Below are positions 1-64,000 of a DNA stretch of 64,000 nucleotides, piece after piece (the first letter of the stretch is position 1; the number at the start of each line of letters is the position of its first letter). Made by a program: the position numbers and the translations under genes. The stretch comes from Gracilinanus agilis. Lineage: Eukaryota. The stretch lies in the NCBI RefSeq assembly GCF_016433145.1, contig NC_058131.1, positions 232,045,076-232,109,075 on the forward strand. The letters run 5' to 3'. The notes below the pieces were generated by a model. The model ran no database searches. It had not been told where the DNA came from and saw only the letters and a list, made by a program, of their open reading frames with translations.

Positions 1-971
1 GTAATATATAATCAGCCTTAAATGATAAGCTGGAACCAGGTTGTGAGTATCTTTAAATGCCAACAAAAGAATTTGTGTTTATCCCAGAAGCAATAGGGAG
101 CCACTGAAGCTTCTTGAAGAGGGAAGTAATGTGATGTGGTCAGATTTGTGCTTTATGAATATCAGTTTGGTGACTGGAAGATGGATTCAAGTGGAGAAAG
201 GCTGGATGCAGGGAGACCATTTAGGTTATCCATAGTCCAGGTGAGGTAATGAGGGCCAGAATTAGGGTGATTGTGATATGAGTGGAGAGGAGTTGGCTGT
301 GAGGGAGATAACTATTTTGTATATATTTGGGGTTTGCTTATCTATGTAATAATCTCCCCCCAAAGTGCATATTTCTTGAGGACAGAGACTGTCTCCTTTT
401 TAAGTCTTTGTATCCCCAGACCTTAACCCAATGCTTGGCACATAGTAGGTGCTATATTTTCTGGTCTGGGCTCCCTGAATACCTACCTAGTGGACAAGTA
501 CATTCTGAGTATATGCTCAGAAAGGGCTTATGGGGTTCTCTAACACAACTGCTGAACAGCCATGAATTGATAGCACCTTCACTCAAGACCCTTAAATTCC
601 CATATTGCAGGTGGTGGGGTATTAGACCTGACATAAATGCCTTCTAAATTCAGTGTCTAGGTAGGTAATAGACATAGGTAGAAATGCCAACTATATCTTA
701 CTGCATTCATTCCGGAGTAAAATGTTATCTCACAAGGGTTTTCATAATCAGATTCTAGCTATTTGGTATTAGTCCCTGGAAGAATGAACATGACCATTTC
801 AGTCTCCTGAAAATGGTGATAAATGAAGAAGCTTGGCTGGGGGTAGGAAATGAATGAGGTGCAGAAGCAGAGTTAGGGTATCAAAGCCAATAGCAGAGCA
901 AACAAGGAGTTGTCTCCTTTAGTTGACTTATTAGACACATCTATATATGCAGGTGTAACCACTGAAGAGTA

Positions 972-3900
972 ATGCTGATGGATGCCCTAGGAGTTGGCTG
1001 TGTTACACGAGGAGGGGCCAGCCCGATGGGGGAAACTACTGTGACGGAGTCTCCTAGAAAAGAAGTAACAGACCAAGTTGTCTCTGAGACCCCAACATTT
1101 GGGCCTAAGACAACATGTGATGATAATTCCATAATGATGCCTTCAATCTCTCTTGGACTTGAGGATCCCTCTGATAAACAAAGCCTCTTAGATTCTCATC
1201 CAGAGCAGGAAAACATCTCCAAACCAGAATGGCAAGGTATGGAGCCTGTCCCTCCATTTTCTCAACCCAGGGTAAAAAAGATAACTAAATCTAAGACCTG
1301 GGATATGTTTTTTGTTGTTGTTGTTTTGTTTTTTTTATCCCCTCTTTATATCTCAGGGAAAGTCTATCAGATTGAGGCCTAGGCATGGGTGGAGTGGCTT
1401 TGAGGACTGGCACCTTGCCCATAGCCTCTCCTCTTTTTCTGTAGACGTTCCTTCAGAGACTCCAGAGATCTCAAAGGCAAAGACCCCAAAGACTGGCCGG
1501 AAAAAGGGTGTTCGAATTCGAAGAGGCCCAAAGAAGGGTGGAGTGGGGGCTAAGGGTGGCTGCCCATCTACTTTACCGCAACCCAACCCTCCATCAGGGA
1601 CCCTGGGACATGGTCCCCTAGATCAATCTGGCCCTCCACCTACTACTATCCCTAAGAAGCGGGGTCGAAAGTCAAAAGCTGAGCTGCTGTTGATGAAATT
1701 GTCGAAGGGGCTAGAGCAGCCTGAACCCCCACCTCCACAAAGCCCTCCTGAAGATCCTGAGGCCCAACCAGGAGCACGACCCCGACGTCGAGCTGCTAGA
1801 GTGTGAGAATTGTGGGGCTGAATTGGGGGGGAATGATGGTTATAGTAGCAGTAATTTGCCTGATGTGGGAAGGAATAATAGCTAAAATTTACATAGCATT
1901 TACTATGTGCCAGGCACTCTGCTAAGCACTTTACAATTATTATCTCATTTGAAATAGGCTGTTTCTGAGTAATACCAGAAGACCAAAAAAAGAATTGGGT
2001 AAGCTTCTGAGTTAGAGAGAAGGTCTTAGTCTCTATGAGGATTAAAGGTGGGGGTTTCAGATTAAGATTCCCTTTGTTCAAGTATATGGTTACCCCCTTA
2101 TTGGTTTCTTGTTCTTTAACTGTAGGCTAGGTAGTTCCTTTTCTATAATTTCCACCCTACCTACATTCCACTAATGTTCTCCCATGTCTTGGTCTGGGTG
2201 GGAACACAGTATAGATTCAAGAGATTTTCCCTTGCCCATACCTTTTTTTTAGCTCTTATCCCCATCCCTACTTTTCTCCCTTCTTGTGGCTTCTTTGTTC
2301 CCTTGTGACTTCTCATTCCCTTCTGTGGCCCCTGACCTGATCTTATTCCACAGGGCACTTCTGTACCTTCAGGAACTGGCTGAAGAACTCTCATCAGCAT
2401 TGCCTGCCCCAGTCTCTTGTCCTGAGAACCCTGAAATGGGTGGCCAACCTAAAAGAAGCCAAGGCCGTCGGCGGACAGCCTGGCATGGAGAAGAAGAAGG
2501 AGATGATTCAGCAAGGGATGCTGACTTTGTACTTCAGGCTGAGATTGAAGAAGGGGAAGAAAGTGAAGTACCTAGTGAGAGCTCCTCTGACTTGGATCTT
2601 ACAGCACTTCGAGGGACTGGTCTTCGTGGGTCTGCCTCAGGGGTAACCTAAAAGGGCAATGGGGGATTAGGGCAGCTGTCAGGATGACCAGGGGGCAGCA
2701 GGGTGCCAGAAGGATTAATTTCACAAAAAAAGAGGGGATTGGGAGCAGCTAGATAGTTCAGTGAATTGAGAGCCAGGCATGGAGATGGGAGGTCCTGGGT
2801 TCAAATTTGGCCACAGATACTTGTAGCTGTATGACTCTAAGCAAGACACTTAATCCCCATTGCCTAGCCCTTACCTCTCTTCTGCCTTGGAACCAATACA
2901 CACTATTGATCCTAAGGCAGGAGGTAAGGGTTGTTTTTTTTTTTTGTTGTTGTTGTTTTTAATCAAGTTAAGCAAACAAAGAAGAAGTAACAGGACAGAT
3001 AAATAGGTACCTGTGTGGTTGACAGGCAGGAAGCTGAGTGGACCTAATGGGAAAAGAGGCAACTAGGAAATTGAGGCATATAAAATTTTCTCCTTTCTTT
3101 TATCTTTCAGAAACAGAAACAACAGTGTCGGGGAATGGCTCCCAATGGGCTTCCGAATTCTATCATGGCTCCTGTCTGGAAAAGCCTCAACCTCACCAAG
3201 AGCCTGTGAGACCCTGGGGATGATGGGGAAACAGCAGGTGGTAAAGGGAGTATTTTAGAGTGGAAAGTTAAGAGGTTTAAAATAGAAAATGGATTTTGAG
3301 GAAATAAAGAAGAGCTAACACTTCAGTGAGGCTATAATGATAGTAATGACTGAAGGGGACAACTCTGGACCTTGGTTCTACCCTTTCTTCTCTTGTCCCT
3401 TTAGCCGAGAACAGAACCATTCACATTGGGAATTTCCTGAATGGATCCCTTCAGCCTTGAAGTGGCACTTACTGTCTGAAAGGTAAGCTTGAGTGGTGTC
3501 CTTTAAATTAACCAATTCACAGAGAGAAAATTATAGGAGGGAAATGGGAGTTTGAATCAGTGAGGATATAAGGAGGACTCATTGTTCCCCCTTTGCCCTC
3601 CTCTAGTGAAGCAGCATCCTACTTGCCCCAGGAGCTGAGGTCTCCTCTTTTCTCTGTACAACGGGAAGGCCTTCCTGAGGACAGCACTCTCTATAGAATA
3701 AATAGGTAAGATGGATTAGCTTTAGTGTCATCTGTTTCTTCTACATGCCTGTGGGATAAAGGCAGAAAAAGTAGCAAATAGAAATATGATGATAATTTGC
3801 TATCCTCTTCTTCCCTAGGAAAGGACTAGTTATTCTAGTTCTAATGGTGTGAGTTCTAGGACCACAGTGGTCATAGGTCAGTGATAGCAAACCTTTTAGA

Positions 3901-6900
3901 AATGGAGTGCCAGCCCCCCCAATAGGATGGCATGCCCCTCCCCCCCATCAATGTTGGGTGTGCCCCATCCTTACCCCACACAGGGGAAGGAGGAAGTGTT
4001 CCCATTGGGCTGCTGGGCAGAGGAGTGGGTGAAGCAAGGAATGTTCTCAGTCCTGTAAAGATGGGGAAGAGAATGGCCTGAGAGCTCTGCTCCCCTCCAG
4101 CTCTGCTCCCACTCCAGCTCTGCTGCCTGTGAGCCACCCACCTTACCCCTTGTATGTTTCCATTGGGCTGCTAAGCAAAGGGTCAGGGATGTGAAAAAAT
4201 GTCATCAGGCAAGGTGGAGAAGGGGAGGGGTTCAGCTCTGCCCAAGTTCATCTGCTTTTCTATGACTCTTGGGGAGGGAGGGTGGGAGGAGGAGGTCCAC
4301 TGAGTGCTGATAGTGAGTGCTCTGTGTGCCATCTTTGGCACCTATGCCATAGGTTCACCATCACTGTCATAGTTGCTCCCAAGGTTATGATAAGAGTGGT
4401 GGCTTTCAGGCCAACACAGCAGTTAAGTTTTGTTCTGTGATATGCTTGGAACAAACAAATACTGAGTGCATAAGGCACAAGTTGGTTCAGAAATCTAGGA
4501 ATCAGGCCATATCATCTAAGTCTAGTCTAGGCTTAAGATTCATTATTGATGATAGATTAGAACATGTAAGAACAAGTAAGGTGTTGGATCAATGAATTTA
4601 TTTGCTTTAAGTTTTTATTCTTATGCTTTAAATTATTAGTTTTTATTTAAGTTAATATACATTAAATATAATTTATGAGGAAAGTGTTAGATTTTCCTCA
4701 TTTCATAACTAATAATCCCAGTTCAGGGATCTCATTTTGAATCAAAACTAACATATATCCATCCCTTCCTTAACCCTTTCAATCCAGTTATATCCTACCT
4801 AAAGTCTCAATATTATGTTTTTTTCTGTAGGTTTAGCTCACTGGCACCACATCCAGAGCGATGGGATGTGTCCTTCTTCACAGGGGGACCACTATGGGCA
4901 CTAGAATGGTGCCCAGTACCCGAAGGTGCAGTCGTTTCCCAATATGTGGCACTATTCTGCAGCCCCAGCATGAATGAAACCCATTCCCTGAGCCGGCCTT
5001 ATGAAGGCCCTGGGCTTCTACAGCTCTGGAACCTTGGGACATTGCAGCAAGAAAGCTGGTGAGGTGGGGTTGGGAATCCTGCAAGGGGAGAGCAGACTGG
5101 AGAGGGGATGGAGAATAGTGGGGCTGGGAAAGCTACAAAAAACTGTTATAGGAATGGGGGAAGACACCTTCCTTACAAATCAAGTTTCTGCTTCATTGAA
5201 TGTGATATATTGGCAAGAATACTTTCCATACATTCTCCCTATTTCATCTTCTTCCAGCCCAAGCAGTAAGGCTTACCTTGCCTATGGCATCGCTTGTGAT
5301 CATGGGTGCATCTGGGACCTCAAATTCTGCCCTAGTGGAGGCTGGGAGCTGCCCAGCACTTCTCGAAAGGTGCTTTCTGTATTGTGGAGAAAATGAGGAT
5401 AGAATTTAGACTAGAGGGGAGTTTAGACTCAAGAAGATCCCTGAGAGCTCCTGGAGTTGGGTAGTAGTGGGTGGTAAAAGTGAAAGAAAGATAGTTTGAG
5501 AGAATTGGGATATCTGGATTCTATGGGAGGCAAACTAAGAAATTTTCTAAGAGGAAAATAAAATCAGGGATGATTAAAGTAGGAGTCTGAAGATTTGGCT
5601 CTTGCCCTAACCTTATCCAATAGGCTCCTTTCCTGCCACGGCTGGGTCTCCTGGCTCTGGCCTGTTCAGATGGAAAAGTACTACTGCTTAGTCTGCCCCA
5701 CCCTGAGGAACTTCTGGCCCTACAGCCTCAAGGTAAGGGGGACAATAAGGATTCCAAGCCCCTTGGGGGAGGTATCAGTCAAAGCACAGGGAAACCATGG
5801 ATCTTGGTAAGGGTTCACTTACCTGCAGTATTCTTTATACAATTCTGTCTAGCCACATACACTAATTCTCTTCTACTCTTTTAGAAACTGGCTGCACAGT
5901 ATAATTGTAATACACTATCTTACTTTCACATTTTTTTCTCCTCTCACTTTTGTGGTTAATCAATTGTGTAAATTGTGTACTGGGGTTAGATGGCCTCAGT
6001 CAGGAAGACCTGGATTCATGTCCTGCCTCTATCATACACTGGCTATGTGACCCTGGTCAAATCACTTTTGACCACTAGCCCCTCTAGTGCTGTTCCACTA
6101 TCACTGGTCCACTAGCTCAAACTAAAATAGCAGAACAGTTGTCAGTCTGGTGGAAAGAGCCCTCAATTAAGGGAAATCATGAGTTTGGACAAAAAAAAAT
6201 CTTCTAGGCTTGCTACTGACAAATGGGGAGAATCGGGCTTCTGTCCCACATTTCCTGTAATTTTCCCCCCTTCCTCTCAAATCCTGTGTCCCTTCTTCCC
6301 ATTGTTTTCCTCCTGCTTTGCCATTTTACCTTCCCATCAGAGGAGAGGAAGGTAGAGGGAAGAAGAGCTAAAGCAGCTGTAAAGAAATAAGAAATTAAAA
6401 ATAGGAAACCATAGGCTATAGAGGACTCCAAGAAGGCCTGTGTCTCCCATTCCTTACCATGTCATCTCTCTTTCCTCACAGATGCTCTCAAACCAGCCAT
6501 CTATAAGGTGAGTATAGGAATCTGTTTCTCTTTAGTTGAGACTCTACCTAACCTCTAACTTTCCTTCAAGTTGCCTTCATGCCAGCTGCTGCCAATTTTT
6601 TGGATATTACCTCCTGACTAAAGTATGCCCTGAGTCTTTTCCAAAATAGATGTTACTAAGTTTCACTTTTCTTTAACCATACAGGTTCAGTGCATAGCCT
6701 CTCTTCAGGTGGGCTCAGTACAAGCAGGAGAACCCTCTGAGTGTGGCCAGTGTTTCAGCCTTGCCTGGATGCCAACTCGTCCCCATCAGCATCTGGCAGC
6801 TGGGTTCTATGATGGTGAGTGGACATAGAAACAACTTGTAAAAAATTTTTATTTTCATATCTGCATTTTCTTACTTGCACTCCCTTCCTCCCCACCCCCC

Positions 6901-9900
6901 AAAAAGGAAAAAAAAGTATTCCAAAAACTGTTTCATCTGTACACTAAGTCCATCACCTCTTCTAGGGGGTGGGAAGAATGTTTCATCTTGAGTCCTTTGG
7001 TTGTTGGGTTGATCAAAGTTGTCTTTACAATAATGGTGTTATGGTATAAATTGTTCTCTTGCTTCTACTCCCTTCATCTGTGTCTTCCCAGATTTATTTG
7101 AAAGCATCCCCTTTATAATTTCTTATCACACAATAGTTTCCAATTCACTGACATTACAAAAAAGTTGCTATGACCATTTTTGTACATATGGGTCCTTTTC
7201 CTCTTTCTTTGATCTCTTTGGGTCATAAACTTAATAATAATATCACTGGGTCAAAGGATATATGCAGTTTAATAGTTTTGGGGTCATTTCAAAACTTTTT
7301 TTCCAGAATAGCTAGACCATTTCATAGCTCCATCAGCAGTGCATTAATGTACCTATTTTCCCAGTCTTTAGCATTTGTCAATTTCCTTTTTTGCCAACTT
7401 TGCCCATCTAGTGGGTAAGGTGAAACCTTAGAGTAGAACGTTGTTTTTTTGAGGATGGAGGTGGAGAGGCTGAATTGATTGTAGCTGTAGTGGGTGGCTC
7501 AAGTGTGGCTACTCAGGATGTCTCACTTATTCCCACAGGATGGGAGGCAATAGTGAGAGATGGGGCCCTGGCCTGTTGGGTTCATAACTAGTACCTGTCT
7601 CTACTTTAGGCACGATAGCAATCTGGAACCTACCCACTACATCACTGTTGCAGCGTGTTCGACTTCCAGATGGCTCTTTGAAACTCTATCCCTTTCACTG
7701 CCTCTCAGCCCATGACCAGGCCGTGCGCTGCCTTCAGTGGTGCAAAGCTAATAGGTACAGAACAGAGGGATCAGAGGAAATGGAAGATGAAGGATGGGAC
7801 TGGTCAACATTTAGAGGATCTGTTGAGTAATGTGCTGTTCTTCCATCTTTTCCTAGTAACTTTATAGTCTCTGCTGGAAGTGACCGGAAAATCAAATTCT
7901 GGGATTTAAGGCGACCTTACGAGCCTATCAACTGTATCAAACGCTTCTTAAGCACAGAGCTGGCGTGGCTGCTCCCTTACAGTGGAGTTACTGTGGCTCA
8001 GGACAACTGTTATGCCTCGTATGTAGGGCAGGGAAAAAGGAAGGAGTTGGGAATAGAGGGGCAGGTTCAGTGGGTGTGGGTGGTTGAGGTTGCTAAGGGT
8101 GTTGGGTGTTTTTGCCTGATGTGAGTGGGATTCTGAGGGCTGAATTTGGTCTCAAGCTATGTAAGGATTGACACCCTTCTCTCTCTCAAAGCTATGGGCT
8201 TTGTGGGATTCACTACATCGATGCTGGTTTCCTTGGTTTCAAGGCTTATTTCACTGCCCCTAGAAAAGGCACTGTCTGGGTGAGTCTTTCCTTACCCTTT
8301 AATCCTCTTAGGTGGGGGTTCTTAACCTGGTGTCCATGACCCTGCTTTTTAGGATATTTTTATTGTATTTTAATTGATTTTCTTTATAATATTGTGTATT
8401 TTATACATTTTAAAACATTATTCTGAATAGATTTTACTAAACTGAAAAAAGGGATCTATCTAAAAAAAAAGGTTAAGAACTCTTGCTTTCAAAGAACTCA
8501 TTTTATTGCTATACAGAGCAAGGAAAGGGACAAGCAGCTATCTGCGAAAGGGAGAAAGGAGTATGTTGTGTATAGAACACTCATAGCACTGTCAAACAGG
8601 AAGATGGTTAGGACTCTGACAAATACCCCTGTCTGATTGTAGAGTCTGTCAGGGTCAGACTGGCTTGGGGCAGTGGCTGCTGGGGACATGTCAGGGGAAC
8701 TCATCGCTGCTGTGCTACCCGACATGGCCCTCAACCCGATGAATGTCAAACGTCCAGCTGAGCGCCGATTTGTGAGTATCTTAGTTAGCATCTGATGGAA
8801 ACACCATCCACTGGTTCCCCCTAGCCCAATCTGCCCTTCTAGTCTGGCTGAATAGAAATTAATGTAGGCGTTCTTCCAGCTAGAGTTGTTCAGTGGAAAG
8901 AGCATTGGATTGTTGGTTGAGAGCCCTAGATGAATACCTCTCTGTCTTTGGGCAAATCATTTACCTGCAGCATGATGCAGTAGGAATGAACTGAATTGGG
9001 AGGTTTGAATCCCAGCTCTTACTACCAACTGTTTGGTGTGGCTTTGGGCAAATTACATGATTATGACCTAAATTTATTTCTTTCTCCCATAACTTGCCTT
9101 TCCTGCCCTAACCTCAAAGGGCCATGAATCTTATTAGAGCTATAGTTTCTCTCATCCTATCTCTAATGTTTTGGGACTCCAATCCTATGACCTCTCCCTA
9201 TAGCCCATATACAAGGCAGATTTACTGCCTTATTGGGAAGGATCTGAAGACCAAGATCATCATGCTGCCTCACCTTTGGTTCCTGGTCCTCCTAAGGCCA
9301 GAACTTATGCTGAAACAGTCGAACATCACTACCTACTCTTCAGAGACACAGACCTGGTAAGCTGGGTCCAGAGGGTAGCCAAAGAATTGGGTAGAAGAGG
9401 GAGTAATAGTTTCTGTGGTATAGGTCCTTAGTACACAGGCAGTATAATATACTAAGTCTTAACACTGCTTAATTACAGCGTGGATTCCAAGATTTGCTTC
9501 AGAGGGGACCAGTACTTCGAATGCAAGAAGGAGAGGGACGCTCTCAACTCTGTCTTGACAGGCTACAGCTAGAGGCCGTACACAAGGTATGCTCATAGGA
9601 TCAACAGTTTAGAGATAGAAGGGAATTTAGAGATCATTTAGTCCAAACTCATTTTATGGATGAGAAAACAAACAGGCTCAGAGGGGATTCACCTTCCCCC
9701 ACATCACACACTTATTTTCTCTGTCTCTTTCACTCACTCACATGTATACTCTTCTATACAACTTTGGGGGTCAGTATCAGGAACAGGTTAAGTGTTTAAA
9801 TAAGTTATTCTTTCCAGATTCTTTTGCCCATAATGGTCTGTTCTCTACTAATTCACTTCTGAGTATCTCTAGAGCATGAATCCTTTGTATGTCTCTCTCT

Positions 9901-10128
9901 CACACACAGGTTCGTTTCAGCCCAAACTTGGACTCTTATGGTTGGTTGGTTTCTGGGGGCCAATCAGGACTGGTGAGAGTACATTGTGTTCGTGGCCTTA
10001 CCTCCCCCTTGGGCCACCGGATTCAGCTTGAAAGCAGAGCCCACTTCAGCGCCATGTTCCAGCCACCTTCCCCACCTCAGGGGCCCAGTTTTCCTCCAAC
10101 CAACTTCCGCCTGCTGTCTGACCCATAG
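972..10128 (+). CDS. GTF3C2: General transcription factor IIIC subunit 2 (TFIIIC110/beta), WD40 protein, ~928-930 aa; 18 coding exons
   Basis: Exons: 972/978-1236, 1445-1802, 2354-2642, 3111-3205, 3405-3482, 3607-3705, 4831-5058, 5258-5369, 5624-5732, 6482-6507, 6685-6814, 7610-7754, 7857-8018, 8192-8279, 8643-8771, 9204-9356, 9479-9586, 9910-10128 (TAG). All introns are GT-AG and phases join into one frame (2787 nt from ATG 978). Peptides [72 protein letters not shown] and [23 protein letters not shown] match recalled human GTF3C2. Acceptor at 951-952 implies a non-coding first exon upstream of the window. Confidence 0.97.
2741..2960 (+). mobile_element. Marsupial SINE
   Basis: Same tRNA-like head, core and CCCTTACC...GGTAAGGG tail as the other copies. 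Confidence 0.75.
6835..7440 (-). mobile_element. L1 3' end fragment in a GTF3C2 intron
   Basis: Antisense marsupial L1 3'UTR/ORF2-end-like sequence. Confidence 0.5.
8313..8485. mobile_element. Old hAT-like MITE in a GTF3C2 intron
   Basis: Degenerate TIRs TGGGGGTTCTTAACC / GGTTAAGAACTCTTG around an AT-rich interior; TSD no longer recognisable. Confidence 0.5.
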
Positions 10129-10490
10129 TTTATTGAACACGCAGCCCTGGGGATTCAGGTTTCCTTGGTCCTGATGCTACATAGTAGCCATATGACATTT
10201 CCACCTCTGAATCAAGCAAAATGGAAACTTCCCAAAATTGAAAACCTGCCCAAGTCTTACAACTTCAGAATGATACAGTAGAATTTGTCGTCCGAGGACC
10301 TAGGGATGAATCCTGGTTCAGCCAGTTATGATGTATTTGACCTTGAGCAAGGACCTCAGTTTTTTTATCCATAAAATGAAGAAGTTGGACTAGACCTCGG
10401 AGGTTCCTTCCAGCTATAAATCTACCATCCTGTTAAGCTATAAGGACTACATTCCCAGGACTCTGGACTGAACCTGTTCTCTTGTAATCA

Positions 10491-10514
10491 CTTCCCCCTG
10501 CTGGCAGGGGGCGT
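10491..10514. promoter_or_regulatory. Overlapping back-to-back CTCF-like motifs
   Basis: CTTCCCCCTGCTGGCAGGGGGCGT: CCAGCAGGGGGA on the minus strand and CTGGCAGGGGGCG on the plus strand, each one mismatch from CCASYAGRKGGC. Confidence 0.4.
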
Positions 10515-11689
10515 CCAGACATGAACTCTATAGTCTCCTCAGCAAATAAGACAGAAGCAACCCTGTGCCAGACATAGGGTTGGAGGTCAAGCTGCTCATA
10601 TTGAGCCTGTTGTACTTGTAGGCAGAACTTAGTAAAGGTGCTGAGTGTTTTTGACACACGTGTACTTGTGGTTTGGGAAGAAAGGGGTAGAGCAGCTATA
10701 GTAAGACTTTGCCAAGGGTCCTTCACATCTGGACCTGCACCCAGAGCTATGAGGAATGCAGTTCCAACATTTTATTGGAATGAAGCTTCTATGATGGCAA
10801 ATCAACAGGATAACCACATTGATGTTTCAGACTCACAGAGACCAAAACATCGCCACACATACTTCAGCTATACAGTGTGGACTGTGGGATCCCCCAGATT
10901 ACAGAGGGTTATGTAGAGATGAGGATGTCCACCTTTGGAAGTACCAACACCCATGATCACAATTGTAGTCATAGCACAGAAACAAATGACCCAAGTGACA
11001 ACAAAATGACTACAGTTTCCTTAGGGAGAAGGAGTAATATTGATTGATCTGGGTCTGTTCTTTTCAACCATATGTCGGCATCTTTGGCTGGTTTTTCCTC
11101 TGCTCCCTTGCCACCACTTTAGTGGTGCTGAAAAAGAATTAAGAGAGTGGCAGGAGAAGAGAGTTTAAGGTTCTCATGCCATAAGAAAGTGCCATCACTT
11201 AAATGGGGACTAATGTCTTGTGAAAACATCCATGGGGGCTTCTCTTTGCATGGGTTTTCTAATCAGTCCTTTCCAATACCCAGATTCCCAGAAAATTAAC
11301 CTCTACCTTAATGTTCCTCTCAGATGGATTTAGAACCTGAGGACCATTGTCCCTTCTCTCTCCCTTTGCTGAAGGAAAGATAAAATTTTCATTATCAATA
11401 ATCTACTTTCTCTGAAAGACTTAAGAACTCTATAATCAAGTTATTGACTAATCATGACTTCAGAAAAAATGATTTCATGCTTTCCACTTCTTGGCAGAGG
11501 TGCATAACGAAAAATACATTTTCAGATAGGGCTTATGTATGAAGTTTTTGGTTCACAATATTTATTTGTTAAAAAGGAAGGCTACTACTGTGGGTGATAG
11601 GTTGGTAGGTATAGTAGTGATGGGGAAAAAAAAACAGTACAAAAAGAAATCTGCTATGGCTTCCCAAAGTCATCCTCCTTGCTCAAGAA

Positions 11690-12850
11690 ATTTAGTATCT
11701 GACTCACCATTTTTCTCTACTCCATCTTCTACACTAATACTAGAAGATATCAACATCTATATTGCATATTGCCCTCCCCATCCAACACCATAATCACGAA
11801 AATCCCATTACCTCCTTCACCTCAGCCACATATAGTAATGATCAATCACACCCTGAACCTTGCCATCCCACAAGTGTTCAACTAAAAGCAAAAATGAGCA
11901 TTTCTTTGACCATTACCTATCATTCCTTGTATGCCTGCCTATACCTTCTAATTGTTCATCCTTATGATCTCCAATCCTTCCCTCTCTCCCTATCTTCTCA
12001 GGCTGTTATCCCTATTTTGACCTCTCCTTTTCTAATCTTGACCCAATATAACCATTTCAGTTCCATACTGTTCTCTACTTTCTTAGTTCCTTGCTCCCCT
12101 GGTCCTATTTTTTCATGTTTTGTCAAATCCAAATCTTGGATTGGTTCCATTATTGTCTCTGCTGCCCCTAATTTATTATCCCACTTCCCAGAGTTCCCCT
12201 TTTTTCTCTCCTCAAACTTCTCACACTTTTCTCATCTGCTGCTCTTTAGTTAAAGGCTTCAATTTTTTTAAAGAAAAAAAATTCCATTTGCTGTGAACTC
12301 TTCTCTTCCCTTCATCTCAAAATTTCATCCATCAACCCCCAACAATTTTCTTTAGTCTGATAATGAAGTGGTTCTTCTCAGTGCCAGCCCTTCTGTATGT
12401 ACTTGATCCCAGAATTTCATTTAATCCATCAAACTGCCCCTTCAATCATCCCCTCTGTTTAATCTTTCCTTATCCACTGGATTCTTCCTCCCACCAACAA
12501 AATACCCATGTCTCATCTTAAAAAAACCTTTATTAGACTAATCTCAGATTGTCATGTTAAATATCTCTCTTGCCTTTTCAGCCAAACTATTCTCAGTTGC
12601 TTCCATCTCTCAAGTCTCATGCAACCTGATTTTTGACATCATTTATTTAAAACTACTCTTTTCAAAGACACTAAAGCTGCCTTAAATGCCAATTTTAATG
12701 GCCTTTTCTCAATCCTCATCCTGTATCTATCTCTAGATGTTTGACACTGTTAACTCTTCTCCGAGGTACTCACTTCTTTGGGTTTTTGATACTACTTTCT
12801 CCTTGTCCTGTCTGACTACTCAGACTCCTTCAATGATTCATTGTTGATAA
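11690..12850 (+). mobile_element. Ancient L2 fragments between GTF3C2 and MPV17
   Basis: C/T-rich decayed L2 ORF2-like sequence. Confidence 0.5.
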
Positions 12851-13129
12851 TGTCCTGGATTGTGGTGTTTGATGGCAGCTTACCCACAGGAATAGAAAAG
12901 AAAATTTGGGGGGAGGGGTCTTCACTTTCACTTATCATCTGAGCACCTCTGATTCTTGAGAGATTGGTATGTAACCAGTTCTAGGGATCTATTGTATTGG
13001 CTACAATAATAAGGCATCTGGGAAACTTGTTGCAGAGACCAGGGTAGCAGTAACAATGTTACCTCCCACAAAAACCATTCCTCTTCAGTCTTCCTCATGA
13101 TCTCTTATAAATCTTTTGAAAGGGAAGCT

Positions 13130-13345
13130 TTTTATTGTTCAGTTGTAGCTGACTCTTCATGAACCTGTTTGAAGTTTTTTTGGCAAAGCAACTGAAGTAG
13201 TTTGCCATTTCCTTCTCCAGCTCATTTTACAGATGAGGAAACTGAGACAAACGGGGTTTAAATGATTTGCCCAGGGTCACACAGCTACTAAGTGTCTGAG
13301 GCCAGATTTGAATTCAGGAAGATGAGTCTTCCTGATGGCCAGGCC
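13130..13345 (-). mobile_element. MAR1-like CORE-SINE
   Basis: GGCAAAG..ACTG.AGT.GTTTGCCATTTCCTTCTCCAGCTCATTTTACAGATGAGGAAACTGAG signature. Confidence 0.6.
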
Positions 13346-13939
13346 AGCCACTCAATCCTAGGGGGGCCTTACCTAGGGTAAGAAAAGGGGACAGCTTCTT
13401 AGGGCAAAATGAGGGGGTACTTTCCACTTTCTCCTTTCCAAGACTATTGCATTGCAGCTTCCCCTCAGAAAATCCTAGCTTTAAGAAACCCCAAAATTTG
13501 CAGTGGTCCAGAGGGAGAGGCACAAGAGCTTAGTTTTTAGGTGACCAGTAGAGTCCTTCAAGGTCATTAACAGGAAAGGTCATTGAATCTGAAGTCTAAA
13601 AGGTGTGCAAAGGTTCCAATTGAGTAGCAGTGTGACCTAGGGCAGGTCTCTTCTTTCTGGACCCTGGTTCTTCTACAAAATAGGGCCAAGATTAAGTCCC
13701 TAGTGACCTAGGACAGATTCATTCCTCACCCTGGCATGTTATGTCTAAAAATGGGTCCTCTAATTTGCTCAGTACTTAGGGCAAATCCAGTCCCCTCTCC
13801 GGTCTCAGTTTCCTCTTCTACAAAATAGGGCCAGGGTTGGACCAGGAGGCTTCTGACCTGATCCACTTCAGGTAGGGTCAAAGTCCATTGGGAAAGGATG
13901 CGCCTTAAGAGCAAGGGGTGTGGCTTCGTGGGGCTCAGG

Positions 13940-14350
13940 GCCGGACGGCTGCCCCCGACCCATCCCACTCCCCAGGGCGGGAAAAGGTATGTGGCTCTAG
14001 GGCGGAGCTTTCCCCAGGCGGATGGGGCGGGCCTTGCGTCGGAAGTCACTTGTGACTGAGCAGCTAAGGGTCTACCGGAGAGGGGATTTAGCTCAGGTGA
14101 GTCGTTTCGGACTGCATTCATCCGCTTCTCGGTGACGCATCCCGTGCGCACGCGCAGCGCACCCTCCCAGGCGCATGACGTCACCCCCATGATCCACGAG
14201 GACGTGGAATTCCGCCCCTCTTAATCCGCTGCACCTCCCTTTCTCCCCCCACCCCTACCCCGAGAGCTTGTTTAAGGGTGGAAACCCCTAGACAGCGAGC
14301 ATTCGGTCCAGGCACCCGCAGTGTCGACGTAAAGAACTAGGGACCAAATC
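13940..14350 (+). promoter_or_regulatory. MPV17 CpG-island promoter with non-coding exon 1 (donor after 14096)
   Basis: CpG-rich stretch in a CpG-poor background. GC boxes near 14000 and 14024, ETS CGGAAGT 14040-14046, donor CAG|GTGAGT at 14096/14097, NRF1 TGCGCACGCGCA 14145-14156, palindromic CRE TGACGTCA 14176-14183. Exon 2 acceptor at 14932. Confidence 0.8.
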
Positions 14351-14937
14351 TCACCTCTGCTCGTTGTGTGACCTCGTGCAAATCCCTTAACCTCCCTGGG
14401 CCCCAGTTTCCCCGTATGTAAAATGAAGATCAACTCCATGAATCATGAGGGTCTATCAGCCCTAAAGCTTAGCCCATTAAGGACCCTTCCAGGACAGCCT
14501 CATCCCATCCATCACTTAGTGGGAGGTGAGCTCCTTGAAGGCAGGGGCTCTTCCTTTCCCATCACTCAGAGCCTAGCTTGGGCCTGGTACTAGCAGGTGC
14601 ATGCATGCTTGCTGACGGACCCCTAACCGACCCCCAGACCCAGCAGGCACTGGGAGGCACAGCCGTACTCCCTACTTTGGGGCATCCACTAGGAGCCTCT
14701 TTTAGCTCAAGTGAGAGTGCTGGGAGAGGAGGCCTGGGTTTTATGTGGTTGGTCACAGGAAAGGCAACATGTTTCCATAGAAAGAATGTTGGATTTGGAG
14801 TCAATGGACCCAGCCCTCCGGCTTACTAGCTGGACAAGTCACTCTCTGGGACTTAGTTTTCTCACCTATAAAATGAAAGGGAGATTCATCCCAACGCTAA
14901 AACTGTGCTCCCTGGACCCCCTGTTCCCATAGGAGGC

Positions 14938-17900
14938 ATGATTCTCTGGCGGGCATACCAGCAAGCACTGGCTGCTCACCCATGGAAGGTACAGGTTATC
15001 ACAGCTGGTGAGTATTTTCCTGGAACTGGGAGGGACTACAGCAGGCTGTGCCTTTGGGGCGAAACTGGATTCCCTTCTCACCTCCCTCAATCCTGTTTAC
15101 CAACTAGCAGAGGGGCATCAACAGCAGAGATTCTCCTTAGTCCTACCCACCAGGATGAGGTGGTTCAATAAGTATAATCTAAACAAGATTTTCCCTGAGG
15201 TCCTTTTAGGGTTTATTCTCCCCATAATCAATCTACCTTGGTGCTGAGGTCATCCTTAATGGATTGAAAGGCAGTCCCTGTTGGTCCCCAAGCACCTGCT
15301 CCTTCCTTCCCCAAGGTTCTCTTTCTCTTTATGCTTTTCTTATCACAATCTTCATTCCTCACGACCAGAAGTCCAGGTTGTGGCTCTTTTTAAAAGAGGT
15401 GATGGTACAAGGAAAAGCCATTCATGAGATGTGATTTGAGGACTTAAAGTTTAGCTCACCCAAGAAAACCTCCTCTGGAGACCTACTGTGGGGACCCACG
15501 ATTTCCTATAGAGTCAGTCCTTTGTGTGAAGAGACTGGGGAAAGTAACCCACTAGAGACTATGAATACTTTCCTTTAACAGATGAGCTATCCTTGGAGAT
15601 TGGGGCATAGGGCCCTGAAGGGATGATAGATACATAAGTAAGTTTTGTTAGATGAAAGGGTCTTGACCATAGCCCAGACCATGGGGGTTTGCCTTGGGAT
15701 AGGATTCTGGGACATTTAAGATAAGGAGCTTAGAAAGGGTCCAGGTGTTGTTGAAAGAGGAGAGTAGGAGTTGGTGCTAAAGACCTTTTCCTATTTACTG
15801 CCACATCAACCCCAGAGTCTAAAATAAGTGGCTGTGAGTATCTGAGTTCTTCCCATTTTTCTCCCCTGCTTCAGACTCCCCTGGGTCCTTACCCAGCCCA
15901 CTGTGTCTGACCACCCCATGTCTTGTCCTCGGTGTGCCCGCCAGGGCAGTGACTCACCTGGGCTGCGTGTGTGTGGTGACTCATGCTGCACTATGTGGCC
16001 ATGATGGGAACTGACACGCTGGGCTCTGTGCCCGGCCAGCTTCTACATTTGTCCAGAGTTGGCAGCTGCCAGGAGGAAGATCTGAGGGTGGACTTGAGGA
16101 GAAAAGAGGGATGACCCCTTTGCCTTTTCTTTTCACATCCTGGTAGTGAACCTGGAAAGTGTCTTCTGGCCATGCAAAAGAAGCTTGAGATTTTGTGGAT
16201 TGTTTTTGAGAATCCTACCATGAGGAGAGTGTAGTGGAATGAGTAGCCCATACTTGGGGGTCCCCGGTTCCTGGACATCTGACCAGGATAGGATTGAGAA
16301 CCAAAGCTTTCTCCAAGTCATTTCCTTTGCAGAAGCCAGTTAAGTTCCAGGTTCTGTCTTGAAGGTTTTGTTCTGGGCCAGGCTACAAACTGAACCAAAG
16401 GTATACCTAGACTCTCTAGATCTCCAAAATACCCTGTTTCCCAGAAAGTCTCTCATATTTCCACATTCTGCGAACACTGCTCGAAATGGACCAAACTGCA
16501 GACATGGGAGACCAAACTGCAGTCCTCTATACCCTTTTCTGGACATTAATGACCCATTATTCGTATTGTTATTAATAATAGATTAAATCTACATAGTGTT
16601 TGTGTGGCTTACAAATTATTTTAAATATATTCTCTCATTTCATCCTTATAACAAAACTCTGTAAGGTTGGATGCCACAACATTATTACTCTTATTTGTAA
16701 ATGAGAAAACTGAGATGGAGAGATTTGATGGTTTGATCAAAGTTATACAGCTACTAAATGTCAGAAGTGGAATTTGAACCGTAATCTCCCTCACCCATTG
16801 TGCTGCCCCACAGAACATACCAGGAGTGAATTCTACCCCTGGGTAGTGTCTGGTCCAATCTCACAAGCTCTTTGTATGGCATTGGGTTTGACTTTTGCCA
16901 TGTCTGAGAATGATCTTGTTCTGATCAGACCTCAGGGGAGTTTCAGGGTAGACCAGGAGAGCCTGGGGAGGGGGAATGGAATCTCCTTCTGGCTCAGCAG
17001 TTATTATATCACCCCTGTGGATCCTGGAGAAACTGAGTCAGCCTTGTTCTTCCCTTTTGTGGAGGCTGTATCTGGCACCGTTCCAGGCATTCTGGGCTTG
17101 CCAGAAATAGGAATTAAATTCCCCTGGGAATACTGGAACTAACTCACATTCCCTGGGAAGTGAAGCAAAGTAATGGGAAGAGCCTTTGCCTTGGACTCTA
17201 CAGAACCAGATTCTAGTCTCAGTTCTTTCATTGACTGGTTGTATAAAAGCCTTCACTTGTCTGAAAGTCAGTTTCTTCATGTGTAAACTGAGAGGCCCCA
17301 CTGATCTAATCTATTGTTCCTTCCACCTTTCCATTCTGTGATTCTTAGGGATAGGTTCTTTCTGATAGTAGAAAGTGTACAGGATGTAGACTCAAGGAGA
17401 ACCTGGGTTCTCAAAATCTCCAGTCTCAAAGTTGAAAGGTTCTTGAAAGACCTTTTCAATATCTGAATATTAATCTCCTCTACAATGTCCCTAGCAAATG
17501 GTCATTCAAGTCAGATCCTAGTGGTTGCTGCCTATTGCCTGTGTATCCTTGGGCAAGTCACTTCTGTAAATGAAGGGGCTGTAAATTTTTAAAATCTCTT
17601 TCATTTCTTAATCCTAAGATTCTTAAGAATCCTCCCAACCTCCCAAGACTGTTTCAGAACCCAAATCCTAGGATTTAGCTTCTGCTGGTCTAGACTGGAC
17701 ACCACAACTTACAAAACTATGTTTTCCACTGCCCTAGAGACCCTTCTTTCCTTTTCAGAAGGGCAATAGGTGGCTGTGTGTAGGCAAAATGTGACTCAAT
17801 AGCCAGGGCAGGAAGCTGTAGACCCCAGGGCTCTCAGGGTACCCTTCTTCCTGAAGCATGAAAAATAAGCCCCATCTTATTCCTTTCCTCCCCTCCCTGG

Positions 17901-20900
17901 TCATTTTTGTCCTGTGCTTCCAGCTCATCCTGGGCTTCTTGCCAGACTGAGCCCCTACCTTGACACTGTTTAATCTCCTGAGAGGCCCCTGGGGAGAAGA
18001 AGGGGGAGCTGGTGAGTTGGCAGCACTGGTGGCTCTGTCCCACCCAGGGCTCCTGCTTTTCAAGGACACGTTTCCTATTTTCAGTCCTCGGAGGAGATTT
18101 GTACCCTTCTTTCTTTTTCTCATTTACCTCTATCTTTGCTCCTCTCCCAACCCACTATTAAGATTTCCCTTTTCTGCCTCTAGAATCCCTTTTGACCTCT
18201 GAATTGTGGTCAGTCCTAGAGAGGCAGAGAGGGCTCCCCCTGATTACAAGATCCCCTGACTTGATCTTCTAGAGGGGGGACATAGGACTGCTGCTGGGGG
18301 TCCTGAATGGACCAGCCCCCTAGGATTGGTTCTCCTTTTTTCCCTTTCTCTTCTTCCTCCCCACTCCCATACTGGCTCCTCTGGGGAGTGACAGCATCAG
18401 AACCTGGCCCCAGCCCAGAAAGATGACGTCATTGCCTGCACCAGCTATCTGCCCAGTGGGCTCTGTGCCCAGCGGTGCTTAGGGGCTTCACAGCCTAGCT
18501 GCCCTGTTGCTTTATGAAGAGTCATCAGGTTAGATGCTCAGATTAGTGGTGTCACCCTCCACCTCTCCATTCCCTAGACCTCTAGAAAGAATGAGACTGG
18601 ATCCGGATATCAGAATGGTCCTAGGTCCTGCACCCAAACACATCCTGAAGGATCTCCAAGAAGCTGGGGCAGTTTGGGAGTTTGTATCTTCAGTTCAAGT
18701 CAGCTCACATTTTTTGAGCACCCATTAAATAGTTCTACTTTCAAGGAGTTTCCCAGGGTAAAAGAATGTGTGCACAGATCACTAAATACATATTGGAGTA
18801 AGGACTGGATCTGTGTCTTCATTGGCATGTGTGGAGATTAGCACTTTCTCCCACAACTTATAGGTTCAGAGAATTGCCTAGAACAGAGAGGCCGAATGAC
18901 TCGTTACCCAGGCAGTCTACAGATGGGTCTTGATCCCACGTCTTCCCAGATTTAAGACCTGTTCTCTGTTCATTACAATATGCTGCCTCTAGTACAAAAG
19001 CAAAATACATGCGAAAGAAATAGGAAATAGTTTCCAGAAAGGTCCTGCCCTAGGAAGTGACACCTGAGCTGTGCTTTGGAGAAAGTGAGGGGGGGTGTTA
19101 AGAGGTGGAAGAGAAGAAGGGAAGCGTTATAGGCCTGGGGACAAAGCTTGGAGGTCAGAAATGGGCGATTGTGTGTCCAGAGAAGAATCTATCAGCCATT
19201 TGGGCTGAAATAGTGGGAAAGGGAGAACAATATGTGATCAAGCTGGAAAGACATTTTGGAGCTAGATTATAGAGGGCTTTAAACATCACATGAAGTTTGT
19301 ATTTTATAATAGGAAATTGCTGCAGGGGAATATTGCTAGAGGATATAGTTGGCTGGGAGGGGAGCTAGTGGGGTACCAGACCCTGGACTGAATGAATGCT
19401 GAGGCTATGGCATAGAGAAATTCCCGAGTCTCCCTCTTCTCTCAGCCTAAGGCAAGGCTTGGACCTCTTCACCAGGGCCCTCAGGACAACTGGCCCAAGG
19501 TAAAGTCCTTGCTTACCTCATCCTCTGCACATCCCTGCCTTTCAGTTATCATAAAACTAATCCAAATTGGGAGTTAGATCCAGAGTGGTGGTAGCTTCAG
19601 AAACCCATCCCACACCCCAACATGAAAAGGAAGTCTGGGACCCACTTCAGTCTGGAGTGAAACAAAATTATTAGCTCTGTGAGGACAAAGAATGTGACTT
19701 GCCCAAGCTTTATGTCTCCTTGTTACCAGTGTCTCACAGGTTTTCTATATTCAATACTTAATAAATATTTGTTAAAATTGTCCCAGCTGGGCATACTAGA
19801 CAAAGCACCATCTTCCACCTCTGCAACTTGCTGGCCCATCATTTACCAAGAACACAGGGCTGGAGGAGCAGCTAGGTAGCACAGTGGAGAGCACCAGGCC
19901 TGGAGTCTAGAGGACTAGGTTTCAAATTTGACCTCAAACACTTTCTGAAATTGGTATGGGCTTACCTCTTCTTCCCTTCCCAATCATTTGCCTCCTGGTA
20001 GGTGCTGCTTTATTTTTTCTTCTGTTCCTTTTTTATAAAATTATTTTGTTTCCAATTAACAAAAATTTATTTTAATCCTAATTCTCCTCATTAAAAGAAA
20101 AACAAAACTCTTGTAACAAATAGGTGTAGCTAAAAACAAATTCCTTCATGGGCTATATCCAGAAAAATATGTCTTATTCTGCACCCTGAGGCCATCACCT
20201 CTCTCAGCTGGGTAATGGGTTCTCTTCTTTCTTTCCTGTATATTCATAGCTCCAACCACTCTGAGTGGATTCAGGAAGGAACAGGCAGGTGATAGGATGG
20301 AGGACTAGAGGGTCAGGATAACAAATAAACAAGCTTCTAGGGCCCCTCTTCTTCCTGTACCATGGCCCACTGTTAGAATCTTCCGCTTCCATTCTTAGGT
20401 CTGATTGAGTCCCAGTTTGAATGTGTAAATGGGGAGGATGTTGTTGGGGGGGGGGGGGAAGAAAGCTCCTGTAAGAAGAAATGTTAATTTAATTCTCTTT
20501 GCCCTTGCTATGGGGAGAATAACTCCACCCTTTTGGAACTTATACGAATAAGATAATAGCCAGGCTGCCTGTGCAGGGCTCCCCTGGAAGAAGTCCTGGG
20601 GCTGCTTCATGGGTAAGAGTGCCAGCAGGGCTGACTAACCTCTTCCAGCTCCTAGCCTCACCCAATTGGCTATTGGCTATGGCTTGTCCACTTCTTAGGG
20701 CACGGCGTGGGAGTTGGGAAAAGAGCTGAGTGCACCGGGTATGTGAGCCAGAATGGTGATCATGCAGCCAGCCTGGACGTCAGAGCCAGCCAGGATACAC
20801 GTTGGGGTGGAGGGATGTGTTTGCCCAGTTCTAATTGAGGGCACAGGGACACTAGTTGTTGAGGGGCTCCAGGCGGGTGCTTTCATTACTCAGCAAGACA

Positions 20901-23900
20901 CATAAGAAAGCTGGAGATTATGCTTTACACAGAGGCCTCTCTGTTTGTGCATGCACACACATACACATTCGAATTAGAGCCCCTCATAGCCCACACACTC
21001 ACTAGGCATTCAGTCAGTGTTAATGATGTCTGTCTCAGGACCTGTGTGGGGGCATCTGACTGCAGGAGCCTATGGATTCCTGGGCATCACAGGGACCCTT
21101 TTCCACTGGCTTCTGTCACTGCTTCTGGATTCTCTCTTCAAAGCCTCTGAGGAAATGTTTCTTTCCAAACCCAGTTGGGGCTGCGAGGTGAGGAGGCATC
21201 CATAGTATGTGGCTATCTGAAAGCCAGAGGGAGGCAAGGTCTGTTTCATCTAACTCCCTTAGGGCTGCTCTTTTTGCAGTAGCCCTAGAGTGTTTCTGGA
21301 AATGACCCATTTGTTCTGTTCCCTATAGATCATAGGTCATAGATCTAGGACTGATGGGATCTTAAAAGTCCATCAAGTTCAATCTCCCAATTTTTAAAGC
21401 TGGGAAAAATGAGCCCAAGGAAATTGAGTGACTTGTCAGAGGTCATACAGATAGCAAGTGAAAGAGATAGAATTTGAACCAGGTCCCTTTATTCTACAGC
21501 TAGGGTTTTTTACACTGTACCCTGCTACCTTCATGTAGACTATGAAACCTAGAGAAAGGACAGATTCTGATTGGAGCCAAATTGGGATTTGTGTCAGAGC
21601 CAGGAATCAAACTCGGGCTTCATGGTCCTACTTGTGCCCTATCTACAGCACTTTGCCTCAAATCCCAACTGCATTTGAAGTTCTCTCTCAGATATATCTG
21701 TAGCTGGTGAGTCCTTTACATACTTTCAGGATCACCTCAGAGCTCTTCAAGTAGAAAGGATTTCCTCCTTCAAGTAGAAAGAATGACCTCAAGGAACCCT
21801 ACTTACAGTCTCCTCATCCCAATGGTTAACTGGCAAAGACATAGCTACCCTTGGTGACAATCCTTTGAGGTAGGGAACCAAGAAACCAAGGAGGGACCCT
21901 CAGTCTAGAACAGTGCCTAAAAAATAGGATGTCTTCCCCAAGACCCTTGGAAGAAGGAAGTGAAGGCAGTAATTGCCAGAACCTTATGCTCAATAGGTTT
22001 CACACCATCTTTTAGAAAACTCAGCTTTCCCTTGGATTCCCCATGAAATAGCCTGACAGTATCTTCTAACCCCCAGGGTCCCTGATGGGTGTAGGTGACA
22101 TCATCTCTCAGCAGCTAATAGAGAAACGTGGTTTAGAGAAGCACCAGGCCCACAGGACCCTGACCATGGCTTTTATAGGCTGCAGCTTTGTGGTGAGTCA
22201 CACCTGTGGTGGACAGGTTGGTCATTTGGACAGTGGACCCAGATCTCCATCTTCCCTTGTACTCTCCAGGCTCTTGACCTCCATCTCTTCGTGCCTATAA
22301 ACCCCGTCTCTCCTTTTCCTCAGCTGTTTCCCCTGTGGTGTGATTGCATTTTTTTTTTTGAGGAAAACAATATTACTATTTACTAACTAAAGTTTCCCTT
22401 TTTTGTTTGTTTTCCTGAGTTTGCTTTCAGGGCCCTGTGGTAGGTGGCTGGTATCGGGTTTTGGATCGACTCATCCGTGGCAATACCAAGATGGATGCAC
22501 TGAAGAAGATGGTAATAGATCAGGTGAGCAGAGGGATAGAAGTGGGGTGATTCAGAAGGGGCAGTGACTATATGGATCTGTGTAGAAGGAATGTAATTAC
22601 TCTTTGGCAGATGACCATCAGAGCTTTCACATGTTCTCTTCTTCCTATTCTCTTTTCTTTCAGGGGGGCTTTGCCCCATGTTTTTTGGCATGCTTGCTCC
22701 CAATAATTGGTACATTTGATGGACTGTCAGTCAAGGACAACTGGGTCCGACTGAAGCGGGTAAGCATGGAACCTGAACTAGATTGATAGGGGATTTTGTT
22801 GAGCATCTGGCTAGATCTGTGATATCCCCACTGGAATATAGGAGAATTAAAACAATTTAGGAATATTAGAAGTTCAGAGAGTTAACAGGTAAGTTTTAAA
22901 CCAGTGATAGGGGGGAAAGGCAGTTGTGGTATAAGACTGTTCATGGCCACTGAATACCAAGAGGTCTCATTCATTGAAAACCACTCAGTTATTAAGTGAA
23001 GTAGGAAATAAAGTGTAATAGAACACTGTGGTTGGTCCTGGGGGAGGGTCACAGATAATTAAGACTGATCCCTGCTCTCATGGGGTTCATAGAAGAGAAT
23101 GTAATAGGGCATGGTGCCAAGTGGAGGGAGTGAAAGACTTAACCTTTTCTTTACTTGCTTCTTCAGGATTACCCTGATGCCCTCATCACCAATTACTATG
23201 TAAGAGACAATTATTCTCCTTAAGGCTATGGAAAGACCTGGGCTTGGGCCTTCTCTGGATTGAATTTTAGCTGGGGATGACTTGATAGGCCTGAGCAGGT
23301 TACCTCTTGGACTGGGTTTACATGCCCAGGGGTTGGGATGAGTCTGGCAAAGGCTCCTTCACCAGAATGGGGGCTAAAAAATACCATTCACAGAGAAATA
23401 ACTTCTTCTTTATGTTTCTTTTACAGATCTGGCCTACTGTGCAGTTGGCCAATTTCTACCTTATTCCCCTTGCCTACAGGTAGGGAAAAATTCCATCTCT
23501 ACACCACCCTTCAAGACAACTCCAACTTCCAGCTCCCCAAATCTTCCATGATATTTCAGGGGCAGAAATAAAAGTCTGAAAGTTACTTCATTCTCATTCT
23601 ATCCTTAACCTCCCCCCCAATCCCAAACTGAAATCTTCTGCCCACCAGTCAGGGCTCTTCATATTCCTTTGTGTTTTAGTCAGAACCTCTTACTCCTCCC
23701 AGAACTCTCTACAGTCTGCCCTCTGAATTTCATACAGAACACTAAAAAATATTCTCCTTCCACAGTCCTTTTTCCTGGCCCATCTGAGTCCCTCACCTCT
23801 GATGCCATTGCTGGAAGGACAGAGTACAGGCTGTTGCATCCTAGGTTAGGCAGATAGGTAGGGCAGGAGGCCAGGTAGGCTATGCCAGTCTCATCAGTGA

Positions 23901-24923
23901 GAGAAAATATTTTATCACTCTTAAGTAAAACTGGTGGGTAGCATACAATTTGGTTGCCAACCCTCAAGAAGACAACTGGAGAAATGCAAAAAAAATAATA
24001 ATAATTGGAGGGGAGGTGATCTTGTGATTGGATCTCTAGTCTGGAAAGGGGGAAGTTAAGAGGAAAAAACTTAAATGCATAAAAACCATGTGCACCAGGG
24101 ATACAGTGAACATGGACCCCCAAATCCTGAAATGTTGGGATGAAGGGAAGCCTATTGAAATGCCAATTTGGGAAACTTATAGCAAATAAAAGGAAATACC
24201 ATCACATGAAGCAGGTCGTAAACTTATGAAAGTCACTACCCCAAGAGTCGGTATGGGGAGGAAATAGAAATACTCAAAAAGCATTTGGATAAGTGCATGA
24301 ACTATAAGCCATAAAATGGTTATTAAAAGGAGCAAATTTCTACTCTATCTTTAAAAAGTAATGTTGGGCAGGGGCAACTAGGCTCAGCCAGGCTTAGAGG
24401 CAAAAGGTCCTGGGTTCAAATCTGGTATCAGACACTTCTTAGCTGTTTGACCCTGGGTAAGACACTTGTCCCTAACTGCCTAGCCCTTGCCATTCCCCTG
24501 TCTTAGAATTGATACTAAGATAGAAGGTAAGGGTTAAAAAAAGTAATATTAGGGAGGCAGGTGTGCTTTCCCATGGTACAGCCCTTGGTGCCTCTGTTGG
24601 CTCCAGAACACTGTCTTGGATAAACCATGGTTCTGAGCTGGTACTATTTTAAGGGGGTAAAGAGTAGGGGAGGACTCGGGTAATAAGATGAGGTTCTAAG
24701 TTCTGCCAGTTTTCCATGAGAGAAAATCTATCCCTTTGCTTTTTTCTCTCTCTTTTCTCTTTCTTTCCCCCCATTGCCCTTCTCCTTTGTCTTTCTCATC
24801 CCTGTCCCTGCCCCCTTTATTATGTTTTCAGAAATGCTTTTCCTGTTCTTCAGGTTGGCTTTTGTCCAGTGTGTTGCTGTTATCTGGAACACCTACCTAT
24901 CCTGGAAGTCACATCAGTCCTGA
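14938..24923 (+). CDS. MPV17: Mitochondrial inner membrane protein Mpv17, 176 aa; 7 coding exons
   Basis: Coding exons: 14938-15007, 22077-22192, 22431-22523, 22664-22759, 23167-23199, 23427-23479, 24854-24923 (70+116+93+96+33+53+70 = 531 nt). Translation [37 protein letters not shown]...GPVVGGWY...DQGGFAPCF...[51 protein letters not shown] matches recalled MPV17. All introns GT-AG. Confidence 0.97.
24371..24543 (+). mobile_element. Marsupial SINE with degenerate TSD
   Basis: SINE body; AAAAAGTAAT(G/A)TT on both flanks. Confidence 0.75.
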
Positions 24924-25119
24924 GTCTACCTGTCCTCATGCCCCCTCCTTGAAACTATACCTCTTGACCCTGGGATGGGTTCAGATGACTTCAGCGCAGT
25001 CCCAACAGTTTTCAGGATTCCAGGCCACTGGACAGAAAGGAATTCTGGGATGGAACACTGAAATGAATCCCCACCCCCACCCCCATGTAAATAGTACAAC
25101 CTTGCAGGTAGTTTGAGAA

Positions 25120-25125
25120 AATAAA
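25120..25125 (+). terminator. MPV17 proximal polyadenylation signal (AATAAA)
   Basis: AATAAA ~200 nt after the MPV17 stop, followed by a T/GT-rich downstream region. Confidence 0.65.
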
Positions 25126-25471
25126 AACTTATGAGTATCTCTTGCTTCTTTTGCTTCCGTTATGTGGTCTTTGCCCAGTTCTCTGCTCATCTCTTCCTAA
25201 CCCATTCCCCTGCAAGTTGAGCCAGACCCTTAATTCCCCCTAGATCTTCACAGACACCTCTTCCTTAACTAAATGGTAGCAATAATTGCTGTGGTTTGTG
25301 GCTCTAGACAGAACACAGTCCCAAACGAAAGTTAATCAAGGTCCGGTGATGTTTCTTGTTGGTATCCTACCCTAACCTTTCCTCTTCCCTGAGTCAGGGA
25401 GAAATTCAGTCAGGCTGAAGCAGAACTTGGCACTTATCCCTCTTCCCCCACCCCTGCTTCCCTGACTTAAG

Positions 25472-25477
25472 AATAAA
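25472..25477 (+). terminator. Possible distal MPV17 polyadenylation signal (AATAAA)
   Basis: Second AATAAA, followed by GGGTGTTTCTTCTTTG downstream. Confidence 0.4.
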
Positions 25478-25862
25478 GGAATCAACTAGACCACTGGGTG
25501 TTTCTTCTTTGGATAAAGCAAAACTCTCATCTGCTCAGGATATTGGAGATCCCCTTTTGGTACGGGAATCTCCTAGGGACCGGAGACTATCTGCTTGGAA
25601 ATCCTCAATTAAAAGGCCCTGGCCATTTAAATTTGAGATCTAGAGAGAAGTGCAAGATGGTGGGGATTCTTTAGGAAGAGAGGCTCTAGCTCAGTGGATT
25701 CATTTAGTCCCTAGCCACCAGGAGGACTTTGGACCCAGGCTCTGGTCACAGACCTGGAAGAGCAGGCTATGAAGGCTCAGTGCCAACTGTATAAAGAACC
25801 CCCTTTCCTCCTCGATCTAGAATTCAGATTCCTCTTCTGCTGAAACAGTTTGAACAGTTGTG

Positions 25863-25883
25863 ATCAGAACCACGGACAGCTCC
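25863..25883 (+). promoter_or_regulatory. RE1/NRSE (REST) site upstream of UCN
   Basis: ATCAGAACCACGGACAGCTCC vs consensus TTCAGCACCACGGACAGCGCC: 18/21 identical with canonical 2-bp half-site spacing. Confidence 0.75.
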
Positions 25884-26239
25884 ACTCTTCTGCTATTGGT
25901 CTGTTTGACTTTTCCTTCTAGGCTAGAAACATTTTCGCCCAGAAGAGTTGAGGTTTTCCCTCAAGGAGGAGGGCTCAGGAAAGGGAAGACGCTGTGGACC
26001 CAATTGAAAACGGTGTGAGGTCCTCCTGAGTTCTTGGGACCAAGCCTGATCTTCCCAAGTCGAAGCCTATCTGGAACTAATGCTGTCCATAACGACTCCT
26101 GAGCCCCATCCTCGGAGTTTGCCCCTAGAGGTAGCAGGCGGTATTCCATTGGGGTGGTCTCGTCCCTAGGGAAGTCCAGCTCCTGGGCCGGCAGGTCTCA
26201 GAGCTGCGGTCCTGTCAGTTCATCTACAATCACTGCATG

Positions 26240-26419
26240 TCCTTCGCTGACGTCAATTGGAGCTGCCCCGTCCCTATATAAATCTGGCAGCAGCCCCGGG
26301 ACACTCCCCGCGTTCCCCAGGCACTGGCAACCGGCCCCGTGCTCCCAGACTCCGGTTCGATTGGGACAGTTACCGAAGCTCTGATACCGCCCCCCGCGGC
26401 AACGCGCTCGGAGAAACCC
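26240..26419 (+). promoter_or_regulatory. UCN core promoter (CRE, inverted CCAAT, TATA) and non-coding exon 1
   Basis: TGACGTCA 26248-26255, ATTGG 26256-26260, TATATAAA 26275-26282. Inferred TSS ~26305-26310, donor CCC|GTGAGT at 26419/26420, exon 2 acceptor CTCAG| at 26837. Confidence 0.8.
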
Positions 26420-26863
26420 GTGAGTGGCTCGTTCTGAGCGCACCCGCGCCCCTAGCTCTGCGCCCTCCCGGACCAGCCCTTTATCGCTTGTTCCCGCAGC
26501 TGCTTTGCTGGGTAGCCTACTCCCCATCCCCTCAGGTCCGTCAGTACAGGCCCGGGTGGGCTGGGAGGAGGGACGGCTCTGCCACGAGACGTGTCCCAGA
26601 CCTCTGGGCTCTGGGCGAGGAAAAAAGGGTGGCTGGGGAGTGCGCCTGGACTCAGTGCCTGTTGGGGCACGTGGTGGATGTGATCTCTGAGAAGCACATG
26701 GTATCCGGGGTTAGAGTGGGAGGGAATACACTGGGGGAGAAGTGGCCCACGGCTCGGGGCAGCTCTGAACATCCCCCCCCCGCCCCGCCCCCAGCCCGTC
26801 TTCCCTGCGCCCTACCCATTGTGTGTATGCATCTCAGGAAGCGGCAGCGGAGATACCAATACC

Positions 26864-27256
26864 ATGAGGCGGCCAGGGCGCACGGCATTGTTGGCGGCAC
26901 TGCTGCTCATCTTGGTCCAACTGTGCCCGGGCAGCTGCGGCTGGGGAACTCTGGAGGCTGTACCCCCCCTGGACAAGGGTCTGGATCGGAGTTTGCGGGG
27001 GAGCCCCAGGAACCGGGCCGGGGGAGCCAGTGCCCTGCTCCTCCTCCTGACCGAGCGTTTCCCTCGTCTGGCAGCTGGGACTGGTACCCTGACTGCGCCC
27101 CTGGGCGATCGGCCCAAGCCCAAACGGGACGAACCTTCTCTCTCCATTGACTTGACCTTCCACCTGCTGCGGACCCTGCTGGAGCTGGCACGGACGCAGA
27201 GTCAGCGGGAGCGCGCGGAGCAGAACCGGCTCATCTTCGATTCGGTGGGCAAATGA
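26864..27256 (+). CDS. UCN: Urocortin (urocortin 1) precursor, 130 aa; mature 40-aa amidated peptide at 27128-27247
   Basis: ATG in ACCATGA context; hydrophobic signal peptide (ALLAALLLILVQLCPGS); KR cleavage site; DEPSLSIDLTFHLLRTLLELARTQSQRERAEQNRLIFDSV followed by the GK amidation signal; CRF-family signature. The ORF track start at 26819 lies in the intron. Confidence 0.98.
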   Translation: MRRPGRTALLAALLLILVQLCPGSCGWGTLEAVPPLDKGLDRSLRGSPRNRAGGASALLLLLTERFPRLAAGTGTLTAPLGDRPKPKRDEPSLSIDLTFHLLRTLLELARTQSQRERAEQNRLIFDSVGK

Positions 27257-27392
27257 GTCCGGGCTGGCCAGCTCCGCTCCGCCGTCTGGGACCGGAGAGG
27301 CGGCGTCTGGGGGCTAGTCCTAAAAGCCCCCGGAACTGTGCGGAGGCGCGGCCGGCTTCAGCTTCCTACCGCGGACCGTGTTTTTGTTTTCT

Positions 27393-27398
27393 AATAAA
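27393..27398 (+). terminator. UCN polyadenylation signal
   Basis: AATAAA 137 nt after the stop, preceded by a U-rich tract (TGTTTTTGTTTTCT). Confidence 0.8.
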
Positions 27399-27934
27399 AG
27401 TGATGAAGAGTTGCTGTCTCCCGCTTCAGTGCGGGTGCGGGCGCTGGTGCGGGGCCGGGAACGGGGGTGGAGGGGAACACAGTGGTGGGACCCTGGACCC
27501 GGCCATTCTGCTGGGTCGGACCCAACCCCTTTCTGGGGAACCCCAGCGGACTACATAGAGGAAGGAGAGAGAGGGGGATAGATCTTGCCCAGCGCGCTCA
27601 GAAAACACCTATGAAACCTCTGCCCACTCCTAGATCTTTCCGAAAGCCGAACGCTCAAGGATGTTCCACAAACTCCTCCGCGACGCTCTAATTGCTACCC
27701 AAGCCCAACCTGAGTAGACAAGAACCCCAACTCGCATCTCCTGCTAAGGTCTGGGCTCTGTAGAGCTTTCTTCTTCCTTGAGTGAAGGACCCTAACTTGA
27801 GCAGGGACAGTGAGGGGATGGGACCACGGGTAACCGCTGGGGATGGGGAGAAGAGGAAGCAACAGGGACTCGGATTGGGGGGGTGGTGTCCCAGGGCCAT
27901 GGGGTCACGGGGGCAGAAGGAGAGAATTCGGAGC

Positions 27935-28052
27935 ACAGAGGGTAGTCGCATCCTTTATTGAACCGCAGGGCAGTAGAGACTCGTTCTCTCTCGGTGTCTT
28001 CTGAAGTTATTCTTCTCTTCCTGCAGGAACCTCATCCAGGGTCAGTGCAGGC
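27935..28052 (-). other. TRIM54: TRIM54 non-coding terminal exon with poly(A) signal
   Basis: Donor GAGG|GTAAGT after 28455, acceptor GGAACAG|GCCTGC at 28053/28052, AATAAA on the minus strand at 27954-27959. The 3' end is approximate. Confidence 0.7.
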
Positions 28053-28458
28053 CTGTTCCCAGGAAAAGCCTTAGTGGGTGGGCAAATTAAAAGGGTACGG
28101 AGAGGCCCCCACAGGGTGCTGCTTGCAGCTCCACTTAGACCAGGAACTACTGAGCCTCCCTCTGGCTCAGGCCTTGAACAGCATCTCCCATAACCAGCCC
28201 TTTGGAAAAGGCAGAGACAGGGAAATGATAGGGCCCAAGGCTCTGGAGGAAACCCAAGAGCTCAAGAGAGGTGCTTGAGCTGGGTACCTGGGTAGTACCT
28301 TAGCTCCCCTGGTTACCTTGGCTTTGGGGCTGCTGGGAATCAGGAGAGAGGGATCAACCCCCCCCCCCCCATCTGCTCTAGACCTCACCCTCTGCTATTT
28401 TCACCACCTCAACCTTCTGAAAGGCCTCCTCATACCCTGTCAGGGCTCACTTACCCTC

Positions 28459-31400
28459 CTAAGCCTCCAGTCTCTCTTCCTCAGCCCCAGCAGCACTGCC
28501 ATCTTCCCCTTCCAACACCAATTCATCTTCTTCTTCCTCCCCAGAACCCCCTGGGGCAAATATAAAAACTTGATTACACAGGCCTGGACCCTTACACATC
28601 CTGAACCCTTAGCTCCTTCATGTCCTTTAAATAGGTCCAAACCCAAGACACCATATGATTGATACAGAAGGTGCAGGACCACCTCTAGCTATAAGGCAAT
28701 ATGATGCATTGGTCACAGAACCTGGGTTCCAATCCTATATCTGAAGCTTACTTCTTGGGCAACTCACTTCCCCTTCCTGGGACTCAGTTTCCTTACCTGT
28801 AAAATGAGGGAAGGGGTCGAACTAGATGACCTTTAAGGTCCCTTCTAGTTCTAGAGTTTTGATCCTATGATCCTGGTTCTGCCACCTGTGGGACTTTGGA
28901 TGACTCACAATCTCTCTGGGCTTCAATTTCCTGAACTGAAAATAAGGGAGTGGGAGTAGATGACCCAGAAAGTCCTTTCTCTCTCTAAATCTATGATCAT
29001 ATTGCAGTAAATTGCTTCCAATTCGCCCCCCCCCATTTCCTTTAATTCAAGCATTTCAGTCTACCCATCTTTCCCCACATCTCTTACCAGTCTGGAAGTC
29101 AATCGTCCGAAGCATCTCAGCCACGTGCTCCACATTCACTGAGAACTGTTCCATGCTTTCATAGCCTGGCTCTGGCCGCCCAGCCAACTCCACCTTTGCC
29201 ATGTCCCCAACCCTACAACATGGGCTCAACTCAACCCTGAAAAGCCCTTCAAGAGGTCCCCTTCATTGAGACGCCTAAATCTTCTCTGATTCTCAAGCTC
29301 CTTCCTGCTCAATGAGCACAGTCCTCTCAGACATGGGTCACCACATACACATTTATCCTCTCCTCCCTCTTCCCCTTTTAACAGCCTCCCCAGCCCCAGC
29401 CTAAGGGAAGCCCAGCACACCAGACTCACTTTTTAATCAGCTCCTTGGCCTGCTACAGGGGGGAAAGAGAGGGTAAAAGTGAGGCCAGGATAGCCAGCTA
29501 CAACCCAGCCTTCCCTACACATACCTCTGAGGAGTATCCCCAGCCCACTCCCTCTCCAACAGTCCTGAAAGCCCATTAGCCCTGTAGTTGCCCCACCTGG
29601 AGGTAAAGGGCCATCTGTGGCTCCTCCATAGACTGAATGGCAGACTCCACAAGCTTGGATGAAGCCTCCAAGTGGTCTCCGTATTGACGAATGAGTCCTC
29701 GAACCCGCTGAAGCTTTTCTTCCTGCTCCCGAGCCAGGGCTTGAAGCAGCTCAGCCTTCCTCTCCTCCAACACTGCACACAATGTCTCAAACCTCTGTCC
29801 CAGGAGTTGCTTCTGCCTGCGGCTGTTGTCCTGAGGTTGGGATAGAGATGTTAGGAGGAGAGTTCTTCAGAGGACCAGTGGTCTCAAGCACCCAGAAAAA
29901 GCCCAGAGAGCACCTGAAACCTGTGCTGTCAGGGTTCTGCCATGTTACCACAGATGGACACAGAGCTGAGAGATGTCACTGTCATACTCACAGGCACTCA
30001 AATGCAAGCACACTCACACAGGATTTGTATGGTCCCGTTCAATGTCCTACCTCCAAAGGAGAGAGGAAGGAAGGGTTGGGAAGACCAGAAGATATTCTGA
30101 TCTGATAGGGGCCAAGGAAAGGCACAACTATATGATTCATCAATACACACTGGAACAGGATAGCATGGCACAGTGGAAAGAGTACCAGGCCTGGAGATGG
30201 GAGTTCCTTGGTTGAAATCTGGTCTCAGACACTTCCTAGTTGTGTGACCCTGGGCAAGTCAATTACCCCTCATTGCCTAGCCTAGCACACTATTGACTTA
30301 GAATTATCACTAGGACAGGAAATAAGTTTTTTTTTAATTAAAAAAAATACACACAGGAATTCCTAGTCCTAACTCTGTATCTTGGATAGAGCTCCAAATA
30401 AATGCTTTGCTTTGCCCCTCTCCACATCAGGTTCTACACTTCATTTTCCTTGAGTTTTAGCAGTTTCCCACCCCTCCTAGTCCCACCTCTCCAGGAGGCT
30501 CCTGCCCATCACTTCCCCAGAAGATGCCCCAAACTTACTTCAATAGTCTGGCACACCTCTTCCATCTGAGTAATGACTGCCTGGACCCGATCGTTTCCAG
30601 CCACCAGCATGGCAATGCCATCGCTCAGCTCACTCTGCCATATATGTCAGGCACAAAATCATTCTCTGTCTAGGTATCTTCTCACTTCTAGATATTCCCC
30701 CTCCCTTCAAACACAGAGCCAGGATGGACCACAACAGGAGGAACTAAGGAATTCTTGCCCAAGGAAGGTATCCTTAAGAACCTATTTCAAAATATCTAAT
30801 CCCAGGGAAGCTAAGTCTTCAACGGCTAGAGAGGAGGGATGTGGATTTCAGGGAATCCTGAAACAAATGTGTGGGCATTATGGGAAGTGGGGTAGAGGAT
30901 GGATCCCAAAGGACCTCACAGTTTGGACAGGAGAGACTTCAAGACCCCCTACACTTGAGTGTGTTACCTTCTGGCGTTTGTAGATGTTGGGCAGTGGTGC
31001 CACTTCACAGTCCTTATGAGCTCCAAATACCTTGCAGAGGGAACAGGTGGGCACTTCACAACTCAGGCAATAGATGTTAATCTTCTCTTCCTCATGCTCC
31101 TCACACATTAGGTGCTGCTCTGCCTTAGAATGCAAGGGCCTGGGCAGTAGTAGCACAGGGATCATCAGGAGAACAACCAGAGTTAGTGAAGTCAGTTTTA
31201 TTGATCCACAATTAGGTATGGGAAGAAGTAAGGGCAGAGATTGAAACACAAATTTATTCTCTTCATGAACTAGTTGTATCTACTTAGTTTTAAGGTCCAA
31301 GATCACCTCCTAAATCCAGTTAGCTTTCTAACCAATATACACCTTTGGACACAAAACTAACCTTCTAGGTGCACAATATTTTAAAAAACCCTTACCTTCA

Positions 31401-34400
31401 GTCTTAGGATCAAGAATTGCATTGCTACCGACGAAATGTGAGGAGCATCTTTTCTTATCCTTTTCTCTCATCACATCAAGTCTGCTTTCTTTTCTATCCT
31501 TTCATCTCTCTAATAATATCCACCATACCCTTCTCTTGTTTAGTTCTGGGGTGGTAATGTGTTATATCTATCAGTGCTCCTCTCCATGGCATCCTTTGAG
31601 TAACCCTCAATTCTGTGACTTATAGCTGTGAAGATTACCCAAAGGAATATTGGAATTGAGGCAGCTAGGTAGCACAGTGGACAGAGTGCCAGGCCTGGAT
31701 TTAGGAGGATCTGGGTTCAAATCTGACCTCAGACATTTCCTAATTGTATGACCTTGGGCAGGTCACCTAACCCCAACTGCCAAGCTCCTGTCATTTTTCT
31801 GTCTAAGAATAGATGCTTAATATCAATTCTAAGACAGAAGGTAAGGGCTTTCTTCTTATTTAATTTTATTTTTTCTCCAATTACATGTAAAAATAGTTTC
31901 CAACATTTTTCAAAGAATTTCAAGTTTCAAATTTTCTCCCTCCCTCTCTCCCTCCCCTCCTACTCCCATTGAAGTAGCAAGCAATTTCATACAGATTTTA
32001 CATGTGCAATCATGTAAAACATTTTTCCATATTAATCCTTTTGTGAAAGAAAACTCAAAACAAAAAAATTAAGAAAGCGAAAAAAATTGTTTTGGTCTGG
32101 ATTCAGACTCCATTAGTTCTTTCTCTGGAAGCAAATGGCATTTTAGTATGGAGTCCAAATTTCTATTAATTTCTGCCGTTTCAGGAAGAACAATGATTCT
32201 CAAATTGTCTCTTCTAGACCTGTTATCTTGATCTGTCAGTTTTTCATTGAGATATTTCATGATTCCTTCTATTTTATCAACCTTTTGACTTTGTTTTATT
32301 TGTTCTTGCTGTCTTGAGAGATCCTTGGCTTCTACTTGCCCAATTCTTGTCTTTAGAGACTGGTTTTCTGCTATAATCTTCTGATTTTCCTTTTCAATTT
32401 GGTCTATCCTGTTTTCCAGCTGTTTGATTTTGGTCTCCAATTTGCTTATCAATTCTTTTGATTTGGGGGCATCTTTTTCGAATTGCCCAATCCTAGCCTT
32501 TAGAGACTGGTTTTCCTTTTCAATCTGGTCATTTCTGGTCTTCAATTTACTTGCCTCACTTTCCAATTGCGAAATTCTGCCTTTTAAACTGTTATTTTCT
32601 TGCCAGATCTCTTCCGTCTTTCTCATAATCTCAGATTTGAACTCTTCAAGACCTTGTGACCAGTTTTCATTTTTGGGGGGAAGGTTTGGATATGGTTACT
32701 TGTTTGTTCTCCTCTGCTGTTTGCTCTGTTGTCTAAAGGTTTCTTCTTGATCTTTCTCTTCTGGGGTTCCTGTGGATGGCTTGCCATTGTGAGCTGCGTG
32801 CCCTCTCAGCTTTATCCTCATACCCAGGGTCTGTCTGAGCTCTTTAGGCTCCTGAGGTCTCAGGTCTAGTTGTTCTCAGGGTCAAGCCTCCTGGTGGTCC
32901 CCTTGCTTGTTCTTCTGCCTGAAGCTCCTTTAACAGTCTCAGGGCACTGCTTCCACAGTCATGCATCCCTCTGCACTGGGTCCCCACTCAAGGTCCACAC
33001 CTGCGCTCAGGGTCTGTGTTCAAAGTCCGTGTGTTCTTTAGCCTCTTGGGGTCTTAAGTCTTGCTGCTTTCAGGAGCAGGCCCTGGTGATGCCAGGTAGC
33101 TGCCAATGACTTAATGGGTGCCCCCCCCCAAAAAAAAACATGCTCTAACTCTTTTTTGCTGGCTTTGGCACTATGGGTGGTATGGGGGGGAGGGGGTTGC
33201 TCAGCTCTCTTTTTAGTGAAAGCTGTTTCACTCCTTTATAGCATGGAAATGTCCCAATCCCATTTACCTTCAATGCTGCGCCCTGTTGTGGGGTCCCTTC
33301 GTTCATCTGGATTTGTTTTTATGTTTTCTTGAGGAGTCCTACATGAGTGAGTTAGGAGAGGTCAAGCAGCTGCTTTTTACTTTGCCACCATCTTAACCCA
33401 GAAGTCCCTCAGCAAATGGGATTTTAAAAAAATCATGAGTCCTTTAGGATTGTTTTGGATCATTGTGTTGCTAAGAATAACCAAGTTATTCACAGTTATT
33501 CCTATCACTGTGAACAATATTCTTCTGGTTCAGCTTATTCTGCTTCAGTTCATGTAAGTTTTCCCAGGGTTTTCTAAGCTCCTTCTCCTCATCATTTCTT
33601 AGAGCACAATAGTCCTCCATTCGAATCATATACTATAACTTACTCGACTGTTCCACAATTGATGGGTATCCCTCCACTTTTTTTTAACTCCACCAAAAAA
33701 CAAACAAACAACCTGCTTAAATATTTTTGTACATAGAGGTCCTTCTCCTTTTTTTTTTTTTTATCTCTTTGTGATACAAACCTAGTAATGGTATTGCTGG
33801 ATGAAAGGATATGTACTGTTTTATAGCCTTTGGGGCATAGGTCCAAATTATTGAATCAGTTCACATCTCCCTCAACAGTGCAACAGAGCATCTGGATTTT
33901 CCTACATTGTCTTCAAGTTTTGTCATTTTTCCTTTTCTGTCATAATAGCCAAATTGATAGGTATGGGGTAGTGTTTAGTGTGCATTTCTCTAATTAATAG
34001 TGATTTGGAGCATTTTTTTGCATGACTATTGAAAGCTTTAATTACTTTGCCAATTTATCAATTTTAACCTTTGACCATTTATCAATTGGGGAATGACTTG
34101 TATTCTTATACATTTGACTCATTTCTCTATGTATTTGAGAAAGGAGGCTTTTATTAAAGACATAAAAAATTATGGATCATTATGATTACTGTGTATTACT
34201 TTCCATCCCATTTCTCCCTGTCTAGTTTCTGACCATCAACCTCTCTCAATTTGTTCCCTTTTTTATCAGCCCCACTTCATTTTATTTTTCCCTTCCCTTC
34301 CTACTTTCCTGTAAGGTAAAACAGATTTCTGTACCCAATTGATTGTGTATATTCTTCCCTCATTGAGCTGATTCCAAGGAGAGTAAAATTCACATGATCC

Positions 34401-37400
34401 CCACCCCACCCCATCTCCTCCATTTCACCCTCCACTATAAAAGCTTTTTCATGCCTCTTTTATGTATGATAATTTGCCCCGTTCTATTTTTCCCTCTCCC
34501 CTCTTCCTAATGCATTCTTCTTTCTCATGCCTTAATTTTTTTTTATATCATCCCATCATATTCAACTCATGTTCTTGCTTTCTATGTATACTCCTTCTAA
34601 CTGCCCTAAAATGATCAAGTTCTTAGGAGTTTTAAGAATCATCTTCCCATGTAGAAATATAAATAGTTTAACTTTATTGAATGTCTTTTGATTTCTCTTT
34701 TCTGTTTACCCTTTTACGATTCTCTTGAGTCTTGTACTTCAGCTCTGGTCTTTTCTATTCAGCTCTGGTCTTTTCATAAGGAATGTTTGAAGATCCTCTA
34801 TTTTATTGAATACCCATTTTCCCCCTGAAGGATTATGCTCAGTTTTGCTGGGCAAAGTGATTCTTGGTTGAAATCTTAATTCCTTTGTCCTCTGGAATAT
34901 TATATTCCACACCCTCTAATCCTTTAATGTAGAAATTGCTAAGTCTTGTGTTATTCTGACTGTGGTTCCACAATATTGGGATTGTTTCTTTCTGGCTACT
35001 TGCAATATTTTCTCCTTGACCTGGGAGTTCTGGAAATTGGTTATAATATTCCTGGGAGTTATCCTTTTGGGATCTCTTTCAAGAGGTGATCAGTGGATTC
35101 TTTCAATTTCTGTTTTACCCTCTGGTTCTAGAATATCAAGGCACTTTCCCTTGATAATTTCTTGAAAAATTATGCCTGAGCTCTTTTTTTTTTTTATCAT
35201 GGCTTTCAGGTAGTCCAATAATTCTTAGATCATCTCTCCTGGACTTATTTTCCAGGTCAATTGTTTTTCCCATGAGGTATTTCACATTTTCTCCTATTTT
35301 TTTATTCTTTTGACTTTAATTGTTTCTTGATGTCTCATGGAGTCATTAGCTTCCACTTGCTCAGCTCTAATTTTTAAGATATGATTTTCTGGAGTCCATC
35401 CAACTGCCCATCATAGTATAATATTCTTCATCAATTTGGATGTTTGGAAAATTACATACCTTCTAACTTTAGGTGTCCCTCAAGGTCCAGTTCTGGGCCT
35501 TCATTTCTTTTCCCTGACTACTATCTTACTCTGATCTCATCGGTTCTGATGGATTTCATTTCCATCTCTATGATGATGATTCTCAAATATGCCTATTTTA
35601 CTCCTGTCTCTCCACTGACCTCCAAACTCAAATCTTCAACTGTCTTTCAGACATTTTGAACTAGATATCCAAAAAACATCTTAAACTCAATATATCTGAA
35701 ACCAAACTCTTTATCTTTCCCTCAAAACCCTCTCTCCCTTCTTCCTCCCTGTTTACTGTAGAAGACAATATCATCCCCCCACCCCCACCCCGGGGTCCAT
35801 TAGTCTTGAAACCTAGGAGTCATCCTGGATGCCACACTATCCCTCACCACCCCCATATCTAAAACATTACAAATTTCACCTTTGCAACATTTCTTAAATA
35901 TTCCCCCTTTTCTCCTCTGGCACAGAGGCACCCTGGTACAAGTCCTCATCATCTCATAACTGGATTATTACAATAGCTTGCTTCAAGTGTCTCCTCCCCC
36001 TAATCCATTCAGCCACTAAAATGATTTTCCTAAAACTCAGGTCCGTTCATGGCACTCTACCCGAAACCCCAATTCGATAAACTCCAGTGGCTTCAGATTA
36101 CCTCTCAGATCAAATATAAAGTGCTTTGTTTAGTATCTAAAGCCCTTCCTAACCTAGACCCCTCCCTTCCAATCTTCTTACCCATTATTCTCTGACACTC
36201 TTCAACCCAGTGACACTGGTCTCCTGGCTATTCCTTAAATAAGACACCCCTATATCTTGGCTCCAGACATTTTCTCTGGCTGTCCCTCATGGCTGGAACT
36301 CTCTCCCTCCTCCACTATGATTACTGACCTCCCTGGCTTCTTTGAAGTCTCAACTACAATCTCACCTTCTACCCTTTTAATTCCAGAGCTTTCTCTCTGT
36401 TGATTATTTCCTATTTATTGTATATCTGCTTGTTTTATAAATGTATTTATAAATACATTTATACAAACACATAAATAAATTATTTATGTATTTGTTTACA
36501 TATTCTCTCCCTTATTGGATTGTATATTCCTTGAAGGCAGGGACTGTCTTTTGTCTTTTTTTGATTCTTTTACAGTTCCTGACACATAATAGGTGCTTGT
36601 GGTAGTTCAGTTGTTTCAGTCATGTCTGAATCCATTTGAGATTCTCTTGGCAAAGACACTTGGCTGATTTGCCATTTCCTTCTCCAGGATTTGGCAGATG
36701 AGGAAACTGAGGCAAATGGGGATAAGTGACTTTCCTAGGGTCACTCAGGTAGGTAAGTAGGTCAGATTTGAGCTCAAGAGGATGAATCTTTCTGACTTCA
36801 GGCCAAGGGCTCTATCCATTGCACCACCAGTAGGTGTTTAATAAATGTTTATTGAGTGAATAAATGATATCTATGTTTGTGGCTAACCTCCCATTAGACT
36901 AGGTTCTATGAAGTCTCTACCAGGACTTATAGAAACATTGTATTTTCTCCAAGACCTAGTATATATGTTAGCATACAGTAGGTGCTTTATAGATGCTAAA
37001 TGTGAATCTATAGAAGAGGAAGAGAGAATTTGGTCTCACCTTGAAGATTCTTGTTTGTAAATGTCAATGATATTTTCCACCAGCAGGTTGCGCTGCAGTC
37101 CATAGACACCATGTCTGTCGAGAACCACCTCATGCCTACAGGATGGGCAGCGGAACCGTCCCCCTGAGGACACTGTGGTGGAACCCCGGGATTGCCACAG
37201 AGGATTTGAGGCCTGAAGAGGGAGGAAGGGAATTGGGAGCAGTGAGGACCAAGCGTAAACACACATCAGCCCACAGTGAAACACGGAAGGGTCTAAGGGA
37301 GCAGAGATGATTGTAGGACCCTAAAAAGTCAGGGCTAGAAATGATAATAATTTAGGAAGGTGGTATTCCTTTATTCCTTCAGCAATCATGTATTAAGCGC

Positions 37401-39257
37401 CTACTGTGTGCCAAGCACTGTCCTAGGTGCTAGAAGAGATTTAGAGATAAGTCAAGAGCCTTGTCCTCGTGGAATTACCAACCAATCCATGAGCAATTGA
37501 ACACTTGTGAAATATGGGAATTATAGACATCAACTCTGTTACACAGGAATGAAATCATGAATCCATATTCCTCAAATAAAGATTAGAATATCCTCTTCTA
37601 TAATGGCCAATGTCCTGAAGAAAAAACCGGGCCAGGTAGATCACAGAATATTCCTACTCTTTTCCCCTGATCAAAAACAAACAGGGAGGGGCAGCTGAGT
37701 AGTTCAGTGGATTGAGAGTCAGGCCTAGAGACAGGAGGTCCTGGGTTCAGATCTGGCTTCAGACACTTCCTAGCTGTGTGATCCTGGGCAAGTCTCTTAA
37801 CCCCCATTGCCTAGCCCTTATTGCTCTTCTGCCTCAGAACCAATACACAGTATTGATTCCAAGACGGAAGGTAAGGGTTTAAAAAAAAATTTTTTTAAAC
37901 AACAACAAACAAACAAGTACTATATTCTTTCTGTGGTGTGGGCATGCTCTTCCTTACTCTAAGGAAAGGATCAAGAAAGAGTAATTTCCCTTTTGCTGTC
38001 CCCTGCTAGCCAACCCAGGCCTAGCCAGGGGGAGTGAGGAGTCATTGAGCCAATAATAGGAGGAAGGAGAGAGCTGGGTCTGGCATCTCTCCCGGAATGG
38101 CCCGGTTGATCAGAGCTATACAGACCAGGCCCCCTAGGGTGGTTGGATAAGAGTTCCTGCCCGCTCTGCACAAAGGCCTTAAGAACTACAACAATTTTTT
38201 TTAAACCCTTAACTTCTGTGTGTTGGTTCCTCGGTGGAAGAGTGGTAAGGGTGGGCAATGGGGGTCAAGTGACTTGCCCAGGGTCACACAGCTGAGAAGT
38301 GTCTGAGGCTGGATTTGAACCCAGGACCTCCCATCTCTAGGACTGACTCTCAGTCCATTGAGCTACCCAGCTACCCCCAAGAACTACAACTATTAAGATG
38401 GCACCTTAAGGTTTGTCACTTGCCTTACATAAGAAAGAGAAGTTGAAGAGGGGAGCCCCATAACAATTGAGTTTCCCAATCAATTTGATGAAATTTTAGG
38501 GTTTGGCTAGTACAGGCAGTCCTTATCCCATGTTTGGGATTTTTCAAAGGACACTTCCCAAGGAGATTGGCTTGCCCACTGGCACCATGCTGAGAGGACA
38601 CAGGGAAAGAAGCTGCCTTCAATGTGACTGGCAACTGAGAGTGGATGGATTTAGACTCTTGTTGGAAGAGCTGCTCCCTTCTCTATGGTGGGAACTGCTC
38701 ACAGTTTCTCCATCTCTCCCTCCTCTCTTGCTCTCTCCACCTAGCTAGTATCATCCTTCAGATTTTCATAGATTGAAAGATTTTTGTTGTTGTTCAGTCA
38801 TTTCAGTCATGTCCAGCTTTTTGTGATCTTATTTGGAGTTTTCTTTTGACAAAGATACTGGAGTGGTTTGCCATTCCCTTCTCCAGCTCATTTTCCAAAT
38901 GAGGAAACTAAGCCAAACAGAGTTAAGTGCTTTGCCCAATATCACACAGCTAGTGTCTGAATCTAGATTTGAACTCAGGTCTTCTGGACTCCAAGTCTGG
39001 TACTCTATCCATTATACCACCTAGCTGCCTATATAAATAGATCTATATTCCAAATCTCCCTTCTCTAGAAATAAAGGAAATACACAAATTCTCTCCCTCT
39101 CCATCTCTGTATCTGTCTCTGTCTCTCATATATCTGTGTACGTATTCTTGGTCAATGTATTTAACTCTAGGAGGGAGTGCGTTTCAATATCTGTTCATGG
39201 ACACCCACGAGTCTTTTGTATTTTATTTATTGGGGATGGGAGTGGAATGAGGTAATG

Positions 39258-39329
<72 letters not shown>

Positions 39330-41715
39330 GTCTCTCGGTCTGGTACCATGTTGTTGGGGGGAGAGGAGAAGGAGATCTTGCCAAGCCTCCTTGCTATTAT
39401 TTGTAATGATATGCTCCATCATGGCACATCTCAGGTGAAGGCCAGTTTCTGTTCAGTGTATTTGCCTTCTAGGAGGGAGTATATTTCACTATCTGTTCAT
39501 GGACACCTGTGAATCCTTTGTATCTTATTTACTGAGGTGGCAGTAGTGGTGGTGCTGGTGGTGGTGGTGGAGGAGGAATAAGGTGGTGGACAATAAAGGC
39601 TGTCATATGCCCAACGCTCATTTTGTACATTGAGTATTTTTTGCAGGAAACCCTTTTAGCCATATTTGGGGAAACTAAGAAATGAGCTTTATTTTTATTA
39701 TTTCCCTAGAGCAGGGGTCGGCAACATTTTTGGCCGTGAGAGCCATAAACGCCACATTTTTTAAAATGTAATTTTGTGAGAGCCGTACAGTGCTCACAGT
39801 GTGCGCTCCTGTAACAGCGCCTGAAAAAAAATTGACTTTTATGGCTCCTGCAGAAAGAGCCATACCTGGCCCTCAAAAGAGCCAGATATGGCTCGAGAGC
39901 CATACGTTGCCGACCCCTGCCCTAGAGCAAAACTTTGGGATAAGAGTGACAAGCCAGAGAGATTCTGAACTTTTGAGGGTCAACCTCCAGGATTGGACCT
40001 TTTCTTTGTAAGCCCTGAGTTTGGGGTAACCCTGAGTCACATCATAAATACACATTACCTAATTTGAGGCTCTCAACTGAGTAAAGTTAAATAGTATAGT
40101 GTATTATTATCGCTATTTTACACGTATTAAAAAAAAAAAAAGACTTAAGCTAAATTAAATGACTTGCCCAAGGTCACATAAATAGTAAATTGCAGAAGCA
40201 AGGTTCAACACAAGCCTCTCTGACTCCCAATCCAGAACTCAAGGCTCTCTTTCATGCTGCTTATAGTATGAAGAGCCAGACCTATGAAAAGGAAGTGTAT
40301 CAGTGAACTGAGCAGTTCTGAGAAATAAATTCTTGTTTCAGGAAACAAAAACGGCAGAAGAAATTCTGAGAATTGGTAAAGTGGAGGAATAGGAAGGAAA
40401 ATGACCGCAGAAACCAGGGAAGAAGATAAAGAAGTATATTCACCTTATCTGTTAAAGGGTATATGCCTTTATTTGTGGCTACCACACAAATAACATGTTA
40501 GACCTGTTTCAAAGTAAACCTATTGATTTTTCAAAGTTTCTTTTATTCCTAGCTTTAGTTTGAGGCATGATGCTAAACTAGGTAAGAGTAGTAGTATTCC
40601 CAAAGAAAAAAGGGTCACTCATGGAATGTTTGCCTGATATTCAACACTTTGAAAGAAGAGAGAAAATTGATTCCAGAGACCTGCTCCAGAGGGAAGCTAT
40701 TAGAGAAGAGATTTACTTTGGAAATGTAGAACCACACATTGTTGTTGTTCAGTCATTTCAGTCATGTCTTATTCTTTGTGACCCCATTTGGCATTTTCTT
40801 GGCAAAGATACTAGAGTGGTTTGCCATTTCTTTCTCCAGTTCATTTTACAGATGAGGAACTGAGGCCAACAGGGTTAAATGACTTGCTCAGGGTCACCCA
40901 GCTAGTAAATGTCTGAGATAAGATTTGAAATCAGAAAGGTGAGTCTTCCAGACTTCAGGCCCAGCACTCTATTCACTGTGCCACCCAGAAGCTGGCATTT
41001 GTTTCAAATCATTTTAAGCTTCACTGGACCACAGAATCTCAGTTATGAGGAGCTTCAGATACCTTATAGTCTAACCTATGCCATTTATCCTTTCAGATCA
41101 TGATGACTGGTCATCTGGTCTCTGCATAAAGACTTTTAAGGAAGAGAACCCATTACCTTAAGAGCTAAACTATCCCGCTTTTTGGAAAGCTTTCATCAAC
41201 AAGAAGTTTTTTTGTTATACTCGCCCTAAAACTGCCTCTCTGAAACCTCTACCCTGGGGCCCTGGACCTGTCCTCAGAGGCCAAACAAGCAGGACAAGGC
41301 TCTGCAAGAGACTTCAAGCTTAGTGTGAGTCATCAATGATATGGCAGCCAGAAAAATAGATGCCATCTTGGGCTGCAGTAAGAGAGGTGCAGCTTCTAGA
41401 ACTAGGGAGGTAAAAGTTCTCTCTATTCTGCCCTACTCCAGGCCACACCTGGAGCAATGTGTCCAGTTCTAGGCCCCATAGTCTAGAAAGGACATCAACA
41501 AACTAGAGATTATTCAGAGAAGGGCAATCAGAATAGTAAAAGGCCTCAAGTTCAAGTCATATGAGAATTAATTGAAGAAACTAAGGATATTTAGCCTGAA
41601 GAAGAGGTCACAAGGAATAGAGATTTAAATTGTTTCTGTTTGGACCCAGAGAGCAGTAGGTAGAAGCATTGACTTCTATTCAAAGTTATTTCCTAGGAAG
41701 TAAGATCCTGATTAT

Positions 41716-41750
<35 letters not shown>

Positions 41751-44700
41751 TTAGCTTCTGTCTTAGAATCTATTCTAAGATAGAAGATCAATAAAGGGTA
41801 GGTAATTAGGGTTAAGTGACTTGCCCAAGGTCACACAGCTAGGAAGTATCTGAGGTCAGATTTGAACCCAGGACCTCCCACCTCTAGGCCCAGTACTCTA
41901 TCTGCTGTGCTACTTCTCAGTTTATCTTGTGAGGCAAATCTCAAGATAGATACGCTCAAGGTAGATTCATTCCAAGAAATTTCCCTTATCTTCTGGGTTA
42001 GATTCTGGAATGATATCTCTAGGAAACTCCTTCCTCCTCTAACTAGGAGACAGGGATTCAGAAACATTGTCCATGAACTCTCCTCTTAACCCACAAAAAC
42101 AAATAAGTCTACCTTTGCCATATATCTGTTTCTTTAAGAAATTTCATACTGTCCCCGCTGCTACAATTTCTGGGGACTGGGAAAGTCTACTCTAAGGCAA
42201 CTGACCTCTGTTAGGAAAGTTGTAAACAAGCACGCATAACTCCCATGAACTTGTGCCTAAGAAGCCACTCCAGTTCCTGAAGGGAGCAAGGAAACCTTTA
42301 CCAACTGATATGTGTCCATACAGGGATAGTGAGGTAAGGACTAAGAGCTAGTAAATGAATCTACCCTTTTGAGGGACCTTGAAAGCTGTCAGCTCGGAGC
42401 TTAGGGGACACCTCTTACTTCTCCAATTCCAACTACATCTTAGAGACTGTACTAGTGGCTCTCCTCCTCCACTCGCCTTCTGGGGGCAGAGTATTTCTGG
42501 TTAGGGTGTTTCGGTGTTGAATAGGAGTGATCTGACTTCTCACCTCTTATGTCCTCATTTTGAGCAGGCCTTTCCATGCTTCTAATATGGTAGAGGCATC
42601 GGTGATACTATCACAGCTAAAGCTCTTAGCACAGATTTCCACTCACATCCTCATCTTTACCCAAGTCCTCAGCAATTTCTGGAGAGAGCAAGAAGATAAA
42701 TAGAGGACAAGAGTCATTGACTCTACATCCCTCCATGTAGCATATAGGGAAGTATATGAGTGTCGTTGTATTCTATATTCTGAAGAACAAATTGGGCAAA
42801 AGCTGAATCCTAAAGGCAGGAAGAGTGCTGGGAGAACATGGAAGAAAATCATTTTCTGTATGTACTTTAATTGCAAGAGGACTGGGCAGCATTAAGAATA
42901 ATAAAGGAATTCCATGTTTTATCAAGCCAAGTAAACAGAAATGAATTTTCTCTGACATGAATTCCTATACTGGTGTCTCAGGGAAGATCACTTGTGAAAA
43001 ATGAGTCAACGATGGAAAAAGACCAGCAGCATTGTTGACTGATACTTGGAATGACTAACATATTTTCCTTCCTGTTCAATATGTTTATATTAAATACTCT
43101 ATATCTTGAGCCTGCCTTTATTATAATGTTACTTAGTGCCAATTCTATATCTCATCCATTGCTCTAAGTCTTCATTCCTTTGAGATATCATACAATCTCA
43201 GATTGAGATCTGGAAGTGACTTCAAAGGTCATCGAATCAACATCCTCATTTTACCGGATGAGGAAAATGGGGCCAAGAGAAGGGATGTGTCTTGCCCAAA
43301 GTCATATAGGCAGTAAGTAATAGAAACAGGATTTGAACTTGGGTCCCGTGAGTCCAAGTTCAATGTTTATTCCACTGGGGCCTCCCATTAGTCTCTGTGT
43401 TCTTTGTTATTAGGGCAGAGACTATCTTCATTAAGTTTCAAATAATAGTAGAATTCTATTTGGCTAAGCAAGGTATTTTCCAAAGCTTAGGATCCAATAA
43501 AAATAAGGGAGTAGAAGATGGTAGAGGAACATTAAGTCTGTAACACCTCAACATAGTCTATTCAAAATCTTTTCTCTGGAAAGTGAGACTAGCTGGAGTA
43601 ACACAAAATCCCTGGGAGAGAGAAACTGAAAAGAAAAATAGGAGAACTGAATTGGCTTACTTTACTATATTTTCCTGGAACAGCCCATTGAGACTCAGGC
43701 AGGAAGAGGCACAGGACTTGGAATGAGATCAGAGTAAAAAATCTCGGCTCTGTCAATATTTACCTTTTTGGAGCTTTATTTTCTCATCTATAAACTGTAT
43801 GGGTTTAGACTAAATGATCTTTATAATTCTCTTCTAGCTCTGTTTATGATCTCATCATCCCAACTTTTCTATCCTTATGAAAAGCTCTCTCTTCCTTCAC
43901 CCTCCATCCTAGGACAGGCCTCAGAAATCTCACATCCAGTTATCCTGTCACTGACTTTCCCCCAGCAAATAGTTTGTGGAACCTCAAATAAATAACACGA
44001 CTATCCCTCTCCACCTCCACTCTCAATTTTTTCTTCATTTTGCTCCCCTTTCCAGTGAATAGATGGGTATACCCTGGATCCTTAGACTATTCTTAGATCA
44101 AGGTAAAGTGTAGTGTGCCATAGTGGATAGAGTGGAACTTCCTGTCCAAGAGACTTTTCCTTTGGTCTTCTCTTTTGAACTTCTTCTTTGGAGTTTGTCT
44201 TTAGACACTCTGCATTGGTGAGCTGGCATGAAGGAGGAGACTCTTTCCCTGGATCCTGCATCATCTTGCTGGGTAAGTAGCTGGTCTTCTTTTCGTGGCT
44301 GCATTGTAGAGCCTTGCTGAAGACACCACTGAGTCCTCTGGCTGAAGAGACTACCATGACTCCCCGTGGAGATCGGGACTTAAGAGCCCTTGCTGGGTGG
44401 TGAGCTAGAAGTCTGCAGACAGAAATTATAGGGTATCTAGCTAGACAATACTTTCTACTTCCTTCCTACATTTCTCTCTTTTACTAGATCTCTATTAAAC
44501 TAAATTAAACTAACTAGGGGCAGCTGGGTAGCTCAGTGGATTGAGAGCCAGGTCTAGAGACGGGAGGTCCTAGGTTCAAATCCAGCCTCAGACACTTCCC
44601 AGCTGTGTGACCCTGGGCAAGTCACTTGACCCCCATTGCCCACCCTTACCACTCTTCCACCTCTAAGCCAATACACAGAAGTTAAGGGTTTAAAAATAAA

Positions 44701-47700
44701 TAAATAAATAAAGAGTGGCTAATTGACTCATGACTTAAGAGTTATTTTTTTTTAATTAGCAACCACAATATTACTTTAGATCTTTCATATTAGCATAAAA
44801 CTTAAATTTAAATTCTTACAGAACCATGTTAACAGAGACATAGCTTCAAAAAATAAGAAGACAATAATCCCTCTGAAGTCTGTCCTACTTCAGATCACAT
44901 TTGGAGTATTATGTGTAGTTCTAAGGATGACATTAATAAATTAGAGAATTTTCAGAAGAGGTCAACTAGAATATTGAAAGACTTCAAGCCCAGACATAGC
45001 CAAGATGGAAGTATAGCCCACTTCTATACTACAATATCTCCAAACTATCCAGAAAACACACTAGACTGAGTCTTGCTCAGGAGCCCACAGTTGTCATTGA
45101 ATTAACTAGGGGTTTTCTGTTGGCTGATAGTAGTTGAGGTTCAACAGCAATCTACTGAAATTAAAACTGAGGCAAGTCCACAGGTGAGTTGCTCAGACCC
45201 AAACTCAGATCAGGAACTTGCAGAGCTCAGCCCAGGAAAGGCAGAGATCAGATCTGTCTTGAATGAGATGAAATTGGGACCACTGAAAGTTTACAGGGCC
45301 CTAGCTTGTACTTACATTGAGATCCTGAAATACTATTACATTCAATACCCCCAAGAAAGCAATAGCAAGAACCTAGAAGACACAAGGTCAGCTCAAACAT
45401 TCCCTCTTTAGAAGAGTACAGAATCTAACCCTAACATAAAGTTTGAAGTCAGGAAGTAAACTGGAAGCATGAGAAGACAAAAGAAAATAATCTCATCTTT
45501 AAAAAACTATTATGATGAAGGGCAGCTGGGTAGCTCAGTGGATTGAGAGCCAGGCCTAGAGACAGGAGGTCCTAGGTTCAAATCCGGCCTCAGACACTTC
45601 CCAGCTGTGTGACCCTGGGCAAGTCACTTGACCCCCATTGCCCACCCTTACCAATCTTCCACCTATGAGACAATACACCGAAGTACAAGGGTTTAAAAAA
45701 AAAAAAAACTATTATGATGACAAAGACACTCAAGACAAAAGCCCAGAAAAAAAGAATGACTTCAAAATATCTACAAACAAAAACTCAATGTAAAACACAG
45801 CTTGAGCATAAATTCAATTAAAATTAGAAGAGATAAAGCAAGAGTTTTTCTTTAAAAAATAATTTAAAGTATTGTTATAACTGAAATGAGAATGCTTAAG
45901 GAAAAAATTGGAAGAGAAATGAGTCATGGAAGTAAGAATTGGAAAAGTAAATAACAGCTTGGAATAGGAGTTACAAAACCTTGCCTAAGCAGTAAAATTC
46001 TTAAAAATTAGATTGGATCAAACAGAAAACAATAATTTTATGATCTGACAATAAATGTTAAAATGAAAAGTAAAAAAATTGAAAACATAAGAAGCTAACT
46101 AAATCTCATAACAAAACAACTCACCTGGAAAACAGCTCAAGGAGAAATAATTAAAGAACTTTTTAGCCACCCAGAAGGCCATGAGCAAAAGACCTAAGAT
46201 ATAATATTTCAAGAAATCATAAGAGAAAACATCCTAGACCTCTTAGAACCAGGTTCAAAGTGGACATTTAGGTCATTTTCTGAAAGAATCCTCAAAATGA
46301 TAACTCCTAAGAACATAATAGCCTAAATCCAGAGTTTCCAACTCAAAGGAAAAAAAAATACTAAAAGCAATCAAAAAGAAACAATTCAAGTACCAAAGGG
46401 CTACAGTGGTTATTACAAAAAATTTAGCAGCCGCCATTATAAAGGAGCAGAGAGCTTGGAATAAATTATTCTAGAAGACAGAAGATAAAGACATGATCAA
46501 AAAAAACTTACTCAGCAAAACCGAGTATAATCCTAAAGGGGAAAATAATGGATCTTTAATGAGATAGAGGGTTTTTTAACATTCCTCATGAAAAGATAAG
46601 AACTCTATAGAAATTTGAAATGCAAATACAGGAGTTAAGGGAAACACAAAAAAATAAATAGGAGCAAGCAATCATAAAGGACTTTAAACAATAATACATT
46701 ATTTACATTATAATATGAGATGATACAAATATTCTCTCTGAATCTATTCATCATCAGGGATCAGAAGAGTAATTAGACAGAGGGCCTGGGAGTAGTTGTT
46801 ATGTAGTAATTATGTAAATAATCTCACATAATCAGAGTACATAAATAGAAATGTACATAAATAAGGAAGATATGGAAAGGGAGAGTGAGCCACTCTTGAA
46901 CCTCACTCTCTTCTTAACTTATCAAAGGAAGGAAGAATATATATACACATAGTTCAGTAAAGAAATACATTTCACTCAGGAGACATCTGAGTGGCTCAGT
47001 GGATGGAGAGCCAGGTCTGGAGACAGGAGTTTCTTGGTTCAAATCTGACCTCAGACCTATCCTAGCTGTGTGACTCTGGGCAAATTGCTTAGCGCTGCTT
47101 GCTTAGCCCTTATTATTCTTCTGTGGGAAGATGAGATTAACTGTCCCCTGCCCATTTTTAAATTTAATCACCAGAAGAGTATACACCACATTTATCTTTA
47201 AGTATGGGGAGGTCTGTGACCCACATGTGCAATAGTGGGTGACAAATCAGAATCAACTGACTGCCCCCTGGGCAGTCCTAAGCAAAACTTTAGCTGTAAT
47301 TGGTCCATGTAAAGTGGAGGGAAGGTATAGGAAATGACAAAAGGAATGGTCTTTAAAAGTGGCAAGAACTTTCTGTGACCAGTCTTTCACCTTCAACTTG
47401 ACCCTGGAGGAGCTCCAGCTGAGGATCTCAGACTGCTTTTCTATTTTCCCTTAGAACTACCATGTGGGTGAGTGAAAAAGGCTGACTCCTTCCCTGGCTT
47501 GTTCTGGAGGTACTAGTCTCCTGAGAGGCCCCTCGTCTTGGAGGAGGCCTTATGACTAAAACCCTTGTATAATTTGCCTCTGGGCCCCCTTTGCTGGGGC
47601 CTCTTAAGCCCTGCCTGGTTTGAACCAGGCTGGAGTAAATCTCTACCCTCTCTGATTTTCTTACTTTCACTCTTTCTCTTTTTGTAAATAAACTACCATA

Positions 47701-50700
47701 AAAAGTCATTTGGAATTGAGTAATAATTCCTACTAACCACACTCTTATAAATTCAGTCCAACTCTTTAATATTTTTACCCCTTATATTCTGACCCTTACC
47801 TCTGTCTTGGAACTCATGCATTGTATTGGTACTAAGATGAAAGGCAATGATTAAAAAAAATTTTTTTAATTAAAAAAAAAAAAGACTTGGGTGCAAATGT
47901 GTGACTCAGTGGGTTGAGAGTCAGGCCCAGAGACGGGAGGTCCTGGGTTCAAATTTGGCCTCAGTTACTTCTTAGCTGTGTGACCCTGAGCAAGTTACTT
48001 AACCCCCATTGCCTAGCCCTTATACTCACTCTTCTGCCTTGGAACCGATACACAGTACTGATTCTAAGATGGAAGGTAAGGGTTTAAAAAAAAAAAAAAA
48101 AAGACTCCTTTCATCAAACCTTTTGTATAACTGCCTACTCTACTAGTCTTAAAACTGGCCCAGTATCTAATCAGCCCACTCCCATTTTTGTGCTTTCTTC
48201 CATTCTGTCTTGCCTTTCTACAAATCTTCTATAAAGCATTCACAGGGTAATTAGAATAAGGAACCAATTATCTCCTAAGCTGCCCTGCCTAAAAATGCAA
48301 CTCCCATTCTTCTCCCTCATTTAACGCCCCCACCCCATCTGCTATAAGGCCTTTATTTTCTCTGTTGTTAAGATTATTTCCTTTACTTCTCTAAAATGTT
48401 AACATTATTTATTGCCTTTGTATTAGATTAACTTTTCAAGTTAATTCTTTATGTCTGTCTATACCAGCACTGTTTATCTCGGACAGTAAGGTTCTTGAAG
48501 ACAAGTACTTCAGCTCTACCCATGGTAGGCAGCTTGCTACCAGAGATGGGGCTTTCAGCTAACGAGGTGGCACAGTGGCTAAAGGGTCAGCCCTGGAGTC
48601 AGGAGGACCTGAGTTCAAATATAGCCCCAGACACTTATTAGCTGTGTGACTCTGGGCAAGTCACTTAACCCTGTTTACCTCCGTTTTCTCATCTGAAAAA
48701 GAAAATGGCAAATCACTCCAGTATCTTTGCCAAGAAAGCCCCACATGCAGTTATGAAGAATCTGACACAACTAATTGCCAAACCAACAACAAATGAGTCC
48801 TATGCATCATTAGCATTTTCTGTGGGGTAAAATAAAGGCTATTTTCTACTTGATATGAATTTTTTATCTTCAGTACTTATATAGAATCTGAGGACTCTAT
48901 TTACCCACCTTTGTGGAAATCTGTATCAGGATCTATATTCCTAGCTTGCCACAGAGTAAACCAAGAGTAGAGAGAGCTAGTCAAAAAGAAAGTGCACTTT
49001 TGGAGCTAATATCTGAGATTGGATCCAATGCATGTGAACCCTGAGTTTAGGGGAAGGGAAGGATTAGGGATGCTACAGGTCTTTGTTGGCAAACCTATGG
49101 CATGCGTGCCGAAATGGGCTGTTCCCCTCCCCCTCTCCACACATGCCTGAGGACATTTCTCCCATCACCCACCCCTCTGCCCAGCAGCCCAATAAGAGTG
49201 TTTTCTCCCTCTCCTGTCTGGGGTAAGGCAGGGTGCTCACATGTGGCATGAGGATGCAGTTTGGGCACTTGATCTCCAAAAGGTTTGCCATCACTGCTTA
49301 TAGGTTATAATCATTATAGTAATACTCCACACAGATTTAACACCTTTATTTCACTGAACCATTTCTTAAATGGTTAATTATGTTTGTTGTTTTGCTAATA
49401 ACAAACCAACCTTGTATTTCTGGTATTCGTTCAACTTGATGATAGTTTATAATCTTTGTGATATATTATAACTTTCTTACAAATTTTATTTGAAATTTTT
49501 GCATCAATATTCATTAGAGATATTGTTCTATAGTTTTCTTTCTCTATTTTTATTCTCCTTTATTTAGGTATCAAGACGATATTGCTATCATAGAAGGAAT
49601 TTGATAGGACTCCTTTTCCTATTTTTTAAACTACTTTTAAAGTATTGGAATTAATTATTCTTTTAATGTTTGATAGGATGCACTTGTAAACACATCTGTT
49701 CCCATTTGCAGATTTGGGGGGATGGTGGAGGAAAGCTCATTTATGGCTTAGAACAAACCATTTCATATTAAAAATATTTTCTATCCTCATTAAAGATCCT
49801 AGGTAAGCTCTGTCAGAATGTAACACAGAATTGTAACATAGCATTTATTAACTGCCTGCAATATTCCAGGCAATAGGGATACAAATACAGAAGTATTATT
49901 TTTATTGCCCTCAGTGAACTTACAAAATGATAGTTTAAGTTAGGTGCTGGTGAAGTTTGCTTCTCAAAAACCTGACTTAGCTCAGAAAATAAAGTGGGGC
50001 AGATAGGTGGCATGGTGTATAGAGAGCCCTAAACCTGGAATCAGGAAGATCTGAATTCAACTCCAGTCTCAGACATTAGCTGTGTGAACTTAGATAAGCC
50101 ACTTAACCCTGTTGCCTCAGTTTCCTTATCTGTGAAACTATCAGGAGAAGGAGACAAAGCACTCCAGTATCTTTGCCAAGAAAATTCCAAATGAGGTCAC
50201 AGAGTCGAGCACAGCTGAAATAAGTGAACAACAACAAATTCATGCAGTACTTGTCTGTACACAGTAAGGTTAAAAGCTACCAACTGATGATGCTATTGAC
50301 ATGCTGAATTTATAATCCATCAAAATTCAGTTTGTTTGGGGGTTTTTTTGGAGGAGAGTCGAATGTTCTTTCATAATTAAACATACAATTAGCAAAGCAG
50401 TTCTAGACCTAATCACATGATAAATAATCTCAATATTAATCACATCATTAAAAACAAAGCCCCCTCCATTAGCATGAAGAACCCAAGAAGGAAGGTCAAT
50501 GTTTCTCTTCCCAAACTTCCCTTTTGGTAACAAAAATAGCATTAAGTATTCCCCTCTGCTACCCCTCACAATGAAATTTCCACCTCTATAAACCCTTAGC
50601 CATAGAGGCAAGCCCCTTGCCCCTAGCCCCAAATAGGATATACCCTTCCTAGAAACACAGTCTCTTAGGTTCTGTTCTTATACAGATTACTGGTCTGTTG

Positions 50701-53435
50701 AATTGTAGCAGGTTTCAGAAGCTAAATAACCAAATGGCTCCCGTGAACAGAATCATATGCATAAAAAGACTGAAATCCTGTTCCTTAGCACCCTAGGATC
50801 TAAAAGAGACCATTTATAAATACAGAAACATAGACAGTTGTTGGAGTCAAATATACACATGCACAAACAGCTTTCCTCGCCAAGCTCCAAATTCTTGGCA
50901 GTTAAGTGGGTGGAAGTGTGGGGAAAGCGAAGGAGGGAGGACAAGCTTAGGGAGAGCTGGATAAAAGCTGTTGGATTTGAGGTCCTGTTCTGTTTTGACT
51001 CAGGCAGAAGGATATTTCCTGTTCTCTCTTGTTAATTTGATCCCTTAGGACTCAGCTTGAGAAAGGCCTACAGACAAAATCTCAGAGTTGGAAGGGATCT
51101 CCAGACCATGTGGTCTAACTCATGCTGGGTCAAGAATACTGTCTAGAATATCCTCAAATAATAATCCTGCCTTAGCCTGAAGACCTGTAGTAAGGGGAAA
51201 CCCAGTCCCTCCCAAGGCAGCCATTCTGGTTTTAGACAGCTCTAATTATTCAAAGTTATTCCTGTCATTTGGTCTAAATCTATGTCTTTGAAGCTTCCAC
51301 TTTTTGTTCCTCTCCCAGCTATAAATCTGCCTCTCCAGACTTCTATACTATGACTCCCTTGACTTCCAATCCTGGAATATACTTGAGTCATATCAGACCC
51401 CTTCTCCCATGGCTAAATTTCATCTGAGGTAGGTGCCTCCATTTTACAGATGGGCCCAGGCTAGCCATGCTTCATTCCTTTCTTGGCTGCACTTCTGTCA
51501 CCTTGCCTTCAAGCAAGTACCATTACTCCCAACCCTTTCTAACTTCCCTTTTATGTGCCGTCTTCCCCTAATAGAATCGAAGTTTCTTAGGAAGTTTTCA
51601 AAGGAAAAAAATCCAAGCTATTGACAGCCATATTTTTAAAAGCTCTAAATCACTAATTATCAAAGGAATGAAAATGAAAACAACTCTTAGATGCCACCTC
51701 ACATCTATCAGATTGCCCATGTTGACAAAAATAAATAAATAAATAAATAAAGGAAAATGATAAATGCTGGAGGGCTGTGAGAAAACAGGTATGTTTTTGC
51801 ACTGTTGGTGGAGCTGTAAACTGGTCCAACAGCAGTTTGGAACCAACCCCCCAAAGCTATAAAATTGTGTATACCCTTTGATTCAGCAATACCACTACTA
51901 GGTATAAACACTCCAAAGAGATCAAAGAAAGAGTAAAAGGACCCACATGAACAAAAATATTTATTCTAACACCTTTTTGTGATAGCGGAGAATTGGAAAC
52001 TGAAGGGCTGCCCAACAATTAGAGAATGGCTGAACAAGTTATGGTATGTGAATGTGATAGAATACTCTTGTGCCATATGAAACACCTGGGAAGAATTGTG
52101 CGAATTGATTCGTTAAAGTGAGCAGAATCAGAACAAGTTACACAACATTGTAAAGATGCTCTGATCACCACAATGACCAGCCAACAATTCCAAAGAATTT
52201 ATGATGAAACGTGCTAATCACCTCCAGATAAAAAGCCAATGAAGTCAGAATGTAGACTGAAGCATATCCTCCCCCCCACCCCAAATCAAGCAAACTGAGC
52301 TTCAAATTGTATAGGATACAGGTACGGCTGTGAAATGGCCAATTTTTTGCTCACTACCTAATTCCAGATCACAGAAGCAAGGTTGATTGTGAAGGGGACC
52401 CGTGCAAGGAATGGAATTCCACAATGAGAAATGGTTACAGGCATGAGGCTAGGTACTGCAAGAAGTATGTTAAAAAACAAGGAATTCCTGTGTGGCAGAG
52501 AAGGATCTCAGTTCCAGCCTCCTGCCCAGTTTGCAGTCTGCAAAGGAACCATCTGGGAAGGAGTTCTGGACCAGAGGGGAGCTTGAATTTCTGCACCCTA
52601 TGTGCAAGAAACACTTCCCAGTTGGCTGATAGTAGTTGAGTTGTCTAACAGCAGTTCTCTGAAATTAAAATTGGGGCAAGTTCACAGACTTGTTGCTCAG
52701 ACCTAAACCCAGATCAGGAATTTACAGAGCTCAAACCAGGAAGGCAGAGTTCAGATTTACCCTATGAAGTACCAGATGAATTTAGGACCACTGAAAGCTT
52801 GCAGATCCCTAGCCTGAGCTGACTGAGATTTTGCAATAACATAACCCTCAATACCCCTAAGAAAGCAGCAGTAAGAACCTAGAGGACACAAGATCAGCTC
52901 CAGCATCCCTCCAGAAAAGGGCAGAACCTAATCCTAACAAATTCTGAAGTTAGGAAGTAGGCTGAAAGCATGAGATGAACAAAGATAATTATAATCTCAT
53001 CATAAAAACTTATTATGGTGACAGACACTCAAGCCAAAAGCCTTGGAGATAAGATAACTTTAAAATGGGGGAGGTAGGGCCAGGTTAAGTGGTTCAGGGG
53101 ATAAAGAGCCAGGCCTAGAGATGGGATGTCCTGGGTTCAAATCTGACCTCAGATACTTCCTAGTTGTATGACCCTGGACAAGTCACTTAACCCACATTGC
53201 TTAGTTAGCCCTTACCATTCTTCTAAGGCAGAAGGTAAGGGTTTAAAAAAAAAAAAAAAAAAAAGCAGGGCAGCTGGGTAGCTCAGTGGAGTGAGAGTCA
53301 GGCCTAGAGACAGGAGGTCCTAGGTTCAAACCCGGCCTCAGCCACTTCCCAGCTGTGTGACCCTGGGCAAGTCACTTGACCCCCCATTGCCCACCCTTAC
53401 CAATCTTCCACCTATGAGACAATACACCGAAGTAC

Positions 53436-53478
<43 letters not shown>

Positions 53479-56400
53479 TGGGGAATGGGTTCGTAAGGAA
53501 ACAAAAGACTTCCAGGCATTCCTGATAAAAAGACAAGAGCTACATAAAACCTGAAGTGCAAATACATGTGTCTAAAGAAATATAAAAAGGTAAATATGAG
53601 CAAGCAATCATAAGGAATTATACAAGGATTATTTTTTTACATTATGAGATGATACAAATATGCCCTCTGTCCTCTACCATCATTAGTGGTCCAAGAAAGC
53701 ATCTAATTAGACTGAGGACTGGGGAGTAGTTCTATTACGTTTTAATTGTCTTAAAAGAACAAAAAGGAGGGCGGAGGGACCCCAGTAAGATGGGAAGGGA
53801 GAGAAAGGAGAGAGCAAATTTCACAACATCAGGGTGCAAAAGAAGATATCTATACAAACAAGGAGGGTAGAGTGGGAGGAGCAAGTGACACTTAAACCTT
53901 ATTCTCTTCTGAACCAATCAAAGGAGGGGAAAACATATATATATACAATTAGGTACAGATATGCATTTCACTTATCAGTGAAACAAGAAGAACATGGGAG
54001 AATGGAGAAGGAGGAATAAAAGGGAGGATAAATTAATGGAAGGAACAGTCCTAAGCAAAACACACATTAACCAAGGATGCACAGAAATAGATGGTTTCAG
54101 GAAAAAGAAGAACCAGAAGAATAACTGATGTGGAAGCAAATAACTCTGAAAGACTTAGGAATTCTGATAAACACAATAGCCAATCAGGATTTCAGAATGA
54201 GCTCCATAATGAAACTTGCTACCTATTCAGAATACAGGTTGAGATATTATTTATTTTTTGGACATGGCTACTATACATGTTTATTTTTATTTTTATTTTT
54301 TAAAACCCTTATCTTCCACCTTAGAATCAATACAATATATTAGTTCCAAGGCAGAAGAGTGGTAAAGACTAGGCAATGGGGATTAAGTGACTTGCCCAGG
54401 GTCACACAGCTGTGAAGAGGCCAGATTTGAACCTAGGACCTCCTATCTCTAGGCCTGGCTCTCAATCCACTGAACTACTCAGTATCCATGTTTATTAAAG
54501 TAGTTCTGTTGTTGTACTTTTTTACAGTTGGGGGTGGGAGAGGTGGGAAAATGAGAAAGTAGATTTTTGTTGATTGATAATAAAATTTAATTCAGATTTT
54601 AAAAGAATTTAAACTCCTTGAGAACAAGAAATGTCTTTCCTTTTGTTTGTATTTCTAATCCCAGTGATTATCAGCACATTAGACTCTTAATAAATGTTTT
54701 CCCTTCCCTGTCTTTTGTCATTGCTTCTAGTTTTGCTCTCCGGAGCCAAGCAGAAGAAGCCCAATCTGTCATCAGTACAGCAGACTTTCAGCTATTTGAA
54801 GATCGCTATCACATCTTTCCTCCTAACAAGTCTTCTTCAGATAGAAGTCCCCATCTAACAACTATTAAGTCTTCCCTTCACCAAACAGAATAGCTCTTCA
54901 AACCAGACACCCAAATTGGCTTTTAATTTAAAGGAGTCAAACTTCCTGCTCTTGTCCCAAAACTTAGAAAATGGAACAATTGGATATTGGAGCAAACTGG
55001 AAAAATAAAACTCTGTAATTCCTGAAAAGCAAATTTTTCCAGCTCTTGGAATCCTTAATTTCCTTCAAAACTCAACTCTAGCACACCTTCTTGCCTCACT
55101 GGAGCTATATGTGAAATCCTTTCAGCTTGATAGAACTAGCTAGACCTTGAGCTCTGCTGGCATGGAGTCTTTTAGAACCCAGAAATCCCTTCCATATCAC
55201 AATTAAGCATCAGAGTAGTATAAGAATCAGGTTAGCCTCCCACTGTGCTATTAAGAATAGTACAGCAAAAAGATTTGGTTGTCTTGTGCCTTAGGCTTTG
55301 GAGGACTCTTAGTCCCTGGCTGATCCAGCCATGCCCCCCTTAAATCATCCCTGTTCAAAATGAGCATACCTAGAGGTTGGCCAGAATCAAAAGCAGGTTT
55401 CAGGAGTGGGAAGAGAGAAGGAAGGACTGGATACATTCTAAGAGGCCCTAGTTTATAGATCCTGGGCTTCACCTGCCGCCTTCTCTCCCCACAACTTTGA
55501 CAGAATGTTCTGGCTTTTTGTACTGTGTCTGCCTCACTAAGTGCTCGGTATGCAGTATCAATTCTTAACATACTGTCCTTTTTTTAAAAGGCATTACCCT
55601 TTGCCATCAGGAAGGTAGCATTTTACTCTATTCTCATACCTTAGGGATCTAATGAGATGTTCTAATCTGGATTCCCTTGCTATCTTCCCCTAGTTTCAGT
55701 AGAAAAGACTCAGTTTCTCTACCTGTAAAATGAGGATACTATTCCCTTAAAGGGTTGTAAAAATTAAATTAAATGATATATGTAAAGTACTCATCTGGAT
55801 TCCCTTACTATCTTCCCCTAGTTTCAGTAGGAAAGACTCAGTTTCTCTATCTGTAAAATGAGGATACTATTCCCTTATAGAGCTGTAAGAATTAAATTAA
55901 ATGATATATGTAAAGTACTTCTTTAATTATAAAGTGCTACACAAATTTTAGCTGATATTATTGCATTATTTGGTACAGTTGAATCAGCAAGAGTCTTCTA
56001 TGGTCTACGCCTTATATTCTCTCCAAAGCAAGGACCATAAGAATTGGGAAATGGTAGTCTTGAGTGATGTTGGGGGAGGAGAGGAATGTGGGAAAAAACA
56101 CACACAATAGTAATATCTAGGTAAAAATACCAGAATGTGCTATGTAGTTAGCTAGCACTCAGTAGTGCTAGATAGCAGGTTCTAAGGTCAGCCTCCTGAG
56201 TGGATGGAATGCCTTGGAGGACCCATGGAGTTGCTCTGGCCTGCTTTATACCTTCACTGATTGTCCCAAGCTTCATCGTTTATAGTTTACTTTGTCCATC
56301 CTCCTGCCCCAGGACCGAACTGCCTAGTTAGCCAACATAACCAGGAAGTTCCTGCCAACCTAAATTGCTCCCGTTCCATCTATTTCACATTGGCCTTTTT

Positions 56401-59400
56401 CAGTGGAGTTGGAGGAAAACTGATTTTATTATCTAAACCACAGAATTTATAGATTCTCAGTTCTGTATTATGTCTGAAATGGAACCAATGATCTTTCCCC
56501 ACCCACTCATTCTTCTTCCATATTTGCCTCTCTCTATTGAGGGCACCACCATTCTGCCAGTCTCTCAGTTTTCTCCCTTTTCCTTATCACACATATCCAA
56601 TCAGTTACTAAATCTTGCTATTTCTATCTTCACAATCTCTCTCTCTCTCTCTCTTATTCCATCCTTTTTATCTACCCACATAACTACCATTTCATTTCAT
56701 GCCCTCATCACATTTCATCTAGATTATTGCAACAATCTCAAAATTGGCCTCCCTATCTTAAATCGCTCCTCACTGCGCTCTATCATTCACAATGTTTCCA
56801 GTGATTTTCCTGAGGTAAAGGACTGATCATAGCACTTTCCTACTCAGTAAACTTAGTAGCTTCCAACATACCTTTCCAGCCTCATTTTACAGTGCTCCTC
56901 TCTATTCTGTTATCCAGCCACACTGGGCTTTTTTCTGGTCTCCACAAACATTGCCCTGGTTATCCCCAAAGCTTAGAATGCATTCCCTCATCCACACCTC
57001 AGAGAGTTCCTTTCTTCCCTCAAGACATAGCTCAAGTATTACCTTCTATATGAAACCTTTCCAATACCTTCAGGTAATAGGGCCCTTCCTTTCAAATCAC
57101 CTTACAGTTAACTATTTTGTGTTTATTCCTTGTATATTTATATATGTAGTTGTCGCCTCTCTGGTAAGAATAGTGGGGATTGTTCCATTCACTATATTTG
57201 AATTCTCAGCTCCTAGCACAGTGCAGCACATAATAGGTACTTACACACAGTAGGTGTTTAATTTAATTACCTTGATTACTGAAGGCTTTTATATTTGGGT
57301 TATCTCAGTTCTCTTTTCATCCTTTCTCCTCTGCCCTTTTATGAGTTCACTGCCTATTAGAATCTTAGAGAATTTCAAAGCTGGAAGGAACCCCAAAGCC
57401 AGCTAGCATAAATCCATATCTCTAAAGGAATACTCTCTATATGCTTGACAAGTGACCATCCATGATTTTCTTGAAGGTTCTCAGTAAAAGGGAACCTACC
57501 AACTCCTAAAAGCCCATTTTCACTTTTGGATAGCTCTTGTTAATTTTTTCCTTATATTGGACCTCAACTGGCCTCTTCGTACATTCTGGGTCTACAATAA
57601 CACCTTCAACACAATAGGCCTTCAAATCAAAATCTGAAACATGAAGTTATTGTGTACTCTCTGAGTCTTTTCTTATCTTCAAGCTAAGCACCCCCACTTC
57701 CTTCAATGAATCCTTATTTGGTAGGAACTCTAAACCTAAATTCTGGCTGCTCTCTCCTGGAGACTCTTTAGCATACTAATGCCCTTCCTAAAATATGGAA
57801 TCCAGAACTGAATACAATATTCCAGAGATGTTCTGTCTAGGAAAGATGTCTCCTTTTCAGGATCTTCATCCAGATCATACTAATAATAGACGTCCCTCAA
57901 AAGCCTGGTTTGGGCCTTCTTGGCTCACTCAGCTGCCTCTGCTGGTGATCTCATCACTTCCCATGGGTCTGTCATCCTTTATGTAGATGATTTCCAGATC
58001 TCTCTCTTGACCTCCCATCTTGCCTTTTTAACATCTCAAACTAGATGTCCCATAAGCATTCCAAATTCTATATATCTAATACAGAACTCAGGATTTTCTC
58101 CTTCTAAACCCTCCCTTCTTCCCAACTTTAGTATTACTGTTTTGGGGCCACCATTCTTTATTGCCCAAACTTACAACCTTGGTGTCCCCCTTGATTCCTT
58201 ACTCTCATTCACTACACCCTATCCAATCTATTTCCAAGTCTTGTTTCTTCTACCTTCTTTGAATTTTCTTATCTCCACTCAGAGCCACATTCTTGGTAAA
58301 GGCCATCATTGCTTTATGTTTGGACTATTGCAAGTGGGTGGTCTCCCTACCTCTAGTTTTGTCCCACTCTAATCCATCCTTCACTCTACCAAAAGTCCAT
58401 ATCTAATCACATCCCTCTTTTACTTGGTAAACTCCAGGATCGCATATGAAATCCCTTGTTTGGTTTTCAAAGTCTTTCACTACCTGGCCCCCTCTTACCT
58501 TCCCAGACTTCTTATGTTTTACTCCCTTCCATAGATTCTATGACTCCACACACTCCAATGACACTGGCCTTTTTGACATTCTTTGCACATATCATTTCCC
58601 AAATGCATACCATTTTCCCTGGCTATCTCTCATGCTTGGAATGCTCTCCCTCCCTCCCTACAAATTCTGGCTTCCCTAGCATCCTTTAAAACTGCTCAGA
58701 GGGGCAGCTGGGTAGCTCAGTGGATTGAGAGCCAGGCCTAGAGACGGGAGGTCCTAGGTTCAAATCCGGCCTCAGACACTTCCCAGCTGTGTGACCCTGG
58801 GCAAGTCACTTGACCCCCATTGCCTACCCTTACCACTCTTCCACCTATCAGTCAATACACAGAAGTTAAGGGTTTAAAATACAAAAAAAAAAAAACAAAC
58901 CAAAAAAAAAAAAAAAACTGCTCAGATCACTCATCCCCAGTCTTTTTCACTGCTAGTGCCTTCCCTCTGAACTCTCTTCCATTTCCACCATACATAAGTT
59001 TATATATATATATATATATATATCTTGTACAAAGTATTGTCATCAACATATTATCATTTCCCTGCCCCCCTACCCCAATTAAAATGTGAACTCTAGGGCA
59101 AAGGATATATTTTTGCCTTTCTTATGCCACCAGCACTTAACACAATGTCTGGAACATAGTAAACTCTTAATGTTTTTGAGTAAAGCATGATGATTACCTC
59201 CTTATTCCTGGAAGCTGTGTCTCTCAGTTCAGCCCAAGATCACATGTTGACTTGAGCTTTACAATACCCCAAAGCCCCCAGAACTTTATTGATTACTGTC
59301 TGTTTCTCTCTCTTATATTTTTGAAGTTATTTTTTTTAACCCAAGTGTAAAATCGCTTTACTAGATTCAACTCAACAGTATAACCAATCCAGATCTTTCT

Positions 59401-61366
59401 TAATCTTGACTCTAGCATCCGGGGCGTTGGCCATCCAATCAGGAAATCTGGTGAGGTTTTTATCCAAGTCAATGATAAGTATGTTAAATAGCACAAATTC
59501 AAACATAGGTCCCTGGAGTACTTCACTAACAATATCCTTTTATGTTCTGTTTGTTTTTTTTAAACTTTTACCTTCTGTACTAAGCATTGGTTCCAAGGCA
59601 GAAGAGCAGTAAGGGCTAGGCAATGGGGTGACTTGCTGAAAGCAGGTAGGTGGCTCAGTGGATTGATAGCCAGGTCCAGAGACTGGAGGTTCTGGGTTCA
59701 AATCTCACCTCAGATACTTCCTAGCTGTATGACACTGGACAAGTCACTTAACCTCCATTGCCTAACCATTACCACTCTTCTGCCTTGAAATCAGTACACA
59801 GGGGCTTAAAAAAGTGGCTTGCCCAGGGCCACATAGCTAGGAAGTGTCTGAGGCCATATTTGAGCCCACAACTTTCCTTTTCTAGGCCTAGCTCTCAATT
59901 CAGTGAGCCACTTAGATGCCCCAATATCCTTTTATGTTGATGGTACATCATTAATGACTATTTGTAGGGTCCAGCCCTTCAGTTCTATATCTACCTAGCT
60001 TATATTTCTCCATCTTGTCCACAAGGATTGCACAAGAGATTTTGTCAAATGACTTCCAAAAGTTAAATGTCTATAGCACACCTCTACTCTACCAGTCTAG
60101 TAACCCTACCAGAATAGTGATCCTGAGTCACATAGATTTGGGGCTTTTGTGGGAAGAGGGGGCAAACCTGAGCCAGAAAGAGAGAAGAATCTCTCACATT
60201 CCATTTCTAGAAGGGCTCCCACTGGTTCTTGTTCAGCCATGCTCTCACTTAGACCTTATCCTAGACCTAGAAACTAAATCCACAAACAATCCCAGCAAAG
60301 GCATCTAGGCATGGCCCAGCAGCAGGAAGGACCTGAGAGAGCTGGATGAGGTTTCCCTAGTATGGCCTGTTCTCAATGCTGCTTCCTTTTCTATATACAT
60401 ACTAACCATCCCTTTGATAATATCCTCCAAAAATTTTCAAGGCTTCAATCAAGTTACAGTTTGCAGGATCTATTCTCTTGGCCCTTCTCCAATCCTTTGT
60501 CTGTAATCTTCCATTCTCTCTGATCTTCCAGACGTCAAAGATAAACAGTAGTTTGCACATATGTGCTTTCTAGGCTTAAATACTCATATAGGCATTTTTT
60601 TATGGCAGCAATAACATGGAAACAAAGTGGAGTCCCATCAATGACATAGCAAAATTGTGGCATGCAAACACGATGGAATAATATTGTGCCATAAATAACA
60701 ATGCATATAAATAGTTCAGAGAAACATGGGAAAATATGCAAACAGATCCAGTGAAATAAGCAGAACTAGAAAAACAATATACACAATGACTACAATGTGA
60801 ATGGAAAGAACAATAAAACGAAAGGGATTGTGATGCATTTATAAAGACCTGGCAGAGAAGAGAAGATGAGTGAGAAATTGTACTTCCTTTAATTGGAGAG
60901 GTGAGAGACTATTGTATGAAATGCCCTTTAACGAAATGCCTTTAACATCACAGGCTATCAAAGGCCTATTGTTTCATGTTTTCATTTTTTTTTTTTTTTT
61001 TGCTAAAGTGTTTAAAAAATTTTTTGTGGGGAGGGTACAATAGGTGGCTTACTGGGCCAGGAAAAGGATTACATTTGGAAATAAATATGGTTTAAAAACA
61101 AAAGCCATCAACAAAAACTTTTCCACAAAAAAAACCAATATTTCTTTCCCCAACCCATATTTTAATCAGTAATTCCTTTCACCACACCCTGAGCCCACCT
61201 GGAAGACGTCATTGGCACACTTGCGGCACAGGTTGTGTTGGCAGGGCAGGATCACCACTGGCTTGGAGAACATCTCCAGGCAGATAGGGCAGATGAGTTG
61301 CTTCTCCAGGTTATCCATGCTGTGTGCATCTCCCAGCAGCGGCTTGAAACCCACTGCGAAGTTCAT
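28459..61366 (-). CDS. TRIM54: Tripartite motif protein 54 (MuRF3), RING/B-box/coiled-coil/COS with acidic tail, 360 aa; 8 coding exons
   Basis: Minus-strand coding exons: 61366-61199, 37212-37040, 31139-30968, 30634-30539, 29830-29597, 29452-29430, 29212-29088, 28550-28459 (TAG); total 1083 nt, GT-AG, phases consistent. Peptides [121 protein letters not shown] and [30 protein letters not shown] match recalled TRIM54. Confidence 0.97.
30156..30350 (+). mobile_element. Marsupial SINE
   Basis: SINE head, core and tail similarity. Confidence 0.65.
31658..31850 (+). mobile_element. Marsupial SINE
   Basis: SINE head, core and tail similarity. Confidence 0.7.
31860..35390 (-). mobile_element. Older degraded L1 sequence (3' end, ORF2 end and ORF1 fragments) hosting the younger L1
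   Basis: T-rich antisense L1 3'UTR at 31860-32144 continues at 33411; decayed L1 ORF2-end and ORF1-like sequence extends to ~35390. Confidence 0.65.
32145..33410 (-). mobile_element. L1 5'UTR plus 5' half of ORF1, 3'-truncated, flanked by a 15-bp TSD
   Basis: Minus strand begins GAGGGACTTCTGGGTTAAGATGGTGGC (L1 5' end/YY1-like). ORF1 ATG at 32787, frameshifted, then coiled-coil heptads and [28 protein letters not shown](C/G)ATTTT at 32130-32144 and 33411-33425. Confidence 0.85.
35395..36600 (+). mobile_element. Ancient L2 fragment with 3' end
   Basis: L2 ORF2-like body ending ...CCTGACACATAATAGGTGCT. Confidence 0.6.
36597..36830 (-). mobile_element. MAR1-like CORE-SINE
   Basis: Same MAR1 signature, antisense. 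Confidence 0.6.
37687..37890 (+). mobile_element. Marsupial SINE
   Basis: Full-length body with A tail. Confidence 0.8.
38193..38378 (-). mobile_element. SINE1_Mdo-like SINE with 12-bp TSD
   Basis: TSD AAGAACTACAAC at 38181-38192 and 38379-38390. Confidence 0.85.
38783..39030 (-). mobile_element. MAR1-like CORE-SINE
   Basis: Same MAR1 signature, antisense. Confidence 0.6.
39261..39324. repeat. (TC)32 microsatellite
   Basis: Uninterrupted dinucleotide run. Confidence 0.95.
39660..39669. promoter_or_regulatory. CArG box (SRF) in TRIM54 intron 1
   Basis: CCATATTTGG fits CC(A/T)6GG. Confidence 0.4.
39712..39919. mobile_element. Non-autonomous hAT/Charlie MITE (OposCharlie1/OC1-like), 208 bp
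   Basis: Perfect 14-bp TIRs CAGGGGTCGGCAAC / GTTGCCGACCCCTG; perfect 8-bp TSD CCCTAGAG at 39704-39711 and 39920-39927; many CpGs retained. Confidence 0.9.
40738..40990 (-). mobile_element. MAR1-like CORE-SINE
   Basis: Same MAR1 signature, antisense. Confidence 0.6.
41330..41650 (+). mobile_element. CR1/L3 fragment
   Basis: ATCTTGGGCTGCAGTAAGAGAGG...GGCCACACCTGGAGCAATGTGTCCAGTTCTAGG is typical of the CR1 RT 3' region. Confidence 0.65.
41748..41915 (-). mobile_element. Marsupial SINE (antisense)
   Basis: Reverse-complement SINE body next to a 28-nt A run (41720-41747). Confidence 0.7.
43975..44820 (+). mobile_element. Probable degraded LTR interrupted by a SINE
   Basis: LTR-like composition with an AT-rich U5 ending ...AATTCTTACA; 5' boundary uncertain. 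Confidence 0.35.
44517..44711 (+). mobile_element. Young SINE1_Mdo-like SINE
   Basis: Near-identical to the 58701 copy; (TAAA)n tail. Confidence 0.85.
44995..46980 (+). mobile_element. Degraded HAL1/L1-type element copy 1 (5'UTR + ORF1)
   Basis: Starts with GCCAAGATGG; A-rich decayed ORF1 (ENSSRRNN-like and IFQEIIREN-like segments); no ORF2 follows; interrupted by the SINE at 45520. Confidence 0.6.
45520..45708 (+). mobile_element. Young tRNA-derived SINE (SINE1_Mdo-like) with 18-bp TSD
   Basis: GGGCAGCTGGGTAGCTCAGTGG...GGTTCAAATCC (A and B boxes) and A tail; TSD AAAAAACTATTATGATGA at 45501-45518 and 45703-45720. Confidence 0.9.
47122..47786 (+). mobile_element. Solo ERV LTR (~665 bp) inserted within a SINE
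   Basis: Begins TG and ends with a CCCCTTATA (TG...CA-like) terminus; AATAAA 47687-47692; donor TGG|GTGAGT at 47467/47468. SINE head lies at ~46980-47121 and SINE tail resumes at 47787-47870. Confidence 0.6.
47886..48100 (+). mobile_element. Marsupial SINE
   Basis: Full-length body with A tail. Confidence 0.75.
48563..48790 (+). mobile_element. MAR1-like CORE-SINE
   Basis: Sense copy with CACTCCAGTATCTTTGCCAAG tail segment. Confidence 0.6.
49300..49740 (-). mobile_element. L1 ORF2 fragment
   Basis: T-rich antisense L1 RT-region sequence (AACCAACCTTGTATTTCTGGTAT..., TTTTTGCATCAATATTCATTAGAGATATTG). Confidence 0.6.
50000..50237 (+). mobile_element. MAR1-like CORE-SINE
   Basis: Sense copy with CACTCCAGTATCTTTGCCAAG and (AAC)n end. 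Confidence 0.6.
51590..52270 (+). mobile_element. L1 ORF2 C-terminal/3' fragment
   Basis: Decayed KSLIIREMQIKTTLRYHL...CWRGC...HCWW-like sequence typical of the end of L1 ORF2. Confidence 0.7.
53077..53470 (+). mobile_element. Two tandem SINEs (older copy 53077-53264, young copy 53267-53470 inserted at its A tail)
   Basis: Two SINE bodies head to tail; the second has a 29-nt poly(A). Confidence 0.85.
54295..54482 (-). mobile_element. Marsupial SINE (antisense)
   Basis: Reverse-complement full-length body inside the HAL1-like 3' end. Confidence 0.75.
55665..55919. repeat. Tandem duplication, period 128 bp, ~94% identical
   Basis: Unit 1 at 55665-55792 and unit 2 at 55793-55919 (ATCTGGATTCCCTT.CTATCTTCCCCTAGTTTCAGTAG...TGTAAAGTACT); includes a MIR 3' fragment. 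Confidence 0.9.
56450..57260 (+). mobile_element. Ancient L2 fragment
   Basis: L2-like body and ...GCACATAATAGGTAC 3' end. Confidence 0.55.
57360..57900 (-). mobile_element. CR1/L3 fragment
   Basis: Antisense CR1-like sequence (ATGGAATCCAGAACTGAATACAATATTCCAG). Confidence 0.5.
58701..58917 (+). mobile_element. Young SINE1_Mdo-like SINE with 13-bp TSD
   Basis: TSD AAAACTGCTCAGA at 58688-58700 and 58914-58926, at a TTT/AAAA endonuclease site; CpGs intact. Confidence 0.9.
59001..59023. repeat. (TA)11 microsatellite
   Basis: Direct reading. Confidence 0.9.
59230..60480 (-). mobile_element. CR1/L3 fragments interrupted by SINEs and by the 60110-60345 duplicate
   Basis: Antisense CR1 RT sequence (TTGTCAAATG...ACCAGTCTAGTAACCCT...ATGAGGTT...TATGGCCTGTTCTC). 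Confidence 0.55.
59565..59915. mobile_element. Cluster of SINE pieces (sense copy 59638-59800 between antisense fragments)
   Basis: SINE body similarity in both orientations; probably one SINE nested in another. Confidence 0.6.
60535..61130 (+). mobile_element. L1 3' end fragment in TRIM54 intron 1
   Basis: L1 ORF2-end and 3'UTR-like sequence ending in an A-rich tail. Confidence 0.5.
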
Positions 61367-61399
61367 CCCTTCGGTGGTCGTGCCCACCCCCCTTGGCCT

Positions 61400-61830
61400 T
61401 TTTTTTCCCCCAACCCTGCCTTATTCTCTCAGCTGTGTGAATCTGCCTCCAGATTTTGGTCTCTTTTTGGTTATGGCCTACCTAGATTTTTCTTAGTCGT
61501 TTTTTCTTCCCCTATTCTGTCCTTTAGCCAGTCCACCTGTGATTCCCTCTGTAACTGATTTTCTCTCTGGAGAGCTCTGAGAGCCGAGGTAGATGAAAGC
61601 TTTGCCTCCCCTTAGGATAGTCTTAACTCCTTCTCCCCAAATGGCCAACTGTTGCTCACAGTTTAGGCACTATTTGCTCCTTAATCCTCAGGCAGGAGAC
61701 TAATTTTAACTTGGGGATGGAGGAGACTAGGGGCATTTCAGTGACGCAATCCCTCACATTCCAGCTCCCAATTTAGCCTGTGTAAGGAGAGCCACAGCTG
61801 TCACAGAACAAGTGACCCTGAGTCACATAG
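61400..61830 (-). promoter_or_regulatory. TRIM54 muscle-type promoter region
   Basis: MEF2 consensus CTAATTTTAA 61700-61709; E-boxes CAGCTG 61430-61435 and 61795-61800; CRE/C-EBP hybrid TGACGCAAT 61742-61750; AP-1 TGAGTCA 61819-61825. Lies immediately upstream of exon 1. Confidence 0.55.
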
Positions 61831-62149
61831 ACTGGGGGGCTGGGGAGGGGCTAGAACCTTTATCAGAATAGGGGGCAAAGCTGAGCCAGAAAAAGAAATA
61901 GGAATACTTCGATCTCTCACACTGTGGCTTTAGAAGGGCTCCCACTGGTTCCTGCTCAGTCATGCTCTGGCTTGAGCCTTATCTTAGATCCAGAGACTGT
62001 GAATCTACAGACAGTCCTACAAAGGCATCCAGCCATAGCTCAGCAGCAGGGAAGGCCCGAGAGCCAGGAAGTCTTGACAGAAGACTCAAAACAAGGATGA
62101 TGGGAACTTACATATGTCTTGGACCCACCACAATAACCCTGAACCACCT

Positions 62150-63508
62150 TTCTCTATCCACAATATGACAGATTTATTGCCTCAGAGAATAGAGGCTGAA
62201 GGGATGGCTTTCAACCCATAGCCCTTGCCCTCTTCCCTCTCTCCCAAAGAGGCTAAATAAGCCTGAAATATGATACCTGATGGACTAGATGTGCCTAGAT
62301 TTAAGGGTAAGTTATTTCATCAATGTGGAACCCACAAGTGCAGATCACAACCCCTCTGACTTAACAAATCAAGACAAAAAAAAAAAAAAAAGCAAATCAC
62401 CTAGTCTCTCAAGCCTTAGTCTTCAGAGAGACATACAATATATATGACCAGCCTATATCCAAAGCCTTTCCATTTCTAGCTTTGTAGGACCTGGAAGAGC
62501 TTGGATTCTACAGGGATAGCCATAAAGCACCCAACTTTTGCTATATTTGACTATATTAATCAGACTTAAGTGAAAGCCAGGTACCTGAAATGCCAACACT
62601 TAAAAAAAAGGGTCAATCAAGGATTGAAATTTGTCAGAATTCATTTTTGAGACTGTGGATAGATCCATGGACCAGGCTCCTCTTCTCTTCTAGGTAGTCT
62701 TTGAAAGGATTCATCTCATTGTGGAAAGATAAATTTGCTCTCTTCTATCCCTATTTGGGGCTCTGCATTGGCACTATAGGAGAGTATATAGTCAAGGAAG
62801 GTAAATGGAGGTAGGGAGTAGTGAAAGTATAGTTCCCATGAACAAATTGTCAGTTATTGCCAAGTTTCCAGATCTAGGTAGGAAGGGTTGGGGGGGTATA
62901 AAGGAGATTTAGGTATCTGCAACCCATTTTGGATATAGCGGTCTAAGGTCTTGGGGAAAATAGCTTTAACCCAATAGGAAAAGGTATAACTTCAAGGCTC
63001 TGAAACAGATAATCAACCCTGATAGTAGAACTCGGCTCAGCCTCTTCTCCACAGACTATTTCCAGGCTATCTTCTCTGACCTCACACCAACAATGGAGAC
63101 TGCACAAAGGTCCTTTATTCACCAATGTATTCCCAATGGATCAGGCTTTCCTACTCCAAAATAGTACCTGATTCCTTCACTGAGTTAAGGGGAGGTTATA
63201 TGGGCTGGCCCTTGGTAGAATGGTTGAGGAAAGCAGCTGACATAGGCCTATACTTTGGCAAAGACATAGTATTTGTGAGAAGCACTTTTTCCCTCCAGGA
63301 TGCAATAACGCCTCTGTCTTCAGAATGAGAATCTTGGGGAGAAGACAGACTACGTCCCAAGAACATCATGTGTCTAAGGCTGGTAGGCACCTGTGCTGGT
63401 AGAATTTCTAGAATATTTGAGTAAGTATGATAACCTCTTCTGCTCCCTACCCCCTCAGTCCTAAGAGTTGAATCAGTGGAATAGCCTGCTTCAGACATAC
63501 TGTGGGTA
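62150..63508 (-). other. Candidate terminal exon/3'UTR of an upstream minus-strand gene (DNAJC5G by synteny)
   Basis: Minus-strand acceptor CCCCTGCTTCCTAG| at 63509/63508 and minus-strand AATAAA at 63114-63119 and 62173-62178. DNAJC5G precedes TRIM54 co-directionally in human. No J-domain or cysteine string is visible in the window. Confidence 0.3.
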
Positions 63509-64000
63509 CTAGGAAGCAGGGGTGGGTGGGAATTATCCCAGGAAGGAAAGCTTAGGGCTCAGCCTAGGCACTGGATTCCTGATCCAAAGAAATGGAGGGA
63601 AAGGTCAGCTGATGTAGCAAGTCCAGGTGCATTATCTACCCTGCAGGAGCACTTGTGAAGGAGAATAAGCAGTTATATGGTACTCACTAGGTATGTACTA
63701 GGCATTGTGCTTTGCCAAGTATATATATAATTTAATCCACACAACAACCCTTCAAAGTAGATACATAATTATCCCTATTTTACAGTTGAGGAAACTAAGC
63801 TAAACATTAGTTATGTGATTTGCCCCAAGTTACACAGCTAGTAAATGCCTGAGGCAGATCCGAGTTTAGATATTCATGATTCCAGACCAGGTGCTTTTTC
63901 GGAGGCCTCTGAGGGAGAAGTTATCCCTCATAGCTTGAGGACACAGCCACCACTGACACAGAGACACTAGGGAACAGGGAACAAATCTTCTGGGAAGAGG

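What the first reader, a model, noticed from the sequence alone, without database searches (positions are those of the whole stretch)
25863..25883. RE1/NRSE site between the MPV17 poly(A) sites and the UCN promoter
Seen: an 18/21 match to the REST consensus with correct spacing, ~390 bp upstream of the UCN TATA box and 390-740 bp downstream of the MPV17 AATAAA signals. Known: REST silences neuronal and neuroendocrine genes in other cells, and CRH, from the same peptide family, is REST-regulated. Inference: a REST-off/CREB-on switch confines UCN expression despite its position next to a housekeeping gene. Bound REST might also limit MPV17 read-through into UCN.
Basis: partly seen in the sequence, partly recalled or inferred. 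Interest (0 to 1): 0.7.

Follow-up and report, generated by a model that had tools for sequence, protein, structure and literature searches.

The report
Conserved REST silencer site upstream of urocortin
The 21-letter match is a real, very old binding site for the neuronal-gene repressor REST in front of the urocortin gene of an opossum-like marsupial. Its mouse counterpart is already listed as REST-bound in published genome-wide data, so it is genuine but ordinary.

Summary
ATCAGAACCACGGACAGCTCC lies at 25863-25883 (+). It matches the RE1/NRSE consensus at 18 of 21 positions and is the only such match in 64 kb (0 of 100 shuffles).

It sits 392 bp before the UCN TATA box and 743 and 391 bp after two AATAAA signals downstream of MPV17.

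The window comes from a didelphid marsupial: its UCN protein is 94% identical to that of Monodelphis.

Seven different non-primate eutherian UCN contigs carry a full RE1, on the same strand, 256-318 nt before an invariant CRE. A pangolin-like contig keeps only the right half-site.

Across the 800 bp upstream of UCN, the RE1 is as conserved as the CRE (0.86 against a mean of 0.37).

The mouse orthologue (TTCGGAACCACGGACAGCTCC, PWM 0.92, 308 bp 5' of Ucn) is catalogued in Johnson et al. 2008 (PMC2573930). It was REST-bound in embryonic stem cells by ChIP-chip and by a 10-tag ChIP-PET cluster.

So this is the marsupial copy of a REST site at least as old as the marsupial-placental split.

Repression of UCN itself is unproven: Ucn is absent from that paper's list of genes responding to dominant-negative REST. 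The read-through-barrier idea has no support.

The element is already known in mouse. No paper found discusses it in its text.

The parts
24854..24923 (+). Last coding exon of MPV17 (...[23 protein letters not shown]), stop codon at 24921-24923
   Evidence: ORF and sequence reading. The upstream MPV17 exons were located by tblastn of P0106. The exons were not joined.
25120..25125 (+). Proximal AATAAA after MPV17; probably the poly(A) signal actually used
   Evidence: Sequence. A 755-nt RNA-like contig from a small run of the same organism (X2) ends at 25120, and no X2 contig covers 25121-26350. Contigs cannot prove where an RNA ends.
25472..25477 (+). Second AATAAA; its use is unverified
   Evidence: Sequence only. 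It has no read support.
25863..25883 (+). RE1/NRSE (REST binding site): ATCAGAACCACGGACAGCTCC
   Evidence: Unique in the window. Orthologous motifs are present in eutherian contigs. It is a conservation island. The mouse orthologue is REST-bound.
26223..26243 (+). Conserved promoter block TCTACAATCACTGCATGTCCT just 5' of the CRE; the factor that binds it is unknown
   Evidence: Identity to the 8 eutherian sequences is 0.83.
26248..26255 (+). cAMP response element TGACGTCA
   Evidence: Invariant in all sequences aligned.
26275..26282 (+). UCN TATA box TATATAAA
   Evidence: Conserved in all sequences, 27 nt after the start of the CRE.
26305..26419 (+). UCN non-coding exon 1. The start is inferred at about 30 nt after the TATA box; the GT splice donor is at 26420.
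   Evidence: The donor context cc|gtgagtggct is shared with L001. The transcription start site is inferred, not measured.
26838..27256 (+). UCN exon 2, with the coding sequence at 26864-27256 (130 aa, CRF family)
27393..27398 (+). UCN AATAAA poly(A) signal
   Evidence: Sequence.
29576..31249 (-). Exons of a TRIM54-like (MuRF-type) RING/B-box gene that converges on UCN
   Evidence: B-box zinc finger PF00643, E 2.8e-8. The same neighbour gene is present in Monodelphis and wombat.

Best explanation
The 21-mer is the didelphid orthologue of a promoter-proximal RE1/NRSE that was already present upstream of UCN in the common ancestor of marsupials and placentals. Inferred mechanism, from the established REST model: REST's zinc fingers bind the two half-sites (TCAGAACC and GGACAGC, 2-bp spacer) about 430 bp upstream of the UCN start site. 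REST then recruits its Sin3/HDAC and CoREST co-repressor complexes. This keeps the nearby CRE/TATA promoter quiet in cells with high REST, such as stem cells, progenitors and most non-neural cells. Where REST is low, the invariant CRE can drive the gene. Shown here: the motif, its uniqueness, its conservation in position and strand, and published REST occupancy of the mouse orthologue. Inferred: occupancy in this marsupial, and repression of UCN.
For: (1) The motif is unique and beyond chance.
(2) Orthologous motifs lie on the UCN strand at similar distances 5' of the CRE:
- Murid-like L010: TTCAGAACCACGGACAGCTCC, 20/21 identical to the window site and with the same C6-to-A change; 256 nt.
- Peromyscus-like L001: TTCAGGACCGCGGACAGCTCC; 305 nt.
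- Bat-like L003, and L008 and L009: GTCAGCACCACGGACAGCCCC; 288, 307 and 288 nt.
- Ruminant-like L004/L005: GTCAGCACCATGGACAGCCCC; 285 nt.
- L007: GTCAGCACCATGGACAGATCC; 318 nt.
- The window: 385 nt.
(3) In a MAFFT alignment of 25500-26300 against 8 eutherian upstream regions, mean identity is 0.37. The RE1 21-mer scores 0.86, second only to the CRE at 0.875. Nothing outside the RE1 and the core promoter exceeds 0.62 (alignments A1 and A2).
(4) Johnson et al. 2008 (PMC2573930) list mouse RE1 mus9694:3, PWM 0.9204, TTCGGAACCACGGACAGCTCC, with Ucn as the 5'-proximal target. ChIP-chip gave enrichment 2.04 at FDR 1.6% in ES cells and 1.32 at FDR 3.9% in neural stem cells. In ES cells a 10-tag ChIP-PET cluster lies 308 bp 5' of Ucn; the paper's high-confidence cut-off is 5 tags.
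(5) The window site is closer to consensus than the bound mouse site, because it has A rather than G at position 4.
(6) Near-identical 21-mers elsewhere in the mouse genome are in the REST ChIP-PET lists: ATCAGAACCACGGACAGCTAC, and TTCAGAACCACGGACAGCTAC with PWM 0.9403. C6-to-A sites score up to PWM 0.963 with 6.5-fold enrichment.
Against: - There are no REST binding data for any marsupial.
- Ucn is not among the 911 genes altered by dominant-negative REST in mouse neural stem cells (Dataset S5).
- The mouse site is not in the neural-stem-cell high-confidence PET motif list, and it is barely enriched in NIH3T3 cells (1.11, FDR 11%). Occupancy is therefore moderate and depends on cell type.
- The pangolin-like contig has lost the left half-site (GTCACTGCCATGGACAGCCCC), so the element can be dispensed with.
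- From general knowledge: UCN is expressed in several REST-positive peripheral tissues, so silencing cannot be absolute.
- I could not score the site with the JASPAR or Johnson matrix, because no matrix was available.
- The letters at the site in three related didelphids were not obtained, because the table was cut off.
Confidence: 0.75

Rival explanations
1. REST does bind here, but the element's main job is not to silence UCN. It might act on a neighbour (the muscle gene TRIM54 or the housekeeping gene MPV17). Or it might act as a chromatin boundary or Pol II roadblock that separates MPV17 transcription from UCN.
For: The mouse table lists Trim54 and Mpv17 as alternative 3'-proximal targets. 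Ucn did not respond to dominant-negative REST in neural stem cells. Automated annotation has produced MPV17-UCN fusion models in Camelus ferus (P0106, carrying both the Mpv17_PMP22 and CRF domains), which hints at read-through transcripts.
Against: The site keeps a tight distance to the UCN CRE/TATA (256-385 nt) in all lineages, whereas its distance to the end of MPV17 varies. An RNA-like contig of the same organism already ends at the first AATAAA, 743 bp before the site. From general knowledge, REST is not known to work as a transcription roadblock.
Confidence: 0.15
2. The conserved block is kept for a different DNA-binding factor, or for another function that overlaps the right half-site GGACAGC. 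On this view its likeness to an RE1 is secondary.
For: The right half GGACAGC and the following CC are invariant even in the pangolin-like contig that lost the left half.
Against: Seven different eutherian contigs and the marsupial keep both halves with the exact 2-bp spacer. The mouse site is bound by REST in vivo. No Rfam RNA family matches the region.
Confidence: 0.06
3. A chance near-match with no function.
For: It deviates from the strict core at position 6. Mammalian genomes hold many unbound RE1-like sequences; several table rows with PWM above 0.90 show no enrichment.
Against: No shuffle of the window, or of any fetched locus with a match, gave a hit. The motif recurs at the orthologous place across roughly 160 million years (a divergence time from general knowledge). 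It is as conserved as the CRE.
Confidence: 0.02

Closest known systems
Mouse Ucn RE1 (mus9694:3, chr5:31415784-31415805 in the assembly used; Johnson et al. 2008 PLoS Biol 6:e256, Datasets S1, S2, S4)
   Same: It is the orthologous element. It has the same gene order (Mpv17 - RE1 - Ucn - Trim54) and lies 5'-proximal to Ucn. The two sites agree at 19 of 21 letters, including the unusual A at position 6 and the CTCC tail.
   Different: The mouse site has G at position 4 and T at position 1, and lies about 308 bp from the start site. The marsupial site lies about 430 bp away because of extra sequence between the RE1 and the promoter. Binding was measured in mouse and not in the marsupial.
RE1 in the intron of CRH (Seth and Majzoub 2001, as cited in PMC5979500)
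   Same: It is a gene of the same peptide family under REST control, and it also has a cAMP-responsive promoter.
   Different: The CRH element is intronic and the UCN element is upstream. They are therefore not positional homologues and probably arose independently (inference). The CRH element has been tested functionally; the UCN element has not.
Canonical 21-bp RE1/NRSE sites, defined originally at SCN2A and SCG10 (Chong 1995 and Schoenherr 1995, cited)
   Same: It has a bipartite 21-bp motif, a 2-bp spacer and a promoter-proximal position next to a neuronal or neuroendocrine gene.
   Different: It has one core deviation (C6 to A), which in vivo data show is tolerated.

Membership tests
Canonical RE1/NRSE (REST binding site) | 21-bp bipartite motif: left half-site TCAGCACC, a 2-bp spacer, right half-site GGACAGC | tested here: met
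   18/21 to the consensus and 13/14 to the specified core, with canonical spacing. The only core change is C6 to A.
Canonical RE1/NRSE (REST binding site) | Score above the threshold of a curated matrix (Johnson RE1 PSSM above 0.90-0.91, or JASPAR MA0138) | not testable with these tools
   No matrix was available. Indirect evidence only: the more deviant mouse orthologue scores 0.9204, TTCAGAACCACGGACAGCTAC scores 0.9403 and ATCAGAACCGCGGACAGCGCA scores 0.9147.
Canonical RE1/NRSE (REST binding site) | REST occupancy in vivo | not testable with these tools
   No marsupial REST ChIP data were reachable. The mouse orthologue was bound in ES cells by ChIP-chip (enrichment 2.04, FDR 1.6%) and by a 10-tag PET cluster.
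Canonical RE1/NRSE (REST binding site) | Purifying selection: conserved at the orthologous position | tested here: met
   A full motif is present in 7 different eutherian contigs and in the marsupial, on the same strand, 256-385 nt 5' of the CRE. Identity is 0.86 against a background of 0.37. One lineage (pangolin-like) has lost the left half.
Canonical RE1/NRSE (REST binding site) | REST-dependent repression of the linked gene | not tested
Ucn is absent from the dominant-negative-REST responsive gene list in mouse neural stem cells. That is either weakly negative or uninformative, if the activators of the promoter are absent in those cells.

The most novel reading that the evidence does not exclude
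The UCN RE1 may be a deliberately weakened, evolutionarily tuned site. Position 6 has changed from the optimal C to A (didelphid, murids) or G (Peromyscus-like), and the left half was lost in a pangolin-like lineage. This would set lineage-specific, leaky REST repression that permits peripheral UCN expression. The site might also serve as the boundary between a housekeeping gene and a neuropeptide gene that lie only about 1.2 kb apart.
Probability: 0.12. Interest if true: 0.45.

Novelty: already known. Interest (0 to 1): 0.3.

Why it matters
It shows that the scan's sequence-only reader can pick out a true transcription-factor site. It also extends a REST site that was catalogued in mouse, but never discussed in a paper's text, back to the marsupial-placental ancestor. 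For stress-peptide biology, it gives a concrete and testable cis-element for why urocortin stays restricted even though it sits about 1.2 kb behind a housekeeping gene. It adds no new kind of mechanism.

Tried and rejected
- Marsupial orthologues: the Monodelphis and wombat UCN loci were found, but no DNA was delivered because the files were too large. Koala and Tasmanian devil proteins were not on record.
- Didelphid relatives by reads: contigs of three related species cover the site at about 88-89% identity.
- A search with a non-coding ORF from the promoter (26257-26778), meant to fish out relatives' contigs, found nothing.
- Primate-like UCN proteins (P0010, P0089) were deliberately not looked up, to avoid human or near-human contigs.
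- Text searches linking urocortin to REST/NRSF/RE1 found no paper that discusses such a site. A 2026 paper reports Ucn going up in a mouse model with REST dysfunction but does not tie Ucn to REST.
- The supplements of three other REST papers hold no UCN or MPV17 entry.
- No Rfam family matches 24500-27600.
- Repeat origin was rejected: the site is in no repeat family of the window, and the nearest SINE copy is at 24361-24561.
- Matrix scoring (FIMO with MA0138) could not be run, because there was no matrix and no network.
- MPV17 exons were only located one by one.

Full report
**1. The observation**

The window reads ATCAGAACCACGGACAGCTCC at 25863-25883 on the + strand. Against the classical RE1/NRSE consensus TTCAGCACCACGGACAGCGCC this is 18 of 21. 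The mismatches are at position 1 (A for T), position 6 (A for C) and position 19 (T for G).

It is the only place on either strand of the 64 kb window with three or fewer mismatches. None of 100 dinucleotide-preserving shuffles produced a match. Against the stricter core NNCAGCACCNNGGACAGNNNC it has a single mismatch, C6 to A, and 2 of 100 shuffles reached that. The two half-sites have the canonical 2-bp spacer.

The stated distances are right:
- TATATAAA begins at 26275, 392 bp after the site.
- A perfect CRE, TGACGTCA, is at 26248-26255.
- AATAAA hexamers lie at 25120 and 25472, which are 743 and 391 bp before the site.

**2. Surroundings and organism**

- UCN: the single-exon coding sequence at 26864-27256 encodes a 130-aa CRF-family prepropeptide. 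Its best match is Monodelphis domestica urocortin at 94%, followed by Australian marsupials at 72-86% and eutherians at about 60-65%. The window is therefore from a didelphid opossum other than M. domestica. The many MIR/CORE-SINE-like repeats fit a marsupial.
- MPV17: its exons lie on the + strand (exon by exon, not joined). The last exon ends with a stop codon at 24921-24923.
- Downstream neighbour: a TRIM54-like B-box gene lies on the minus strand.
- Gene order: Monodelphis and wombat have the same order, MPV17(+), UCN(+), RING gene(-).
- MPV17 3' end: a small run of the same organism (X2) has an RNA-like 755-nt contig that ends at 25120, the first AATAAA, and nothing over 25121-26350. This suggests the proximal poly(A) signal is the one used and that the RE1 is intergenic. 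Contigs cannot prove where an RNA ends.
- Other checks: the site is in no repeat family of the window, and no Rfam family matches 24500-27600.

**3. Conservation**

NCBI marsupial assemblies could not be delivered. Short public contigs that carry eutherian UCN genes could be fetched. I first checked each unnamed protein against the named ones and left out the two primate-like ones.

Every contig has TGACGTCA followed 27 nt later by TATATAAG. All but one have a full RE1 on the UCN strand upstream of the CRE:

| Contig | 21-mer | nt 5' of the CRE |
|---|---|---|
| Window (didelphid) | ATCAGAACCACGGACAGCTCC | 385 |
| L010 (murid-like) | TTCAGAACCACGGACAGCTCC | 256 |
| L001/L002 (Peromyscus-like) | TTCAGGACCGCGGACAGCTCC | 305 |
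| L003 (phyllostomid-bat-like) | GTCAGCACCACGGACAGCCCC | 288 |
| L004/L005 (ruminant-like) | GTCAGCACCATGGACAGCCCC | 285 |
| L007 | GTCAGCACCATGGACAGATCC | 318 |
| L008 | GTCAGCACCACGGACAGCCCC | 307 |
| L009 | GTCAGCACCACGGACAGCCCC | 288 |

The L010 site is 20/21 identical to the window site. The pangolin-like L006 has GTCACTGCCATGGACAGCCCC at the aligned place, so the right half is intact and the left half has decayed.

In a MAFFT alignment of window 25500-26300 with the eight eutherian upstream regions, the window's letters are shared on average 0.37 of the time. The best 21-mers are:
- the CRE, 0.875;
- the RE1, 0.863;
- a block just 5' of the CRE, 0.833;
- the TATA box, 0.768.

Nothing else exceeds 0.62 (alignments A1 and A2). 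The RE1 is an isolated island of conservation in otherwise unalignable sequence. That is the signature of a constrained binding site.

One gap remains. Contigs of three related didelphids do span the site at about 88-89% identity, but the table of differences was cut off before it reached the site.

**4. What is already known**

No paper in the searchable library discusses urocortin as a REST target in its text.

The supplements of Johnson et al. 2008 (PLoS Biol 6:e256, PMC2573930) do contain the orthologous mouse site:
- Dataset S1 lists RE1 mus9694:3, PWM 0.9204, TTCGGAACCACGGACAGCTCC. Its targets are Ucn (5' proximal), Trim54 and Mpv17 (both 3' proximal).
- ChIP-chip enrichment was 2.04 (FDR 1.6%) in E14 ES cells, 1.32 (FDR 3.9%) in NS5 neural stem cells and 1.11 (FDR 11%) in NIH3T3 cells.
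- Datasets S2 and S4 list an ES-cell ChIP-PET cluster of 10 tags, 308 bp 5' of Ucn. The paper's high-confidence cut-off is 5 tags.
- The cluster is not in the neural-stem-cell motif list, Dataset S3.

The 308-bp distance agrees with the murid contig L010, where the RE1 lies 283 nt before the TATA box.

The window site differs from the bound mouse site only at position 1 and at position 4, where the window has the consensus A. It should therefore bind at least as well (inference). The same tables show that the C6-to-A variant is tolerated:
- TTCAGAACCATGGACAGCGCC: PWM 0.9633, 6.5-fold enrichment.
- TTCAGAACCACGGACAGAGAC: PWM 0.9395, 4.9-fold enrichment.
- ATCAGAACCGCGGACAGCGCA: PWM 0.9147, 4.4-fold enrichment.
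- ATCAGAACCACGGACAGCTAC, 20/21 to the window site, is in the ES-cell bound list.

**5. Mechanism**

The best reading is a REST-recruiting silencer at least as old as the marsupial-placental split. It lies about 430 bp upstream of the UCN start site and acts on the adjacent CRE/TATA promoter.
- Shown: motif quality, uniqueness, orthology, constraint, and REST occupancy in mouse.
- Inferred from the established REST model: recruitment of HDAC and CoREST complexes and repression of UCN in REST-high cells, with the CRE taking over where REST is low.

Against a strong repressive role:
- Ucn is not among the 911 genes that changed after dominant-negative REST in mouse neural stem cells.
- Occupancy is moderate and depends on cell type.
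- One lineage has let the left half-site decay.

The read-through-barrier idea has no positive evidence. The site's distance to the UCN promoter is held within 256-385 nt, while its distance to the MPV17 end varies. The MPV17 RNA-like contig already stops 743 bp before the site. The fused MPV17-UCN gene models in some annotations show only that read-through or mis-joining is conceivable.

**6. Comparison and novelty**

The element meets the sequence and conservation criteria of a canonical RE1. In vivo binding and repression could not be tested for this species.

Its closest known relative is its own mouse orthologue. The CRH RE1 is intronic, so it is an analogue rather than a positional homologue.

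The element is thus already known from genome-wide catalogues. What is added here is that it dates back at least to the marsupial-placental ancestor, that position 6 varies between lineages (C, A or G), and that no focused study of it exists.

**7. Verdict**

The switch model is plausible but unproven, and the read-through idea is unsupported. This is an ordinary, real regulatory site of low to moderate interest.

**Operator rules**

No N stretch was involved. Read laying received 1,301 letters.

Noticed in passing
P0106 and P0061; window 14938-23480 and 27059-27253: NCBI's 'protein Mpv17 [Camelus ferus]' (228 aa) is a chimeric model: MPV17 residues 1-154 are joined to the urocortin peptide exon, so it carries both the Mpv17_PMP22 and CRF Pfam domains. 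'Mpv17 isoform X3 [Sorex fumeus]' is in fact a plain urocortin precursor. These are either read-through transcripts or annotation errors at this tight gene pair.
   Followed up: partly
L006:1428-1448: The pangolin-like contig keeps the right RE1 half-site (GGACAGCCCC) but its left half has decayed to GTCACTGCC. This looks like a lineage-specific loss or weakening of the UCN RE1.
   Followed up: partly
L008:2501-2521: One eutherian contig has a second, non-canonical RE1-like sequence, CCTCAGCACCGGGACAGCGCT, with a spacer one base short. It lies about 160 nt downstream of the UCN TATA box, in the leader or intron. The window has no counterpart at 3 or fewer mismatches.
   Followed up: no
window 26223-26243: The block TCTACAATCACTGCATGTCCT, immediately 5' of the CRE, is about as conserved (0.83) as the CRE and the RE1. 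The factor that binds it was not identified.
   Followed up: no
window 25050-25120: A 755-nt contig from a small, RNA-like run of the same organism ends exactly at the first AATAAA after MPV17. This suggests a 3' UTR of about 200 nt and that the second AATAAA at 25472 is not used.
   Followed up: partly
window 26772-26795: There is a C-rich run (ccccccccgccccgccccc) in UCN intron 1. The short-read contigs of two related didelphids both appear to end near 26780, by extrapolation from their lengths. This looks like an assembly breakpoint rather than biology.
   Followed up: no
window 2718-2932, 24361-24561, 30130-30348, 37664-37905, 44493-44719 and many more: The window holds dozens of MIR/CORE-SINE-like copies (GGTTCAAATCTGGCCTCAGACACTT...GTGACCCTGGGCAAGTCACTT) in both orientations, typical of marsupial genomes. 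One copy sits in the last MPV17 intron.
   Followed up: no
window 55652-55907: There is a tandem duplication of a 128-nt unit: two copies, 91% identical.
   Followed up: no
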